A program made the position numbers and the translations under genes. From Chloroflexota bacterium (GTDB lineage Bacteria > Chloroflexota > Anaerolineae > Promineifilales > Promineifilaceae): a DNA stretch of 64,000 nt. Of this stretch, positions 1 through 64,000 are shown piece by piece. Positions within the stretch are counted from its first letter, which is position 1. Each line of letters starts with the position of its first letter. The notes below the pieces were generated by a model, which ran no database searches, was not told where the DNA came from, and saw only the letters and a program-made list of their open reading frames with translations. The stretch is from positions 1 to 64,000 of the forward strand of contig JACTMP010000063.1 in NCBI GenBank assembly GCA_014584575.1. The letters run 5' to 3'.

Positions 1-46
1 TGGAGATGCTGGTCTGCTGCCAGTGGTCAGCCAGGCTTAGACAAAA

Positions 47-466
47 GTGGGCTATTTTAGCCGCTTGGCGTATCTGTTTTTAAGGTGCAAAAGTCGTGAT
101 ATTAACTCCACAATTTACCGATGGGAGGGAACAACGGCTGGTTTTGTATGGTACCAGGATATTCCGACAAAAGGCGCAAGCCATTGGCAGTTTTTCACCA
201 TTGGCAACGAAGCCTATCTGTCAGTTACCTATGGTCGTGGCGATAGCGGCTATATTCAGGATTCCAAAATCTACCGTTGGAATGGCACCTACTTCGTCGA
301 AACACAGGCTTTTCCTACTAAAGGCGGGCAGGGTATGGCATTTTTTACTATTGACAGTCAACCTTACCTGGCTGTGGCTAATGGGCGGAGTAGTGGTAGT
401 AATTGGTCTGTAGACTCTCATATCTACCGGGCGGCGTTAGATGGTACGCTTGCTTTTGCCCCATAA
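47..466 (+). CDS. EPTP/EAR-like beta-propeller repeat protein, short or fragmentary
   Basis: Six-frame ORF with a GTG start right after an in-frame TAG. An internal ~47 aa repeat (S-x-IYRW-x-G-x-F ... PTKG ... FFTI ... YL-V-x-G) is seen about 2.5 times. I recognise this pattern as EPTP/EAR repeats. No signal peptide. Confidence 0.35.
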   Translation: MGYFSRLAYLFLRCKSRDINSTIYRWEGTTAGFVWYQDIPTKGASHWQFFTIGNEAYLSVTYGRGDSGYIQDSKIYRWNGTYFVETQAFPTKGGQGMAFFTIDSQPYLAVANGRSSGSNWSVDSHIYRAALDGTLAFAP

Positions 467-490
467 CCTTTGCCTGATGGAGGATAAACC

Positions 491-1165
491 ATGAATCGTG
501 ATACGACACTCCTTGTTCAGTCGTGGCAGAAAAACGCCTGGTTGGCCCTGGTGGGGGCGTTATTGGTCTTGAGTTCGGCGTCCTGGGTGCAAGCCGGCGG
601 TGGGTACAACATCGCTTGGTGGACGGTAGACGGCGGCGGTGGCAGCAGCAGCGGCCCCACCTATAGCGTCAGCGGCACGGTGGGCCAGCCGGAGGCCGGC
701 CCGGCGATGAGCAGCAGTTCCTACACTTTTTTCGGGGGCTTTTGGAGTTTGCTAGCCACCCCAACTTCACCCCCACCGTGGGCAGGAAAAGTTTACCTGC
801 CACTTACTGTCAAACCAGTCCCGTGTTTTAACGATGGAGAGGAGCGTAATCCCAACAACTCCACCACAGAAGCAAACACAAACGGGCTGCTTTGCGATGA
901 CGGCACGTATACCGGTAGATTTGATGACCAAAACGACTATTACGCCCTGCGCATGGGTACGACTGGTCTCATTGATATCAGCCTTGCCGGGTATACTGGC
1001 CCTGACGTTCAAATTTTGCTCTATTATGAGGGCGAACAGGTGGGGCAAGGGTATACACCCGATTATCGCATCAGTTATACCGGCCCCACCGGGCTGTATT
1101 ACATTCGGGTATTTATACCAGCGGCCAATAACGCCAGTTATTCGTTGCACGTGAATTTCCCGTGA
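491..1165 (+). CDS. secreted protein: signal peptide, conserved GQP/GFW N-terminal module, YLPLTVK motif, C-terminal PPC (pre-peptidase C-terminal) domain
   Basis: N-terminal hydrophobic signal (LALVGALLVLSSASWVQA). The C-terminal 90 aa (DDQNDYYALRM...GLYYIRV...YSLHV) match the PPC domain pattern from memory. Shares the module YSVSGTVGQP...YTFFGGFW and a YLP motif with the ORF at 35210..35500. Confidence 0.55.
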   Translation: MNRDTTLLVQSWQKNAWLALVGALLVLSSASWVQAGGGYNIAWWTVDGGGGSSSGPTYSVSGTVGQPEAGPAMSSSSYTFFGGFWSLLATPTSPPPWAGKVYLPLTVKPVPCFNDGEERNPNNSTTEANTNGLLCDDGTYTGRFDDQNDYYALRMGTTGLIDISLAGYTGPDVQILLYYEGEQVGQGYTPDYRISYTGPTGLYYIRVFIPAANNASYSLHVNFP

Positions 1166-1260
1166 TGATGGTAATCTGTAGGGGCAAGGCGGCTGGACAA
1201 GATATCAAGACCGCATCCCGTTTCTAGCTGCCTCGCTCCTACGGTTTCTTTGTGGGCGTT

Positions 1261-1464
1261 TTAGGACAGCCCCACCACTTTGCCTGTTTCCAGGTCAACG
1301 TCAATCTCGTAATACACCGGCCGAATCGGTAGTCCCGGCATCGTATTCACCGCCCCCAGCAGCGGGTAGAGAATATCTGCCGTGAGTCTGGCGGTAAAAT
1401 CACCCAATTTCATGGGAAAATTATACCTGTTGCCTGCCGCCTGGGTCATGTTAAAATGCTGCAT
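1261..1464 (-). CDS. hypothetical small protein
   Basis: ORF only; no recognisable motif. Confidence 0.2.
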   Translation of the reverse strand: MQHFNMTQAAGNRYNFPMKLGDFTARLTADILYPLLGAVNTMPGLPIRPVYYEIDVDLETGKVVGLS

Positions 1465-1487
1465 GTAGGGAATCCCCGGAGGAAAAC

Positions 1488-1682
1488 ATGATTAAGCTCA
1501 AGGAACTAAACGTTCAATATATTACCAATGAATCCGGTGAACGCAGCGGCGTCATTCTTTCCATTGAGGATTTTGAAGCCTTATTGGAAGATTTGGAAGA
1601 CATGGCGCTCGTCGTCGAGCGCCAGCATGAACCAACCATTTCCCATGCAGAACTGAAAGCCGAACTATACCTGACAAGGTGA
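1488..1682 (+). CDS. Phd/YefM-type antitoxin-like protein (orphan)
   Basis: 64 aa. The pattern GVILSIEDFEALLEDLEDMALVVERQHEPTISHAELKAEL is typical of type II antitoxins. No toxin ORF follows; the next gene is holB. Confidence 0.45.
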   Translation: MIKLKELNVQYITNESGERSGVILSIEDFEALLEDLEDMALVVERQHEPTISHAELKAELYLTR

Positions 1683-1710
1683 CAAGGTGACATCTGACAA
1701 GGTGACAAAA
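1670..1710. repeat. tandem 8-mer array (A)GGTGACA x4 overlapping the stop of the antitoxin-like ORF
   Basis: ggtgacaaggtgacatctgacaaggtgacaaaa read directly. Confidence 0.8.
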
Positions 1711-1870
1711 ATGTCAGATTATGACCTTCGAAAAGACGCCTATCGCAATTAATAGCCCCTCTGGCTACGGCCGTTCTCCAGACCGTGCCACCCCTCTCGA
1801 AGAGGGGAGGACGACGGCCGTCGCCTAATCTCACTGGCGCCCTTGTTTGTTCCTGAAGAGTAATCGGATA

Positions 1871-1900
1871 ATTACCCAATTGCCCAATTACCCAATAAAA
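1871..1900. repeat. tandem heptamer array CCCAATT(A/G) upstream of holB
   Basis: aattacccaattgcccaattacccaat read directly. Confidence 0.7.
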
Positions 1901-1907
1901 TACCGCC

Positions 1908-2927
1908 ATGACGGATTGGCAAAACGTGATTGGGCATGGGTGGGCGGTGCAAATGCTGCGGCAGAGTCTGGCAAACGGCCGTAACGGACACGCCTACCTC
2001 ATCACCGGCCCCGACCAGGTGGGCAAGACCACGCTGGCCCGCGCCCTGGCCCAGGCGCTCAACTGCACTGGTGAGGCGGATGGCTCGTGTGGCCCCGGCC
2101 ATCTGTGCCGCGCCTGCGCCCTCATCGCCAATGACCGGTACCCCGACGTGCGTCTGGTAGAGCCAGAGGTCAGCGGCCGGGGCAAACTGACCCTGAAAAT
2201 TGAGACCATCCGCCAGTTACAGCAAGAGTTGAACCTGTCGGCGTATGAAGCCCGCACCAAAGTGGCTATCCTCAAGCGGTTTGACGCCGCCACCATTGGC
2301 GCTTCCAACGCCTTCCTCAAAACGCTGGAAGAGCCGCCGCCCCGCGTGGTGCTCATTCTCACGGCTACGGATGCTGACACTTTGCTGCCCACTATCTCCT
2401 CGCGCTGCCGCACGTTGAATTTACGGCCGTTAGCCACCGAACTGATCGAACAAAGCCTGACTACCCGCTGGCGTGTAGACGACGACACGGCCCATCTGCT
2501 GGCGCATCTGGCTGACGGCCGTCTTGGTTGGGCGGTACGGGCGGCGCAAGAGTCGGCCATTTTAGAGGAGCGGGCAGCGCATCTGGCGCAGTTGCAGGAG
2601 GCATTGGCGGGCAGCCGGGTGCGCCGTTTTCAACTGGCCGACAAACTGGCGAACAAACCGGAAGCCGCCCCCGCCGTGTTGCAGACGTGGGTGAGTTGGT
2701 GGCGGGATGTGAATTTGCTGGCGCAAAGTGGGGGAACGGGTATGGCCGCGCTGACCAACATTGACCAGCTAGACGCCATGCGCCAGACTGCCAGCCGTGT
2801 GCCGGACACGGCCGTACTCGCCAGCCTCAAACAAACCACCCTGGCCCTCTGGCAACTGGAGCATAATGCCAACGGCCGTCTCGTCCTGGAAAACCTGTTT
2901 CTCACCTATCCCTATCTGACGATGTGA
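1908..2927 (+). CDS. holB: DNA polymerase III subunit delta-prime
   Basis: 339 aa. Degenerate Walker A (GPDQVGKTT), zinc-module cysteines (CTGEADGSCGPGHLCRAC), the LKTLEEPPP box and SRC motif (TISSRCRTL). Confidence 0.85.
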   Translation: MTDWQNVIGHGWAVQMLRQSLANGRNGHAYLITGPDQVGKTTLARALAQALNCTGEADGSCGPGHLCRACALIANDRYPDVRLVEPEVSGRGKLTLKIETIRQLQQELNLSAYEARTKVAILKRFDAATIGASNAFLKTLEEPPPRVVLILTATDADTLLPTISSRCRTLNLRPLATELIEQSLTTRWRVDDDTAHLLAHLADGRLGWAVRAAQESAILEERAAHLAQLQEALAGSRVRRFQLADKLANKPEAAPAVLQTWVSWWRDVNLLAQSGGTGMAALTNIDQLDAMRQTASRVPDTAVLASLKQTTLALWQLEHNANGRLVLENLFLTYPYLTM

Positions 2928-2993
2928 TTGGTAATCGGTAATCCGTAATCGGGCTTCGGCTAACGGTTTACGGATAACGGCTCACGGATAACG
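2928..2993. repeat. tandem heptamer arrays (GGTAATC x3 then CGGATAAC-type) immediately after the holB stop
   Basis: ggtaatcggtaatccgtaatcgggcttcggctaacggtttacggataacggctcacggataacg. Confidence 0.8.
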
Positions 2994-3059
2994 AATACAA
3001 CCACCACCCCCCATTCCCGTATACCTCTGCGTAGCAATTGCTGGTAAAATGACGACATC

Positions 3060-3776
3060 ATGTTAGCTGAAGCACTGCCCACGATATTTACCTGGTACAA
3101 CCTGCCCTTCACCATCATGCTGGTTTTGTGTGGCCTGTTGGCCGTGTTCCAGTTGGTGGGCTTGGGCGGGGATGGCGACTCCGACCTGGACGCTGACTTT
3201 GACGCCGACATTGATGCCGATGTTGACCTCGACTTCGACGCCGATGCCGATCTGGATGCCGACATTGACGCCGATGCCGACCTGGATGTAGATGGCGGCC
3301 TCGATTTCTTGTCTGTGCTGGCCTTTGTGGGGGTGGGCAAAGCGCCGCTGATGGTGGTATTGGTGGTGCTGCTGGGCAGCATGGCCATCATCGGCTGGAC
3401 GCTGAACAGTCTGTTGGAGGCGGTATTGGGCAGCTATCCGGCCTGGGGGCTTCTGCTGGTTTTGCCCCTTTCCTTCCTCATCGGCGGCCTCATTTCGTCC
3501 CGCGTGGCTCGTGTGATTGGTCGCGCGCTGCCCTCGATTAGCAGTACGGCTACCAGCGCCGCCGGGCTGGTGGGGCGGCGTGGCGCGGTTATCAGCCCGC
3601 GCCTGGATAGCCGGTATGGCCTGGTGCGCGTGCGCGACCAGGGCGGCACCCTGATCAACGTCTTTGCCATTACCGCCGGCGAGGAGCCAATTGACGGTAA
3701 GTCAGAAGTGGTGCTGGTTGAGTATGACGCGGCCAACAGACGGTACACGGCCGTGCCCATTGACAAAAAAGTGTAA
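3060..3776 (+). CDS. NfeD-like / YqiJ-like OB-fold membrane protein with acidic D-A-D repeat loop
   Basis: N-terminal TM segment, a (DADxDADxD)n acidic tract, two more TM segments, and a C-terminal OB-fold-like soluble domain ([22 protein letters not shown]...EVVLVEYD). Sits directly upstream of the flotillin gene, the conserved yqiJ-yqiK arrangement. Confidence 0.6.
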
Positions 3777-3818
3777 CGCGATTTTCCAAATCGCCTTACC
3801 ATTGCACAGGAGGAACCC

Positions 3819-5867
3819 ATGCAAGTCTTAATTCCCGCAGCCATCATTTTCGTGGCCGTCTTATTTAGCATCATCCTTTTTTTCTCCATCTTGCGCGCCT
3901 ACGTCAAGACGCCGCCCAACCGCGCTTTTGTGCGCACCGGCGGACTGGGCCGCGCTACGGCTCCGCCCAAAGTGGTGATGAACGGCGGTGGCTGGGTCTT
4001 CCGCACCATCCACGAGCTGACCTGGGTAGATCTGAACACCATGGCCATTGAAATTGAGCGCACCGGCGAAACGGCGCTACTCACCATTGATCCGCAATAT
4101 GCGGACATCAAAGTCATCTTTTACATCAAAGTAAGCCCCACCATTGATGGCATCGTAGACGCCGCCCGCACCATTGGCGGCAAGCAGGTGGATGGGGCGA
4201 CGGTAAAAGAATTGGTGGACGCCAAACTGGATGGCGCACTGCGTGACGTAGCCGCCACCTTCACCCTGATGAGCCTGCATCAAGAGCGGGAAAAGTTTAT
4301 TGAGGAAGTGCAAAACCGGCTCAAAGCCGACCTGGAAGAAAACGGCCTGACGCTGGAATCCGTCTCCATTCTCACCCTGCGCGCCGCCCGGCAAGGCTCC
4401 TTTGGTACCGATGACGTGTTCGGCGCGCAGGTAGCCCGCGCCAATGCTCAGGTGATCCAGCAGGCGTTGCGCGAGCGTAACGACATTGAGCGCAAGATGG
4501 AAATTGAGATTAAAAAGAAAGACACGGAAACGGCCCGCCAGCGGTTAGACCTGGATCGTGACCTGGCGCTGGCGGCGGCCACGCAGGAACGAGAAGTGCG
4601 CACCATGCAGGCCACGGAAAAAGCCAATGCCGACCACAAGGTTTTTGAAGAAGAGCAAAAATCTGAGCAGGCGCGCATTGGCAAGGAGCGGGCGGTGGCG
4701 CTCTTGGAAATGCAAAAAGCGCAAGAACTGGCTGTGCAAAATGAGCGCAACCAGCAAGAGGTCATGTCTACGGAACTGACCCGCCGCCAGACGTTGGAAC
4801 TGGCCGATCAGCAGCGGCAAATTGCCCTGGTGCAGGCGGAACAGGAACGGGAGCGGGCCGAGCAAGAACGGCTGCTGGTTTTAGCCAAACGCGAGGAAGC
4901 CGCCCAGGCGGTGAAAACGGTGGAAGCCACCGAGCAGGCGCAGCGCGAGGCCAAGATCAGCCTGATTCAGGCGGAGCGCGAAGCGCAAAAGGCAATGATT
5001 GAGCAGAAGAATCGCATTGAGTTGGAGGCGCTGCGTAAACAACGCGAGGCGGAAGCCGAAGCGGCGGCGCTGAAAGCGCGTGCGGCAGCCGAAGCGGAAG
5101 CGGCCCTGAAGCAGGCGGAAACCATTCGCACCCAGGCGCAGGCGGAGACGGAAGCAGAAAAACTGCGCGCCGAAGCCGCCAAAGCGCAGGCGTCGGCGGT
5201 GGGTCTGGCCGATGCGGATGTGCTGCGGGCCAAGGCGGAAGCGGCCATGCAGGAAGCGGAAGCGGTGAAGGCCAAAGCGGTGGCCGAAGCGGAAGGGGCC
5301 AAAGCCAAAGCGGAGGCGCTGGCTGCCTACGATGGTGTGGCGCAGCGGGTAGAAATTTTGAAATTGCAGCTAGACGCGCAGGTACAAATTGAGGTGGCGA
5401 AGGCCGATGCGCTGGCCAAGGCGCTGGCTTCGATGAATATCAAGATGATTGGCGACCCCAATGCGGCGGCCTCGCTGCTGCGCATGGTGACGCTGTCTGA
5501 CGGCCTGGGCGAGGTGCTGAAAAATACGCCCGCGCCGGTGTTGGAAGCGGGGCAGCAGTTGCTCAACCGGATCACGGGCAACGCCGGTGATGACAGCCTG
5601 ACCAGAGCGGCGAATGGCGCGCATACCGGTACGGATGTGGCCGAACTGGCGCTGTTGGTGCCGGAGATTGTGCAAAAGGTGGAGCAGCATTTGAATGTGA
5701 ATAAGCTCAAAGGTAAGTCTGTGGGCGAGGTGTTGCAATTGCTGAGCGAAAAAGCGCCGGATGATGAAGTGGTGCAAAAGGCGCAAACGGCCGTGTCCCA
5801 ACTCCCCATTATCCGTGACCTGCCGTTTGATGATTTTTATTTAAGGGCGACAGCCGGTAATCTGTAA
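3819..5867 (+). CDS. flotillin-like SPFH/band-7 protein (YqiK-type) with long Ala/Glu-rich coiled coil
   Basis: N-terminal TM segment, SPFH domain (residues ~30-200), then ~250 aa of EAEAAALKARAAAEAEAA-type coiled coil. Operon position after the NfeD-like gene. Confidence 0.85.
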   Translation: MQVLIPAAIIFVAVLFSIILFFSILRAYVKTPPNRAFVRTGGLGRATAPPKVVMNGGGWVFRTIHELTWVDLNTMAIEIERTGETALLTIDPQYADIKVIFYIKVSPTIDGIVDAARTIGGKQVDGATVKELVDAKLDGALRDVAATFTLMSLHQEREKFIEEVQNRLKADLEENGLTLESVSILTLRAARQGSFGTDDVFGAQVARANAQVIQQALRERNDIERKMEIEIKKKDTETARQRLDLDRDLALAAATQEREVRTMQATEKANADHKVFEEEQKSEQARIGKERAVALLEMQKAQELAVQNERNQQEVMSTELTRRQTLELADQQRQIALVQAEQERERAEQERLLVLAKREEAAQAVKTVEATEQAQREAKISLIQAEREAQKAMIEQKNRIELEALRKQREAEAEAAALKARAAAEAEAALKQAETIRTQAQAETEAEKLRAEAAKAQASAVGLADADVLRAKAEAAMQEAEAVKAKAVAEAEGAKAKAEALAAYDGVAQRVEILKLQLDAQVQIEVAKADALAKALASMNIKMIGDPNAAASLLRMVTLSDGLGEVLKNTPAPVLEAGQQLLNRITGNAGDDSLTRAANGAHTGTDVAELALLVPEIVQKVEQHLNVNKLKGKSVGEVLQLLSEKAPDDEVVQKAQTAVSQLPIIRDLPFDDFYLRATAGNL

Positions 5868-5907
5868 TCGGTGGGTTGGTCATTAGTCATTGACCATTGA
5901 CCATTGG
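5856..5907. repeat. heptamer arrays (GGTAATC / GTCATTG-GACCATT) overlapping the flotillin stop codon
   Basis: ggtaatctgtaatcggtgggttggtcattagtcattgaccattgaccattgg. Confidence 0.7.
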
Positions 5908-6440
5908 AAATTGACATGGGTTTGTGGGCAAAGGTGCGGCGGGTGGTGCAAACGGCCGTGTCCGACCTGTTCAGTGAAGAATCGGACACGGCTGTGCCAG
6001 ACCAGACGACCGTGCATATTCAGGATACGCAGCGGCGGCTGGATGGCCTGAAAAATGACCTGGCGCTGGCATTGGCCCGTGAGCAGCAGGCGGAAACAGT
6101 CTGGCGCGTGGCGCAGGCGCAGGGTCAGCCCGGCGCGGCCGAATTGGAAGAGCAGCACCGGGCGTTTGCGCAAACCATTGCTGCCCTGCAAGCCGAAATT
6201 GACCGGCTACAAATCCGCCTGGCGGCCCTCACCAGCCAGTCCGCCCATCTGGCGGCGCGTGAAGACAATGTGGCGATGTTGGAACGGCTGCACACCTTGC
6301 AGCGGGAGTTAGACAAAACGGCCGTGACCCTGCACCACGAACTGGCCGACCGCGAGGAGCAAATTGCCCACCGCGAAGACATCGCCGCTGCCCGTGAGGA
6401 AATCCGCTCGGCCACAAGGCTGGGGCATGATGAACTGTAA
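5904..6440 (+). CDS. PspA/IM30-like coiled-coil protein (short)
   Basis: The N-terminus MGLWAKVRRVV...DTQRRLDGLKNDLALALAREQQAE resembles the PspA/Vipp1 family start (MGIFSRF...). All-helical. Likely start is the ATG at 5916. Confidence 0.45.
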   Translation: MEIDMGLWAKVRRVVQTAVSDLFSEESDTAVPDQTTVHIQDTQRRLDGLKNDLALALAREQQAETVWRVAQAQGQPGAAELEEQHRAFAQTIAALQAEIDRLQIRLAALTSQSAHLAAREDNVAMLERLHTLQRELDKTAVTLHHELADREEQIAHREDIAAAREEIRSATRLGHDEL

Positions 6441-6453
6441 AAGCAAGTAACAG

Positions 6454-6915
6454 ATGTTAACCCCAGAGCAACAAGCAGCCCTTGATCAATTGTTTCCGCC
6501 GGTAAAAAATGGGAATGGGCAAGGCACGGCCGTGTCTATCCCCACCTTCTTGTCTGACCCGCTGCAAGTCTGGTTGGGTGTATCCGGTGAGCAGGTGCAG
6601 GCGTATCTGGACGCTTTTTTTCAGCAGCGAGATACCTGGGAGGGCCGTTTTCTGGATTGGGCCGAAAGTAATCCCATGGAATCTGCTTTTGGTTTCCTGG
6701 GTGCGGCCGCAGCCGCTTTTTACGCTGCCGAACGGGTGGAGAACCCCAAAATCAACACTTTTATAGACGCCTTTTATTACATCGCCACCTGCGCCTCGGT
6801 GGGTTATGCCGACGTGTTTGCCGTCACCCAAACCGGCAAAGCCATCGCCTCTATGGTGATGGTGATTGGCCCTGGCCTGGCCGACCGTGCCTTGAATCGC
6901 CCTGTTTCCCGGTAA
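6454..6915 (+). CDS. small two-TM ion-channel-like protein (K-channel Ion_trans_2-like, filter SVGYAD)
   Basis: FYYIATCASVGYADVFAVTQTGKAIASMVMVIG resembles a pore helix plus T(V/I)GYGD-like selectivity filter and an inner helix. Confidence 0.45.
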   Translation: MLTPEQQAALDQLFPPVKNGNGQGTAVSIPTFLSDPLQVWLGVSGEQVQAYLDAFFQQRDTWEGRFLDWAESNPMESAFGFLGAAAAAFYAAERVENPKINTFIDAFYYIATCASVGYADVFAVTQTGKAIASMVMVIGPGLADRALNRPVSR

Positions 6916-6958
6916 TCCGTAATCCGTAGTTCGTAATCCGTAATCCGTGATCCGTGAG
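6910..6958. repeat. heptamer array CGTAATC x5 overlapping the channel-gene stop
   Basis: ggtaatccgtaatccgtagttcgtaatccgtaatccgtgatccgtgagcg. Confidence 0.8.
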
Positions 6959-7030
6959 CGGTCATAGTGACCTGGATGTGACTTCTGGCACATCTGTTGT
7001 GCGGGCACGGCCGTTAGACTGATGTTGTCG

Positions 7031-7085
7031 TGTCATGTGCCATGTGTCAAGTGTCAAGTTACCTGACACATGACACATGACACAA
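7031..7085. repeat. inverted heptamer arrays (TGTCAAG x4 / TGACACA x3) forming a long hairpin; overlaps the annotated 5' end of the ABC ATPase ORF
   Basis: tgtcatgtgccatgtgtcaagtgtcaagttacctgacacatgacacatgacac. Confidence 0.75.
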
Positions 7086-8066
7086 AAAACTTCCAGGAGA
7101 AAGATGATGAATGTGATTGTAGAAACTCTTGATTTGCGGAAACAGTATAACCCGCCGGAAGGGCCGGAGGCGGTGAAGGGGGTTTCCTTTTCCATCCGGC
7201 AGGGGGAGATTTTTAGCCTGTTAGGGCCAAATGGCGCGGGTAAAAGCACGACCATTGCCATGCTCAGTGGGCTGCTGGCCCCCACCGGCGGCGAGGCGGT
7301 GATTGATGGTCATGCCATCACCCGCGACGCGAAAGCGGTGAAGCAGGTGATCGGTGTGGTACCGCAAGAGATCGCCCTGTATGAGGCCATCAGCGCCCGC
7401 GAAAATTTGCAGTTTTGGGGGCGGATGTATGGGCTGCGGGGCGAGGAATTGAAGCAAAGGGTCACGGCCGTGCTCGATATTGCCGGTTTGTCTGACAGAG
7501 CCAATGACAAGGTATCCACCTTTTCCGGCGGCATGAAGCGGCGCATCAACATCGCTGTGGGGCTGCTGCACAATCCCAAAGTGCTGTACATGGATGAACC
7601 AACGGTGGGCATTGATCCGCAAAGCCGCCGCCGTATTCTGGACACGGTGCAAGAGCTAAACCGGCAGGGGCTGACGGTGCTGTATACCACCCACTACATG
7701 GAAGAAGCCGAGGAACTCAGCCACCGCATCGGCATTATTGATCATGGCGAGTTGATTGCCCTGGGTACACTGGCGGAACTGACGGACATGGTAGGGCATT
7801 ACGATACCATCCGACTGGACGTGGGGCTGCCCGATGGCGCCAACGGCGAGCTGCGGCAGGCGTTAGCTTTGCTGCCCGGTATTCACCAGGCGGATGGGGA
7901 CGCCGACGGCCGTGTCATCCTGCAAACCGAAGACGCCAATGCCATCTTGCCCACCGTCATCCAGCACATTGCCGGGGAGGGGCTGCCCATTCGCAAGCTG
8001 GAAATTCAAGAGCCGAACCTGGAAGCGGTATTCCTGCATTTGACGGGGCGGGCGTTAAGAGACTGA
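7077..8066 (+). CDS. ABC transporter ATP-binding protein (ABC-2/DrrA-like)
   Basis: Walker A (GPNGAGKST), signature (FSGGMKRR), Walker B (LYMDEPT). True start is probably ATGATGAATGTG near 7104, after an AGGAGA RBS, because 7077-7085 is repeat sequence. Confidence 0.85.
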   Translation: MTQKTSRRKMMNVIVETLDLRKQYNPPEGPEAVKGVSFSIRQGEIFSLLGPNGAGKSTTIAMLSGLLAPTGGEAVIDGHAITRDAKAVKQVIGVVPQEIALYEAISARENLQFWGRMYGLRGEELKQRVTAVLDIAGLSDRANDKVSTFSGGMKRRINIAVGLLHNPKVLYMDEPTVGIDPQSRRRILDTVQELNRQGLTVLYTTHYMEEAEELSHRIGIIDHGELIALGTLAELTDMVGHYDTIRLDVGLPDGANGELRQALALLPGIHQADGDADGRVILQTEDANAILPTVIQHIAGEGLPIRKLEIQEPNLEAVFLHLTGRALRD

Positions 8067-8140
8067 CAATTGGCAATTATCAATTGAAAATTGCGCGTGG
8101 TTCATAAGGCGAGATTTGTCCTTTACAAATTAGCTGCAAT

Positions 8141-8228
8141 TGTCATTCCGAGCGTAGTCTTCGGAGCGAGGAATCCCGCTCCTGCACCAGAGGTAGGGAT
8201 TCCCCCTCGAAGACTCGTCGGAATGACA
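8141..8228. repeat. MITE-like 88 nt palindromic element, copy 1
   Basis: TGTCATTCCGAGCG..GTCTTCGGAGCGAGGAATCC ... GATTCC..CTCGAAGACTCGTCGGAATGACA. Terminal inverted repeats with internal complementarity. A second copy lies at 35513-35600. Confidence 0.7.
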
Positions 8229-8273
8229 CGGTGACGTGGAATATGTAAAAATATGCCGGTAGTTTTCTGAACC

Positions 8274-9581
8274 ATGCCGAAAATTATCAATTTTGGAGAG
8301 GTAGTGATGCGAATTTTAGCGATTGCCTGGAAAGATTTGAGTATTACGTTTCGGGATCGGAATGCGCTGTTTTTGATGATTCTGGCGCCGTTGGTGTTGT
8401 CGTTCATTATTGGCGCATCGTTTGGTAACTTTTTGATCGGCGGCAGCAGCGTGCCCTTTGACCAGATTCCGGTGCTGGTAGTGAATGACGATGCCGGCGA
8501 CATGGGGCAGCAGTTTGTGGCTACTATGCAGGCAGGCGAACTGGCCGACCTGCTGCTGGTGACGCAGATGGATGACCTGGACGAGGCGCGGGCCATTGTG
8601 CAGCAGGGGGACGCGCGGGCAGCGGTGCATATTCCGGCGGGGTTTTCTACGGCCGTGCGCGGCGAAACCCCGGCCACATCCCCCACCATCATCGCCTTTT
8701 ACGCCGATCCCACCGCCACCCTTACGCCAAACATTGTGCGCGGCATTGTGGTGCGCATCACCAACAGCTTTAACACCGGCGCCATTGGGGCGCAGGTGAC
8801 GGTAGAGCAGTTGATGGGGCAAACGGCCGTGTTGGGGCCGGCATTAGCGCAGTTAGGGGCCGTGCTGGAGGAACAAATTGGGTCGCAGATGGAGCAGGGT
8901 AACGGCCGTGCCGCCAACGGCCGTGCCGCGATCACATTACGCCAGCTTACGGTGGGTGAAATTGAAGAACCGTTGGAAATCAGCCCCTTTGCCTTTTTTG
9001 CGCCCAGCATGGGCATCCTTTTCCTCATGTTTGCCATGATGGACAGCACCCGCTCCATCCTGGAAGAAGAGCGAGAAGGCACGCTGCCCCGGCTGCTGAC
9101 CACGCCCATTGCGCATAGCGAATTGTTGTTGGGCAAAGTGGGCGGCGTTTTTGTGGCGGGCATTATCCAGTTTGTGGTCTTTGTGGTGGCCTCGCGGTTG
9201 TTGTTTCAGCTAAATTGGGGCCATTCGGCGTCCGGGTTGGCGCTGATGGTGCTGGCGATTGTGCTGGCCTACACCGGCCTGGGGCTGCTTATTGCCGCCT
9301 TTGCCAGAGACGTGAACCAGGCCGCCATTTTCGGTTCGGTCATTTCGCTGGTATTTGCGGCGTTGGGGGGCAATTTTGTCAACGCGCAGAATTTCCCGCC
9401 CTGGCTGGATCAGTTGAGCAAGATCACCATCAACCGCTGGGGCATTGATGGCCTGACGGCGCTGACCATTTACGACGGCGGCCTGAACGACGTTTTATTA
9501 CCGGCGGCCATTTTATTGAGCATTGGCGACCTGTTTTTCCTGCTGGCGCTGTGGCAGTTTGGCCGGCGGATAAAGAGGTAA
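8274..9581 (+). CDS. ABC-2 family transporter permease
   Basis: N-terminal TM segment, a large extracytoplasmic loop, then a C-terminal six-TM ABC-2 bundle. Follows the ABC ATPase. Likely start is the ATG at 8307 (MRILAIAWKDL). Confidence 0.7.
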   Translation: MPKIINFGEVVMRILAIAWKDLSITFRDRNALFLMILAPLVLSFIIGASFGNFLIGGSSVPFDQIPVLVVNDDAGDMGQQFVATMQAGELADLLLVTQMDDLDEARAIVQQGDARAAVHIPAGFSTAVRGETPATSPTIIAFYADPTATLTPNIVRGIVVRITNSFNTGAIGAQVTVEQLMGQTAVLGPALAQLGAVLEEQIGSQMEQGNGRAANGRAAITLRQLTVGEIEEPLEISPFAFFAPSMGILFLMFAMMDSTRSILEEEREGTLPRLLTTPIAHSELLLGKVGGVFVAGIIQFVVFVVASRLLFQLNWGHSASGLALMVLAIVLAYTGLGLLIAAFARDVNQAAIFGSVISLVFAALGGNFVNAQNFPPWLDQLSKITINRWGIDGLTALTIYDGGLNDVLLPAAILLSIGDLFFLLALWQFGRRIKR

Positions 9582-9622
9582 CTGGGTAATTATCCAATCA
9601 CGTGTCTTCTCAATATCTCGTG

Positions 9623-9668
9623 GAGGAGTGCGCATCCTCAGATGCGCATCTGAGGATGCGCACTCCTC
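9623..9668. repeat. 46 nt perfect palindrome (CATCCTCAGATGC family) between the two permease genes
   Basis: gaggagtgcgcatcctcagatgcgcatctgaggatgcgcactcctc, verified as its own reverse complement. Confidence 0.85.
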
Positions 9669-9725
9669 TCACCCCCATTTATTGAGATGATACCAATTAC
9701 CCAATTACATTCTTGAGGATAAACC

Positions 9726-10961
9726 ATGTTACGCAATACATTCGACATGATGATTCATTACCTGCGGTTGACGTATGGGGAGCGGTCTACATTGATTTTT
9801 CAGATTGCCATGCCGCTGTTGTTTACCTTTCTGGTGGGGCAGGCGACCGGCGGTTTTGGCGGCGGCGGCACTATCAGCAGCACGGCCGTTACCTGGACGG
9901 TGGCGGTGGTGAATGAGGACGGGGGCGCGTATAGCACGCTCCTGGTGGACGGGTTGCAGGCCGACCCGACGTTGGTGGTGGCGCCGGTGGCTGATGAGGA
10001 CACGGCCGTGACGCAAGTCGAAGACGGCACGGTTACGGCGGCGCTGGTCATTCCGGCGGCGTTCAGCCAGCAGTTAGCTGCCGGGCAGGGGGCGAACCTG
10101 GATTTCTACAGCGACCCGGCCAATACGCGCCAGGTGCAGCCGGTGCAAGAGGCGGTCAACGCCGCCATCAGCCAGTTGCAGGGGGCGCTGACGGCAGCGG
10201 CCATTTCCGCAGGCACGGCGGCCGAATTGGGTCTGTTTGACCAGGGCGTTGAACCGGTAGATTACCGGCTGGCCGCCGTACAATTGGCGCAAACAGCCTG
10301 GCAGCATCCGCCCACGGCCGTGCAAATCAACGAAGACGAACTGGTCATCAGCGTCACCGACATCATCCCCAACGGCATTAACCAATCCTCGCCGGGCATG
10401 ATGGCTATGTTTGCCACTTTCGGCATGTTGGGCGGGGCGGCCGTGCTGATTCAGGAGCGGCAGTGGGGCACACTGCGGCGGCTGGCCGTCATGCCCATTC
10501 GCAAAGGCAGCATTATTGGCGGCAAACTGATGGGCATTGTCACCGCCGGTGTCCTGCAAATGGTCATTCTCATTATCGCCGGGGCGCTGCTGTTTCGTGT
10601 GGCCTGGGGCAATTCCCCGGCGGCGCTGGCGCTGATGGTGGTCAGTTTTGCCCTGGCGATGTCTGGTCTGGGTATGATGATGGCGGCGTTGGTGAAGACG
10701 ATTGCCCAGGCCAATGCGCTGGGCACGGTGCTGGTGTTGTCCATGTCCGCCTTGGGTGGCGCCTGGTGGCCGCTGGAGATTGTGCCGGACTGGCTGCAAA
10801 CGGTGGGCAAACTATCACCAATTTACTGGGCGATGAGCGGCTTTCAGGACATTATCACGCGGGGGTGGGGGGTGACGGCCGTGCTGCCGGAAGTGCTGGT
10901 GTTGATGGGCTTTACGGCCGTGTTCCTGGTCATCGGTCTCTGGCGCTTCAAATACGAGTGA
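9726..10961 (+). CDS. ABC-2 family transporter permease (second)
   Basis: Same architecture as 8274..9581: N-terminal TM, loop, C-terminal TM bundle. Confidence 0.7.
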   Translation: MLRNTFDMMIHYLRLTYGERSTLIFQIAMPLLFTFLVGQATGGFGGGGTISSTAVTWTVAVVNEDGGAYSTLLVDGLQADPTLVVAPVADEDTAVTQVEDGTVTAALVIPAAFSQQLAAGQGANLDFYSDPANTRQVQPVQEAVNAAISQLQGALTAAAISAGTAAELGLFDQGVEPVDYRLAAVQLAQTAWQHPPTAVQINEDELVISVTDIIPNGINQSSPGMMAMFATFGMLGGAAVLIQERQWGTLRRLAVMPIRKGSIIGGKLMGIVTAGVLQMVILIIAGALLFRVAWGNSPAALALMVVSFALAMSGLGMMMAALVKTIAQANALGTVLVLSMSALGGAWWPLEIVPDWLQTVGKLSPIYWAMSGFQDIITRGWGVTAVLPEVLVLMGFTAVFLVIGLWRFKYE

Positions 10962-10968
10962 TGGGTGA

Positions 10969-11002
10969 GCCGTGACGGCCGTAGCGCGCTACGGCCGTCA
11001 CG
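10969..11002. terminator. 34 nt perfect palindrome built from two ACGGCCGT octamers, directly after the permease stop
   Basis: ccgtgacggccgtagcgcgctacggccgtcacgg. Confidence 0.5.
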
Positions 11003-11198
11003 GCTTACGAATTACTCATGGCACGGCCGTGAAACTGTGTTATACTCCTGCCTGTCCTCCGCAAGGAGGATAGTTTTATTATCAACATGGTTTGGAAATT
11101 ACCAATTGGATGCCCGCCCAGGTTGGCCGGGCATTTTTTGTGGCAGCAGGATGGCTCTTACGTAATGGGACGGGCTGGCTGTGAGTCCGCAAAGGGCA

Positions 11199-11256
11199 GA
11201 GATTCGAGATTCGAGATTGGTAAATCTCCAATCTCGAATCTCCAATCTCCAATCTC
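11199..11256. repeat. inverted heptamer arrays GAGATTC/GAGATTG and reverse complement (hairpin) upstream of the helicase start
   Basis: gagattcgagattcgagattggtaaatctccaatctcgaatctccaatctccaatctc. Confidence 0.8.
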
Positions 11257-11272
11257 AACACGTAGGAGCAAC

Positions 11273-12928
11273 ATGACAACTGATTTTTCATCTTTAGGTC
11301 TGCATCCGCAGGTGGTGCAGGCTGTTACGGAACTGGGGTTTACGGAGCCGACGCCGATTCAAACGGCCGTCATCCCCCTCATGCTCAATGGACAAGACAT
11401 TATTGGTCAGGCGCAAACAGGCACCGGCAAAACGGCCGCCTTTGGCCTGCCCATCTTGCACAGCCTCACGCCGGGCGCGGGGCGGGTGCAGGCGCTCATC
11501 GTCACCCCCACCCGTGAACTGGCGCTGCAAGTGGCGGGGGCGTTGGAGGGCTACGGTCGTTATCGGCAGGCAACGGTGCTGGCGATTTATGGCGGGCAGG
11601 CTTACGGCCGTCAGAAGCGCCAGTTACGCCAGGGTGAAGTAGACATCGTGGTGGGCACACCCGGCCGTCTGCTTGACCTGATCCAGCAAAAAATCCTCGA
11701 CCTCAGCCAGGTACAATTCCTGGTATTGGACGAAGCGGACGAGATGCTCAGTATGGGCTTCATTGAAGATATGGAAGCGATCCTGGCGCAAACGCCGGAA
11801 AGTCGCCAGACCGCCCTTTTCTCCGCCACCATGCCCGCCGAAATTCGCCGCCTGGCAGACAAGTACCTGCGCCAGCCACAAGCCATTACCATCCAGCGCC
11901 AACAGATGACGGTGGCGGCCATTGAGCAGCGCTATTACCTGGTGAACGAAGCCGACAAATTGGCCGCGCTCACCCGCCTCTTTGAGGTGGAAGAAATGAT
12001 CAGCGTCCTTATCTTTGCCCGCACCCGGCAGGGCACAGGCGAACTGGCAAACGAACTGACGGTGCGGGGCTTTCCGGCAGAAGCGCTGAACGGCGACCTC
12101 AGCCAGGACAACCGCGAACAGGTCTTGAACCGTTTCCGCCAGAATCAGATCAAAGTGTTGGTGGCTACCGATGTGGCCGCGCGCGGGCTGGACATTGAAG
12201 ATATTTCGCACGTGATTAACTTCGATTTGCCCACCGACCCGGAAATTTTTGTGCATCGTATTGGCCGCACCGGGCGGGCCGGGAAAACCGGCATTGCCAT
12301 TTCGCTGGTGACGCCCAAAGAGCAGTTCCGCCGCCGCAAAATTGAGCGGTACACCCGGCAGGATATGACGCGACGGCCGTTGCCCACCACCGCCGAAATT
12401 CAGGCGCACCGGGAGACGCAGTTGGTGGAAAGTATGCTGGTCTGGCTGCGGCGCGGGCGCTGCCGCCAGGAGAAAGAGATAGTGGAAAAGCTGGTGGCCG
12501 AAGGGTATGATGCCGTAGAAATTGCTGCCGCCGCCCTGAAACTGGCCCGCGCTGAAGAAAAGCAGCGTCCCATCTTCCCGGTGAGCGAGGTGGTGGACGA
12601 GCCAATGCGTGGGCGCAACGGCCGTACTCCCACCCATCACACCGCCCCACGAGTACCAGGGCACGGCCGTGCCGCTGCCAACCGCTCCCACGAAAAAGGT
12701 ATGATTCGCCTCAGCCTCAACGCCGGGAAACAGCAGGGCCTCCGCCCCAACGACGTGGTCGGCACCATCGCTTTCCACGCTGATATTCCCGGTCGGGCCA
12801 TTGGCGCCATCCAGATTCAAGAGCAGCACACCCTGGTGGATGTGCCGGAGCAGTTTGTGGCCCAGGTCTTAGCCAAAAACGGCAAGTATCAGGTCCGCAG
12901 ACGGCCGTTGACGGTAGAAAGAGTGTAA
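11273..12928 (+). CDS. DEAD-box ATP-dependent RNA helicase with C-terminal DbpA-like RNA-binding domain
   Basis: Q-motif region, Walker A (AQTGTGKT), DEAD box (LVLDEADEM), SAT, HRIGRTGRAG. C-terminal RRM-like tail. The ORF-track start at 11087 runs through the repeat, so the real start is ATGACAACTG at 11273. Confidence 0.85.
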   Translation: MTTDFSSLGLHPQVVQAVTELGFTEPTPIQTAVIPLMLNGQDIIGQAQTGTGKTAAFGLPILHSLTPGAGRVQALIVTPTRELALQVAGALEGYGRYRQATVLAIYGGQAYGRQKRQLRQGEVDIVVGTPGRLLDLIQQKILDLSQVQFLVLDEADEMLSMGFIEDMEAILAQTPESRQTALFSATMPAEIRRLADKYLRQPQAITIQRQQMTVAAIEQRYYLVNEADKLAALTRLFEVEEMISVLIFARTRQGTGELANELTVRGFPAEALNGDLSQDNREQVLNRFRQNQIKVLVATDVAARGLDIEDISHVINFDLPTDPEIFVHRIGRTGRAGKTGIAISLVTPKEQFRRRKIERYTRQDMTRRPLPTTAEIQAHRETQLVESMLVWLRRGRCRQEKEIVEKLVAEGYDAVEIAAAALKLARAEEKQRPIFPVSEVVDEPMRGRNGRTPTHHTAPRVPGHGRAAANRSHEKGMIRLSLNAGKQQGLRPNDVVGTIAFHADIPGRAIGAIQIQEQHTLVDVPEQFVAQVLAKNGKYQVRRRPLTVERV

Positions 12929-12981
12929 TCAGGGTGGGGTGGGCAGCAATTATACCGGCTCACGCTGGTGGGCTGACCGGC

Positions 12982-13986
12982 TCATTTAGCCGGTTGGCGA
13001 ACCCATTGTAATATCTCTTGCAGAGCGGCAAAGCTGAGGCGTTCCATCTTTTCCAGGCGGCGTGGCTCTTGCAGGCTTTGGTACAGGATGGTGTGTTCCT
13101 GTTCATCACCACCCATGGCGTGGTCGGCCAGCATGACTAAAGCGGCGGGGCGGGGGGCGATATTCTTCACGTAGCGACTGAGCAAATAGGTGTAGGGGTT
13201 GTTGTTGTGGAAGATGTGGGCAGGCGTGAAACCAGCCTGTGCCCGGCCAATGGCAATGACACCCTGAATCTGAGGAACATGGCTGGCCCACAAGAGCGCC
13301 AACCCGGCGGCTAACGGCTGACCAATGATCACCGGCGGGCTGGGGAGCATTTGAATGAGCATCCGCAAGTCACTGTTCAGGTCATCCGGTTTGAGGCGGT
13401 TCTGACTGCTGGCATGTAGCAGATAGCGCAGGGGGTCCAGACCAAACACTTCATAACCTGCCTGCGCCAGCTTGGTGCAAACCACGTCATCGGTTTTGCC
13501 AAAGCTGCCATAGGAGGCCAGGTAAAGCAACGTGGGGGGGGGCACTTCGGTGGTTATGGCCGGGTATTGGTAACTTTCCATCATGGAGCCAGGGCCAAGG
13601 GGCCAGAGGTTGACACGGCCGTAGGCCGAATCTGGCGTTCCCAACAGCCCGATGTTTATCTTGCCAAATCGTTCCTTTGCCCACTCACGGATGGCGTGCA
13701 GGTCGTGGTCAAACCGTTCATCCCCCATCGAGCCTTCGCTTTCTCCGGTGCCCCGCAGGTCAAAAACCAGATGGGCCACCTTGCGCTGCGCCCCAAAATA
13801 CTGAACTTCTTGCCGGGCGCAGGTGATGACGCTGCTTTTTGTCAGTGGGAATTTGGGCACCCACACCCGCAGAGATGTCAGGTCTTCGTCAGGGATGTCT
13901 GGCGGACGTACCAGAATACAATCCAGATACAAATCATCATCGGTCAAAATACCAAAGGGTTCTTCAATATATGGTTGAGAAGTCAT
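12982..13986 (-). CDS. hypothetical protein, alpha/beta-hydrolase-fold-like with a non-canonical nucleophile region
   Basis: The lipase/esterase-like topology DLRGTGESEG...INIGLLGTPDSAYG lacks a clean GxSxG. Assignment is weak. Confidence 0.3.
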   Translation of the reverse strand: MTSQPYIEEPFGILTDDDLYLDCILVRPPDIPDEDLTSLRVWVPKFPLTKSSVITCARQEVQYFGAQRKVAHLVFDLRGTGESEGSMGDERFDHDLHAIREWAKERFGKINIGLLGTPDSAYGRVNLWPLGPGSMMESYQYPAITTEVPPPTLLYLASYGSFGKTDDVVCTKLAQAGYEVFGLDPLRYLLHASSQNRLKPDDLNSDLRMLIQMLPSPPVIIGQPLAAGLALLWASHVPQIQGVIAIGRAQAGFTPAHIFHNNNPYTYLLSRYVKNIAPRPAALVMLADHAMGGDEQEHTILYQSLQEPRRLEKMERLSFAALQEILQWVRQPAK

Positions 13987-14060
13987 GGATGTGTTGCCTA
14001 TGGCGTGTAACGCATCGTGTCTGCGGTCAGGATTACACGATAGGCCATATTACCCGCCAT

Positions 14061-15593
14061 TTAATTCTCCTGGGTTTCATTTTCCAGGTCTCTATCATAC
14101 TGATAATTTGGAATTTGGGCAGTAACTCTATTGTACGCCTCGATGATGGTTTGTGCCGGGTTGAAGTAGCCGCTGAGCATCTCTTGTAGGGTGATGGCGA
14201 TGGTTAGTTTTTCATACAGGGTGGTGAGCAGCGCCCCCTGCCCCTGCCGGATGCCCCAGCGGGGGGCGGCGGCGACGCCCTCACGCAGTTGCGTGATCCT
14301 ATCAGCGCCATACAGGTCAGCCAGCGCTGGCCCACCGGGTAAGGGAGTGTACCCCCAGCTATCTATGAATTGTCTGGGGTTGTCGGCTGTGCCCCATCGC
14401 AGGGGCACTTTCCGTTCGCTGTTTACGCCCAGCCATGTTTCGTACCCTTCGTTGAACCAGAAGTTGGCAAAGGCTACGGCCGTGTCCACGTCGGCGGCGT
14501 TGGTAATGCCCAGGTTGCGTAAGTTGCTGAATCCGGCAGCGGTGTTTTCCGTGCCCTGAATTTCGGTGACGATGCCACTGTTTTCGGCCAGGAAGCGAGG
14601 AGACCCCGCACACTCCGGGCAGGTCGGCGGCAGCGCCTCATCTAAGCCTGCCAGCAAGGGCAGCATTTCTGGCCCGGCTAGGATCAGACCGGTGCGCCCG
14701 GCCAGGTAGGCATTGCGGGTGCTGGTGTCCGTTTGCACACCAATGGGGCTGAACTGGTTGACAATGCGGTAGTAGAAATCCAGCGCTTCACGGCAAGGGG
14801 GATCAGGCAGCAGCACTTCCCCTTTGTCATCAATCAGGTCACAGCCATTGGCTAAGGCCATCTGTTCAAATGCCTGGTGGGTGGTGACCAGATTGGATTC
14901 GGTGGGAATGACAAAACCGGCGCGCAAGTTTTCGCGGTCGGTGGTGGCTTCGGCGGCGGCATACATGGCCGCAAAGTCATCGGGTATCGGCAGGTTGGCT
15001 TCGTCAAACCAGTCGGTGCGGTAGATGAGTAGTTGTTTGTAGCCATCGCTGGGCAGGGCGGAAATTTGCCCATTGAGTGTGACCAATTCCAGGGCGGCGG
15101 GGTCAAAGGTGTCGCGGCCGATTTGGTTCACGGCCGTTTCCGCCGCTGCCGGGTTTAAGATGCCTCGTTCTGCCCAGCCGGCAGTGTATTCGATGGGGTG
15201 GATGATGATGTCGGGTAGGGTGCCGGAGAGGACGGCCGTGTTGACCAGATTCGGTAACAGCAAGGGTGATACAAACATCAACTCCACATCTACCTGGGCC
15301 GCATCGGTGAACGCCGCCGCCATCTCTTGCACGGCCGTGCGGTGTTCGGCCGAGGTTTCATTTACCCATACCTTAATGGAGCCATAGGGTGCGGCGGGCA
15401 GTGTGGATTCAGTAGACGCCAGGGTAGGCATGGGCGTGCCCTCTACCGTCAGCAGTAACTTTTCTGGCGTTGGTGTTGGCGTCCAGGCCGCACGTGTCGC
15501 TTCTGTTTCCAGCCGTGGGGGTGTACCCATCTGGCAGGCGGTGAGGAGAAGCAGGCAGATGATTGTAATGTTTTGTATGATTTTCTTTTTCAC
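14061..15593 (-). CDS. ABC transporter extracellular solute-binding lipoprotein (family 1, sugar-type)
   Basis: Lipobox (LLLTAC), size, and the WVNETSAEH...AAAFT region typical of SBP family 1. Confidence 0.65.
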   Translation of the reverse strand: MKKKIIQNITIICLLLLTACQMGTPPRLETEATRAAWTPTPTPEKLLLTVEGTPMPTLASTESTLPAAPYGSIKVWVNETSAEHRTAVQEMAAAFTDAAQVDVELMFVSPLLLPNLVNTAVLSGTLPDIIIHPIEYTAGWAERGILNPAAAETAVNQIGRDTFDPAALELVTLNGQISALPSDGYKQLLIYRTDWFDEANLPIPDDFAAMYAAAEATTDRENLRAGFVIPTESNLVTTHQAFEQMALANGCDLIDDKGEVLLPDPPCREALDFYYRIVNQFSPIGVQTDTSTRNAYLAGRTGLILAGPEMLPLLAGLDEALPPTCPECAGSPRFLAENSGIVTEIQGTENTAAGFSNLRNLGITNAADVDTAVAFANFWFNEGYETWLGVNSERKVPLRWGTADNPRQFIDSWGYTPLPGGPALADLYGADRITQLREGVAAAPRWGIRQGQGALLTTLYEKLTIAITLQEMLSGYFNPAQTIIEAYNRVTAQIPNYQYDRDLENETQEN

Positions 15594-15613
15594 TTTTTCA
15601 CCCTATCACTATT

Positions 15614-16387
15614 TCACCCCTTCACCCGTTCATAAATCACCCGCAGCCCGGTCAAGGTTAGCCAGGGATCAATGTGGTCAATCACGGCCGTGTGCGGCGC
15701 AATCTGATGGATCAACCCACCGGTGCCCAGGATGCGAATAGGCAGCTGTTCCCGGTCAGGATGTTCGGCGCGTAGACGGATAATCATACCTTCAATGAGG
15801 GAAACATACCCCAGGATGAGGCCTGACTGCATGGCATGGACAGTATTGCGCCCGATGGCGGTGGGTGGCGCTTCTAATGCCACATGGCTCAATTTGGCGG
15901 CGCGGCGGGCCAGGGCGTCGGCCGCCAGCCCCAGACCGGGGGCAATAACCCCGCCCAAGAATTCGGCGCGCGCCGATATCACATCCAGTTTGGTCGCTGT
16001 GCCCATGTCTATAATAATGCTGGGGCCGGGAAAGAGGTGATAGGCCGCGACGCCATTTACCAGTCGGTCGGCGCCAACAGCTTCGGGTATGTCCACGTTA
16101 ATGGTTAGCCCCAGGTCAAGCGCCGCTTTGACGATGAGCGGCTGGCAGTCCAGGTATTGTTGGCTGACGTCGGTAAAAGTTTGGGTAAGAACGGGCACAA
16201 CCGAGGAAATGACAACGCCCTGGATAGGGGGCAGATTGGCATCGCGCAGTAACCCTTTGAGCAGCAAGCCGTATTCGTCCGCAGTGCGGGCCGAGTTGGT
16301 CTGTAGACGCCACTGCTGCTGCCAGACGTGGTCTTTCCAGACACCTGAGGTGATGTTGGTATTGCCAATATCAATTGCCAGTAACAT
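15614..16387 (-). CDS. coaX: type III pantothenate kinase
   Basis: MLLAIDIGNTNITSGVW N-terminus, ASKHA-fold motifs (GADRL, GTATKLD), ~257 aa. Confidence 0.8.
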   Translation of the reverse strand: MLLAIDIGNTNITSGVWKDHVWQQQWRLQTNSARTADEYGLLLKGLLRDANLPPIQGVVISSVVPVLTQTFTDVSQQYLDCQPLIVKAALDLGLTINVDIPEAVGADRLVNGVAAYHLFPGPSIIIDMGTATKLDVISARAEFLGGVIAPGLGLAADALARRAAKLSHVALEAPPTAIGRNTVHAMQSGLILGYVSLIEGMIIRLRAEHPDREQLPIRILGTGGLIHQIAPHTAVIDHIDPWLTLTGLRVIYERVKG

Positions 16388-16431
16388 ATTGTTCTGATGG
16401 CGCGCGGCCTGTCACCAACTCGTTCCTTAGC

Positions 16432-16869
16432 TTATTCCCGGATGATGAGCCAGACGCCCAGTAAGAGGATGAGGATACCAGCGGCCTTTTGTAGGGTCAA
16501 CGGCCGTAGCTCACCTCCTAACCACCCATAATGATCAAACACGGCCCCCAACACAAACTGCGTTGTCACCATAATGGTGAAGGCCACCGCCAGACCTAAA
16601 CGGGGCACCGCATAACTAATCGCACCAATGATGACCAGCCCACATACCCCTGCCAACGCCACATACCAGGGCACCGTGCGAAACGCCGCCAGATTCCCCC
16701 CACGCAGCGCCACCATCACCAGGGCAATCACCAGCCCGCCCAGGCCATAGGTGATGAACACGCTTTCCAATGTGCCCATGCCTCTATCCATCATGCCGTT
16801 AAAACGCGCCTGAATCACCACCGCCACCCCACCGAGAATAGCGATGAAAATGGGCCAATAACTCCACAT
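16432..16869 (-). CDS. DMT-superfamily small membrane protein (DUF606/YdcZ-like)
   Basis: 145 aa with four TM helices and the YdcZ-like pattern. Confidence 0.5.
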   Translation of the reverse strand: MWSYWPIFIAILGGVAVVIQARFNGMMDRGMGTLESVFITYGLGGLVIALVMVALRGGNLAAFRTVPWYVALAGVCGLVIIGAISYAVPRLGLAVAFTIMVTTQFVLGAVFDHYGWLGGELRPLTLQKAAGILILLLGVWLIIRE

Positions 16870-16887
16870 GGGCTTTCACTCCAGGAA

Positions 16888-16928
16888 ATAATTGGGTAAT
16901 TACTAAATTACCCAATTACTCAATTACC
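16888..16928. repeat. near-palindromic heptamer array (GGGTAATT / AATTACC) between convergent or adjacent genes
   Basis: aataattgggtaattactaaattacccaattactcaattacc. Confidence 0.75.
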
Positions 16929-17932
16929 TTCTTCCGCCGTATCTTGTGCAGCCATTGTTGTAAACGGCCGTCCCCCTTCTCCTCTGCTTCCTCCGCCTGG
17001 TGCAGTAGTTCGGGGGGGAGTTGGTGTAAATCTTCGGGTGGCACCGGACGGACAATCAGATGATCGTCTACCAGTTCCATGCGGGCACGGCCGTGTAAAT
17101 TCAGCGCCTCTCGGTACTGCTTTGGCAGTTGCAGCCGCCCCACCGAATCCAATACTACCAGCTCCTCAAAGTGGTCTTCATGGTGGTCACTGTCCACTTC
17201 AGTGGCCGCTTCCATAGCGGTATCCGGCCGGCGACGACGGCGCACTGTCTCGCTGGCGGCCTTGCCATCCCGAATCTGCATCACCCGCTGCACATGCCGG
17301 GCAATCGTCGGGTCATGGCTGACGATGAGGATGGTCAGCCCCAACTCCCGGTTGAGCGTCTGGAACGCCTCATAAATCGTCAGCGCCGTGGCCGAATCCA
17401 GTTCCCCCGTCGGCTCATCGGCCAGCAAAATCCGGGGATTATTTGCCAGGGCCACAGCTATAGCCACCCGCTGCTGCTCGCCGCCGGACATCTGCCCCAA
17501 CTTGTGGTAACGGCGGTGAGACAACTGCACCATTTCCAGCAGTTCGGCGGCATGTTGGCGGGTGCGACGGCCGTGAACCCCCGCCAGCGTCATCGGCATC
17601 TCCACATTTTCTAGCGCATTCAGGTAGGGAATCAGGTTACGCGCCCCCTGCTGCCAGACAAACCCTACTTTTTCCCGGCGATACTTGTTAATCTGCGCGT
17701 CCGACAACTTGAGCAGGTCGTGGCCGTCTACGATGGCGGTGCCGGCCGACGGCCGTACCAATCCCCCCAACACGTTCATCAACGTAGACTTGCCAGAGCC
17801 GCTGGCCCCCACAATGCCCATCAACTCGCCGCGCTGCACCGTCAGCTCCAGCCCTTGCAGCGCCAGCACCTCCACATCCTGAATCTTATAAATCTTGACT
17901 AAATTCTCACAAAGAATAATCGGTTCAGCCAT
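16916..17932 (-). CDS. ABC transporter ATP-binding protein (MacB/LolD-type) with ~110 aa C-terminal extension
   Basis: Walker A (GASGSGKST), signature (MSGGEQQR), Walker B (LLADEPTG), H-loop. Confidence 0.8.
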
Positions 17933-17949
17933 TGTTTTGTTGTTCCAGG

Positions 17950-19056
17950 TTAACTGCTTATCAGAAAGGATTCTAAAGGTACAGTTTTCATAGCTTCAGC
18001 CAGATACAAGTGAATGTCGCTGCGAGGCATTGTTACTAATGGATGCACGAATCCCATTCGTTGATGAAGAATTTGGGCTACTTCTTGTGGCCAATAAGCC
18101 AGACTCATTTGTACAATATCGCCTTCAACACGACGTGCTAACTCTTTGATGCGACTCCCCGCACCAATGCGGTCTACAATAATAATCGTTGCCAGATACC
18201 AGGTAGAACGGCCCAGGCTAATTTCCCGCTCAAACCGGGTTACTTTATCTAAAGAAATCTCTGGATTCCCCCGCCCAATGAAGCCAATATCGAATCTCAC
18301 TCCTTTGCCTGCTTCCCACAGAGCAGTTGCATCACTTTCACGCCGATCCTCTTGCGAAGACAGCCAAAATTCGCGCTGAAAACTAACGGCTCCACTCGTG
18401 CCCGTATGCTGAAAACCAAGAACGGTAAGCAGTGAACCCAATACTAACCGTTCAAACAATTTTCCATAAAGAGATTTTTCTGATCCGCGAATAGCCAGTG
18501 TTTGTGCTCCCACCGCGCCCAACAAGTACAACATAAAAGCCCACCCCAAATCGGCCACGAATTCATTGTTCAGGAAAATTTTTGTCTGTAACGGCCCATA
18601 ATTATCAATGCTCTGAGTTATTACTTCCCGGTAAACAGCCTCATAACGCAAGCGATATTCAGTCAGCAGTTCGGCATCATCACGCAATACATTTTGTGAG
18701 GCTTTGTCGGTCAAACCCAATACCCATTGAGCCATCCACTTTTCTGAACGAGACAAACGCTTCTGCCGTAAAATCCTTTCGGCAATTTCAGGTAATTTTT
18801 CCACAAAATCAGGTTGAGAAGCAGCACCACGTACCATCATGGCAACAGTGGCAGCATTGAGGGCAGCCAGACGACGGCGCGTCAGCATTTCCGTGGAATC
18901 ACGCAAATTTCGACCAGAAAGCACATCAAGGACAACTGCTCGTACCGTCTCCATCCCTATCTTTTGGATCAAGTCGTTACCACTGGCATTTAACAATGCT
19001 TTGGCATTGTCATCTAGCAAGTCAAGGAAGCTGGTGAGAGGTTCGTGTTCAACCAT
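17950..19056 (-). CDS. candidate Type II restriction endonuclease (uncharacterised family) in a low-GC island
   Basis: 368 aa ORF, 10 bp downstream of and co-directional with the MTase. Local GC is visibly lower than the surroundings and the ACGGCCGT octamer is absent. No motif I can name. Confidence 0.35.
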   Translation of the reverse strand: MVEHEPLTSFLDLLDDNAKALLNASGNDLIQKIGMETVRAVVLDVLSGRNLRDSTEMLTRRRLAALNAATVAMMVRGAASQPDFVEKLPEIAERILRQKRLSRSEKWMAQWVLGLTDKASQNVLRDDAELLTEYRLRYEAVYREVITQSIDNYGPLQTKIFLNNEFVADLGWAFMLYLLGAVGAQTLAIRGSEKSLYGKLFERLVLGSLLTVLGFQHTGTSGAVSFQREFWLSSQEDRRESDATALWEAGKGVRFDIGFIGRGNPEISLDKVTRFEREISLGRSTWYLATIIIVDRIGAGSRIKELARRVEGDIVQMSLAYWPQEVAQILHQRMGFVHPLVTMPRSDIHLYLAEAMKTVPLESFLISS

Positions 19057-19065
19057 GAATCACAC

Positions 19066-20283
19066 CTAGAGCAGCATATTATCCACAGAGATGGGAGGAC
19101 AGTTCACACATAAAATATCGGCGGCTTCTTTGCCCAGCCATAATTTGGCCCGTTCGCGCATCAGGTTAATGTATTTTGGCTCCTGGTCAATCAAAACGAA
19201 ACGCCGTTTGGCTTTGGCGGCGGCCAGACCCACTGTGCCTGAACCGGCAAAGGGGTCTAGTATTACATCATCTACAAAGGAGTAATAAGCAATGACTTTG
19301 GCCGCTAACTCTTCCGGGAAGATGGCCGGATGTTCTTTGTCAAAAGTGGGCGAGATTTGCCAGATGTTGGTGACTTCATAACCATCTTCTATTTTTGATG
19401 CCTGCACCAATTCCTGGTTGGGATGGGTGCGGATATTCCAATCAATTAGGTGGGGCGACTGTTTGCGATAAACCAGGATGTATTCGGTGACGGGTACGGG
19501 TTTGTATTGCAGGGGGTTACGGTCAGCGGCAAAACGTCGCCCACGTCCGGTTGCCCAACCCGCGCCTTCCGGTTTGGCCCAGATGATGTCGTCAATAAAA
19601 TCATACCCTTCCTCCACAAACAGCCGGTGCATGTCAAAGGGCACGGCAATGCGCCGGGAGGATTGAGTGCGATTGGCCCGGCGAATCAGCACCGGCGAGA
19701 TGTTCATCACAAAAAAGCGCCCCTCGTTTAACACGCGATGGCTGGCGCGGATGATTTTGCGCATTTTCAGCAGATATTCTTCATAGGTCAGGTAATCTTC
19801 GTATTCGGGCCGGGCATTGAAGTAGGGAGGAGAAGTGAAAATCAGGTCTATAGAGGCCTCCGGCAGTTCGGCCAGGATTTCTTCCGCATCGCCCAGAGCA
19901 ATGGTGTTACGCAAGTTGGAGGGTTTGTAGCTCTTTGGGTGAATAGGTGGGGCTGGTTTGGCGCTTTTGCGATGCAGTAGCCGGGCTTCCAGCAGCTCGG
20001 GGGTCGTCGTCTTGTCCTGCAACAGAAGGGAGGTGTAAGCATCAATAACAATTTCGCCGATACGCTCCTGCGAATGTTTGCTGACCAGGGGAACACGCCA
20101 GACGTGATAACGGTCATCAATCTCCGGCAGGCCAAAAGCGACAGCCCCATCCAGGTCTATGCTTTCCAGCCAGGTAGCCGCTACCTGACGCGCCCCCTCA
20201 ACATTGAGGACACGATACTTCCGTTTTTCGGCCACCGTGTCTTTGAGTTCAGCAGTTTCTGGATCCTGATTCTCATATTCCAT
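19066..20283 (-). CDS. DNA methyltransferase, N4-cytosine/N6-adenine (beta class, SPPY)
   Basis: Motif IV (TSPPYFN) lies N-terminal to motif I (DPFAGSGT), the beta-class order. ParB-like methylase fold; ~100 aa N-terminal extension. Confidence 0.8.
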   Translation of the reverse strand: MEYENQDPETAELKDTVAEKRKYRVLNVEGARQVAATWLESIDLDGAVAFGLPEIDDRYHVWRVPLVSKHSQERIGEIVIDAYTSLLLQDKTTTPELLEARLLHRKSAKPAPPIHPKSYKPSNLRNTIALGDAEEILAELPEASIDLIFTSPPYFNARPEYEDYLTYEEYLLKMRKIIRASHRVLNEGRFFVMNISPVLIRRANRTQSSRRIAVPFDMHRLFVEEGYDFIDDIIWAKPEGAGWATGRGRRFAADRNPLQYKPVPVTEYILVYRKQSPHLIDWNIRTHPNQELVQASKIEDGYEVTNIWQISPTFDKEHPAIFPEELAAKVIAYYSFVDDVILDPFAGSGTVGLAAAKAKRRFVLIDQEPKYINLMRERAKLWLGKEAADILCVNCPPISVDNMLL

Positions 20284-20332
20284 GCGCCAATGTTGCCTGA
20301 TTGTTGTGATTTTGCAAGTGGGGGGTTATGTT

Positions 20333-20935
20333 TTACGTTCCGTTGCGAATGTCAGTCAGGGCTTCGGCCGTATACCCAATCTCGCTAAACACGGCCGTAC
20401 ACCCTTCCCCCATGGGCGACTGCGCCGAAAAGTTGACGGTCGCGTTTTCCAGATTGTTGGATGAAAAATAGCGGATCAGATGCCAGACACGGCCGTCCAC
20501 CGACGCATGAAACGCATACGCCTGGCCCAACTTCGCCACCCGCAGATACACCTCATGCCCGGCAATGGTCAGCGCATTGCAGTCATCCGACACATCGTGG
20601 GTAACAACAGAAACGATGGTCGGCTGCTTTTGTGGCGAAAATTCGAAGGCAAATTTGGCCCAATGCCGTTCGTTGGCATACAAAATGAATGCACCGGCAT
20701 CATAATCCGACTGAAAGTCCACTTTCACTCTGGCCTGAACGGTATAAACGTCATCAGGTGAGGTAAAGGTTAACCGGGGCGCATTGTCTTTGGTGTATTC
20801 ACCGCGTGGGTCAACAAACAGGTCGGTGGTGGGGCCGGCCTGAATAAGCAGCGCCTCGTTATCCAGCCGCCACATTTCTGGCCGCACCACCCAGGTGAGC
20901 GGGGTAGGGATCGTCGGTAGTGAAATAGGGTTCAT
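20333..20935 (-). CDS. DUF1349-like beta-jellyroll protein
   Basis: 200 aa with a concanavalin-like pattern. From memory of the DUF1349 family. Confidence 0.45.
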   Translation of the reverse strand: MNPISLPTIPTPLTWVVRPEMWRLDNEALLIQAGPTTDLFVDPRGEYTKDNAPRLTFTSPDDVYTVQARVKVDFQSDYDAGAFILYANERHWAKFAFEFSPQKQPTIVSVVTHDVSDDCNALTIAGHEVYLRVAKLGQAYAFHASVDGRVWHLIRYFSSNNLENATVNFSAQSPMGEGCTAVFSEIGYTAEALTDIRNGT

Positions 20936-20940
20936 CTGTT

Positions 20941-21927
20941 TTAACTTTCCTCCACATATGTGCGTAATAAGGTGGCCCCGGTCACGGCCGTGACCGTAAA
21001 TTCCCCCATCGCTGCCGGCAGCAGGGTAAACTGCACGGCCGTCAACCCCACACCATTGACTGTCACACTGCCATGTAACACGCCCCAGATTTCCAGGCTA
21101 CGGCCGTCGCAATTCCCCGCAAACACCACTCCCGCCGCCATCTCCACCCGCTCCGTTACAAAGTATTGGTTTGCACACAGGAGTGAACGGCTGAAGCCGT
21201 TCAACTCCATTAACTCCGCCGGGCAGAGAGACGGCTCCACCTGGTTAAAGTTGATCACATCCAGCGCCTTGTCTACGTGCAACGGCCGTGCCTTGCCATC
21301 CGCCCCCACCCGATTCCAGTCATACACCCGGTACGTCGTATTCGAGTTTTGCTGGATTTCAGCAATGAGAATACCGTCCATAATGGCGTGTAGCGTCCCC
21401 GCAGGCACACAAATATGGTCGCCCGGTTTGATGGGGACGTAGTGCAAATAAGGCTCCAGCCGGCCCTCTTCAATGCCCCGTCGGAACAGTTCCGGCGTCG
21501 TGCCCGCCTTCACGCCCAGCTGCACCTGCGCCCCCGGTTTGGCATCCAGCACCACCCACATCTCCGTCTTGCCTAACTCATTCCCCTCATGCGCCAGGGC
21601 ATACGAATCATCCGGGTGTACCTGCACAGAGAGTTGTTGGTTGGCGTCCAGCAATTTGATCAGCAGCGGGAATTTACCCCGCGCCTGCGCCCAGGCACAA
21701 TTTGTACCAATTAGATCCAGTCCCAATTCCGCCTGCACGTCGGTCAGCAGTCGGCCGGCGTAACGGCCGTTTGTCACGGCCGTCACCCCATCCTCATGCG
21801 CCGCAATCTCCCAACTTTCGGCGATAATGCCCGGCGGCAACGGCCGTGCCAACTGCTCCAACCGCCGCCCACCCCAAATATAATCCTTCAACACCGGCGC
21901 AAATGTCATCGGGTATAGTTCTACCAT
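20941..21927 (-). CDS. manA: mannose-6-phosphate isomerase, class I
   Basis: The YIWGG N-terminus, QVHPDD zinc-site motif and cupin C-terminal domain. Confidence 0.75.
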   Translation of the reverse strand: MVELYPMTFAPVLKDYIWGGRRLEQLARPLPPGIIAESWEIAAHEDGVTAVTNGRYAGRLLTDVQAELGLDLIGTNCAWAQARGKFPLLIKLLDANQQLSVQVHPDDSYALAHEGNELGKTEMWVVLDAKPGAQVQLGVKAGTTPELFRRGIEEGRLEPYLHYVPIKPGDHICVPAGTLHAIMDGILIAEIQQNSNTTYRVYDWNRVGADGKARPLHVDKALDVINFNQVEPSLCPAELMELNGFSRSLLCANQYFVTERVEMAAGVVFAGNCDGRSLEIWGVLHGSVTVNGVGLTAVQFTLLPAAMGEFTVTAVTGATLLRTYVEES

Positions 21928-21940
21928 TTGAATATCTAGA

Positions 21941-22015
21941 GGTAATCGGTGAACGGTAATCGGTTATCGGTGGGAGCAACCGATTACCGATAACTGATGA
22001 CCGATTACCGACTAC
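21941..22015. repeat. inverted heptamer arrays (GGTAATC family and its reverse complement) forming a ~35 bp stem hairpin between manA and the FtsX permease gene
   Basis: ggtaatcggtgaacggtaatcggttatcggtgggagcaaccgattaccgataactgatgaccgattaccgactac. Confidence 0.8.
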
Positions 22016-24909
22016 GCCGTTTCACCTAACTTCACCGCCTGGAAAATCTTCATCCGCCGCAGCAAGATGCCCAATACCAGCATCGCCACCAAAAACAGCG
22101 CGCCAAAGAGCAGCGCAATCTGACTCACCGCACTCCAGGCAATCTCCACCAGATACGGCGGCGTCAGGTCGCTGGTCTCCGCGCCAATTTGTAAAAACGG
22201 GATGAACAACTGGCTCACCCACGAGCCAAGCAAAATGCCCAATCCCAACCCGGTGAGAATAAGAAAACCCATCTCGCAGGCCACAAAGATCAACATCTGC
22301 CCCTGCGACAATCCCACCGCCCGCAAAATGCCCAGTTCAATAAACCGCCGCCGGAACGAATACAGCGCATACATAAAAAAGCCCATCACCGTCAGCAGCG
22401 CCGCTGCCAGAAAACCAACCGACAGCAGGCCAAATAATCCCTGCCGCTCTGGGCGTGTCTGTTCCTGGCGAATCCCGGCATATGGTTCCAGCCAGCGCCA
22501 CTGGTTTAGCTGCCGGTCGCGCAACGCCTGGTAAAACGCATCTTCGTCAAAATCCGGCGACGTGCGCATCCACACCCGGTACGGGAAATCGCTGCCCGCC
22601 AGGGCAAACAGATTGTCCAGATTACCCACAAACAGCGGCCCCGCATCCGGGTACCAGGTGGGGAAATAATCGAACGAACCGAGAATCTGGGCGTTCAACT
22701 GCACATGCGCTTCTCCCATGCGCACATCTAGCCGCACAAAGTCGCCCACGCGCAGCCCCGACTCCGCCAGGAAATGGTTGGCAACCAGCACCCCATCTGG
22801 CGACGCCGCCAGCAAATTGACCAGCGACCCCAGCCGGTAAGGGGCAAAATCATACCGCCAGAAACCGACCGCCGGAAAAGAAGTGCGGTCAATGCCATAA
22901 AAAGCGCCGTTGTAATTGTTGTTACCCACCCGCGCCGTGGCCGCATACGTGCCCACCGGCGCCGCCGCTTCCACGCCGGGGAATTGCAGGTATTCACTCA
23001 GCGGCAGGTAAATGGCGCGGCTGAAGGAGGGCGTGCTGCCGGGCATATTGGCAAAACTGCTGCTGGCGCCATATTCTCGCCCCGGCCCTTCCAGATTCAG
23101 GTCAGCGCCGACCCGGTAGCGGTAATCATCGTAAAGTTGGTAGTCCAGCGTCAACGCCAGCGAGGCCGTGAAGACGGAGAGGCTGACGGTGAGGACGAGC
23201 AGAATGAGCGGCGTGGCATACGCGCGCGGGGTACGCGCCAGGTGGCGGGCCGCCATCAGCAGCCCCACGCTGTTAGTGCGAAACAGCAGCCAGCTAATGG
23301 CTTCCATCAGCCAGGGCAAGATGCGCAGCGCGAACAGGGTGAAAGCAAACACCGCCAGCGCGGGCAGTAAAAAGAGCAGCGGATTGGCAAACGGATCAGT
23401 CGCTGCTCCTTCGCCAATGGCAATGAGCGAACCTTGTTGCTGCAACAGGTAAAAACCATAGACGGTGGGGATGAGCAGCAGCACGTCCAGCCAGATGCGC
23501 TGATACCAGGGTTTACCGGCGCTGCGTGCCTGCCCTTGTTTGTAGGTGATGATGGTGTCGCGGGCGGCGGAGATGGTGGGCAAAACCTGGGCCAGCAGCG
23601 CCAGGCCAATGGCAATGGCCCCCGCCCGAAGACCGGCGTCGTTGAGGGCCACGCGCAAGGTGGTATCGGCCGTAAAGTCCATAAAACTGCGCGCCCGCCC
23701 CATCAATTGCGTGAAGCCCAATCCCAGCACTGTGCCTAATGCCCAGGCGACCAGGCCGAGCAGCACTCCTTCCAGCACGGCAAACCCAACCACCTGCCAG
23801 GGAGTGGCCCCGCGGCTGCGCATGACGGCGATCTCGTTGCGCCGCTGGTCTACAGCCAGATTGACGATGAGGGCGATGAAGGCCAGGATGAGGAAGATGA
23901 TGGGGATGTTGTAGGCGGTGAGCAGCACGGTAAGCTGGCCAACGGCGCGCTGGTAGGACAGCATGGGGTCGGCAGGCGTCAACTGGTTGGAGGTGTCCGG
24001 CAGCAGGTTGCTAACTTGCCGCTCCACTTGTTGGGCGCGGGCGATCAATTCATTCACGTTGCCGGTATTCACCCGGCTGCCGTCCAGCACCAGGTACCAG
24101 GTTGCCAGATGGATTTCATCATCCAGCAGCGGGGCCAGCCGGTTGGGAAATATCTCCTCCGCCACCAGCAGCAGGTCGTCGAAGACGGAGGGGGCGAAGA
24201 ACCAGAAAGGGGCGCGCTCGTCTTTGGGCCGCCAGACACCAGCAACGGTCAGTGGCAGGTCGCGGTGGGGGGCGGTGGGGTTGCGGAAGTTGTAGGCGAT
24301 GAACTGGTCACCGGCTTGCAGACCCAACTGGTTAGCGACAGCTTCGGCGACGAGGACTTCGATGGGGCCGTCGGCAGTGTATTGGGGAAAACGGCCGTCC
24401 ACAATCTCAATCGCCTCTTCCATTTTCTGTGTCGTTGCCAGGTGGAAGATGCCCAGCGAGCGGTCATCGCTATAGCTTTCGGCGCCCACCGGGAAAAGGC
24501 GGTAGCGGTCCGTTTCCAGATGACGAATGACGATCTCTTCGGGCAGCCCCAGGGCCGTCGCCGCCCGATTTTGTAGATAATCATCCAGCGGCTGGATCGT
24601 TTCCCACTCGACAGCGCCATACCAGGCGCCGATGTAGTTGTAGAGATAGGCAAAGGGGGGGCGCCCGCCACGCTGCGACTGGTTGCTCAGCCGCTCCTGC
24701 AACATGCGGAAGTTGACAGCGTCGGCGTACAGCGGCACGGTGGTGATGAGGGCCACGGCGATGGTCAGGCCAATGAGGGTCACGGTCGTCAGCCCTCGCT
24801 GCGCCCAGAGACGTTTGAAGGTAATGGTGAAAATGGCGCGGGTGCGGTAGAGGAATGACATGGTGTGATATTGGTAATTGAGTAATTGGGTAATTACCCA
24901 ATTACTCAA
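22012..24909 (-). CDS. FtsX-family ABC transporter permease with two FtsX domains (MacB-type)
   Basis: 965 aa with two four-TM FtsX modules, each preceded by a large periplasmic domain. The first 16 codons of the ORF translate the palindrome, so the likely start is the Met at 24861 (MSFLYRTRAIF). Confidence 0.75.
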   Translation of the reverse strand: MSNWVITQLLNYQYHTMSFLYRTRAIFTITFKRLWAQRGLTTVTLIGLTIAVALITTVPLYADAVNFRMLQERLSNQSQRGGRPPFAYLYNYIGAWYGAVEWETIQPLDDYLQNRAATALGLPEEIVIRHLETDRYRLFPVGAESYSDDRSLGIFHLATTQKMEEAIEIVDGRFPQYTADGPIEVLVAEAVANQLGLQAGDQFIAYNFRNPTAPHRDLPLTVAGVWRPKDERAPFWFFAPSVFDDLLLVAEEIFPNRLAPLLDDEIHLATWYLVLDGSRVNTGNVNELIARAQQVERQVSNLLPDTSNQLTPADPMLSYQRAVGQLTVLLTAYNIPIIFLILAFIALIVNLAVDQRRNEIAVMRSRGATPWQVVGFAVLEGVLLGLVAWALGTVLGLGFTQLMGRARSFMDFTADTTLRVALNDAGLRAGAIAIGLALLAQVLPTISAARDTIITYKQGQARSAGKPWYQRIWLDVLLLIPTVYGFYLLQQQGSLIAIGEGAATDPFANPLLFLLPALAVFAFTLFALRILPWLMEAISWLLFRTNSVGLLMAARHLARTPRAYATPLILLVLTVSLSVFTASLALTLDYQLYDDYRYRVGADLNLEGPGREYGASSSFANMPGSTPSFSRAIYLPLSEYLQFPGVEAAAPVGTYAATARVGNNNYNGAFYGIDRTSFPAVGFWRYDFAPYRLGSLVNLLAASPDGVLVANHFLAESGLRVGDFVRLDVRMGEAHVQLNAQILGSFDYFPTWYPDAGPLFVGNLDNLFALAGSDFPYRVWMRTSPDFDEDAFYQALRDRQLNQWRWLEPYAGIRQEQTRPERQGLFGLLSVGFLAAALLTVMGFFMYALYSFRRRFIELGILRAVGLSQGQMLIFVACEMGFLILTGLGLGILLGSWVSQLFIPFLQIGAETSDLTPPYLVEIAWSAVSQIALLFGALFLVAMLVLGILLRRMKIFQAVKLGETA

Positions 24910-24913
24910 TTAC
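24874..24913. repeat. 40 nt perfect palindrome of GTAATTG/GGTAATT heptamers, inside the operon between the MFP stop and the FtsX start
   Basis: gtaattgagtaattgggtaattacccaattactcaattac; reverse complement verified. Confidence 0.85.
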
Positions 24914-26232
24914 TGTCCTACAATTACCTGCCCCTCCGACAGTCCTTCGCGGATTTCCACACGGCCGTCGCCTTCAATGCCCAGGACGATATCCACCCGG
25001 CTTTGACCTACGTCGTCTTGCACCACCACGAAGTAACGGCCGCTAAAATTGCGCACGGCGGCGGGTGGCAGCCAGAGAACGTCTGGGCGCTCTTCAATCA
25101 CCACCTCCACCCGCACCCGGTCGCCGGGCTGAAATTGCCGGGCGTCCGCCGGGTTGGTAAAAGCAAAGCGGGTGGAGCTATCGGTGGGGGGCACGTCGGC
25201 GCTGCCGCGTGTGCCATAGGGGTAGGGCATCTGCCGGATGCTGCCGGGGAAAGATTCACCGGGGCGGTTGGCCGGAAAGATAAACACAGGCATCCCTTCG
25301 GCCAGTTCACCCATCTGCGTGGTCTGTAAATTGGCGTTTACCTCCAACTCTTCCAGGTCGGCCAGGGTGGCCACCGGTTCACCGGCGGCCACGCCCCGCC
25401 CCGGCGACAAATTGAGGGAGACCAACACGCCATCGGCGGGGGCCATCAAGACGGCGTTGGCAATGGCCGTTTCCAATTCGGTGACGCGCAGTTCGGCTTG
25501 CTGCACGTTGGCGCTGAGTTGGGGGTCTACGGCCGTAGCCAATTCATCCACTGCCAACTGCGCCAGGTCGCGCAAAATCGTTAGCCGGCCAATCTGGTGA
25601 GCCTGTTCCGGGGTGGGGGTTTCCCCCGCCTGCGCAGTGGCAAAATCCAGGTCAAGCTGCGCCAGCGCCAGGGCCAGTTCGGCGCGGTTCTGTTGGGCGG
25701 CATTGGTGGTTTCTACGGCCGTTAACTGCGCCTGGGCGACTGCCAGCGCCGACTGCGCCAGCGCCAGTTCCCGTTCCAGTTCGGCCGTGTCCAGCCGGGC
25801 GATGGGCACGCCTTCCAGCACCGTCTCGCCCCGTTCTACGAATACCTCGGCCACCTGCCCGCTCTGGGCGAAGGCCAGGCTGACTTCGTTGGTGGGGTTG
25901 ATACGGCCGTTGAAACTGCCGGCATAGACCACATCGCCGCGCTGCACGGTATAGGTTGGTTTGTTGGGCACGACGGCCGTAGGAATAGGCGTCGGTTCGG
26001 CGCTGTTGGCGCTGTCGCGGCGGTCGCGGTTGGGGGCGGCGCAGGCAGTCAGGAGTATGAGCAGGAGGAAAATGGTAATCGGTAATCGGTGATCGGTAAT
26101 CGGTGATCGGTGGTGAGGAGAAAAATCCTTCGCGCTTTTCGTGTCCTTTGCGGAGCGAGAATGGGAGCGCTCCCAGTGGGGATCAAAAAAAAATGGTGTG
26201 CCGTGGCGATAAGTTGGCTGCTTTTTTGTCAT
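24910..26232 (-). CDS. HlyD/MacA-type membrane fusion (periplasmic adaptor) protein
   Basis: N-terminal TM/lipobox-like segment (ILLTACAAP), long coiled-coil hairpin (LERELALAQSALAVAQAQL...), and beta-barrel C-terminal domain. The N-terminal 60 codons include a translated GGTAATC array, so the start is uncertain. Confidence 0.7.
   Translation of the reverse strand: MTKKQPTYRHGTPFFFDPHWERSHSRSAKDTKSAKDFSPHHRSPITDHRLPITIFLLLILLTACAAPNRDRRDSANSAEPTPIPTAVVPNKPTYTVQRGDVVYAGSFNGRINPTNEVSLAFAQSGQVAEVFVERGETVLEGVPIARLDTAELERELALAQSALAVAQAQLTAVETTNAAQQNRAELALALAQLDLDFATAQAGETPTPEQAHQIGRLTILRDLAQLAVDELATAVDPQLSANVQQAELRVTELETAIANAVLMAPADGVLVSLNLSPGRGVAAGEPVATLADLEELEVNANLQTTQMGELAEGMPVFIFPANRPGESFPGSIRQMPYPYGTRGSADVPPTDSSTRFAFTNPADARQFQPGDRVRVEVVIEERPDVLWLPPAAVRNFSGRYFVVVQDDVGQSRVDIVLGIEGDGRVEIREGLSEGQVIVGQ
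26073..26112. repeat. heptamer array GGTAATC/GGTGATC x5.5 inside the annotated 5' end of the MFP ORF
   Basis: ggtaatcggtaatcggtgatcggtaatcggtgatcggtgg. Confidence 0.8.
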
Positions 26233-26285
26233 ATCATAAAAATCCGTGTCAATCCGTCTGATCCGTAAAATCTGTGTATCTATTT

Positions 26286-27428
26286 CTATTGTATCAGCCC
26301 GCGCCGGATCAGGGCAGTGTGCAAATGGGGTTCGATTTGGGCACGGATGGCGGGGTTGGCATAGCCCACCCAGGTGACGTCACTTTCCACGTCGAGGGGG
26401 GCAGCCAACGGCCGTCCCCTTTCATCCGTCACCATCACCCCCATCTCCCGCGCAATCAGTTCCGTACACAGGTCATACGGGTGGCAGCAGATACCCAATG
26501 CCTGCCCTTTTTGCGCCAGGAGCGGTTCCAGCAACGGCCGTAAATCCGCACAAAACCTGTCATGCCCACTCATCAACTCATACAACTGCCCGCCGCTGCA
26601 AATGTATTGGTCTTCAAAACAGTGCGCCTTGCCCGGCTGTACCGGCCCCAATGCCGCCAGCACAATCTCCTCATCAATCGCCGCCAATGTCTCCCGCGCG
26701 CCGGGGAAAAAGCGGCTGATAGCGGCAAAGCCGTGCGCAATCGTCGTGGCGCGGGAGGGATGCAGAGCCAGCGGAACGGTTTCCTGCGTTAACCGGTTGT
26801 AGCGGCTTGCCTGCGCGCCCTGGCCGCGCACCGCCCATACCACGTCTGAAAGGTGCTGTTTCACCAGCGGGATTTCCGTCTGGATCGCCAGTTCAATATC
26901 TTGCAGATTGGTCTGGGGGCCTTTGTTGGCGGCCACGCCGGTCAAAATCCAGCCGCTGCGCTTCTGGTACATCAGCCCGCGTGTGCCGTCAATGGGGTCT
27001 ACGATGATGCGCCAGACGGCCGTCTCCTCTGATGTTCCTTCTGGCAATACCAGTTTGCCGTCGGGTAGCCCTTCGGCAATGAGCACAATCGGGGTGTGGC
27101 CGGCGATCTCGTGGCCGAAAAAGTCTACCAGCAGCTCCTCGCTCACCCGGTCAATGGCATAAATAGTATCGCCCGCCTCTTCCTGGGCGATTCCCGCCAT
27201 TTGTTCTAGCGAGGCCGATTCACAGGCCGCTACCACCGCATCGCGGATGTGGGCCTGTAGCTCTGTTATTGGATGAAGAAGTGATAGATGGGGTAAACTC
27301 TGGGGCCTTGACATGGCGCAACCATACTGCAAATTCAGAAAATTGGCACATCCCCCGCTGGCTAATAAAGAGGGTAAGGCCGGTTTATTTGCGGTACAAT
27401 AGATTTCGTGGGCGATTGCCCACCACAA
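26286..27428 (-). CDS. inositol-monophosphatase / FBPase-family (Li-sensitive phosphatase fold) protein
   Basis: Contains the IVDPIDGT motif plus later WD/GG metal-site residues. Likely start is MSRPQSL at 27314. Confidence 0.55.
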
Positions 27429-27459
27429 TAAACAAAAAGCCGCAATACGATTTGCCTGA

Positions 27460-29019
27460 TTGTGTTGTGTGTGTGAAGGAGTTCAGAGGATGAATCATAA
27501 ACCGGTAGCTTTGATCATATTAGACGGGTGGGGGATTCGGGAACGAGAGCATGGGAATGCGGTGGTGCAGGCACATACGCCGAATTTTGATAGCTGGCTG
27601 CGGAACTATGAGCGGGCGGTGTTGGATGCGTCGGGCGAGGCAGTTGGTTTGCCCGATGGACAGATGGGCAATTCCGAAGTGGGGCATTTGAACCTGGGTG
27701 CGGGGCGCATCATCTACCAGGATTTTACGCGCATCAATCTGGCCATCCGCAACGGGTCATTTTTTGAAATCCCCACCCTGGTGAATGCCCTTGAGCAGGT
27801 GAAAGCCAGGGGTGGCAAGCTGCACCTGATCGGCTTGCTGGGCGAGGGCGGCGTTCACAGCCACAGCAGCCACCTCTTTGCCCTGATTGAACGGGCCAAC
27901 AAGGCCGGCGTCGAACCGATCATCCATCTCATCACCGACGGCCGTGATACCCCCCCCAACAGCGCCCTCGAATTTGCCGCTAAACTGGATGCCTTTCTGG
28001 AAAAACACCCCGGCGTGGTGGCTTCGGTCTGTGGCCGGTATTACACCATGGACCGGGACAAACGCTGGCCGCGCATCCAGAAAGGGTACGAGGTGATCGC
28101 TTTACATCGTGGCGAGGAGGGGGCGACGGCCGTGTCCGTTCCCGCCGCCCTGCAAGCCTCCTATGCTAACGGCGTCACCGACGAATTTGTCCTGCCAGTG
28201 GCCATTGACGTGGGCCACAAAAACGTGCGCGTGGAGCCGGGCGACTGCCTCATCTTCACCAATTTCCGCGCCGACCGGATGCGCCAGATCGTCACCGCCT
28301 TCCTCTTCCCCGACTTTGACGGCTTCCCCCACGCCTTCATCCCCGACCTGCACATTCTGACCATGACTGCCTACGAGGACAAGTTTGGCGTGGACGTGAT
28401 CTTCCCCGAACAGGAGATCACCAATCCGCTGGCCGAGGTATTGAGCAAAGCCGGTCGCCAGCAGTTCCACGCCGCCGAGACGGAAAAGTACGCCCACGTC
28501 ACCTACTTCTTCAACGGCGGCCTGGAAACGCCCTTTCCCGGCGAAGAGCGGCATCTGGAGCCGTCGCCCAAAGTGCCCACCTACGATTTGCAGCCGGAAA
28601 TGAGCGCCTATCCATTGGCAACGGCCGTGCTCAACCGCCTCCACACCCACGACGACGACTTCATCCTGGTCAACTTTGCCAACCCCGATATGGTCGGGCA
28701 CACAGGCGTCCTCGAAGCAGCCATCAACGCAGTGGAAGCGGTGGACGAATGCGCCGGCAAGCTGGTGGACGCCATCGTTGCCAAAGGAGGGGTGGCCCTG
28801 ATCACGGCCGATCATGGCAACTGCGAAATCATGATCAACGAACAAACCGGCGGCCCGCACACCTATCATACCACCCAGCCCGTCCACTTTTTTGCCATCG
28901 GCGCAGAAAACTACTGGCTGCGGCCGCGTGGCATTCTGGCCGATGTCGCTCCAACCGTGTTGGCATTGCTGGGCATCGCTCAACCCGAAGAAATGACCGG
29001 GCGGAGTTTGGTTGAATAA
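27460..29019 (+). CDS. gpmI: 2,3-bisphosphoglycerate-independent phosphoglycerate mutase
   Basis: [11 protein letters not shown], catalytic Ser region ([14 protein letters not shown]) and metal-site motifs. Likely start is the ATG at 27490. Confidence 0.85.
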
Positions 29020-29078
29020 GAGATTGGAGATTAGAGATTGGGAGATTGATCAATCTCCAATCTCCAATCTCTAATCTC
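29020..29078. repeat. inverted heptamer arrays GAGATTG/GAGATTA x4 and reverse complement x4 (perfect long hairpin) right after the gpmI stop
   Basis: gagattggagattagagattgggagattgatcaatctccaatctccaatctctaatctc. Confidence 0.85.
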
Positions 29079-29087
29079 CCTTTCCCT

Positions 29088-29624
29088 ATGAAAAACGGAA
29101 ACGCCATACACACCTTTATTGACGATACCATTGCCTTGTTGGGGGACATTGACGTGGTGGCTTATTTTGCCGAGCCGCTGCCGTACACGGTGGATGAGCA
29201 AATACGGGGGATTGTGTCCCGGTTCACGGCCGTGACCCCTGCCGAACGCACCCAATTTCAAGACGCCCTGCCCCCCGAACACCGCTCCCTCTTTGGCATT
29301 TACGGCCATCGCGCCGCCACCATCGCCGCCCGCCGCGAAGACCTGGACTGGCTGCGCAGCGGCCTCACCGGTTTCGCCATCGCCAACTACACCATCCCCG
29401 AAAAACGCAAAGTGGAAGTGGGCATGGCCGTTTATCTGCACGTCGCCCAAAAATTGGGGCTAAACCCGGTAGATTTGTTTGAGGAAACGGCCGTCTACGC
29501 CGCCCCCGCCATTGCCACCGAACTGTTAGCCTTTTGCCGCCGCCCCGATGTCACCCTGAACAAATTTGGCTGGCAGGAACTCAAAACCGCCGATGGGGTC
29601 AGGTACAAATTCAATTATCAATAG
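29088..29624 (+). CDS. hypothetical protein
   Basis: ORF with an ATG start after the hairpin. The ORF-track start at 29046 is a TTG inside the repeat. No recognisable domain. Confidence 0.35.
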   Translation: MKNGNAIHTFIDDTIALLGDIDVVAYFAEPLPYTVDEQIRGIVSRFTAVTPAERTQFQDALPPEHRSLFGIYGHRAATIAARREDLDWLRSGLTGFAIANYTIPEKRKVEVGMAVYLHVAQKLGLNPVDLFEETAVYAAPAIATELLAFCRRPDVTLNKFGWQELKTADGVRYKFNYQ

Positions 29625-29642
29625 GTCTAAATCGAGGAGAGG

Positions 29643-29680
29643 GCATCCTCAGATGCCCGCCTGTTTGCATCTGAGGATGC
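29643..29680. repeat. second copy of the CATCCTCAGATGC inverted-repeat element
   Basis: gcatcctcagatgcccgcctgtttgcatctgaggatgc. Same arms as 9623-9668. Confidence 0.7.
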
Positions 29681-29696
29681 AAACTCCGTACTGACT

Positions 29697-32600
29697 GTGC
29701 GCTGGCCTCAACGTATTTATCTCTTCGGTAGTTTTCGGGCTGAACCCCCGCTCACCCTTTCCGGCCGCCAGGCACAGCGATTGCTGGTTTATCTGTTGCT
29801 GCATCCAGAACGGGCACACGGCCGTGACCGGTTAACCGCCCAACTCTGGCCCGATACCCCACCCGACCGCGGCCGCCGCGCCCTCTCTGACGCCCTCTAC
29901 CGCCTGCGCCAGACCGCGCCCGACCATTGGTTTGATGCCCAACCGGAAACCATCGCCCTGATCCCGCCGCCCGACTTGTGGGTGGATGTGTGGGAATTTG
30001 AACGGCTGGCCGCCCCCGAACCGGCCACCGCCGCGGCGTTGTACCAGGGCGACCTGGTGTTGGAAATTGAAGACGAATGGATTTGGGGGAAACGGGAACG
30101 GCTGCGCGAACAACTAACGGCCGTCCTGCTGCAATTGGCCGAGACCGCCGAAAATAACCAGCAATACGCAACCGCCGCCGGATTTTACGGCCGTCTCGCC
30201 GCCCTGGACGAACTCAACGAAGCCGCCCAACGGGGCCTCATGCGCGGCCACGCCGCCCAGGGCCGTCTGGCTGAGGCGCTGGCCGTTTACGAAGAATTCC
30301 AACAACTCCTGGCTGCCGAACTGAATGTGGCCCCCGCCGCCGCCACGCAGCAGTTGGCGCGGCAGCTACAGGCCGAATGGGAACTGCAACAGGAAACGGC
30401 CGTTGGCCTGACCACCACCCCTTTTGTTGGGCGCACGGTGGAACGAACGCACCTGCTGGCCCGGCTGGACGAAGCCCGCGCCGGGCGCGGCGGCCTGGTG
30501 GTGCTGCTCGGCGAAGCGGGCATGGGCAAAAGTCGCCTGCTAGAAACGCTGGCGCAGTCCGCCGACTGGCGCGGCTGGCAGGTGGGGTGGGGATGGGGTG
30601 AACAATTTGCCCTGCCCGCCCCCTATGCGCCGCTGGCCGAAGCGCTCACGGCCGTATTACCCCGCCCCCGCCTGCAACAACTGGCCCGCCTACTGCCCCC
30701 TTGGCCCCTGGCCCAGGCCAGCCAGATCGCCCCCGCCATTGGCCGCGATTTACAACTGCCGCCGCCGCCCGAATCCAGCCGCCGCGAACAGCAGCTACCC
30801 GTCGCCCTGCGCCTGCTGCTGGACGGCCTGCAACAAATCGCCCCCCACCTGCTCATCCTGGACGATATGCAGTGGGCGGACACGGCCGTGTGGCCCCTGC
30901 TCACCGATTTGCAACCGGCGCTGGCGGAACAGTCGGTGCTGCTCATCGTCAGCGGTCGTTTGGGCGAACTGCGCCAGCAAACGGCCGTGTGGCAAACGCT
31001 GACCGCCTGGGAGCAGCAGGGGGCGCTGGTGCTGCAACTGACCGGGCTGGAACCGCAGGCGCTGGCCGAAATGGCGCGGGTCTTGGGGCGTGGGCCGCTG
31101 AGCACCGCGGCGCTGGCCCGTCTGCATCAGGCCAGCGGCGGCAACCCGCTGCTGGCTCAAAGCCTGCTAGAACTGGACGATCCCGCCGCTCAACCGGAAC
31201 TGATTTCCTTGCAGCGGCAGCGGTTGGCGCGGTTGTCAGACGCCGCCCTGCTGTCGTTGCAAGCCGCCGCCGTCCTGGGGCTGCATTTTGATTATGACCT
31301 GTGGGAGGCAGTGATGACCGGCATCCCCGCCGCCGAATTGCCCACCCTGGCTGGGGAGTTGGAAGAGCGCCGCCTGCTCATTTTGGAAGCGGACGGCTAC
31401 CGCTTCAGCCATGACACCTTGCGCGCCTGCGTTTACCTGGACACGCCCGCCGAACGCCGCCAGCAGTGGCACGGCCGTGCCCTTTCCGCCTATGCCCGTT
31501 TACGCCCCGACGCCACCCTTTCCCTGCTCTACCATGCCCAGGAAAGCGGCGACGGTACGGCCGTTGCCCGCTACGCCCTGTTGGCCGGGCAGGAGTGTCT
31601 GCCCCGCTACGCCAACCATACCGCCCGTGACCTGTTCACCCAGGCGTTGGCCGCCCTGCCGCCCGACGATGGGCCAAACCGGTATGCGGCACTGTTGGGG
31701 CGGGCGCGGGCGTTGGGGGCGATGGGCGAACGGGATGCTCAGGAGGCCGACCTGGCCCACCTGCATACCCTGGCCGGGCAGTTGGGCGACCCCGCCAAAC
31801 TGGCGCACGTCCTGGCTTTGCAGGCCAAGTTCTACTGGCAGACTTCCGATTTTACCCGCGCACGGCAGACCATAGAGGCCGGTCTGCAACTGACGCCAGA
31901 ACCAGACGCCCAGGCCACCTTGCTGGAAACACTGGGCCAGGTGGAGCGCGACCAGGGCAATTACCAGGCGGCGCGTGACAACTTCGCCGCGGCCGGGCAG
32001 TTGTACCGGCAGTTGGGCAACAGCGCCAGCGTGGCCAACAACTATGTGATGGCCGGCATTGTGGCGCAGCGGCTCAACGATTTTCCGCAGGCCATCGCCC
32101 TCTTCCAACAGGCGCTGGCCGATGGCCGTGCGATTGGCAGCCGTTCCCTGGAAACGTTGGCCCTGGGCAATCTGGTGACGGTGCATTGGGGCATGGGGGA
32201 TTACCAGCAAGCCATTGGCTACGGGCAGCAGGCGTTGGCCTTAGGCCGGGAAGTGGGCGAGGTGTGGGCGCAGGCCAGCAGTTTGGGCAACCTCGGCGCT
32301 CTGTATGCGCTGACCGGCGATTTCCCGGCGGCCATTGAACACATGCAGCAGGCATTAGCCATCCAGCGCCTTACCCGTGACCGCCAGTCGCAGGCGATCA
32401 ATTTGAGCAATCTGGCGAATCTGTACCTGGATACAAGCCAGCTTGACGAAGCCATCTCCTTGTTCACAGAAGCGCTTGATCTGAACCGGCAAATGGGGCG
32501 TCGGCGCAGCGAGGGGTATGCGCTGCACGGCCGTGGCGTCACCTATTATCAGGCCGGGCGATTGGACGAGGCGGTGGCGGATTTGCAGACGGCCGTTCAC

Positions 32601-33221
32601 ATCCGCGCCGAATTGGGCGAAGTCAGCAACCTCTGTTTTACCCAGGCCGACCTGGCGTTGGCGCTGTTGGCGCAGGGAGATGTGGCCGCTGCTGACGATG
32701 CCGTGCAGACAGCGCTGGCCGGTCTTTCGCCGAAAACCACGCCGGAAGCGCGGCAGCAGGCTCATTTTGCCGCGTATGAAATTTTGCTGGCGCAGGGAAA
32801 GGAACCAGGCGCTTTACGCCAACTGGCGCTGGCGGAACAGGTGTTATGGCAAACGGCCAACGCGCTGCCGGAAACACAACGGCCGTCCTTCCTGCAATTG
32901 AACCCGCGCAACCAGGTGGTGCTGACGGCCGTGCAGCGCCACACCCGCACCGAACAAGTCCAACTCGTCAAAGCCGATGTCCCCTCCGGCCGCCGCCTGA
33001 CCGACGCTGATTACACGGCCGTGACCTGGACGCTCACCACCGTCGCCGATGAACTGGCGGACTCGCCCGCCGCCCGCCGCCAGCAGGTCATTCAACGCCT
33101 GCTGCAAGAAGCCGCCGCCCAGGGCACAGCCCCCACCGACGACGACCTGGCGCAAGCCCTGAACGTCAGCCGCCGCACCATTTTGCGTGACCGGCAGGCA
33201 GTAACTTCCCGTGATGCGTGA
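29697..33221 (+). CDS. SARP/AfsR-like regulator: BTAD domain, STAND P-loop NTPase, TPR repeats, C-terminal HTH-like tail
   Basis: BTAD pattern in the N-terminus (LFGSFRAEPPLTLSGRQAQRLLVYLLLHPERAHGRDRLTAQLWPDTPP...RQ). Walker A (LGEAGMGKSRL). More than 10 TPR-like repeats (YQQA.., GNL..). C-terminal segment DDLAQALNVSRRTILRD resembles an HTH. Confidence 0.7.
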   Translation: MRWPQRIYLFGSFRAEPPLTLSGRQAQRLLVYLLLHPERAHGRDRLTAQLWPDTPPDRGRRALSDALYRLRQTAPDHWFDAQPETIALIPPPDLWVDVWEFERLAAPEPATAAALYQGDLVLEIEDEWIWGKRERLREQLTAVLLQLAETAENNQQYATAAGFYGRLAALDELNEAAQRGLMRGHAAQGRLAEALAVYEEFQQLLAAELNVAPAAATQQLARQLQAEWELQQETAVGLTTTPFVGRTVERTHLLARLDEARAGRGGLVVLLGEAGMGKSRLLETLAQSADWRGWQVGWGWGEQFALPAPYAPLAEALTAVLPRPRLQQLARLLPPWPLAQASQIAPAIGRDLQLPPPPESSRREQQLPVALRLLLDGLQQIAPHLLILDDMQWADTAVWPLLTDLQPALAEQSVLLIVSGRLGELRQQTAVWQTLTAWEQQGALVLQLTGLEPQALAEMARVLGRGPLSTAALARLHQASGGNPLLAQSLLELDDPAAQPELISLQRQRLARLSDAALLSLQAAAVLGLHFDYDLWEAVMTGIPAAELPTLAGELEERRLLILEADGYRFSHDTLRACVYLDTPAERRQQWHGRALSAYARLRPDATLSLLYHAQESGDGTAVARYALLAGQECLPRYANHTARDLFTQALAALPPDDGPNRYAALLGRARALGAMGERDAQEADLAHLHTLAGQLGDPAKLAHVLALQAKFYWQTSDFTRARQTIEAGLQLTPEPDAQATLLETLGQVERDQGNYQAARDNFAAAGQLYRQLGNSASVANNYVMAGIVAQRLNDFPQAIALFQQALADGRAIGSRSLETLALGNLVTVHWGMGDYQQAIGYGQQALALGREVGEVWAQASSLGNLGALYALTGDFPAAIEHMQQALAIQRLTRDRQSQAINLSNLANLYLDTSQLDEAISLFTEALDLNRQMGRRRSEGYALHGRGVTYYQAGRLDEAVADLQTAVHIRAELGEVSNLCFTQADLALALLAQGDVAAADDAVQTALAGLSPKTTPEARQQAHFAAYEILLAQGKEPGALRQLALAEQVLWQTANALPETQRPSFLQLNPRNQVVLTAVQRHTRTEQVQLVKADVPSGRRLTDADYTAVTWTLTTVADELADSPAARRQQVIQRLLQEAAAQGTAPTDDDLAQALNVSRRTILRDRQAVTSRDA

Positions 33222-33256
33222 TGCGTGAGGTTTTTGGTCACGCATCACGCATCACG
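33211..33256. repeat. inverted heptamer arrays TGATGCG x2 / CGCATCA x2 (hairpin) overlapping the regulator stop
   Basis: gtgatgcgtgatgcgtgaggtttttggtcacgcatcacgcatcac. Confidence 0.8.
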
Positions 33257-33329
33257 TTTTGTCACAACACTTCCCCCCACCACCTCTTCATACGACACCG
33301 CCACGATAACCACCGGGTAAGCTGGCGGC

Positions 33330-33536
33330 ATGGATCAAAGCAGCCCCTCGCCAAGCCACCTGTTTGTCATTCGCATTTGGGCGCAGGAAATTGAAGACGG
33401 CCGTACCGAATGGCGCGGCCGTGTGCAATACGTGCCAACGGGTGAAGTCCACTACTTCCGCGAATGGCCGGCCATGCTGGCCATTGTGCAACGTATGTTG
33501 CCGGGTGAGGGGGGAATAGTGAGCAGTGAGCAGTGA
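33330..33536 (+). CDS. hypothetical small protein
   Basis: 68 aa ORF. The C-terminus is encoded by the AGTGAGC array. May be real (FVIRIW...EWRG...GE.HYFREW) but unsupported. Confidence 0.25.
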   Translation: MDQSSPSPSHLFVIRIWAQEIEDGRTEWRGRVQYVPTGEVHYFREWPAMLAIVQRMLPGEGGIVSSEQ

Positions 33537-33610
33537 GCGGTGAGCGGTGAGCAGTTATCGGTTATTGGTATTGTGTGTTACGTTTCACGTGTCACGTGTC
33601 ACGTGTCACG
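33518..33610. repeat. two adjacent heptamer arrays: AGTGAGC/GGTGAGC x5 (33518-33554) and CACGTGT x3.5 (33585-33610)
   Basis: agtgagcagtgagcagtgagcggtgagcggtgagcag ... tcacgtgtcacgtgtcacgtgtcacg. Confidence 0.85.
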
Positions 33611-33623
33611 TCTGGAGGTAAAC

Positions 33624-35153
33624 ATGAATCGAAAGGTATTAAGCATCATTGGTATTGGTCTGGTTTGTCTGGCGCTGGTTGTGGTGAGCGGCGGGCGACA
33701 GTTGTTGGCGGATATGCAGGGGGGCGGCGGTGTGCCCGGCCTGATCAGCTATCAGGGTTTTCTGGCGGATGGCAACGGCGACCCGGTGGCTGACGGCAGC
33801 TACCCGATGAACTTTGCCATTTATGACGCTGGCAGCGGCGGCACGTTGATCTGGGCCGAAACCCACAGCAGCGTTACCGTTGGTGGTGGCTTTTTTGCCG
33901 TCCTGTTGGGCGGTGGCAGTTGTACCAATGGCTGTCCGTTGGGTGCGGACACCTTTGCCGGGCCAAATCGCTACCTGCAAGTCAGCGCCGAGACCGGCAG
34001 CGGTATGACCACCTTCCCGCGCCAGCAGTTAGCTTCTGCGCCGTATGCCTTACAGGCGGAACAGGCGGCCACATCCCCCTGGGATGGGCTGACCGATGTG
34101 CCCGCCGGTTTTGCTGATGGCGTAGATGATGACACGTTGGGGGCGTTGTCATGCACTCTTGATCAAATCCCCAAATGGAATGGCAGCGCCTGGGTTTGTG
34201 CGGCCGATGAAGTTGGCGGCGGGACCGGGTATGAAAATGTGATTACGGTAGCTACCAGTGGCGGCGATTACACCTCGGTGGCGGCGGCGCTGGCCAGCAT
34301 CACCGATAGCTCGTCTACCAACCGCTACCTGGTACAGGTGATGCCCGGCGTTTACACGGAAACCGACCTGGTGGTGGTAAAGGAATATGTGCATGTGCGT
34401 GGCTCCGGCCCAAATGTGACGGTCGTCACTTCGGCGCGCACGGGAGGCACGCCGGCCAATGGGGCGGCGACGGTAGATTTGTTGGACAACGGCCGTATCT
34501 CCAACATCACTGTGCGCAACACCGGAACCGGCACGTATGGCATCGCCCTCTACAGCGCCGAAACCACACGGGCGGCGGTGGTGGACAATGTGGTCGCCGA
34601 AGCCATCGGCGCGGGTGGCACCGGCCATTACGCCGCTTTCTGGAACGACGCCGAAGCCATCATCCGCAACAGCAGGTTGTTTGCCGGCGGGGCGACCGGA
34701 TTTGGCACCGGGGTCAACGCCGCCTTTGGCAGCGTGAACATCGCCGGTGGTTTCCCCCAGGCGCTCATCGAAAACAGCATCCTCATGGGCGGCTCCGCCA
34801 GCAACCTGGAAAACTGCAACGACAACAGCGGCACCGGTTTTGGGATGCAGCTCGCCAATTCTACGCCGATGGTACGCAGCAGCTACATCTGCGGCGGGCA
34901 TCGCGGCATCGCCCTCTACACCAATGGCAATCCGCAAATCCAAAACAGCAGCGTCAAAGTCAGTTCCACCGGCAGCGCCTTCCTGTTTGAGATTTCGGCG
35001 TCGGGCAGCATTTCGGTGGCGAATTCCGGCATCAGTTACGTGGGCAACAAGTTCACCGGCGCGGGCACCGGGCTGCGCTGTGTGCATAACTATAACCTGG
35101 GTTCCTGGGCGGCCCTGATCGATGGCACAACATCTGGCACCGCTTGTAATTGA
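33624..35153 (+). CDS. secreted right-handed beta-helix (pectate-lyase-fold-like) repeat protein
   Basis: ATG at 33624 after a GGAGGT RBS. Signal peptide (LSIIGIGLVCLALVVVSG). Gly/Asn-rich repeated NSxL/GG turns and a YENVITVATSGGDYTSV...VMPGVYTE segment typical of beta-helix proteins. Confidence 0.5.
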   Translation: MNRKVLSIIGIGLVCLALVVVSGGRQLLADMQGGGGVPGLISYQGFLADGNGDPVADGSYPMNFAIYDAGSGGTLIWAETHSSVTVGGGFFAVLLGGGSCTNGCPLGADTFAGPNRYLQVSAETGSGMTTFPRQQLASAPYALQAEQAATSPWDGLTDVPAGFADGVDDDTLGALSCTLDQIPKWNGSAWVCAADEVGGGTGYENVITVATSGGDYTSVAAALASITDSSSTNRYLVQVMPGVYTETDLVVVKEYVHVRGSGPNVTVVTSARTGGTPANGAATVDLLDNGRISNITVRNTGTGTYGIALYSAETTRAAVVDNVVAEAIGAGGTGHYAAFWNDAEAIIRNSRLFAGGATGFGTGVNAAFGSVNIAGGFPQALIENSILMGGSASNLENCNDNSGTGFGMQLANSTPMVRSSYICGGHRGIALYTNGNPQIQNSSVKVSSTGSAFLFEISASGSISVANSGISYVGNKFTGAGTGLRCVHNYNLGSWAALIDGTTSGTACN

Positions 35154-35163
35154 GCGAATCATT

Positions 35164-35197
35164 AACCTGACAGGTTTTCCCAAACCTGTCAGGTTTT
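35164..35197 (+). terminator. hairpin AACCTGACAGGTTTT / AAACCTGTCAGGTTTT after the stop
   Basis: aacctgacaggttttcccaaacctgtcaggtttt. The stem is followed by TTTT. Confidence 0.5.
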
Positions 35198-35209
35198 AAG
35201 GAGACAAAC

Positions 35210-35500
35210 ATGAAACGCATCAATAAAAAGTGGCTGGCGGTGCTGGTGCTGCTCACGGCCGTACTGCTCACTGTTGGTCTGGTCTTTGCCGGGGGTGACA
35301 TGCTGCCGCGCAGCCTGGTCAGCAGTGGCGGCGGGCTGGTCAGCCAGGGTGGGTATACCCTGCACAGCGCCATCGGCCAGCCGGTAGTGGGCGCAGTGCA
35401 AAACGAGGCCACGTTGTGCAGCGGCTACCTCTGCGGCGCAGACGCCCCGCCCGTGACCGGCGGCGGCTACCACATCTATCTGCCAGTGACGATTCGCTAA
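35210..35500 (+). CDS. small secreted protein consisting of signal peptide + GQP module + C-terminal IYLPVTIR tail
   Basis: 96 aa. Signal peptide (WLAVLVLLTAVLLTVGLVFA). The module YTLHSAIGQPVVG....SGYL aligns to residues 55-85 of the 491..1165 protein. C-terminal YHIYLPVTIR. Confidence 0.5.
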   Translation: MKRINKKWLAVLVLLTAVLLTVGLVFAGGDMLPRSLVSSGGGLVSQGGYTLHSAIGQPVVGAVQNEATLCSGYLCGADAPPVTGGGYHIYLPVTIR

Positions 35501-35512
35501 TCAACGATGCCT

Positions 35513-35600
35513 GTCATTCCGAGTGGAGTCTTCGGAACGAGGAATCCTACGTCTGCTTTTACTGCGCGAGATTCCTCGTCGAAGACTCCTCGGAATGACA
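35513..35600. repeat. MITE-like 88 nt palindromic element, copy 2
   Basis: TGTCATTCCGAGTGGAGTCTTCGGAACGAGGAATCC...GATTCCTCGTCGAAGACTCCTCGGAATGACA. Same termini as 8141-8228, with an internal stem. Confidence 0.7.
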
Positions 35601-35635
35601 GTTTAATTGCCTGAAATTTGTTTTGGAGAAAAACG

Positions 35636-38600
35636 ATGAAGACAAAACTTCTCTTGGTTGTATTCGTGCCCTTGCTGGTGTTAGTCGTGATCGCTCCCTG
35701 GCGGCACACGGCCGTCAGCGCCAACATCGCCCCCAACCCCAAACCACCTCTGGACGAAACATTGCTGGACATGGCCCAAACTCTGGGCACAGTTCCAGTC
35801 ATTATTGGCGTACACGTGCCCGGTTTTGCCCCGGAAGCGGCCGATGAAGCAGCACAAGTCGCGGCGATTCGTCAGGCGCAAACGGCCGTGCTCGACACAT
35901 TAGCCGGTCATAACATCCACAACGTCAAACAATTCCCCTACATCCCTTACATGGCCCTGTGGGTAGACGAAGCTGGATTGCTGACGTTGCAAGCGGACCC
36001 CACCGTGACCACAATCTATGAAGACCGGTTATACGCCCCGGCCACCAGCGACAGCACCCCTATTATCCGCTCCGACAGCGCCAACAGCATCGGCTATGGC
36101 GGCCAGGGGCGCACGGTGGCCGTGCTGGACACCGGCCTCAACCGCACCCATCCCGACCTGAACGGCAAAGTGGTCTCCGAGGCGTGTTACTCCACCTTCG
36201 ACCCCCTGGCCCTGGCTACCAGTTTATGCCCCAATGGTAACAACAGCCAGACCGGGACGGGTTCATCCAACCCACCACCCAATTATGTGACCGGTTACGA
36301 TCACGGTACCCATGTAGCCGGGATTGTGGCCGGGGTGGCGCCCCAGGCCACTCTCATTGGTATCCAGGTTTTTTCGCGTTTTACCGACATTGCCGGGTCG
36401 CCGCCTGGCCCCTTTACCCCTTGCGCCAACGGCGGACGGCCGTCGCCCTGCACCCTTTCTTATAGTTCTGACCAGATTTTGGGCTTGCAGCGCGTCTATG
36501 CCCTGCGCAACAGCTACAGCATCGCCGCCGTGAACATGAGCCTGGGTGGCGGTTCTTACGCCAGTAACTGTGACAGTCTCAATGCTGCCCTGACCACCAC
36601 CATCCTCAGCCTGCGCACGGCCGGGATCACCACCGTCATCTCGGCTGGCAATAACAGCTATCGCGGTAGCATCGGTGCACCGGCCTGCATTTCCTATGCC
36701 GTCAGTGTGGGTGGCACCACCTCCACGCCAGGCCCGGCGACGCCAGACCAGGTGGGCAGTTACTCCAACGCGGCCAGCATTATGACGTTATGGGCGCCCG
36801 GTGGCTGGATTCATGCGGCCGTGCCCACCTGGGCCACCAGTTGTGGGCCGGGCGTCTCCCCGACCAATAACCGTTGTTACAAACAGGGCACCTCGATGGC
36901 CGCCCCCCATGTGGCCGGGGCCTTAGCCGTCATGCGTTCGGCCGTGCCGGGCGCAACCGTGAACCAGCTCATCAGCGCCCTTACCAGCACCGGGCCATCC
37001 ATCACCGACCAGCGTTCGGGTGGGTTTGTGACCAAACGGCGGCTGGATGTATATGCCGCCACCTGTCAGTTGGCGGGGTGTGACCAGGACGATTTCCGCA
37101 CCCTGACGCTGAACCAGAGTTTGAATGGCTCATTGGGTGTCGGCAATGATTACACCGATGTTTATTATTTCAATGGCACGGCCAACCAGCGGCTGCGCAT
37201 CAGCATGAACCGGCTGTCGGGTACGCTCGACCCGTATCTGGTATTTGTAGACCCCAATGGCAATCTGGTGGCGGTGAATAATGATGGTGGGGCGGGCACC
37301 AATGCGCTGATTGACCCGGTGATATTGCCGGTTAACGGCCGTTACACCATCTATGCCCTGCGCGCTAATTCCGGCTCCGGCACCTACCAGATTCAGGTAT
37401 CACAAGGCACGTTTGGCGCAAACCCCGTGCCCACGCTGCTAAGCATGAACCGCACCTCGGCCACCGTCAACAGCCCCGCCGGTTTTTGGGTGGGGCTGAC
37501 CGGCAATAACTTCTCCTCTAATTCGGTTGTGCGCTGGAATGGGCAGAACCGGCCCACCTCGTATTACAGCAGCACCTTCATCTGGGGCTGGGTGAATGCC
37601 AGCGATACCAACGTTTTGGGCAACTACAGCATCACCGTCTACACCCCCACACCTGGCGGCGGCACCTCGTTTGCCCAAAACTTCCAGATCACCTCAGACC
37701 CGCTGGGGGTGAGCGAGATGTTGGCCCCGCTGCCGGACAGCAGTGTGCCCGTCGGCGTGCAGCAAACCTTTGCCATTAGCTGGACACACCCCATTAGCTC
37801 CTGGCGGGTGATGCAAAACATTGACATTCGCCTGAAAGATGTGACCGACCAGACGGCGTTTTGGATTCGTTTCACTGAAGGCAGCCCCACCAGCACCATT
37901 GGCCTGCTGAACAACAGCGGCGAACATATCGCCAGCAGCCCGCTGGTGAGTGGGCAATACGGCCAGCCGGGAGATATTGAAGTGCCGGATATGGTGACAA
38001 TGCACATGGCCAATACCATCTTTTTTGGCTCCGGGCGCACGGTGATTATCAGTCCCACGGTGACATTTGGCAGCCTGGCCCCTGGCCGCTACATGGTGGA
38101 GTTTACGGTGAACAATGACGAAGGGGAGGTGCAGGATGCGGATGTGGTGGGCGCGTTTTATGTGCTGCCACCGGGTTGTGATACGGCGCTGACCGGGGTG
38201 CAGGTGAATGGGCCGGACACAGGTACGGTGAACAGCAATTACCAGTTCACGGCCGTCATCACCCCCACCGCGCTCGCTGATGTCACCTATGTCTGGTCGC
38301 CAGAGCCGGTGAGTGGGCAGGGCACGGCCGTCGCCACCTTCAACTGGTCACAGGCCGGGATGTGGCCGGTGAACGTCGTCGCCCACCATTGCAGCGGTTT
38401 CCTGGCCGACGTAGCCACCATGGGCATTCGCACCACCGTTGCCCCTGACCTGGAAATCAGCAAGACGGCCCCGGCAACGGCCGTTGCCGGCGACCCCATC
38501 ACCTATACCCTGACCATCACCAACCGGGGCGGCACGGACGCCACCGGGCTGAGTATTACGGACACGCTGCCACCGGGCGCAACTTACGTCTCCGGCGGCA

Positions 38601-39451
38601 GCTACAACGGCAGCCAGGTGAGTTGGAACATTCCCACCCTGCCCGGATACGCCTTCGCCTCGGAGGTTATCGCTGTGGTGACGGCTAACGAGACGATCAG
38701 CAACAGTGTCTACAGCGTGACGGCGGCCGGGGGGTATAGTGCGGTGGGGCAGGAAACGGCCGTGACCCGCATCGTAGACGCCCAGGTAAGGCTGACACCG
38801 CTGTTGACCCGCACACTGCATTACGCGGGCAGCCAAAGTACAGAGATGACCGTGCCTTATGGTTCCGTCTTTGCCGAGACCATGCTGACCTACGACGAGT
38901 TGATGACGCCGCCATATCCGGTTCCATCCGGTTATGCCGGACGTGCCTTCCGCCTGAGTGGGTATCAGGATAACCAGATGATGCCCGACCTGGTGTTGGC
39001 GGAAACGGCCGTGATCACCCTCACCTATTCCCAGACGGCCGTCGCCGGGCTGGATGAAAACCTGCTGACGGTGCATTACTGGGACGGGAATGGCTGGGCA
39101 AGAAATGGGGTGACGTGTGAACGGGATGTGCAGGCCAATTGGGTAAGCTGCCACGTGCCGCGCCCGCCGATGACGGCCTATGCGCTGCTGGAAGGGCGCT
39201 CCACCATCTACCTGCCCTTTATCACCAATGGCCTGACGGCTGAACCCACCCTTTCGGCCACCATCACCGGCATCTCATTGGTGGGCAACCAGTATCATGC
39301 CAACTTCGCAGCGGCCCCTGGTATGTGTATGGTGGCGGCAGCCCCTTTACCGGGTACGGGGTGGCCGACCGGCCCCCGGCGGCCACGCAGCTCTGTGTCC
39401 TGGTGGCGAACCATGATCACAGCATCATTCTGGGCAGCGGCAACTGTATGA
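35636..39451 (+). CDS. S8 family serine peptidase (subtilase) with PPC domain and long C-terminal extension; 3' end frameshifted relative to its downstream duplicate
   Basis: Signal peptide. Catalytic D (VLDTGLNRTHPDL), H (HGTHVAGIVAG) and S (GTSMAAPHVAGALAV). PPC-like segment (DYTDVYYFNGTANQRLRI...GTYQIQV). The last ~48 codons are in a different frame from the intact copy at 41533-41929 because of a 49 nt deletion. Confidence 0.8.
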   Translation: MKTKLLLVVFVPLLVLVVIAPWRHTAVSANIAPNPKPPLDETLLDMAQTLGTVPVIIGVHVPGFAPEAADEAAQVAAIRQAQTAVLDTLAGHNIHNVKQFPYIPYMALWVDEAGLLTLQADPTVTTIYEDRLYAPATSDSTPIIRSDSANSIGYGGQGRTVAVLDTGLNRTHPDLNGKVVSEACYSTFDPLALATSLCPNGNNSQTGTGSSNPPPNYVTGYDHGTHVAGIVAGVAPQATLIGIQVFSRFTDIAGSPPGPFTPCANGGRPSPCTLSYSSDQILGLQRVYALRNSYSIAAVNMSLGGGSYASNCDSLNAALTTTILSLRTAGITTVISAGNNSYRGSIGAPACISYAVSVGGTTSTPGPATPDQVGSYSNAASIMTLWAPGGWIHAAVPTWATSCGPGVSPTNNRCYKQGTSMAAPHVAGALAVMRSAVPGATVNQLISALTSTGPSITDQRSGGFVTKRRLDVYAATCQLAGCDQDDFRTLTLNQSLNGSLGVGNDYTDVYYFNGTANQRLRISMNRLSGTLDPYLVFVDPNGNLVAVNNDGGAGTNALIDPVILPVNGRYTIYALRANSGSGTYQIQVSQGTFGANPVPTLLSMNRTSATVNSPAGFWVGLTGNNFSSNSVVRWNGQNRPTSYYSSTFIWGWVNASDTNVLGNYSITVYTPTPGGGTSFAQNFQITSDPLGVSEMLAPLPDSSVPVGVQQTFAISWTHPISSWRVMQNIDIRLKDVTDQTAFWIRFTEGSPTSTIGLLNNSGEHIASSPLVSGQYGQPGDIEVPDMVTMHMANTIFFGSGRTVIISPTVTFGSLAPGRYMVEFTVNNDEGEVQDADVVGAFYVLPPGCDTALTGVQVNGPDTGTVNSNYQFTAVITPTALADVTYVWSPEPVSGQGTAVATFNWSQAGMWPVNVVAHHCSGFLADVATMGIRTTVAPDLEISKTAPATAVAGDPITYTLTITNRGGTDATGLSITDTLPPGATYVSGGSYNGSQVSWNIPTLPGYAFASEVIAVVTANETISNSVYSVTAAGGYSAVGQETAVTRIVDAQVRLTPLLTRTLHYAGSQSTEMTVPYGSVFAETMLTYDELMTPPYPVPSGYAGRAFRLSGYQDNQMMPDLVLAETAVITLTYSQTAVAGLDENLLTVHYWDGNGWARNGVTCERDVQANWVSCHVPRPPMTAYALLEGRSTIYLPFITNGLTAEPTLSATITGISLVGNQYHANFAAAPGMCMVAAAPLPGTGWPTGPRRPRSSVSWWRTMITASFWAAATV

Positions 39452-39476
39452 ATTTGCCGTAAGCGTGGCCAAGACC

Positions 39477-39510
39477 AGACCCTAAGGGTTTCCCAAAACC
39501 CTTAGGGTCT
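39477..39510 (+). terminator. perfect hairpin AGACCCTAAGGGTTT-CCCAAAA-CCCTTAGGGTCT followed by TATCTTT
   Basis: Read directly. 15 bp stem. Confidence 0.55.
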
Positions 39511-39515
39511 TATCT

Positions 39516-41264
39516 TTGGAGGTAACTATGAAAAACCGGGAATTTTTCCTTTTGTTCAGCGCATTATTGGCGCTAAGTTTTGTCTTGTTTAACATTTTTG
39601 TTACCCACGCCGTTGCCGGTGTTTCCGGTGGTGGTGGGCAGTGGGTGGTGGATCGTCTGGATGACCCGACGCTGCCCGGCGGCTCAGCCTGCACGGAAGC
39701 GCCTGATGATTGCAGCCTGCGTGGGGCACTCAGCGTCTATAATTCGGGCGACCAGATCACCTTCGCCATCACGGGCACCATCACCCTGACCAACGGCGAG
39801 ATACTCATTGCCAATGGCGACGTGACCATCCAGGGGCCAGGCGCGGCCGACCTCATCATCAGCGGCGGTGAGACCAGCCGGATTTTCACCCTCGATCCCA
39901 GCCAGAATGTGACCATTACCGGCGTGACGCTGCGTGATGGGTTTGCCAGCCAGGGGGGCGCAATCTTCAACAATCTCAGCACGCTGACGCTGGCCGATTG
40001 TGTGCTGACGGAAAACACGGCCAGTGACTATGGCGGCGCGATTCAAAACAATGCTGCCACCATTTTCCAACGACCCGCCGGCGCACCCACCTGGGGCGGG
40101 GCGGACGCCCATTTGCTGATTGACAACTGTGTATTGAGCAACAACGCGGCCAGCGGTATAGAGAAAGAAGAGCAGTCTCACGGCGGCCCGACAGGAGTTG
40201 GCGGGGCCATTTACAATACGGCCGTAGGGCCGGGGGCAACGGCCGTTGTCACCATCACCCACAGCACCCTCATCGGCAATACGGCCGATGATGACTTTTA
40301 TGCCGGCGGTGCCATCACCAACTTTGGCTCCGCATTTACCATTCCGGGTAATACCCACGCCGCTGTCTATATCGCCGACAGCACCATCGCCAACAACAGC
40401 GCGCCGAATGGCGATGGCGGCGCTATCGCCAGCTATGCGCTGGATGCCGGTGCATCAACCGCCGTTACCATTCAGAACAGCACCGTCAGCGACAACTCGT
40501 CGGGCAGTGATTTTGGCGGCGGCGGCGGCATTTTCAGCTTTGCCTATAATCGTGATGAGGAGGGGTTGACAGAGGCGACCGTGAACCTGACCGGCAGCAC
40601 CTTTGCCAGTAATGCGGCCACAATGGACAGGGGTGGCGCTCTATTTAATGGCGCACTTGATAGCGGGTCAACGGCCGTCACCCATATCCTCAACAGCACT
40701 TTCAGCGGTAATACAGCGGCCGGCGTGGGCGGCGCTATCGCCAATGATGCCTACAACCGGGATGCGTTGGGCCTGACAAACGCCGCTCTCCACATCACCC
40801 ATGCCAGCTTTGTGGGCAATGATGCGGCTTCCGGCGGGGCCATCGCCAATGTGCCGGTCAGCGAGAACGGAACGTTGGCCGAAGTCCACCTGAAAAACGC
40901 TCTGCTGCACACCAGCAGCGGCGGCGACTGCCAGAACAGCGGCACCATTGATGGTGCCAACAACCTGATTGACGACGACACCTGCGGCACTGATGCCAGC
41001 TTCCGCCTGGGTGCGCCCACGCTGGTTTCGCCGACGCTGGCGGACAATGGTGGCCCCACCCTGACACACGCCTTGCTGGCAGGCACCAATGCCGAAGATG
41101 CCGTGCCGGACGGTGATTGTACGGTAGTCAACACCAGCACCGTCGTTATGGCGGATCAACGCGGTGTGGCCCGGCCTGTGGGCGCAACCTGTGATGTGGG
41201 CGCGGTGGAAGGGGTGATGGTGTCCTTTTCGTTTGGCATTTACCTGCCGGTGATTATCAAGTAG
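39516..41264 (+). CDS. CSLREA-domain / choice-of-anchor-Q-like secreted protein with Pmp (GGAI) beta-helix repeats and C-terminal IYLPVIIK tail
   Basis: Signal peptide. DDCSLRGAL (CSLREA-type) motif. Seven or more GGAI/GGAL repeats. C-terminal DQRGVARPVGATCDVGAVE motif. Ends FGIYLPVIIK. Confidence 0.6.
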   Translation: MEVTMKNREFFLLFSALLALSFVLFNIFVTHAVAGVSGGGGQWVVDRLDDPTLPGGSACTEAPDDCSLRGALSVYNSGDQITFAITGTITLTNGEILIANGDVTIQGPGAADLIISGGETSRIFTLDPSQNVTITGVTLRDGFASQGGAIFNNLSTLTLADCVLTENTASDYGGAIQNNAATIFQRPAGAPTWGGADAHLLIDNCVLSNNAASGIEKEEQSHGGPTGVGGAIYNTAVGPGATAVVTITHSTLIGNTADDDFYAGGAITNFGSAFTIPGNTHAAVYIADSTIANNSAPNGDGGAIASYALDAGASTAVTIQNSTVSDNSSGSDFGGGGGIFSFAYNRDEEGLTEATVNLTGSTFASNAATMDRGGALFNGALDSGSTAVTHILNSTFSGNTAAGVGGAIANDAYNRDALGLTNAALHITHASFVGNDAASGGAIANVPVSENGTLAEVHLKNALLHTSSGGDCQNSGTIDGANNLIDDDTCGTDASFRLGAPTLVSPTLADNGGPTLTHALLAGTNAEDAVPDGDCTVVNTSTVVMADQRGVARPVGATCDVGAVEGVMVSFSFGIYLPVIIK

Positions 41265-41280
41265 CCGAGCCAGCTCTGCC

Positions 41281-41356
41281 AGACCTGTCAGGTCTCTTCG
41301 TTTGTGTTATGCTTGCACGCCAAGACCTGACAGGTTTTTAGAAACCTGTCAGGTCT
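41281..41356 (+). terminator. two hairpins of the AGACCTGNCAGGTCT family after the Pmp-like gene
   Basis: agacctgtcaggtct (41281-41295) and agacctgacaggtttttagaaacctgtcaggtct (41323-41356). Confidence 0.45.
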
Positions 41357-41376
41357 AAACAACCAGGAGTGCAAGT

Positions 41377-41538
41377 ATGACCGACAGTCCACAGCAGCTA
41401 CCCCTTACCTTCTCCTCCCACCATAACCAATCCCTCTTTTCTGACCATTACCTGGACGAAATTTTGCGCCGCAGCGAGAGCTGGCGGCAAGCCATCCCGC
41501 AGGCGCAGGCGTTTCTGGCCTGGCTGCGTGATCTGTGA
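41377..41538 (+). pseudogene. 53-codon stub with good RBS resembling the N-terminus of large RM-type (Type IIG/Eco57I-like) proteins, truncated at the duplication junction
   Basis: AGGAG RBS 7 nt upstream of the ATG. MTDSPQQLPLTFSSHHNQSLFSDHYLDEILRRSESWRQ... The LFSxHYL N-terminus I associate (from memory) with RM enzyme N-termini. The reading frame ends exactly where homology to 39117.. begins. Confidence 0.35.
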
Positions 41539-41929
41539 ACGGGATGTGCAGGCGAATTGGGTAAGCTGCCAGGTGCCGCGCCCGCCGATGACGGCCTATG
41601 CGCTGCTGGAAGGGCGTTCCACCCTTTACCTGCCCTTTATCACCAATGGCCTGACGGCTGAACCCACCCTTTCGGCCACCATCACCGGCATCTCATTGGT
41701 GGGCAACCAGTATCATGCCAACTTCGTTCACTTCTTCTTCAACACCGTGCCGCCAGAGCAGGTCGGTGTGCCTGGCAGCGGCCCCTGGTATGTGTATGGT
41801 GGCGGCAGCCCCTTTACCGGGTACGGGGTGGCCGACCGGCCGCAGGCGGCCACGCAGCTCTGTGTTCTGGTGGCAAACCATGATCACAGCGTCATTCTGG
41901 GCAGCGGCAACTGTATGAATTTGCCGTAG
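41533..41929 (+). pseudogene. detached duplicate of the subtilase 3' end (intact ancestral frame), with its own terminator
   Basis: About 90% identical to 39117-39462 but containing 49 extra nt (encoding VHFFFNTVPPEQVGVPG) that restore a clean frame to NCMNLP*. No plausible independent N-terminus or signal peptide. Confidence 0.45.
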
Positions 41930-41936
41930 TCCGGCA

Positions 41937-41970
41937 AGACCCGAAAGGTTTCAGAAAACCCTTCGGGTCT
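41937..41970 (+). terminator. hairpin AGACCCGAAAGGTTT-CAGAAAA-CCCTTCGGGTCT (diverged copy of the 39477 terminator with partly compensatory changes)
   Basis: Read directly. Confidence 0.5.
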
Positions 41971-42090
41971 TTAGTTGATGTGTTTGCCGGTGGCGGTACG
42001 GCCGTAGGGGAAAAAGCGCAGGTTGCAACCTGCGCTTTTTTATTTGCAAAGGTTTTTTGGACGTGTTGAATTTCTGCTACAATCGAAACT

Positions 42091-43344
42091 GTGGATGCCC
42101 AGATAAACAATCGTAACCAGATCATCGCCCAACCATTCAGTAAACAAACGCTTGGGGCAACGCTGAAAGCCGCCTTGAGCGGCCAAATCGCACCTTTTCA
42201 CACGTTTCGCGCGGCCGTTGCCTTTGTAAAACGCTCTGGTGTCCAGCACATTCAGACGGAATTACAGCAATTTGTGCAAAGAGGAGGTCTGGCGCGAGTT
42301 ATCGTGGGGATTGATCAGCTTGGGTCTAGTCGTGAAGGATTGGCCGGTTTGCTAAACGCGGTAGGAGAGTCTGGTTCTGTCTGGGTTAATCGAACGACTG
42401 AAACGTATGTGACTTTTCACCCCAAAGTGTATTTGTTTGCGGCTGATGATGTGGCTTTGCTGATCGTTGGCTCTGGCAATTTGACGGAGGGCGGCCTGTA
42501 CACCAATGATGAAGCTTCGCTGATGTATTGGCTGGCGTTGCAGGAACCAGAGGATCAGGCGCTTTGGCAGGAAATCAACGCCTATTTGGACCAGTGGGGT
42601 GATGCGGCTAATGGCAATGCGATACAACTAACGGCCGATTTGCTCAATGAATTAGTTGAGGCAGGGCTGGTTCCGACAGAGGAGAAAATTGAGCGAGAAG
42701 GGGATGAGGCAACGGCCGTTTCCCCCACACCATCCCCTCAACCGGCAACACAACTGGCGCATGTGTTCTTCAAGAAATCGGCCGTTAAACGCACTGCGCC
42801 ACGTTCCAAAACCAGTGTGCCAAAACCGAAAAAGCCCACTTTACCGCCCGAAGAAGAGGTCTCGCAACCGGTTGAGTTGGCTATGGAAGCGCCCATTGGC
42901 TTTGTTATGATTTTGCAGCGCACAGATGTCGGCACGGGGCAGACAACGACAGGAACCAGTCGCCGTTCGCCAGAAATCTTCATCCCGTTAGCTGCCAGAG
43001 ATGTTTTTCCTGAGTTTTGGGGTTGGCCGACGTTGTTTGTCGAAGACGCAGCGCGACCCGGCAAGTATGATCGTCAGGCGGTCAAGATGCGGATTGGCGG
43101 GGATTTGGTCATGGTTAATATGATGACCTGGCCGGTCAAGCACGATTTCCGGTTGCGTAGCGAAGCGTTACGCAGCGCAGGGGCCATTGGCGATATTTTG
43201 CGCCTGGAAAAGCCAACAGAAGGAACTCCCTTTGCGTATTACGTGGAGATCATCCCGCAGGGAACCAGCGATTACGAGAGTTATCTGGCTTTGTGCGTAA
43301 ACCAGGTGCGAAATTCTGCGAAGCGGTGGGGGTATTACCGTTAG
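42091..43344 (+). CDS. PLD-family (NgoFVII/BfiI-like) restriction endonuclease candidate with C-terminal B3/EcoRII-N-like DNA-binding domain
   Basis: N-terminal ~150 aa carry a single HxK-type motif (TFHPKVYLFAADD) typical of PLD nucleases. The C-terminal ~170 aa (ILQRTDVGTGQTTTG...EIFIPLAARDVFPEFWG) resemble B3-like DNA-recognition domains. Adjacent to two MTases. The stop overlaps the MTase stop region. Confidence 0.5.
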   Translation: MDAQINNRNQIIAQPFSKQTLGATLKAALSGQIAPFHTFRAAVAFVKRSGVQHIQTELQQFVQRGGLARVIVGIDQLGSSREGLAGLLNAVGESGSVWVNRTTETYVTFHPKVYLFAADDVALLIVGSGNLTEGGLYTNDEASLMYWLALQEPEDQALWQEINAYLDQWGDAANGNAIQLTADLLNELVEAGLVPTEEKIEREGDEATAVSPTPSPQPATQLAHVFFKKSAVKRTAPRSKTSVPKPKKPTLPPEEEVSQPVELAMEAPIGFVMILQRTDVGTGQTTTGTSRRSPEIFIPLAARDVFPEFWGWPTLFVEDAARPGKYDRQAVKMRIGGDLVMVNMMTWPVKHDFRLRSEALRSAGAIGDILRLEKPTEGTPFAYYVEIIPQGTSDYESYLALCVNQVRNSAKRWGYYR

Positions 43345-44954
43345 TTGTTGCGGAAGCAAAGGATGGTTTCGGCGCTGCTGGCATTTTTCTTGAAAATATC
43401 ACGCGATACCAGCATTTCCATCGGGATTTGCTCGACCAGATGCAGGCCAGCCGCTTCCCCCAATTCGCCCAATAGCTGATCCGTTTCGATGTCTACGCGC
43501 TCGCCTCCGGCGATGGTGTGATTGTTACCGACCACGACAAAAGCGGGCGCGCCGGGACGCAGCAGACGCGGGAATGTTTCTAGCACCTGACGCATGTCGA
43601 AGAAATAACGGGCTAACAGAGCGGGCAGATTTTGTCGCCGAAAGCCCACATTGGCGTCCTGGTTCAGGTGGTGAATGCGGTCAATAACGGCCGTTATCCC
43701 CCCCGTCAATCTCCCCCGATTTTGTTCATACTCCGCCCAATACGCCTGACGACGGCCGTTGCTAATCTCCCGGTTGCCGATCATCTGGTAATCGCGTGAC
43801 CGATGCCCCGGGCGCGAGAGCAAACCCAAAAAGTAGAGGCTCAAACGGTCTGTATCCAGATAGGGCAGAGCAGTAGCGTAAGGCGGCGAAGTGATAATGG
43901 CATCAATCTGTGCTGTGCGCGCCGCCAGTAATCTATCCGCTTGTTGGGCATTTCCTTCACGAATATCGGCCGCACCAATAGCCTGACCCTGGTTTTCGTA
44001 CAAAAAGGCCAGAATTATCTTTACAGAGCGATTGAGTTCCGTCAAAAACTCAGAAATTGTGTCAGGAATTTCATCAGAAACGTCCCGGCGCACGCGCAAG
44101 TCGTCATCTTTCTGCCAGGAGACACGGCGCAAAATGTTACTCAGGCTGACCATAAACAAGCGGCGGCAAGCAAGATTTGGTATTTGCTGAATACGGATCA
44201 TGATCCGATCCAGCGCGGTTAACACTTCGGGGGCAAACCAATTTGAGAGATACGTGCGGTCTGGCTCGCTGAGAGTGTTTAACCAGGCGAATGAGTGTTC
44301 TGGCGCAGCGGGTTCGGTCAGTAAATCCGTATTCACCGCTGCAAACTGTTCGGCCAATTGCGCTGGCGGCACGGCCAAAATATCGCATTTGGTCTGGCTG
44401 ACAAGCACCGAGAGGGGGTTCATGTCCAGCCCATAAGCCTGACAACCAAGCAGGACAGCTTCAACGGCCGTTGTCCCACTTCCCGACATGGGATCCAGCA
44501 CCTTCGCTCCTGGTTTGATTTCAGCGATGTTGAGTAGAGAACGAACCAATTGAGGGAAGAATTTGCCGCGATATTCGTGGATGCCATGTGGCCCATAGCG
44601 CAGGTTCCGCCGGTTGGGAATGGGCACATGACCGTTAAAGGGAAGCATCGTTTGAAGCTGAACGGCCGTAACCCCATTTCGTGCTAGTGTGGTAGTGGCT
44701 TCGCGGCGCACCTGTTGGGTGAGTTGGAGGGAGGGAACGGCCGTTTCTCCACCCACTCCCTCCCAATAAGCCAGATGCCCGACCAAATCCGCCGGTTCTA
44801 CCGATGATTCAACCCAATAATCGCCCGTCTCCTCATGCGCCAGATTGAGGCAGGCGACAGGTTCATGTCCGGTCAGGGCAGCCAACTCCCTAAGCGCCAA
44901 CGTTTTCTCAAACGGTTGAATGTACGGTTTCAGGCGACAAATCACTTTGCCCAC
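43341..44954 (-). CDS. DNA methyltransferase (alpha class; motif I then SPPY), candidate m4C/m6A
   Basis: Motif I (LDPMSGSGTT) is N-terminal to motif IV (IITSPPYATA). Length 537 aa. Confidence 0.75.
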   Translation of the reverse strand: MGKVICRLKPYIQPFEKTLALRELAALTGHEPVACLNLAHEETGDYWVESSVEPADLVGHLAYWEGVGGETAVPSLQLTQQVRREATTTLARNGVTAVQLQTMLPFNGHVPIPNRRNLRYGPHGIHEYRGKFFPQLVRSLLNIAEIKPGAKVLDPMSGSGTTAVEAVLLGCQAYGLDMNPLSVLVSQTKCDILAVPPAQLAEQFAAVNTDLLTEPAAPEHSFAWLNTLSEPDRTYLSNWFAPEVLTALDRIMIRIQQIPNLACRRLFMVSLSNILRRVSWQKDDDLRVRRDVSDEIPDTISEFLTELNRSVKIILAFLYENQGQAIGAADIREGNAQQADRLLAARTAQIDAIITSPPYATALPYLDTDRLSLYFLGLLSRPGHRSRDYQMIGNREISNGRRQAYWAEYEQNRGRLTGGITAVIDRIHHLNQDANVGFRRQNLPALLARYFFDMRQVLETFPRLLRPGAPAFVVVGNNHTIAGGERVDIETDQLLGELGEAAGLHLVEQIPMEMLVSRDIFKKNASSAETILCFRNN

Positions 44955-46411
44955 TATCGCCCCCTCTGACGCGCTCTGTTACGCAGAATGACAATGTGTT
45001 CATCCTTAATTTTGCCAATTGCCGGGTTGAATGATTTTTTGCTGGCCTGCAAATGGCGCGTCAAATTTGCCGCAGCCTCATAACCGGCTGCCTCCGCTAC
45101 TTCGATCAAAAGTTGATCGTTTTGGATGCGTTGCCCTTTGATTGTCGAATCGCCAATCACAAAACAGGCGTAACGATTTGGCTTCAGCGTATGGGAAAGC
45201 CAGGAGAGAATGGTGAACAATTCGCCGCGAAAGGTATCGGCTGTTGCCCCATTGCTCCCCTTGTGGCTGTATTTGCGATGGCTGCCAATCTCTTCCTGTT
45301 TAAATTTTGGCTGGTCCATATCCAACCATAACATGCGGGTCCGGTGATAAAGGTGATAACTGTAAGCATTGGGATAAGGTGGTGAACAGACAACCAGATC
45401 AACCGGTTCGACGTCTGGCGGTTCTAATATGTTCGCCTGGTGGATGGTAGCGGTGAAACGGCCGTCTACCTCTTCACCAAATTCCACCACCCGCTGTACG
45501 GCCTGCGCCAACGTGCGGCCGAAAAGTTGCAGTGTGTCCCCCGGTTTAATGTTCTTCTGGCGGCGCACATAGCGCGTATCTGAATCCTGCCGCGACACGG
45601 CAACGATAATGGCCGAAAATGCAGTTAGCGCCAATTGCCTTGCTTTCTCTGACCCAAGTGATAGGCATTTTGTCTTGATAAATGACAGTTCTTCGATCAC
45701 CGGCTGGTCAAACCATTCTTCTACACCTTCAAATGCTGGCATCGGGGCAGACTGAGGAAATGGGGATAATTCAGGGAACAAAGGTAAGGTTCCCATAAAA
45801 GTCTGTTGGGCAAAATAACTAATTTCCTCAACCAACCCCCTCAGGCAGCCCACCTCTGCTTCGTCCAATAAAGTCGTTTTGGCCCGGCTGATCAGGCAAG
45901 CCAATGGGTTTGCGTCTATGCCGATAGCGTGGCATTCCAGGCGCAACGCTTCGACTAAAGTCGTGCCACTGCCACAAAACGGATCCAGCACTGTATCGCC
46001 GATTGATGCCAATTCTCGAATAAGTGCCTTCGGAATTTGGGGGATGTATTTCGCCGGGTAAGGGTGGATGGCGTGGGTCAGGTAGCCGGTGTTTGCGTTG
46101 ATAAAATCCCAATCTATCTTTTCCAAACGAGGGATTGCTCCGATGGGCGCTTCATAAACCACCGCGCTTTCTTTGAGGATTGGCGCGGCCGTACCATTGA
46201 CTTGTCGGGCAAATTCCACAATTGTTTGCGCTTCTTCATGGGTGAACAATCGCCAGTCATTCCGATCTCGTCCCGGTTCGGAGATGCGTCCCTCGCGCAG
46301 CCAGCGCAACAGCGTATCGCGGTGAATGCCCGCCATTTGGGAGACTTGCTTGGTGGAATAAGTTGCACCGCTCATAGCGGCATTGTAACGCATACCTGCA
46401 ACTATATGCAA
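44954..46411 (-). CDS. DNA methyltransferase (motif I then SPPY) with N-terminal MerR/excisionase-like HTH
   Basis: HTH (YSTKQVSQMAGIHRDTLLRWLREGRI). Motif I (LDPFCGSGTT). Motif IV (VVCSPPYPNAY). Shares an ATG/stop overlap with the upstream MTase. Confidence 0.75.
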   Translation of the reverse strand: MHIVAGMRYNAAMSGATYSTKQVSQMAGIHRDTLLRWLREGRISEPGRDRNDWRLFTHEEAQTIVEFARQVNGTAAPILKESAVVYEAPIGAIPRLEKIDWDFINANTGYLTHAIHPYPAKYIPQIPKALIRELASIGDTVLDPFCGSGTTLVEALRLECHAIGIDANPLACLISRAKTTLLDEAEVGCLRGLVEEISYFAQQTFMGTLPLFPELSPFPQSAPMPAFEGVEEWFDQPVIEELSFIKTKCLSLGSEKARQLALTAFSAIIVAVSRQDSDTRYVRRQKNIKPGDTLQLFGRTLAQAVQRVVEFGEEVDGRFTATIHQANILEPPDVEPVDLVVCSPPYPNAYSYHLYHRTRMLWLDMDQPKFKQEEIGSHRKYSHKGSNGATADTFRGELFTILSWLSHTLKPNRYACFVIGDSTIKGQRIQNDQLLIEVAEAAGYEAAANLTRHLQASKKSFNPAIGKIKDEHIVILRNRARQRGR

Positions 46412-46440
46412 CTATAGTTTCCCATGGCGTTATTTGGCCC

Positions 46441-46499
46441 AACGGCCGTTCCCCCCTCCCAATGTTGCACGTGTGGGTGGTGGGGTGGGTACGGCCGTT
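46441..46499. repeat. 58 nt element (direct repeat, left copy) flanking the vapBC module
   Basis: AACGGCCGTTCCCCCCTCCCAATGTTGCACGTGTGGGTGGTGGGGTGGGTACGGCCGTT. Confidence 0.7.
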
Positions 46500-46531
46500 C
46501 AACGGTCAATGGATTGGCAAGATGGGTAACT

Positions 46532-46943
46532 TAAAGCGTAGAAAGCCAGTTTTCTAGCTGTAGCTGAGGGATGGGCTGGAAATCTTTGTCGGTGGTCAAC
46601 AATATCAAATCGTGGCGCAAGGCGATGGCGGCAACGAGCGCATCTACGGTTTCCAGTTGTCGGCCCCGCGACTGCGAAGGGCTATTTGCAATTGGGCAGC
46701 AAACTCGGCGTCTGTTTCATCCGGTATGTAACAAGTCAGCAAAGGCTTAAGGCGTTCCCACTCGGCCAGGTTTTGTTTGGCGCGAGGCAGCAGGGCAATG
46801 CCAAATAATGTTTCAGTGATGCCGGGTACACAAATGGCAAAGTTATCCCCATCATCAAGCCTTTGCAGAATACGCTCACGCAGAGGGTGGCTGATAGTGA
46901 TCAACGGGGAGGCGTGGTTGGTATCCAGCAGGTAATTTGCCAT
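46532..46943 (-). pseudogene. vapC: PIN-domain toxin vapC, disrupted by a single frameshift in a CGCGGGGCC run
   Basis: N-terminal part MANYLLDTNHAS...ALRSRG (46644..46943) stops after ADNWKP. The -1 frame continues RQLETVDALVAAIALRHDLILLTTDKDFQPIPQLQLENWL to a stop at 46532. Together they form a complete VapC. Confidence 0.6.
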
Positions 46944-47010
46944 GTCAGGCGTACCCTTCGGCGGCAGCGTTGGCGCGGGAGATGGCCTCCATCTCCGCTT
47001 CTACAACAGT

Positions 47011-47289
47011 TCAGGACTGGTTCCAGGTTGCCAGATCAAAATCAGGGTCTTCTGGGGCACGGCGTAATGCCTCGGCTAAAGAACCGCTAGCCAGACGTAA
47101 ACTACCAGGATTGACCGGGGTAGCCTGTATTCTGGCAACTACTTCTTCGGGCGAGGGGAATGCCGTTTCTGTTTCCAGAGCATCATGCAACAGTTCAACG
47201 ATCAACTGCTCTAGAGGCACACGTTCCATTTGTGCTTTACGCTGAAGTTTGCGTTCCATTTCGTGGGGCATACTAATGATTACAGTCAT
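47011..47289 (-). CDS. vapB: VapB-type antitoxin
   Basis: 92 aa, upstream of vapC on the same strand. The tail DPDFDLATWNQ is typical of PIN-binding antitoxin tails. N-terminal region is RHH/SpoVT-like. Confidence 0.5.
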   Translation of the reverse strand: MTVIISMPHEMERKLQRKAQMERVPLEQLIVELLHDALETETAFPSPEEVVARIQATPVNPGSLRLASGSLAEALRRAPEDPDFDLATWNQS

Positions 47290-47391
47290 GCTGCACCTCC
47301 GTCACTCAGTCCGCCTTTTGTCCGATCCTTGCTAACTTTTGCAAGTATAGTCTGGTTCGTGATGTTATTCAATCATGCTAATGGATGGCAA

Positions 47392-47449
47392 AACGGCCGT
47401 CCCCCCCTCCCAAATTTCCGCGTGTGGGTGGTGGGGCGGAACGGCCGTT
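47392..47449. repeat. 58 nt element (direct repeat, right copy) flanking the vapBC module
   Basis: AACGGCCGTCCCCCCCTCCCAAATTTCCGCGTGTGGGTGGTGGGGCGGAACGGCCGTT (~85% identical to the copy at 46441). Confidence 0.7.
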
Positions 47450-47599
47450 TTCTCCGGTTAGTTCAACATGAATTATGCATTACGCTGGTCGAACCACCGC
47501 CCAGGGCTTGATATTCAGCGCCGCAAGCAGTATATCATAATCCGCAGGCAACCGGCTGCCGCTAGAACCATCCAGGCGCAGGCTGCCAGGCAGTCAGAT

Positions 47600-47992
47600 T
47601 CAAGACGCTGCGATTGGTGGGGAACTGTCAAGAAGCGCCTGGGCATGAGTTTCAATTTGGCTGATGAAATCGGGCGATATAAGCATTTGACCGGTGCGGG
47701 CATCAATGTCCAGGTGCGCTACCTGGCCTAAAAGTCCGCGACGTGGCGAGGAGAGCAGGATTGGGACGCGCCAGACAATCCGCCCCTGGATGAGCAGAAG
47801 GGTAGGGTCGCCGCCGCCCATCAAATGGTTGACATGGCTGCCCACGTAACCACTGGCCTGCTGGCGGGCGGTGTAGGCGGTTATGTTGACAATCGGTTCG
47901 CCAGGAGCGGCAATAACATATTCGTTTTGATGTAGTACAGTCTCGATATCCATTGCATTTGATCCCGCTTGACGTGAAATGATGAGCCGCAT
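47600..47992 (-). CDS. hypothetical protein
   Basis: 130 aa ORF with no recognisable motif. Confidence 0.25.
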   Translation of the reverse strand: MRLIISRQAGSNAMDIETVLHQNEYVIAAPGEPIVNITAYTARQQASGYVGSHVNHLMGGGDPTLLLIQGRIVWRVPILLSSPRRGLLGQVAHLDIDARTGQMLISPDFISQIETHAQALLDSSPPIAAS

Positions 47993-48073
47993 TATAACAT
48001 GGTGGGTGGTGTTGTCCTACATGCGCTGACTTTATGGGAACGGCCGTTTTCTATCAGCGTGGAATCATAAAGA

Positions 48074-48805
48074 CTAGAGCCTCCCCTGGTCCTTCAGCCA
48101 CTTCAGCCCTTCGCGGGCGCTAAGGGGGGCCAGCGGGGTGGCAGCAATGAAGGCCACCACCGCCCCGGCGTTCGTTTTGGAATATTCGCGCAGCGCCCAG
48201 CCAATCGCTTTCTGAATGAAAAACTCATCCGAGTCCAGATTTTCCCGGATCAGGCTGAACAACAAATCAACATCGGTCTGGCTTTTATAGGGGAGTTGGA
48301 AGAGCAGAGTGGTGCGGCGCAGCCAGAAATTATCACTGATACGCCAGGCGGCAACGGCCGTGTCCCGCACCTGTGGATACCGCTGGAAATGGTCCGCCAC
48401 GCTGCCTCCCGCCAGGCTATCTACCGTATCCCACCATGATTTGGTCACAATGAGATATTCCAACACCGTCACAAATTCGGGCGGCTGTTTCTTGATCAGC
48501 CGGTCCAAAAAGGTGAAGGCGCTGTACTGGTATTCCCGCTCTGGCAGCGCCCACAATCCGCGCAAGACCGCTTCCAGATCGCCGGGCTGCGGCAGGCCAT
48601 GAGCGGCAATGAATTCTTTCAGCAGCGCCCGGCGCGCCGGCGTTTTGATCCCTAAAAAGGGGAATTGATCACGCATGTATCGGGACATGGGCGCGGCGTC
48701 CGCCGGGTTGGCGTGCTGCGTCAGCAGCGATTGCAGGGTTTGTACATAGGTAGACATAGACCTTATTGTGGCTGAAAACGGCCGTTCTGACGACATTATT
48801 TTCAT
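48074..48805 (-). CDS. DNA alkylation repair protein (AlkD/AlkC-like HEAT-repeat glycosylase family)
   Basis: Pattern ...RYMRDQFPFLGIKTP.RR...WW.VDSLA...A.GWALREYSKTN..AV..F matches the DNA_alkylation family from memory. Confidence 0.65.
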   Translation of the reverse strand: MKIMSSERPFSATIRSMSTYVQTLQSLLTQHANPADAAPMSRYMRDQFPFLGIKTPARRALLKEFIAAHGLPQPGDLEAVLRGLWALPEREYQYSAFTFLDRLIKKQPPEFVTVLEYLIVTKSWWDTVDSLAGGSVADHFQRYPQVRDTAVAAWRISDNFWLRRTTLLFQLPYKSQTDVDLLFSLIRENLDSDEFFIQKAIGWALREYSKTNAGAVVAFIAATPLAPLSAREGLKWLKDQGRL

Positions 48806-48888
48806 TGCTTGACAAAACGGCCGTAGGTCATTAAACTGTTTTCAATCATTTGAATAAAGTTAAATGATTAAATAAAGGCAAATGAGCA

Positions 48889-49497
48889 ATGGCTGAACTA
48901 CAGGAAGAGTTTAAGATCGCCGATCTGGAGAGCCTGAAAGCGATCACCAACCCTCTGCGACTGCAACTGCTGGAGCGCTTAAAGCGTGCGCAAACGGTCA
49001 AAGAGCTGGCGGCGGCGCTGGATATGCCGCCGACGAAGTTGTATTACCACGTCAACCTGCTCGAAGAAAAAGGGTTTATTCAAGTGGTGGATACACAAAT
49101 CGTCTCTGGAATCATTGAAAAACGGTATCAGGCAGTGGCCCGCCAATATCACATTGATGAAAAGATGTTGGCGACCAGCGAGGATGAAGGGCAGATCGCG
49201 GCGCTGCTGCGGTCGTTTTTTACCATGGCGCAGCGCGAACTTGAGCAGAGCATTCGCGCCGGGCTGGTTGACCTAAAGGAAAAAGGGAAACCACACAAAG
49301 GCAGCCTGCTGCGAGCCAAATTGCATTTGTCCGAAGACCAGGCCAGAGCGTTTTACGGCCGTTTTGAAGACCTGCTGCAAGAATACAACACTCTTTCCAG
49401 GGAAAACGAAGCGGATCCACAAATCCAGCTTTATGCCCTGACCCTGGCCTATTTCCCTGTCTATTCGCCTGATGAGTCGGTGATCGGTAGTCAGTAA
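48889..49497 (+). CDS. ArsR-family winged-HTH transcriptional regulator with C-terminal extension
   Basis: ITNPLRLQLLERLKRAQTVKELAAALDMPPTKLYYHVNLLEEKGFI is the ArsR/SmtB HTH signature. Confidence 0.5.
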   Translation: MAELQEEFKIADLESLKAITNPLRLQLLERLKRAQTVKELAAALDMPPTKLYYHVNLLEEKGFIQVVDTQIVSGIIEKRYQAVARQYHIDEKMLATSEDEGQIAALLRSFFTMAQRELEQSIRAGLVDLKEKGKPHKGSLLRAKLHLSEDQARAFYGRFEDLLQEYNTLSRENEADPQIQLYALTLAYFPVYSPDESVIGSQ

Positions 49498-49520
49498 TCG
49501 GTGATCGGTAATCGGTGATT
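49479..49520. repeat. heptamer array GGTGATC/GGTAATC overlapping the regulator stop
   Basis: ggtgatcggtagtcagtaatcggtgatcggtaatcggtgatt. Confidence 0.8.
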
Positions 49521-49596
49521 GTTGGGGGAAATCCGTTTCAACTTTTAATCTGCACCATCCGCGGAAATCCGCGCCCAATAAAAAGGAGATTTTCTT

Positions 49597-51504
49597 ATGT
49601 ACCGCATTGAATCGCTTTTGTCTGCCCGTCTGTTTTTAGTGCCCCAGGTAGTCGGCGACCAGATTTACTTCATCAGTAATTTGAACGGCCGTAACAACCT
49701 CTACACCATGAAACTGGGCGGCAGCGTGCCCCAACCATTGCTGCCTGGCAATATCGCCTTGCAAAACCCGCACCTGATCGAGGGGCGTTCCTTCATCGTC
49801 TTTCCCGATCTGGGTAAAATTCTGGTGCTGATTGACCAGGACGGCGACGAGAATTACCAACCGGCGCTTATCCCCATGAGCGGTGGCTACCCGGAATTCC
49901 CCTTTCACGACACATTCCCCAACCACAGCGTCATGGCCATTGGTGAAAAATTGGCGCAAAACAGCGTCTACTTTATCGCCCAATCACGCAGCGAATCCCT
50001 CTTCACTTCTTACCTGGCCAATCTGGCCACAGGCGAGCTGGACAAAATCGGTGAAGGCATGTTTGGCATGTACCCGATGGGCGTCAACGAAAGCAACGAC
50101 GAGTATATTCTGGCCGAGCAGTTTGGTATTGGTGATGCCGTCCTTTACCGCGCCAGCCGCGCCGATAAAACACCGCGACACTTTTACGGCGTCACCCTGG
50201 CGCAGCGGCAGGCAGGGCAGTCGGTTGAGGCCACGGCCGTGAGTAATTTGCATTTCGCCGCCAATGGGCAAGGTCTCATCTTCTCCAGCATTCTGTTCGA
50301 CGACAGCTACAGCCTGGCCTACATGCCCTTCACCGACCCATCGAACATTACTCCCATCCAATTAATTGGCATCCAGCACAGCGGTGTGGGTGAAATGGAG
50401 CGTGTGGAACATCTGAAAGACAATCGTTACACAGTGCAGTTCAACATAGACGGCTGTTCCTGGCTGTACGAAGGGCAACTGGACGAGACGACCTGGACAA
50501 TGAACCTGACCCATCTGCTTTGTGGAATGGGGAAACTGGCGAATGGTGTGTTGGAATCGGCGACGTATGACGCAGCCGGCGACCGCTTTGCCCTTTCCTT
50601 TTCCACAGCCACCTCGCCGACGCAGCTTTACACCATTGAAGGGGCAGCGCGTAACCAGATCCGACAGCACACGGCGGAGCAGGTGTTGGGCATTGCCCCG
50701 GAACTGCTGTCAGCCGGGGAAGATGCCTCCTTCATCTCCTATGATGGACTGCGTATTTCAGCCCGGCTTTATTTACCGGCGGCAGAATTGGGGTATACGG
50801 GGCCACGTCCGTTAATCTACTACATTCATGGCGGCCCTCAGGGGCAGGAACGTCCCGATTTTGCCTGGTTCTCCATGCCTTTCATCCAATTCCTTACTCT
50901 TAATGGGTTTGCCGTTTTTGTCCCCAATGCGCGTGGCAGCACCGGCTACGGCTTTGCTTACATGAAACGTGTGGAGCGAGATTGGGGCGGGCAAGACCGG
51001 TTAGACCATGTCCACGCTATGACTCATGTTTTGCCTCAAGACTCACGTTTAGATGTGCGCCGTGCCGGGGTGGTCGGCCGTTCCTATGGTGGTTATATGA
51101 CGCTCACCCTCGCCAGCCGTCATCCAGAACTATGGGCGGCGGCGGTGGACATGTTTGGCCCGTATGACCTGACCAAATTTGCCGAGCGTGTGCCGGAAAC
51201 ATGGAAGCCGTTTATGAAGATGCTGGTGGGCGACCCGGAAACGGAACAGGAATTTTTACAGGAGCGTTCGCCGCGTACCTACATCCACCAGATTCAATGC
51301 CCCCTGCTGGTTGTTCAGGGACAAAATGACCCGCGTGTCATTGAACAGGAATCGCGGGAATTGGTGGAAGAGCTGCGCGGCCTGGGCAGACAGGTAGATT
51401 ACCTGCTTTTCCCCGATGAGGGGCACGATGTGTTGAAGTTTGAGAACCGGGTGGCGGTGTATAACCGGATGACAGACTTTTTCCGCGATTGGCTACGGCC
51501 GTAG
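49597..51504 (+). CDS. S9 family serine peptidase (prolyl oligopeptidase / acylaminoacyl-peptidase-like) with N-terminal beta-propeller
   Basis: C-terminal alpha/beta-hydrolase domain with GRSYGG (nucleophile Ser), a later D in QGQNDPRV and H in DEGHDV. Long N-terminal propeller. Confidence 0.75.
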   Translation: MYRIESLLSARLFLVPQVVGDQIYFISNLNGRNNLYTMKLGGSVPQPLLPGNIALQNPHLIEGRSFIVFPDLGKILVLIDQDGDENYQPALIPMSGGYPEFPFHDTFPNHSVMAIGEKLAQNSVYFIAQSRSESLFTSYLANLATGELDKIGEGMFGMYPMGVNESNDEYILAEQFGIGDAVLYRASRADKTPRHFYGVTLAQRQAGQSVEATAVSNLHFAANGQGLIFSSILFDDSYSLAYMPFTDPSNITPIQLIGIQHSGVGEMERVEHLKDNRYTVQFNIDGCSWLYEGQLDETTWTMNLTHLLCGMGKLANGVLESATYDAAGDRFALSFSTATSPTQLYTIEGAARNQIRQHTAEQVLGIAPELLSAGEDASFISYDGLRISARLYLPAAELGYTGPRPLIYYIHGGPQGQERPDFAWFSMPFIQFLTLNGFAVFVPNARGSTGYGFAYMKRVERDWGGQDRLDHVHAMTHVLPQDSRLDVRRAGVVGRSYGGYMTLTLASRHPELWAAAVDMFGPYDLTKFAERVPETWKPFMKMLVGDPETEQEFLQERSPRTYIHQIQCPLLVVQGQNDPRVIEQESRELVEELRGLGRQVDYLLFPDEGHDVLKFENRVAVYNRMTDFFRDWLRP

Positions 51505-51551
51505 CCATTGCCTGACGAGGAAAGTGGGTGCCCGGCAAAAAAATGCCAGGT

Positions 51552-52532
51552 CTAAACCTTCAACGCCTCGTCAAAAAAAGCCAACACGCGGTGGGCATAC
51601 GTTTCCGGTTCATGGAGCAGCCCGGCCGCGTGTCTGGCTTTGGGCAGTTCCCATAAAACGCCTGATTCCTGGGCGGCGGCGCAAAACCGGCGGTTCATCT
51701 CAATTTCACGTGGGCCGCAGGCAATGAACAGGATGGGGCGGGGGGCGATGTTGCCGATGTCGGCCGTGACCGGCGTGGGGCGTTGACCGCAGAAGAAGTT
51801 GAACAACCATTGGTCAAACAGGGCCAGCGGGTAAAGGATTTTGTGGCGCAGGCGGCGCAGCCCGTTCCCTTGCTCTTGAACAGATAGTGGCCGCAGCCGA
51901 TCCTGAATATCGGCCGGGCCAAGCCCTTCCAGTACCAGGGCGCGGATGGCCTGGCTCTGCAACGCGCCGCGCCAGGCGGCCTGTGCCCCCAGCGACACAC
52001 CCAGGACGCCAATTTTGTCGGCGTCAATATCACCACGAGCCAGCAAATAATCCACCGCCGCCGCCACATCCTGCGCTTCCAAGACGCCATAGGTAGAGGT
52101 ATTGCCCTGGCTACGGCCGTGTGCGCGCAAATCGAGCAGCAAGACGGTGTAACCGGCATCGCGCAAAAATTCGGCGTGCGCCTGCATCAGCAGCCCGGAG
52201 CCGCCCAGGGTGTGCGCCAGCACGATGGCGGCGCGATTAGTCCCCGGCAGATACCAGGCATAAAGCTGTACACCATCCCGCGATGTGAACCGCACATTCT
52301 CCGCGTTGGCAAATAGCGATTCCCGCTGCGGCCAATGTCGCAAACGGCGCGGGTGGGCAAAGGCGAAGGCGTTCCAGGCCAGATAGGTGAGGTAAAACAG
52401 GGGCAGCCCCCACAACCAATGGATGGGCGATGCCAATACGCGGGTCAGGGCAAACAGGGAACCGGCGGCCAAGACCAATAAAATGGTCAGGTTGCGGAAG
52501 TAACGCCCACGACGCATGGGGGGTGATTGCAT
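51552..52532 (-). CDS. alpha/beta hydrolase, membrane-anchored
   Basis: N-terminal TM segment. HGRSQG ... GVSLGAQAA (GxSxG). Confidence 0.6.
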   Translation of the reverse strand: MQSPPMRRGRYFRNLTILLVLAAGSLFALTRVLASPIHWLWGLPLFYLTYLAWNAFAFAHPRRLRHWPQRESLFANAENVRFTSRDGVQLYAWYLPGTNRAAIVLAHTLGGSGLLMQAHAEFLRDAGYTVLLLDLRAHGRSQGNTSTYGVLEAQDVAAAVDYLLARGDIDADKIGVLGVSLGAQAAWRGALQSQAIRALVLEGLGPADIQDRLRPLSVQEQGNGLRRLRHKILYPLALFDQWLFNFFCGQRPTPVTADIGNIAPRPILFIACGPREIEMNRRFCAAAQESGVLWELPKARHAAGLLHEPETYAHRVLAFFDEALKV

Positions 52533-52598
52533 ATGGAAGAAAGCCCGGCGAATAAATTCGCGGCAACGCCAGCAAAGACCGCCTTCGCGGTCTTTCTC

Positions 52599-52640
52599 TC
52601 ACTGCTCACTGCTCACTGCTCACCGCTCACCGCTCACTGC
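52599..52640. repeat. heptamer array CTCACTG/CTCACCG x6 (reverse complement of the AGTGAGC family at 33518)
   Basis: ctcactgctcactgctcactgctcaccgctcaccgctcactgc. Confidence 0.85.
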
Positions 52641-53650
52641 CCAGGCACAATGAGTACCTTGCCGCCGGTCATCTGGCTTTCATAGTCGCGGACGGCCTGC
52701 GGGGTTTCCGCCAGGCTGTAACGCTGGCGTATGTCTGTTTTGAGCGCGGAGAGCATGAGTTTTTGCGTCCGCCGCCATATCAGGAAATTTTGTAGCAGAT
52801 TGTTCTGCCCCAACCAGGGTGGAAGCCAGAAACCATCAACCGATTTGTCTTCAAAAATCAGGGCGGCGGGGTTGACCTGTACCGGCTGTTGGGACAGGCC
52901 GCCATACACCGTTACCCGGCCGTGGGTGGGCATGGCGGCTAACAGTTGTTGGGGTAGGTCACCGGCAACGGCATCAAAGGCCAGCCGGATGTTGTGTTGG
53001 TGGCACAGATCGCGTAATTGCTGGCTGAAATCGGGGTCGCTGCTGTTGAGAACGTGGGCCACGCCTCGCTGTTGCAGGTAGACAACCTGTTCCGGGCGGC
53101 GCACAATGCCGACCACTTCAACCCGCTCTTGCTGCCCCAACCGATGCAGCATCAGGCCCAACGCGCTGGCGGCGGCCGTGTTGATCACCGTTTTGTGGCC
53201 GGCTTTTTTGGCCAGGTCTATGAGGGCTACGGCCGTGAGGGGATTCACCACCGACATCGCCCCCTGCTCCATGCTCACGGCATTGTCCAGGGGCAGCGCA
53301 TAATTAACGGTGGTGGTGGTATATTCAGCCCAGAGACCATCCTGTTGAGTGACACAAGCTACCCGCTTCCCCGCCAGGTAACGCCCCATCAGGCCGGTAC
53401 TTTCCCCCACCGCCACCACCGTGCCGGAGCCTTCAAAGCCGGGCACTGTTGGGGTCGGCTTTTTGAAGCCATACTGGCCCAGGATAAACATTAGATCAGA
53501 CGGATTGATGGACGCGGCAGCCACTTTCACCAGCACTTCCTTCGGGCCAGGGCGGGGGACGGGGCGCTGCACCACCCGCAGCCCCTCTGCCCCGTTGTAT
53601 GATTCCAGGATGACGGCCGTCATCTGTTCAGGAATGGTTGTTTGGGTCAT
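52634..53650 (-). CDS. zinc-type/MDR-superfamily NAD(P)-dependent oxidoreductase (quinone oxidoreductase-like)
   Basis: Rossmann segment (VINTAAASALGLM), MDR layout, ~338 aa. Confidence 0.65.
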   Translation of the reverse strand: MTQTTIPEQMTAVILESYNGAEGLRVVQRPVPRPGPKEVLVKVAAASINPSDLMFILGQYGFKKPTPTVPGFEGSGTVVAVGESTGLMGRYLAGKRVACVTQQDGLWAEYTTTTVNYALPLDNAVSMEQGAMSVVNPLTAVALIDLAKKAGHKTVINTAAASALGLMLHRLGQQERVEVVGIVRRPEQVVYLQQRGVAHVLNSSDPDFSQQLRDLCHQHNIRLAFDAVAGDLPQQLLAAMPTHGRVTVYGGLSQQPVQVNPAALIFEDKSVDGFWLPPWLGQNNLLQNFLIWRRTQKLMLSALKTDIRQRYSLAETPQAVRDYESQMTGGKVLIVPGQ

Positions 53651-53698
53651 GTTTACCTCTGCTGTTTGATTGGAGCATGAAGTCGGGCAAGGCCATCG

Positions 53699-54574
53699 TC
53701 AGGACGCCAGGAAATCATCCAAAAGTTGATTAAAACGGCCGGCGTGTTCCCAAAACATCATGTGGCCGCCCAACACGGCCGTCTTCGTCTTTGGTAGATG
53801 GCGCTGCACAAAGGATACGGCCGTGTCCGCCCAATGTTCGGCAATGACATACAGCGTCGGCACGGTCTCATCCACCAGCTTCGCTTCCGCCATGTAGTCG
53901 GAGAACATGCCAGAGGCAAAGAGATTGCTGGCGACGTAATACGGCGTTTTCAACGACTGCTCGATGATCCAGAACAGCTCCTCTGGTTTGAGTTCCCGCT
54001 GCACCATCACCTCCGTGGCGTAGTAGGCCACAAAGTCGCGCTGACCCTGCGGCGAGGCCAGATAGGCGTTGTACGCGCCGCCAATTTCATCCAGCGGCCC
54101 TTCCACCCAGTCGCCGTCCTGCACAGACAGCGGTTTGGGCGACAGGTCAATGCAGACCACTGCCTTCACATTGCCCAGCCCCTCCTGCCGGATGTATTCC
54201 CACACGGTCAGGCAGCCAAACGACCAGCCCGCCAGGGTCACGTTTTGCAAATCCAGCGCCTTGATGAATTTCGCTAAATCGGCGCCATGTGTGGTGTAGT
54301 TGTTGCCATGCAGGGTGACGGTGGAACGGCCGTGACTGCGCGGATCAATGGCAATCACCCGGTGGTTTTGGGCAAAATGGGCCAACTGATGCTCAAATAG
54401 CTCCGTCGTAAACGTCCAGCCTGGTATGAAGATGAGCGGCGCTCCCACCCCGCGCTCTTCATAATAAATCTCTACGCCCGGTTCAATTTCCAAATACTGC
54501 CCTGGTTGCTGATGAATTGCCATGAGATTCTCCTTTTGCGCCTCAAGACCTGGCAGGTCTCCACCGCTACGCAT
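53699..54574 (-). CDS. alpha/beta hydrolase (haloalkane-dehalogenase/esterase-like)
   Basis: PLIFIPGWTFT, HRVIAIDPRSHGRS, GWSFGC (GxSxG). Likely start MAIHQQ at 54523. Confidence 0.7.
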   Translation of the reverse strand: MRSGGDLPGLEAQKENLMAIHQQPGQYLEIEPGVEIYYEERGVGAPLIFIPGWTFTTELFEHQLAHFAQNHRVIAIDPRSHGRSTVTLHGNNYTTHGADLAKFIKALDLQNVTLAGWSFGCLTVWEYIRQEGLGNVKAVVCIDLSPKPLSVQDGDWVEGPLDEIGGAYNAYLASPQGQRDFVAYYATEVMVQRELKPEELFWIIEQSLKTPYYVASNLFASGMFSDYMAEAKLVDETVPTLYVIAEHWADTAVSFVQRHLPKTKTAVLGGHMMFWEHAGRFNQLLDDFLAS

Positions 54575-55223
54575 ATAAAACGACGATAAAACGTTTGGGG
54601 CCGTGGACGCCCACGGCCATTGTTTGTTCGATGTCGGCCGTTTTGCTGGGGCCGCTGATGAAGTTCAAATTGGCCGGTAGCTGCCGGTTGAAGCTGGCCG
54701 TCCAGGTGAACAGGTCGGTGGTAAGCACGGCCGTCGAAACCAGTGCCATATGTACCGGCGGCAGCAGCGAAACCAGGCGGCTTTTGCCCGGCCCACTGGT
54801 GACGATAATCGTGCCGGTCTCCGCCAGCGCAGCATCCGCGCAGGTCAGCCCGGCGTCGGCGCTGGCGCAAAAGTCGCGCAGCGCCGCATCGTCTTGCCCC
54901 ACCTGGTGGTAGGTGATGTGGGGCAGGCGGGGCAGATTGTGCAACGGCCGTTCGTCATTCAACACCACCTTCTCCGCCTCCATTTGTCGCAAAAGCTGGT
55001 TGGCCTGGTCATAGGCCGCTGCCAGACTGTCCACCTGATGCACTTCCCCTTTCACGGCCGTGAGCGCCTGCACAAACCGCGCCGCCAGATCAGGAAAATC
55101 CCGTCGTGACTGCCAGGGTGGGGGCAGCGGTTCATCTCGTCTGGCCTGTTTTAGGCGTCCTAAAATTTCGTCGCGTGGGTTCATCGGTTCGTGATGCGTG
55201 ATGCGCGAGAGGTCACGCATCAC
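54567..55223 (-). CDS. lutC: LutC/YkgG-family (LUD domain) protein
   Basis: Size and pattern (…HxxxS…GTIIVTSGPG…RLVSLLPPVHMALV…) match the LUD/DUF162 family from memory. Confidence 0.55.
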   Translation of the reverse strand: MMRDLSRITHHEPMNPRDEILGRLKQARRDEPLPPPWQSRRDFPDLAARFVQALTAVKGEVHQVDSLAAAYDQANQLLRQMEAEKVVLNDERPLHNLPRLPHITYHQVGQDDAALRDFCASADAGLTCADAALAETGTIIVTSGPGKSRLVSLLPPVHMALVSTAVLTTDLFTWTASFNRQLPANLNFISGPSKTADIEQTMAVGVHGPKRFIVVLYA

Positions 55224-55225
55224 GC
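55191..55225. repeat. inverted TGATGCG heptamer hairpin (same family as 33211)
   Basis: gtgatgcgtgatgcgcgagaggtcacgcatcacgc. Confidence 0.75.
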
Positions 55226-55228
55226 CAG

Positions 55229-57109
55229 TTAAAATGGAAACAAAAGCGGCAGCACCAGCACCACCTCAACCAGCGCAATAAAGATGAGCGGGATGCCCAC
55301 TTTGGCGTAGTCGCCAAAACGGTAATGCCCGGCGCCCATCACCAGCGTATTGGTGGGCGAGGCCACCGGCGTGGCAAAAGCCATCGAAGCGGCAATGGCA
55401 ATGGCCATCAGAAAAGCCTGGGGCTGCACACCCAACTGGCTGGCCGAGGCCATCGCCAGCGGGGCCACAATGACGGTGGTGGCTGTGTTGGAGATAAACT
55501 GAGTAAAAGCGGTGGTAAACAAAAACAGCCCGGTCAGCACCGCCACCGGCCCAATAGGCCCCAGCGAACTGACCAGCCCTTGCGCGGCCCAATCCACCAC
55601 GCCTGTCTTTTCCAGCGCCGTGCTCAGCGGGATCATCCCGGCAATCAAAAAGAGGCTGCGCCAGTCAATAAACTCATACGCCTCGTCCATCGTCAGGCAG
55701 CGGGTGAGTACCATGGCCAGAGCGGCGACCATGGCCACGGCCGTCAGCGAGGCCACCCCCGCAATCATCGCCACAATCATGCCCACCAGGATGAGCAGCG
55801 CCAGTCTGGATTTATCTTTGCGTGGCGCTTCAATCATGGATTCCGGCTGGCCGATGACCACAAAGTCGCGCCGTTTGTTTTTGAGGGCCACAATTTGTTC
55901 CCATGGTCCCTGCACCAGCAAAATATCGCCAAAGGCCAGCCGGGTGGAGGCCAGTTCCAACGGTTTGTGGGCGCCAGGCCGGTTGATGCTGAGGACGGTC
56001 AGTTTATGGTTGGTGCCAAACCGCTCTTCGGCCAGCGTCTTACCGATCAGGCTGGAGCGGCGGGGCAGCAGCACCTCAGCCACGCCCACTTCGCGGCTGA
56101 TGAGCGCCTTTTCGTCTTTGGGCACGGCCGGCTGCACACCCAGGTTCCAATGGGCGGCGGCGTGGGCCACGTCGTCTGCTTCCCCTTTGACGATCAGCAC
56201 GTCGTCCAACTGGATGACGGTATCATTTTGAGCGACGATGGCCGTGTCTGGGGCAGGAGTCAGCGGTACACTGTTGAAGGGGCGGCGGGCGAATTCAAAC
56301 AACGGCCGTGTCTCCGCCGGGCGCATAATCTTCAACACCGTCACGCCAAAGTCCCGCCCTAACTCTGTTTGCACAATGGGTTTGCCAATGATTTCCGAGC
56401 CGCGCCGTACCCGCAGCCGCAGCAGTTGGTCGGGCAATTTGTATTCATTGACCAGCTCTTTAGGCGTGGGCAGCCGCTGCGCGTCTACCTGGGGCCGCCG
56501 GTCTGGCAGCAGTCGGCGGCCGATAACGGTCATGTACAAAATGCCGCTCGTCGTCAGGATGAAGCCCATAGGGGTGAAGCTGAAAAAGCTAAACCCTTCA
56601 TACCCCCCGGCTACCAGCACATCCCGCACAATGATGTTGGGTGGTGTGCCAATCAGGGTGCTGGCCCCACCCAACAGCGAACCGTAGGAAAGGGTCATCA
56701 GCAGGCGCGAGGGGCTGAGGTTGGCGTTACGTGCCAGGACGATGGCGGCGGGCAGCAGCACGGCTACCGTGCCCGTATCGCTCATAAAGCAGGAGAGCAG
56801 CGCCACCGCGCCCATGAGGACGATGGTCAGGCGGCCTTCGTGGTGCCCGGCAATGGCCAGGATGCGGCGGCCAATGGTCCCGGCCAGGCCGGTGTTCATC
56901 ACCCCGCCGCCAACGATGAAGAGGGAGCCAATGGTGAGCACGGCCGTGCTGGAAAACCCCGCCAGCGCTTCCCCGGTGGTGAGCAAGCCGCTGAGCATCA
57001 ACAGCACTACCACGCCCAGGGCGACAATGTCTACCCGTAATTTTTCGCTGATGAATAAAAACACGGCCGCGACGAGAATGCCTACGGCCAGCCACATGTC
57101 GGCAGTCAT
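55229..57109 (-). CDS. SLC13/DASS-family anion permease with two central TrkA-C (RCK_C) domains
   Basis: N- and C-terminal TM bundles flank two RCK_C-like repeats (…IIGKPIVQTELGRDFGVTVLKI… / …LIGKTLAEERFGTNHKLTVLSI…). Confidence 0.75.
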   Translation of the reverse strand: MTADMWLAVGILVAAVFLFISEKLRVDIVALGVVVLLMLSGLLTTGEALAGFSSTAVLTIGSLFIVGGGVMNTGLAGTIGRRILAIAGHHEGRLTIVLMGAVALLSCFMSDTGTVAVLLPAAIVLARNANLSPSRLLMTLSYGSLLGGASTLIGTPPNIIVRDVLVAGGYEGFSFFSFTPMGFILTTSGILYMTVIGRRLLPDRRPQVDAQRLPTPKELVNEYKLPDQLLRLRVRRGSEIIGKPIVQTELGRDFGVTVLKIMRPAETRPLFEFARRPFNSVPLTPAPDTAIVAQNDTVIQLDDVLIVKGEADDVAHAAAHWNLGVQPAVPKDEKALISREVGVAEVLLPRRSSLIGKTLAEERFGTNHKLTVLSINRPGAHKPLELASTRLAFGDILLVQGPWEQIVALKNKRRDFVVIGQPESMIEAPRKDKSRLALLILVGMIVAMIAGVASLTAVAMVAALAMVLTRCLTMDEAYEFIDWRSLFLIAGMIPLSTALEKTGVVDWAAQGLVSSLGPIGPVAVLTGLFLFTTAFTQFISNTATTVIVAPLAMASASQLGVQPQAFLMAIAIAASMAFATPVASPTNTLVMGAGHYRFGDYAKVGIPLIFIALVEVVLVLPLLFPF

Positions 57110-57127
57110 AAGGTGTTACCTCGTTGG

Positions 57128-57196
57128 GGTTGCAGGTTGCAGGTTGCAGGTTGCAAGTGGCAGGTTGCAAGTGGCAGGTTGCAAGTAGTAGGTTGC
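57128..57196. repeat. heptamer array GGTTGCA/AGTGGCA (left flank of the four-helix-bundle gene)
   Basis: ggttgcaggttgcaggttgcaagtggcaggttgcaagtggcaggttgcaagtagtaggttgc. Confidence 0.85.
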
Positions 57197-57221
57197 TTTC
57201 TGCCTGCCATTTGTAACCTGA

Positions 57222-57662
57222 CTAACCTTTCTTCCAACGGCGTTGTTGGTCAATGACGATAATGAGATTGGCGATGATTTCATCTGCCAGCCCAAAGCGG
57301 TGATTGAGCAATTCTGGTTCAAAAACATGGCGGCCCCGGTAGTACCAACCTCTGGTCTCCCTGGCCGAACCAAGTGAAATTTTCAGGAAACGAGCATAAT
57401 CTTTACCATAACCCCGCCCAAAGCCTTCTTCAATGTTGGCAGCAATTGATCCGGAGCTATCAATAAGTTGCCAGGCGACCCCTCTGCCACGCTCATCGGC
57501 CAACAGCTTTTCGCTATCAAACCAGGCCAGGTCTGATAAGAACAATGCCAGGCGGTATGTCTTGAAATCCCATAACGAATCCTTCGTGATACTTTGCGGT
57601 ACCTGTGCTAACCACTCCTCATATTTCTTAAAACCCATGCCACCTCCTGAAAAAACAGCCAC
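57222..57662 (-). CDS. four-helix-bundle protein (23S rRNA intervening-sequence-protein family)
   Basis: SIAANIEEGFGRGYGKDYARFLKISLGSARETRGWYY matches the family signature (…SIPANIAEG.gR….F..A.GS..E….). Likely start is the internal ATG at 57638, which has a GGAGGTG SD. Confidence 0.55.
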   Translation of the reverse strand: MAVFSGGGMGFKKYEEWLAQVPQSITKDSLWDFKTYRLALFLSDLAWFDSEKLLADERGRGVAWQLIDSSGSIAANIEEGFGRGYGKDYARFLKISLGSARETRGWYYRGRHVFEPELLNHRFGLADEIIANLIIVIDQQRRWKKG

Positions 57663-57701
57663 TTGTCACCTGCCACTTGCCACCTGCCACCTGCCACTTG
57701 C
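57659..57701. repeat. heptamer array CCACTTG/CCACCTG (right flank; reverse complement of the left-flank array)
   Basis: ccacttgtcacctgccacttgccacctgccacctgccacttgc. Confidence 0.85.
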
Positions 57702-59185
57702 TACTCCACCTTCCCCTCCGCCCACAATTGGCGGAACGGTTTGGGGGCCAGGGAGGGCAGGGCACGGCCGTCGCCCACATTCACCGGCAGTTTTAAGCCA
57801 TCGTCGTGTTGGAACGGCCATTGCCCCCAGCGTCCCAGTTTTGTAAAAAAATTCATTCGCCCCTCGCTGCCCAGCACAAAGGCGGCAAACTCCTCTGCTT
57901 TGCGTTCACGCCAGGGCAGCAGGTGGGCGGCGACTTCATCCTGGCGCAGTTGCAGCAGCATCCGGGGCAGGTCAATGCGCGCCGGGCAGGCATCTTTGCA
58001 GGCGCCACAAAGGGTGCTGGCCTGGGGTAGGGCGGCATACTCTTCCAGACCAAAGAGCAGCGGCGTCACCACCGCCCCCACCGGCCCGCTGTAGGGGCTG
58101 CCATAGGCGTGGCCGCCCGCTTTTTTGTAGACCGGGCAGACGTTCAGGCAAGCCCCACAGCGGATACATTGCAGGATTTCTTCGTAAGGCGTACCGGCAA
58201 GCTGGCTACGGCCGTTGTCCAGCAAAATGATATGCACTTCTTCCGGCCCGTCGGGCTCGTCGGTGCGGCGGTCGCCGGAACGGCGGGGGCCGGTGATGGC
58301 GGTGGTGTAAATGGACATCGGTTGGCCGGTGGCGCTGCGCGCCAGCAGCGCCAGCCAGGTGGCGGCGGCGTCCCAATCCGGGCAAATTTTTTCAATGCCC
58401 ATGATGGCAATGTGAACGGGGGGCGCGGAGGTGACCAGACGGCCGTTGCCCTCGTTTGTCACCAGCACCAGCGTGCCCGTTTCGGCAATGCCCAGGTTGC
58501 CGCCGCTGATGCCCAGACCCGCGGCGAGGAATTGGGTGCGCAACATGCGCCGCGCTTCGGCGGTGAGGCCATCAATATCGTCGGCGGGTAACGGCCGTCC
58601 CACCTCTTTGCTAAACAGTTCAGCCACCTGGTGGCGCGTCTTGTGGATGGCCGGGCCGATGATGTGCGACGGCGGCTCACCGGCCAACTGGATGATCCAT
58701 TCGCCCAGGTCGGTCTCCACCGGTTCAATGCCGTTGGCCTCCAGCGCCGCGTTCAGGTGAATTTCCTCGGTAACCATGGATTTGCTTTTGGTTACCAGTT
58801 CCACGCCGCGCTGCCGGGCAATGCCCAGCACCACATCTACCGCATCCTGTCCGGTTTGCGCCCAATGCACCTGCGCCCCCGCGGCCGTGGCCCGCTGCTC
58901 AAACAGTTCCAGGTAATGGGCCAGGTTGGCCAGCGTGGCGGCGCGGATTTTTTTGAAGTGGTCGCGCAAGGCGTTGGCGTCGGGCAGTTCGGTGAGAGCG
59001 GAGGTACGGCCGTTGACAAACGTGTTGGTGGCTCCGGTTAGCGCCCCTTGCAGGTGAACATCGGCAATGGCGACGGTGGCGCTGTGCCGAAATTGGGACA
59101 TGGTGGCCGATTGGGGTACAGACATATTCCTCAAGGTAGCCCGGTGGCAGCCCCACCGCAGCGTGTAGTTTATGATGGTCGGCAA
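57701..59185 (-). CDS. lutB: LutB-like iron-sulfur protein (two 4Fe-4S ferredoxin motifs + DUF3390-like C-terminus)
   Basis: CIRCGACLNVCPV and CGACKDACPARI cysteine clusters, size ~494 aa, N-terminal LUD-like domain. Confidence 0.7.
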   Translation of the reverse strand: MPTIINYTLRWGCHRATLRNMSVPQSATMSQFRHSATVAIADVHLQGALTGATNTFVNGRTSALTELPDANALRDHFKKIRAATLANLAHYLELFEQRATAAGAQVHWAQTGQDAVDVVLGIARQRGVELVTKSKSMVTEEIHLNAALEANGIEPVETDLGEWIIQLAGEPPSHIIGPAIHKTRHQVAELFSKEVGRPLPADDIDGLTAEARRMLRTQFLAAGLGISGGNLGIAETGTLVLVTNEGNGRLVTSAPPVHIAIMGIEKICPDWDAAATWLALLARSATGQPMSIYTTAITGPRRSGDRRTDEPDGPEEVHIILLDNGRSQLAGTPYEEILQCIRCGACLNVCPVYKKAGGHAYGSPYSGPVGAVVTPLLFGLEEYAALPQASTLCGACKDACPARIDLPRMLLQLRQDEVAAHLLPWRERKAEEFAAFVLGSEGRMNFFTKLGRWGQWPFQHDDGLKLPVNVGDGRALPSLAPKPFRQLWAEGKVE

Positions 59186-59321
59186 TTTTAGTGGGAGATG
59201 GCGATTTTACAAAATGAATCAATCGCCCCGAATGTGTTGTTTTGTTATACTCGCCCTGCTTCAAGACCCTGGCGGTTTCAAAAAATCTTAGGAACGCGAA
59301 GTAAATAACCTACAGGAGAAT

Positions 59322-59367
59322 GGAGATTAGAGATTGGAGATTGAACCAATCTCTAATCTCCATTCTC
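59322..59367. repeat. inverted GAGATTA/GAGATTG heptamer hairpin (same family as 29020 and 11199)
   Basis: ggagattagagattggagattgaaccaatctctaatctccattctc. Confidence 0.8.
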
Positions 59368-59434
59368 AGTTCTGTAAGTTTTTTTATTTTCGCTCCATAG
59401 GATCTATAGCAACCATCACCGAAGGAGGTTTCTC

Positions 59435-60880
59435 GTGGATCCCTGGTCAATCATATCAATCATTTTCACTGTGTACGTTATTGTGGTGGCGATTTTTGTC
59501 ATCTCTGAAAATCGGTCGCCACAATCAACCTTTGCCTGGTTATTTTTGTTTGTCACTTTCCCGTTGTTGGGGGTGCTGATTTACATCTTTTTTGGGCGTG
59601 GCGCCCATACCTTCAGCCAGGAGCGGGACATTGCCCGCACCAAACTGCTGGATGAATTTGTGGCTGACCTGGGGGTGCTGGCGCAGCGGCAGGAAGAATA
59701 TATCCAGCGCATTGCTCAGGAACGGCCGTCTTCATACAAAAAACGGCTACTGCGTCTGGTGCAGCAAAGCTCCAGTTCCGTCCTCACCGGCATGAATGAG
59801 GTAGAGATTTTGCAGGACGCGACCCAAAAATACCCGCGTCTGCTGGCAGACATCAAAGCGGCAGAGCATCACGTTCACCTCAATTACTACATCTGGACGG
59901 AGGATGATTTCACCCTTCAGATAAAAGAGGCGCTCATTGAACGCGCCAAAGCGGGCGTGGAAGTGCGCTGCCTGTTTGATGCGTCTGGTGGGGCCATGAG
60001 CAAACAGTATTTACAGGATTTGCGAGACGCCGGGGTGCAAATTCACCCCTATCTGGAATTCCGTTCGCTGAAAATGCTGCACACCGCCAACTATCGCAGT
60101 CACCGCAAGATTGCCGTGATTGACGGCCGTATCGGCTACGTTGGCGGCCTCAATCTGGACAAGGAGCAAATTGAGCCACCGGCATTCGACCGCTGGCGCG
60201 ACACCCATTTGCGCATGATCGGCGAAGCGGCGCATGGATTACAGGCCAGTTTTGCCATAAGCTGGTACACCACCACCCAGGAAAAAATCACCGGCCCCTC
60301 GTATTACCCCCCGGTGGAAGTGAATACCTTCCTGCCGGTGCAAATCACCCAGGGCGGCCCAGACTCCCAATGGAAAGCGATCCGGCAGGTCTACTTCCTG
60401 ATGATTACTTCCGCCGAAGACCGGATTTATCTGCAATCACCCTTTTTCATCCCCGACGAAAGCATTTTGGAAGCGCTCAAAGCGGCGGCATTGGCCGGGG
60501 TGGACGTGAACCTCATGTTCACGCCGCGTGGCTCTACCTATCAGGTGCCGTACCGCGCTGCCCATACCTATTTCCGCGAAGTGGTGGAAGCGGGCGCAAA
60601 AGTGTATTTGTATGAGGGGGGCTATTTCCATCCCAAGACACTCAACATTGATAGCGCCGTTGTTTCCATTGGCACGGCCAACATGGACATCCGCAGCTTT
60701 AATCTGGACTACGAAACCAACGCCATCATCTATGACGAAGGCAAATCTAAAGAGATGGAAGCGCAGTTCATGGAAGATTTGAAAAGCTGCAAGCAGTGGA
60801 CGCTGGCGGAATACAAGAGCTATTCGGCAGGGCACCGGTTTGTGGATTCCGTTTACCGGCTGGCGTCGCCGCTGTTATAG
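59435..60880 (+). CDS. cls: cardiolipin synthase (PLD superfamily, two HKD motifs)
   Basis: GTG start after a GGAGG RBS. Two N-terminal TM helices. HKD motifs HRKIAVIDGRIGYVGGLN and HPKTLNIDSAVVSIGTANMD. Confidence 0.85.
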   Translation: MDPWSIISIIFTVYVIVVAIFVISENRSPQSTFAWLFLFVTFPLLGVLIYIFFGRGAHTFSQERDIARTKLLDEFVADLGVLAQRQEEYIQRIAQERPSSYKKRLLRLVQQSSSSVLTGMNEVEILQDATQKYPRLLADIKAAEHHVHLNYYIWTEDDFTLQIKEALIERAKAGVEVRCLFDASGGAMSKQYLQDLRDAGVQIHPYLEFRSLKMLHTANYRSHRKIAVIDGRIGYVGGLNLDKEQIEPPAFDRWRDTHLRMIGEAAHGLQASFAISWYTTTQEKITGPSYYPPVEVNTFLPVQITQGGPDSQWKAIRQVYFLMITSAEDRIYLQSPFFIPDESILEALKAAALAGVDVNLMFTPRGSTYQVPYRAAHTYFREVVEAGAKVYLYEGGYFHPKTLNIDSAVVSIGTANMDIRSFNLDYETNAIIYDEGKSKEMEAQFMEDLKSCKQWTLAEYKSYSAGHRFVDSVYRLASPLL

Positions 60881-61018
60881 GGTGATGATTGCGTAACGGC
60901 TGACACGGCCGTGTGCCCCAGGTAATCGTACACGGCCGTCTAGGTTCTCTCTGGCATCACCTCATTGTCAACATATGTCGCCGGTGAAATGAGACGCTGC
61001 TGGCATACCTGCCATCGT

Positions 61019-61047
61019 TTTACAATTCACGGCACTTGACATATAAT
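61019..61047 (+). promoter_or_regulatory. near-consensus sigma70-type promoter: TTTACA -17 nt- TATAAT, about 43 nt upstream of the EAD-like gene
   Basis: ttttacaattcacggcacttgacatataat read directly. AT-rich and conspicuous in a 60% GC background. Confidence 0.45.
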
Positions 61048-61089
61048 TTCGCCAGCTTTAGCTGTATTGTCATTCACTAAGAGAGTTTC

Positions 61090-62418
61090 ATGTCTGACCA
61101 GGTTACGCCCCTACCCAACGGGGAACAACCCGTTGATACCAACAAACTATTGCGGGTACTCATTGAACTGTTCAGCGAACAGGAACTACGCGATCTCTGT
61201 TTTGAGCTACGTCTGGATTATGAAAACCTGGAAGGAAGCGCCAAAAAAGACAAGGCGCGTGAACTCATCAACTACTTTTTCCGTCGCCGCCGCCTCAACG
61301 TTCTGATCACTGTTTTTCGGGAGCATCGCCCGCATGTTACCCTGGAAGAGCTTCTATTAAAGGAGGGCGAGATAGACTCTTCGACCACGATTGTGGGGCT
61401 GCCCACCACACTACCTTCAGCCCCCAAAGATATGTCCAATACCATGCTGGTGAGCAAAAGTTTTGTTACCCTGCTGCGTTTGCTCACTCGCCCCGACATG
61501 CGCGCCGCTGTTGTTGCCTTTCAGACTGATTTCCAGGCTGCCTCCAGCCAGATTGACCAGATGAATGATTTTAAGCTGGCGCATGATCTCTTTCAGGAGT
61601 TAGAAAACCGCTACTTTCTCATCCAGAATGATGAGCGCCGCCTGCCTGCCGATGACATGGCCTGGGATAGCATTGCCATCAATGAACCAGAGTTGCAGGG
61701 CAAAATCAGCGATTTGCGCGTGGTGACGCAGCGCCCCACCTTTGCCACGAACGAAGCGCGCTGGATGGAGCAGTTGGAAAAAGTAAGCGATAGCATTCGC
61801 GTTGGCGTGGAACAGTTTGATCTGGATGAACTCAAGCGGGGTACCAACCTGCTGTATCGCGTCCTCAACCGCACTCCATCGCGCATCAATGCCCAACTGG
61901 TTTCCACCGCGACGGCGCTGCGCCTGGACGCGCTGGAACAAGCCATGCAGACCATCAACACCAATCTTTCTGCCAGCGATTTGAAGCTGGACAGCGTGGT
62001 GGAGGAGATCGCCAGTGGCGTAGCCGCGTTATCGGGGCTGGATGAACGGCTGAAGGTATTGGTGAAGGAGCATAACGCCTGGCAGGAGATAGATGATGAG
62101 CTGCGCCGGGTTGAAGCGGGGCTAAGCCAAAGCATTGATGAATTGGACGACGCCTGGTTTGATCTGGAGCCGATGGCGCGTGACCTGACGGCGGGGCAAA
62201 GTGTGGAGTGGGCCACAGAGCTAAATGATGTAGTAGATAAGCTGGATGAGGCGCTCAAGGAAAAGGTGATAGTGACGGTGCGCCGTCTCTTCCGCCGTTT
62301 CCAGAGCCAGGTGCGGCGCCGTTTCCGGCAGGTGGATTTAGAGTTGTTAACCTTGTGTCAGGATTTGCAGCGGGTGGGCGAATCGCTGGATTTGTTGTTG
62401 AGGCAGTTTGAAAAATGA
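61090..62418 (+). CDS. protein with N-terminal death-like EAD-type (effector-associated) domain and long helical C-terminal region
   Basis: The N-terminus LLRVLIELFSEQELRDLCFELRLDYENLEGSAKKDKARELINYFFRRRRLNVLITVFREHRP matches my memory of the EAD1-like pattern (L..L...FS..EL..LCF.L.vDYENL.G..K..KAREL..Y..RR.RL..L). The rest is predicted helical/coiled-coil. The stop overlaps the next start (ATGA). Confidence 0.4.
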   Translation: MSDQVTPLPNGEQPVDTNKLLRVLIELFSEQELRDLCFELRLDYENLEGSAKKDKARELINYFFRRRRLNVLITVFREHRPHVTLEELLLKEGEIDSSTTIVGLPTTLPSAPKDMSNTMLVSKSFVTLLRLLTRPDMRAAVVAFQTDFQAASSQIDQMNDFKLAHDLFQELENRYFLIQNDERRLPADDMAWDSIAINEPELQGKISDLRVVTQRPTFATNEARWMEQLEKVSDSIRVGVEQFDLDELKRGTNLLYRVLNRTPSRINAQLVSTATALRLDALEQAMQTINTNLSASDLKLDSVVEEIASGVAALSGLDERLKVLVKEHNAWQEIDDELRRVEAGLSQSIDELDDAWFDLEPMARDLTAGQSVEWATELNDVVDKLDEALKEKVIVTVRRLFRRFQSQVRRRFRQVDLELLTLCQDLQRVGESLDLLLRQFEK

Positions 62419-64000
62419 GCGACTTCCAAGAGCATTCCCTTTCGGAGGATGAAATCATCCCTTTTATGTCTTTTGTTTCGTTTCGGGATACCCACCGGGA
62501 CTTGTTGAAACAGCGCCGCGAAGAGAAGAAGGAGCATGGAGAGGAAACACCAGACTTCTGGACGGCCGTAGACGAGTTCCTGAAACGGGGCCGCGCCGCT
62601 GGCGCATTTCTGGACGAGGACAGCGACCGGGAAGCGGCGCAAAATCTGCTCGATTACTGGGAGACACAACTCTTTCACGCCGGTCGGGATATTCCCGACA
62701 TGATCCTGGCTGAATTTAACGCCAGCCTCCAGCCAGAAATCCCCGATGATCGCTGCCCCTACGTGGGGCTGAACGCCTTTGACATCAACAACCAGCATCA
62801 GTTTTACGGCCGTGACCAACTCATCGGCGAACTGCTCAATCAAGTGCTCGTCAGCCGGTTGGTCACCACCATTGGCCCCTCCGGCAGCGGCAAGTCGTCG
62901 GTGGTATTAGCCGGGCTGCTGCCCCGCCTCAAGGCAGGGGAACTGCCTGGCAGCGCCTTGTGGAACTACTTTCCGGTCATTGTGCCCGGTTCTGCCCCCC
63001 TCACCGCCCTGGCCCGCCTGCTCCAGCCCGCAGATACCAACACGCCCACCTGGATAGTGGAAAACACCGAAAAACTGCGTGATGATACCAACCACCTCAC
63101 CACCCTGGTGGAAAATTTTAGCCAGGAAGCCTCCGTGCTTGTCATTGACCAGTTCGAAGAGACCTTCACCCTTTGCCACGACGAAGAAGAGCGCAACGCT
63201 TTTCTGGAAAACTTGCTAAACCTGGTTCGCTCTCGTGATACACGCCATGTGGTCATCTTAACCATGCGGGTAGATTACGAGAGTTACCTGACCAAAGCAC
63301 CCCTGTTTCACTCATTGGTCGAGCAGGGACAGGTGCGCGTCAGCGCCATGAACACCGCCGAATTGCACGAGGCTATCGAAAAACCGGCGGCGGCCGTCGG
63401 GCTAAAATTTGAAGAAGGGTTGGTGGACGCCGTTGTCCGCGAGATTGTTGGTGAACCGGCAGCGCTGCCGCTGCTGCAATTTGCCCTGTTGCAATTGTGG
63501 GATAACCGCGAGCGCAACCGCGTCACCTGGGAAACCTACCGCCGGTTGGGTGGCGTCATGCAGGCATTGGCCAACACCGCCAACCAAATTTACGATAATT
63601 TGCTGCCCGAAGACCAGGTAACGGCGCGGCGCATCCTGCTGCGCCTGGTGCGCCCCAGCGAAGGGCTGGAATTCACCCGCCGCCGTGTGCCCGTCCAGCA
63701 GATTTACCAGGCTGGCGAAGCCCACGACCGGGTAGACCGTGTCCTGGAAAAATTGATACAGTCACGGCTGGTGCGCCGCACCAGTGGGCACACCGAAGAA
63801 GATGATCAAATTGAAGTAGCCCACGAAGCATTGGTGCGTAACTGGCCGCGCCTGGTGGACTGGCTGGATGAGGAACGTATTCGCCTGCGGCACCGCCTGC
63901 GCTTCACCGACCAGGCTGAACAGTGGGACGCGCTGAACCGGGACGAGGGGGCGCTGCTGCGCGGCGCTCTCTTGCAGGAGGCGCTGCAATATGAAGACCT
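62415..64000 (+). CDS. nSTAND-type P-loop NTPase (CPYxGL-FxxxDxxxFFGR ... GPSGSGKSS), 5' part; continues past the window end
   Basis: Not in the ORF track because there is no stop inside the window. Translation from the ATG at 62415: ...DDRCPYVGLNAFDINNQHQFYGRDQLIGELLNQVLVSRLVTTIGPSGSGKSSVVLAGLLPRL..., then Walker-B-like LVIDQFEE and a helical domain. Family assignment is from memory of cyanobacterial/Chloroflexi WD40/TPR-fused NTPases. Confidence 0.55.
   Translation, partial: MSDFQEHSLSEDEIIPFMSFVSFRDTHRDLLKQRREEKKEHGEETPDFWTAVDEFLKRGRAAGAFLDEDSDREAAQNLLDYWETQLFHAGRDIPDMILAEFNASLQPEIPDDRCPYVGLNAFDINNQHQFYGRDQLIGELLNQVLVSRLVTTIGPSGSGKSSVVLAGLLPRLKAGELPGSALWNYFPVIVPGSAPLTALARLLQPADTNTPTWIVENTEKLRDDTNHLTTLVENFSQEASVLVIDQFEETFTLCHDEEERNAFLENLLNLVRSRDTRHVVILTMRVDYESYLTKAPLFHSLVEQGQVRVSAMNTAELHEAIEKPAAAVGLKFEEGLVDAVVREIVGEPAALPLLQFALLQLWDNRERNRVTWETYRRLGGVMQALANTANQIYDNLLPEDQVTARRILLRLVRPSEGLEFTRRRVPVQQIYQAGEAHDRVDRVLEKLIQSRLVRRTSGHTEEDDQIEVAHEALVRNWPRLVDWLDEERIRLRHRLRFTDQAEQWDALNRDEGALLRGALLQEALQYED

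Follow-up and report, generated by a model that had tools for sequence, protein, structure and literature searches.

The window, by which we mean the whole 64-kb stretch of DNA analysed here, holds at its end the 5' half of a three-gene cassette that has a promoter of its own and is conserved across Ardenticatenales-type Chloroflexota. The first gene (gene 1, 61090..62418, forward strand, as for every cassette feature given below) is an open reading frame of 442 aa starting with ATG, and its product, which we read as an adaptor protein, consists of an EAD7 domain, a linker and a constant C-terminal part called here the C-module. It is preceded by a sigma-70-type promoter (61019..61047; -35 element TTTACA at 61019-61024, a 17-nt spacer, -10 element TATAAT at 61042-61047) that matches 11 of the 12 consensus positions. 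The pattern TT[G/T]ACA-N16-18-TATAAT occurs a single time on both strands of the 64 kb, against 0.02 occurrences expected from a mononucleotide shuffle, and the promoter stretch TTTTACAAT...ACTTGACATATAATTT shows no variation in eight orthologous loci, where the conservation begins right at the -35 element and the DNA farther upstream cannot be aligned. The promoter proposed in the original prediction is thereby borne out, as is its rarity; the window, however, has a GC content of 57.7% and is therefore only moderately GC-rich, not plainly GC-rich as had been stated. A TTGACA hexamer directly abuts the -10 element. The likely ribosome-binding site, read from the sequence as AAGAGAG (61079..61085), stands 4 nt before the ATG, and its core is kept in seven of the eight aligned orthologous loci, the remaining one (L012) having ACGAGAG.

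The N-terminal part of gene 1 was expected to be an EAD-like death fold, and the suggested comparison with Pfam agrees: EAD7 (PF19960) is matched at aa 20-81 (61147..61332) over its full length (model positions 1-62 of 62) with 64.3 bits against a cut-off of 32 and an E-value of 8.9e-18. The same profile is matched by all 42 aligned homologues, and in the AlphaFold2 model of gene 1 (pLDDT 82) this domain finds structural matches almost exclusively among CARD, PYD, DED and DD, so that the head is a predicted death fold of the EAD7/death-like superfamily. More than 120 full-length homologues share at least 50% identity with gene 1, and those with a name all come from Chloroflexota/Ardenticatenales-type MAGs. 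A disordered linker with pLDDT below 50 follows (aa 92-121, 61363..61452); it is the part least alike between orthologues (identity 0.72), and its dN/dS (0.14) is the highest. The rest was rightly described beforehand as helical and devoid of enzymatic motifs: the model is all-helical past EAD7, with pLDDT >90 over most of residues 130-440, no other Pfam family exceeds its threshold in gene 1, an NCBIfam scan gave no match, and a hydropathy calculation found no hydrophobic segment and hence no transmembrane (TM) segment.

Profile searches delimit the C-module as a constant helical unit of about 320 aa (aa 118-442, 61441..62415) for which Pfam has no model. A search of 1.84 billion cluster representatives returned 660 matches at E <= 1e-30, and a local HMM check of the 148 proteins retrieved from the best 150 of these 660 found the module full length and C-terminal, behind variable heads, in nearly all of them; the C-module is a constant C-terminal unit that occurs in hundreds of protein clusters. 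When 135 heads from the best 150 matches were clustered, an EAD7-linked cluster (60 heads) and a CHAT cluster (28 heads) emerged, while a local EAD7 HMM recognised 40 of the 148 proteins. The heads further include EAD10, trypsin, Mrr nuclease, Swt1-HEPN, S/T kinase, BTAD and TIR. No other part of gene 1 is as constrained as the C-module (dN/dS 0.054). Across 149 diverse members H165 is invariant, and K162, D166, W225, N267, H328, Q332, W356, W374, D416 and C423 are conserved at 90% or above. A tblastn comparison with 72,556 plasmids gave no C-module match. The view that the helical partner of the NTPase is an uncharacterised effector or sensor is probably wrong, given a constant module that stands behind variable heads and adjoins an nSTAND1 gene.

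Several C-module proteins (P0153, P0207, P0213, P0226) have a very short head or none, which one would not expect of a pure adaptor and which hints at a function of the module's own. It could then be a latent effector or a regulatory subunit, such as a helical-bundle toxin or an inhibitor of the NTPase, released or remodelled when the NTPase fires and comparable to EACC1/CATASP, the small constant partners of caspase-type systems, with the heads as extra cargo. We consider this unlikely: canonical effector heads (CHAT, TIR, HEPN, Mrr, trypsin) make a second effector unnecessary, the missing hydrophobic segment of gene 1 speaks against it, the operon of the window has no protease for a release, fold matches are generic and Pfam matches stay below threshold. 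The latter are CTD11 (PF20277) at aa 118-196, with 17.9 bits in gene 1 and 26.3 in the best member against a cut-off of 27.7, and CATASP (PF20271) at about aa 320-372, with 26.2 bits at best against 29. Among 42 family members, CTD11 is matched at E <= 0.05 by eight and CATASP by 11, gene 1 of the window not being one of these 11. The CTD11 similarity, below the Pfam cut-off and covering about 80 of the 320 residues, is suggestive only.

Gene 2 (62415..64000) is translationally coupled to gene 1, the stop and start codons overlapping as ATGA at 62415-62418, which had been noticed already, as had the fact that the frame runs on past the window, which contains 528 of its 1028 aa. Contigs whose gene 1 product is identical gave its full length (L001: 3238-6324). 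It begins with an unnamed helical N-terminal domain of about 110 aa (NTD, 62415..62756), which has no Pfam match, and continues with an nSTAND1 NTPase domain, a coiled coil, a TM segment, a low-complexity spacer and an FGE-sulfatase/lectin domain, the last recognised by Pfam at aa 772-1023 with an E-value of 8.9e-51. The assignment to nSTAND-type NTPases was correct, since PF20703 is matched over residues 115-511 (62757..63947) with 385 bits against a cut-off of 27.1 and an E-value of 5.7e-115; an NCBIfam scan of gene 2 produced P-loop noise only. The predicted head motif is present as CPYVGLNAF and FYGR followed by the P-loop GPSGSGKSS, but the spacer between the first two counts 7 residues, not 8. 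The Walker A motif (GPSGSGKS) occupies 62874-62897, the Walker B motif (VLVIDQFEE) 63135-63161.

Gene 3 lies beyond the window and was read from contigs with an identical gene 1 product; it encodes 1370 aa in the order NTD, nSTAND1 (371 bits), TM and WD40. In both NTPases Walker A (GPSGSGKS/T) and Walker B (hhhhDQFEE) are intact, and what had been recommended for inspection downstream of the NTPase domain turned out to be a TM segment with FGE-sulfatase/lectin on gene 2 and WD40 on gene 3. Each NTPase possesses a single strongly hydrophobic stretch that is preceded by a K/R-rich flank and followed by an acidic one. By this simple hydropathy/positive-inside calculation both NTPases are predicted to span the membrane once and to expose their FGE/lectin and WD40 sensors outside the cell. 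The NTD that opens gene 2 also heads gene 3, and neither N-terminus has a fused EAD or effector. In gene 2 it has a dN/dS of 0.050, and it and the C-module (0.054) are the two most constrained segments. Concerted evolution of the two NTDs was not seen, their identity being 34% where that of the NTPase domains is 51%; hhalign rejected the NTD as a homologue of EAD7 or of the C-module (probabilities 0.2% and 0.1%).

According to our survey of 23 independent metagenome loci, 21 of them informative (downstream DNA present), an NTD-nSTAND1 reading frame lies directly 3' of the C-module gene in 20 of the 21, mostly with an ATGA overlap, and in the last one an nSTAND1-WD40 gene is directly upstream, so an nSTAND1 gene stands beside the C-module gene in all 21. 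The operon of the window has this layout, with the ~320-aa C-module on the 5' gene and the ~110-aa NTD on the adjacent nSTAND1 gene; L044 and L045 show it as well, and one such pair is located in a genome of 11.3 Mb. The heads verified in these pairs are CHAT (L028, L038, L039, L045) and TIR (L036). The NTD goes with the C-module whatever the head, be it CHAT, TIR or an unnamed one, and therefore tracks the C-module and not EAD7. From this co-occurrence and position we infer that C-module and NTD may be a heterotypic docking pair, which would split the effector arm from the NTPase. Published nSTAND1 architectures, in the accessible parts of two surveys (PMC8195603; 10.1101/2023.09.22.558884), do not include the NTD and have a fused EAD or effector there instead; the pair has no name in Pfam or in the accessible text and source data of Kaur et al. 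2021 (PMC8195603), and four accession numbers from the C-module family are absent from the accessible supplements of that work.

The EAD principle would place the coupling elsewhere, as it expects the core NTPase to bear another copy of the EAD (PMC7159879): the EAD7 of gene 1 would bind a highly diverged death fold at the N-terminus of gene 2 or 3, with the C-module as payload. The NTD is indeed small and helical like a death fold, and a Chloroflexi MAG encodes a fused EAD7+nSTAND1+TM+FGS protein (KAA3662250.1). We regard such homotypic coupling as very improbable here, in view of the profile-profile probability of 0.2% between NTD and EAD7, of an NTD that accompanies the C-module irrespective of the head, and of a C-module that is constant where a payload would vary. 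Nor was the second copy described by Kaur 2020/2021 found locally, be it in the 64-kb window, in the operon or within 10 kb in 16 loci. The original prediction of an EAD-coupled, NTPase-centred conflict system is borne out in its EAD7 and nSTAND1 parts and partly supported as an interpretation; the surroundings are housekeeping genes. Searching with a profile of just the EAD7 region yielded nothing but short proteins or fragments (51-146 aa) and did not reveal a repertoire of EAD7 effectors. Two context look-ups, which showed a TIR-EAD7 protein adjoining a NACHT gene (L043) and, in a Promineifilaceae MAG, EAD7 proteins of small size, gave no partner for the gene 1 operon.

Apaf-1 (CARD-NB-ARC-WD40) works with procaspase-9, and FADD and ASC are death-fold adaptors. 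The reading that we favour, and hold to be somewhat more probable than its contrary, is that the three genes form a split, membrane-anchored NLR/apoptosome-like signalling system with gene 1 as its adaptor. Genes 2 and 3 would be paralogous nSTAND1 NTPases with one membrane pass each and the NTPase domain in the cytoplasm, sensing outside through an FGE-sulfatase/C-type-lectin-like domain and through WD40 propellers, respectively. The C-module of gene 1 would dock on the NTD common to both, which would take the position of the fused effector or EAD of other nSTAND1 proteins. In relatives the C-module head is itself an effector (CHAT caspase, trypsin, TIR, HEPN, Mrr nuclease, kinase); the head of gene 1 is a death-fold EAD7, and gene 1 would therefore act like FADD or ASC. 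With a ligand on the sensor and NTP bound, the NTPase would oligomerise and cluster the docked EAD7 domains, which would recruit or activate EAD7 proteins encoded elsewhere in the genome, the output being possibly cell death or defence, or possibly another signal.

About 10 species-level genomes were compared for the cassette. The order of gene 1, nSTAND1-FGS and second nSTAND1 is kept in nine of ten loci at 60-93% identity, the tenth (L014) ending after gene 2, and the second NTPase can be aligned through its WD40 part in eight. The proposed check of neighbourhood conservation thus supports the three-gene order, whereas the upstream neighbour varies among loci and the genes around are housekeeping ones. 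The cls-like PLD gene upstream of gene 1 (59435..60880) is real according to Pfam, yet it had to be rejected as a functional neighbour because it is absent upstream in all ten genome loci. Downstream, a nitroreductase gene is kept in seven of eight close relatives and a methyltransferase gene in four. All domains of the cassette, the sensors included, are under purifying selection (dN/dS 0.05-0.14). Diversification of the gene 2 lectin by a DGR was rejected locally: no further copy of the FGS 3' end exists in the window or in loci with up to 10 kb of flank, the 64-kb window has no long open reading frame with YxDD, and the lectin 3' ends of strain-level contigs are 98.7-99.6% identical. PADLOC-DB v2 gave no match for gene 2 and, for gene 1, only LmuB in the coiled region (E 0.005), and no defence island was found near the cassette. 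With housekeeping surroundings and no PADLOC model, a defence role is therefore without contextual support.

These data may also be understood as those of a domesticated transmembrane signalling device which is not directed against invaders but senses a conserved extracellular or envelope ligand and has a physiological output, for instance programmed death of filament cells, development or an envelope stress response, in parallel to LypABC of Caulobacter. Its inheritance throughout the lineage at one chromosomal position, the housekeeping neighbours, the selection on every domain, the near-identical lectin 3' ends with no template copy nearby, the outcome of the PADLOC search and the predicted outward-facing sensors all agree with it, and co-option has a precedent in the CARD-NLR-like LypABC of gene-transfer-agent lysis (PMC13236601). 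The wider C-module family, however, bears typical abortive-infection effectors (CHAT, TIR, HEPN, Mrr), published statistics link EAD and nSTAND1 systems with conflict systems (PMC7159879, PMC8195603), and the comparison covers only about 10 species-level genomes, so that we find this role rather doubtful. Being a proposal about biological role, it can stand beside the adaptor mechanism.

Among known systems, the cassette is a split variant of the predicted class of immunity or cell-death systems in bacteria catalogued by Kaur et al. 2021 (eLife; PMC8195603). It shares with their STAND NTPase-FGS systems, as far as the accessible parts of that source go, the nSTAND1 clade, the C-terminal FGE-sulfatase/C-type-lectin sensor, EAD7 and the multicellular or filamentous hosts. 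The accessible tables list nSTAND1+TM+FGS and nSTAND1+TM+BetaPropeller, the neighbourhoods 'CASPASE-> nSTAND1+BetaPropeller' and 'TIR-> nSTAND1+TM+BetaPropeller', and EAD7 on STAND-TRADD-N, AP-GTPase and TIR-FGS proteins of Chloroflexi. Unlike in those systems, the EAD belongs here to a protein of its own, together with the constant module of 320 aa, the NTPases bear an unnamed NTD in place of an N-terminal EAD or effector fusion, and neither a second EAD7 nor a DGR is nearby. The DGR-diversified pairs of STAND-C-type-lectin targets (Dore et al. 2023, 10.1101/2023.09.22.558884) are likewise tandem nSTAND1/NACHT proteins with C-terminal lectin-fold sensors, some predicted periplasmic, in filamentous Chloroflexi and other multicellular bacteria; our cassette differs by having the lectin on one NTPase and WD40 on the other, no template repeat or reverse transcriptase nearby, and a conserved lectin 3' end.

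Apoptosomes, inflammasomes and bacterial CARD-NLR-like gasdermin systems (Wein et al. 2023, PMC10312443) share with the cassette a STAND NTPase whose sensor is of the repeat or lectin kind, and in the apoptosome logic, too, a separate protein brings a caspase-like protease (as in the CHAT relatives) or a death-fold adaptor (as in the cassette) to the NTPase. The NLR-like protein of bacterial CARD systems has an unassigned helical N-terminal domain of ~150 aa and no N-terminal CARD (PMC10312443). In contrast to these, the coupling in the cassette would be heterotypic (C-module-NTD) and not CARD-CARD, the NTPases are predicted to be membrane-anchored with their sensors facing outward, and the operon is without protease, gasdermin or other effector. 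The third component of ABC-3C/Lamassu (LmuA-like) similarly joins a variable N-terminal effector or EAD to a helical C-terminal domain of constant type (CTD1-12), through which it is coupled to an ABC/SMC ATPase, and its CTD11 is the one that comes near threshold on the first bundle of the C-module; the cassette NTPase is a STAND instead, and a middle component is missing. The two-gene EACC1/CATASP systems (PMC7159879; 10.1101/2025.11.14.688446) have a constant small or helical 5' component, sometimes fused to an EAD, and a large variable 3' signalling protein, and nSTAND1 has been reported in some EACC1 systems (PMC7159879). EACC1, however, is a domain with one conserved TM helix whose partner protein bears a caspase, while gene 1 has neither TM nor EACC1 Pfam match, the operon has no caspase, and the CATASP similarity is sub-threshold.

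On a larger scale, we tentatively advance as possible, though less than probable, that C-module and NTD are an unnamed heterotypic adaptor pair defining a large split STAND family (hundreds to thousands of metagenome clusters), in which a separate polypeptide with a caspase-like, TIR, HEPN, nuclease, kinase or death-fold head plugs into the NTPase as a bacterial counterpart, through a different fold, of caspase recruitment by CARD. In Ardenticatenales the pair would be fixed lineage-wide as a purifying-selected transmembrane receptor pair feeding a death-fold network, and may control the fate of filament cells on a conserved extracellular cue, not on rapidly evolving phage. Systems of nSTAND1 and EAD are known from comparative genomics only, the accessible parts of the cited papers reporting no experimental test, and the cassette is a clean, conserved and compact example of them. 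It suggests that effectors join one large branch of bacterial NLR-like NTPases via a constant helical module and the NTD, and not by fusion or homotypic death folds. If true, this would fill two gaps in domain definitions, account for hundreds of 'hypothetical' genes next to STAND NTPases, and make the pair of CHAT caspase and WD40-NTPase a bacterial apoptosome analogue for biochemistry. For the organism itself, lectin and WD40 sensors that are under purifying selection and predicted to face outward make one ask what conserved ligand outside the cell is being watched, by means of an NLR-like switch, in a filamentous bacterium.

Gene 1 of the cassette (61090-62418, + strand) is a 442-aa ORF whose end overlaps, in an ATGA, the start of gene 2 (62415, + strand), and the latter runs for 528 codons before the window ends. 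According to Pfam, EAD7 occupies residues 20-81 of the gene 1 protein over the whole model (E 8.9e-18), and nSTAND1 occupies residues 115-511 of the gene 2 protein (E 5.7e-115), so that the original prediction of an EAD-like head on gene 1 and an overlapping nSTAND-type NTPase is borne out. Its sole slip of description concerns CPYVGLNAF...FYGR, where both motifs are present and the spacing is seven residues, not eight. Structure prediction supports the death-fold call; weak Pfam DED matches were found in 9 of 42 gene 1 family members, and the covered part of Kaur et al. (PMC8195603) lists EAD7 against Pyrin and DED with p about 1e-3.

The near-consensus promoter proposed for the pair also stands. 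TTTACA-17-TATAAT (61019-61047) matches 11 of 12 consensus positions and is the only site of such quality on both strands of the 64 kb, with 0.02 expected. The stretch TTTTACAAT...ACTTGACATATAATTT at the promoter does not vary among eight orthologous loci, and conservation starts exactly at the -35 element, because the DNA 5' of this invariant stretch is unalignable; the ribosome-binding core AAGAGAG is kept in 7/8 of these loci. A small terminator-like hairpin (61001-61014, + strand; TGGCATACCTGCCA, then TCGTTTT) ends directly at the -35 element and may insulate the cassette against read-through from the upstream cls gene, which encodes a cardiolipin-synthase-like PLD protein by Pfam.

Many assembled contigs encode exactly this gene 1 protein, and on the longest of them (L001-L006) the full layout is visible: gene 1, gene 2, gene 3, an unrelated methyltransferase and a convergent nitroreductase. 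What follows the NTPase domain, a matter raised with the original prediction, is a C-terminal FGE-sulfatase domain (E 8.9e-51) in the full 1028-aa gene 2 protein, and downstream of it lies a second NTPase, the 1370-aa gene 3 protein, with nSTAND1 and WD40 propellers of about 600 aa. Both are built alike: a helical N-terminal domain (NTD) of ~110 aa comes first, then nSTAND1, whose Walker A and B motifs are intact, a coiled coil that is short and charged, a hydrophobic segment, a spacer and a sensor. Each has just one strongly hydrophobic stretch, at aa 597-626 in gene 2 and aa 551-578 in gene 3, preceded by a K/R-rich flank and followed by an acidic one, and none was found in gene 1. The simplest reading of these sequences is a predicted N-in/C-out topology, which would put both sensors, lectin-like and WD40, outside the cytoplasm. 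The spacers are 130-150 aa long and Ala/Gln/Glu-rich; in gene 2 (aa ~627-760, L001 5100-5560), as in the gene 3 equivalent, a long Ala/Thr/Gln/Glu-rich low-complexity tract leads from the membrane segment to the sensor, and that of gene 2 terminates in 11 consecutive glycines. The spacers probably serve as extended stalks, keeping the sensors off the membrane.

The part of gene 1 behind EAD7, a constant helical C-module of ~320 aa, is met in a much wider family. A profile search over 1.84 billion cluster representatives gave 660 matches at E <= 1e-30, 2998 at E <= 1e-10 and 9464 at E <= 1e-3, the last set probably including proteins that match EAD7 only. In nearly all of 148 proteins from the best 150 hits a local HMM found the module (residues ~118-442) end to end and C-terminal. 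The 135 heads in front of it vary: 60 belong to an EAD7-linked cluster (a local EAD7 HMM matches 40/148 of the proteins), 28 are CHAT/caspase, 13 are a ~70-aa helical hairpin without assignment, and further ones are EAD10, trypsin, Mrr-type nuclease, Swt1-type HEPN, Ser/Thr kinase, BTAD and TIR, with several unassigned. This is the familiar syntax of a variable effector and a constant coupling domain, with the helical module as the constant part. The original suggestion that the helical part of gene 1 is itself an effector or sensor is unlikely, because it is precisely the part that stays constant behind varying heads. Members with a short head or none exist, and the module has many conserved polar residues, among them K162, H165, D166, N267, H328 and Q332, so it may also act by itself, either as a latent effector or by regulating the NTPase. 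No Pfam model reaches threshold on it; recurrent near-threshold similarities are to CTD11 of ABC-3C/Lamassu third components (module aa 118-196) and to CATASP, over the conserved H-x2-WQ-x2-DDELRR motif. CTD11 and CATASP are each a constant partner in NTPase- or caspase-based systems.

Two kinds of head deserve mention by themselves. P0121, a metagenome representative of 840 aa, carries three tandem EAD7 domains before the module, plus another N-terminal region of ~230 aa, and may be a multivalent form of the adaptor. The hairpin head of P0134 and its like (the 13/135; L044 10001-11308) sits at the EAD position with the pattern Q..LL..HR..L..LL.Q.A..G..Y.PP.V..GI.EAR..I..IK..LR.WG; neither Pfam nor an hhalign comparison with EAD7 gave a match, and it may be an undescribed effector-associated domain.

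A metagenome scan for C-module genes yielded 23 independent loci, 21 of them with downstream DNA. In 20 of these 21 the ORF directly 3' of the C-module gene begins with the same NTD as in genes 2 and 3, followed by nSTAND1, mostly through an ATGA overlap, and in the one exception an nSTAND1-WD40 gene immediately precedes the C-module gene. The pairing is independent of head type, as it holds for EAD7 (L018-L027), CHAT (L028, L038, L039, L045), TIR (L036) and unassigned heads (L029-L034, L040, L044). The NTD matches no Pfam model; kinship with EAD7 or with the C-module was ruled out (hhalign probability 0.2% and 0.1%). Its conserved motifs are HRDLL, RG.A.G and AQNLLDYW. Purifying selection acts on every domain of the cassette with dN/dS of 0.05-0.14, lowest in the gene 1 C-module (0.054) and gene 2 NTD (0.050) and about double that in EAD7, FGS (the FGE-sulfatase/C-type-lectin-like sensor) and WD40, all ratios being rough as dS is near 1. 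From co-occurrence, position and this matched constraint we infer that C-module and NTD form a putative heterotypic docking pair. In published nSTAND1 architectures, as far as the sources were covered, a fused EAD or effector stands at the position of the NTD (10.1101/2023.09.22.558884; PMC8195603), for example EAD8-nSTAND1-FGE of Thiohalocapsa (10.1101/2023.09.22.558884) or EAD7+nSTAND1+TM+FGS, CASPASE+nSTAND1+TM+BetaPropeller and TIR+nSTAND1+BetaPropeller in Kaur's tables (PMC8195603). A docking pair would allow the effector arm to be a separate, co-translated polypeptide.

Gene 1 has more than 120 full-length homologues at at least 50% identity, and all taxon-named ones come from Chloroflexota MAGs, assigned to Anaerolineae, Ardenticatenaceae, Promineifilaceae or Leptofilum. 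Nine of ten species-level genome loci (60-93% identity) keep gene 1, nSTAND1-FGS and the second nSTAND1 gene in this order; L014, the tenth, ends after gene 2, and the second NTPase is alignable through its WD40 part in eight. In none of the ten does cls precede the cassette. Among eight close relatives the downstream nitroreductase is found in seven and the methyltransferase in four. Other window genes are housekeeping (a LutB-like protein, a CitMHS transporter, hydrolases, alcohol dehydrogenase), and neither PADLOC nor NCBIfam recognised the gene 1 or gene 2 protein. No template of a diversity-generating retroelement (DGR), as a second copy of the FGS 3' end, was found in the window or the loci, and the FGS 3' stretch is 98.7-99.6% identical between strain-level contigs. 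With lineage-wide conservation, sensors under purifying selection, no DGR template in window or loci and a housekeeping context, a domesticated signalling role is as good a fit as classical phage defence, or a better one, and a precedent exists in the CARD-NLR-like LypABC system of Caulobacter (PMC13236601). Both this role and an own function of the C-module bear on output and biological role more than on architecture.

Elsewhere in the window, 29697-33221 (+) encodes a second STAND-type protein, SARP/MalT-like and unrelated to nSTAND1 (BTAD + AAA_16 + TPR, 1174 aa); BTAD is also the head of one C-module protein, P0214. The gene at 35618-39451 (+) encodes a large S8 subtilase of secreted type (1277 aa) that carries PPC and DUF11 domains, and behind it lies a 582-aa ORF (39516-41264) for which Pfam gave nothing at E <= 1e-5. 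Two heptamer arrays (57128-57196 and 57658-57705; GGTTGCA x ~10 and GCCACTT/GCCACCT x ~7) flank a small gene (57222-57662, -) for a 23S_rRNA_IVP four-helix-bundle 'intervening sequence protein' (Pfam, E 2.6e-13), and both arrays are similar to the short heptamers in tandem repeats that filamentous cyanobacteria are known to have.

The class as such is known from comparative genomics: EAD and nSTAND1 in multicellular bacteria, the sensor being FGS or a beta-propeller and a TM segment often being present, and Kaur's source tables already hold the gene pairs 'CASPASE-> nSTAND1...' and 'TIR-> nSTAND1...' (PMC8195603, as covered). In the text, tables and supplements, as far as covered, we did not find the constant 320-aa module and NTD recognised as a coupling pair, an adaptor version that is headed by EAD7 and lacks an EAD partner nearby, a single adaptor for two NTPases with different sensors, or fixation with a private promoter across Ardenticatenales.

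Neither the operon nor the window contains a further EAD7, and none was found within 10 kb in 16 loci; since the head of gene 1 is EAD7 and not an enzyme, gene 1 looks like a two-sided adaptor. With one side it would be docked onto two membrane NTPases with differing outward-facing sensors, and with the other its death-fold domain would be free to bind homotypically to EAD7 proteins from elsewhere in the genome. For related Chloroflexi the covered part of Kaur's tables (PMC8195603) holds STAND+TRADD-N+EAD7 (an Ardenticatenaceae MAG), LRR-AP-GTPase-COR+EAD7 and EAD7+TIR+FGS. Among our retrieved loci, a 757-aa protein without Pfam domain precedes a 127-aa protein with C-terminal EAD7 (L041 3627-6384), a few kb from an LRR-Roc-COR GTPase and in the same accession series as the Promineifilaceae MAG of L016; they are candidates for the lineage's EAD7 network. 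Related Chloroflexi also have, in another system (L043 4806-6438), a TIR_2-EAD7 protein that neighbours a stand-alone EAD7 protein, the two adjoining NACHT and cyclase-AAA_16 genes; this exemplifies classical EAD7 homotypic coupling. In formal terms, CHAT-headed relatives that come with WD40 NTPases are closely analogous to Apaf-1 and caspase-9. Ligand-driven, NTP-dependent oligomerisation is established behaviour of STAND proteins, and in these Chloroflexota oligomerisation of the NTPases would cluster the EAD7 domains and nucleate a downstream step.
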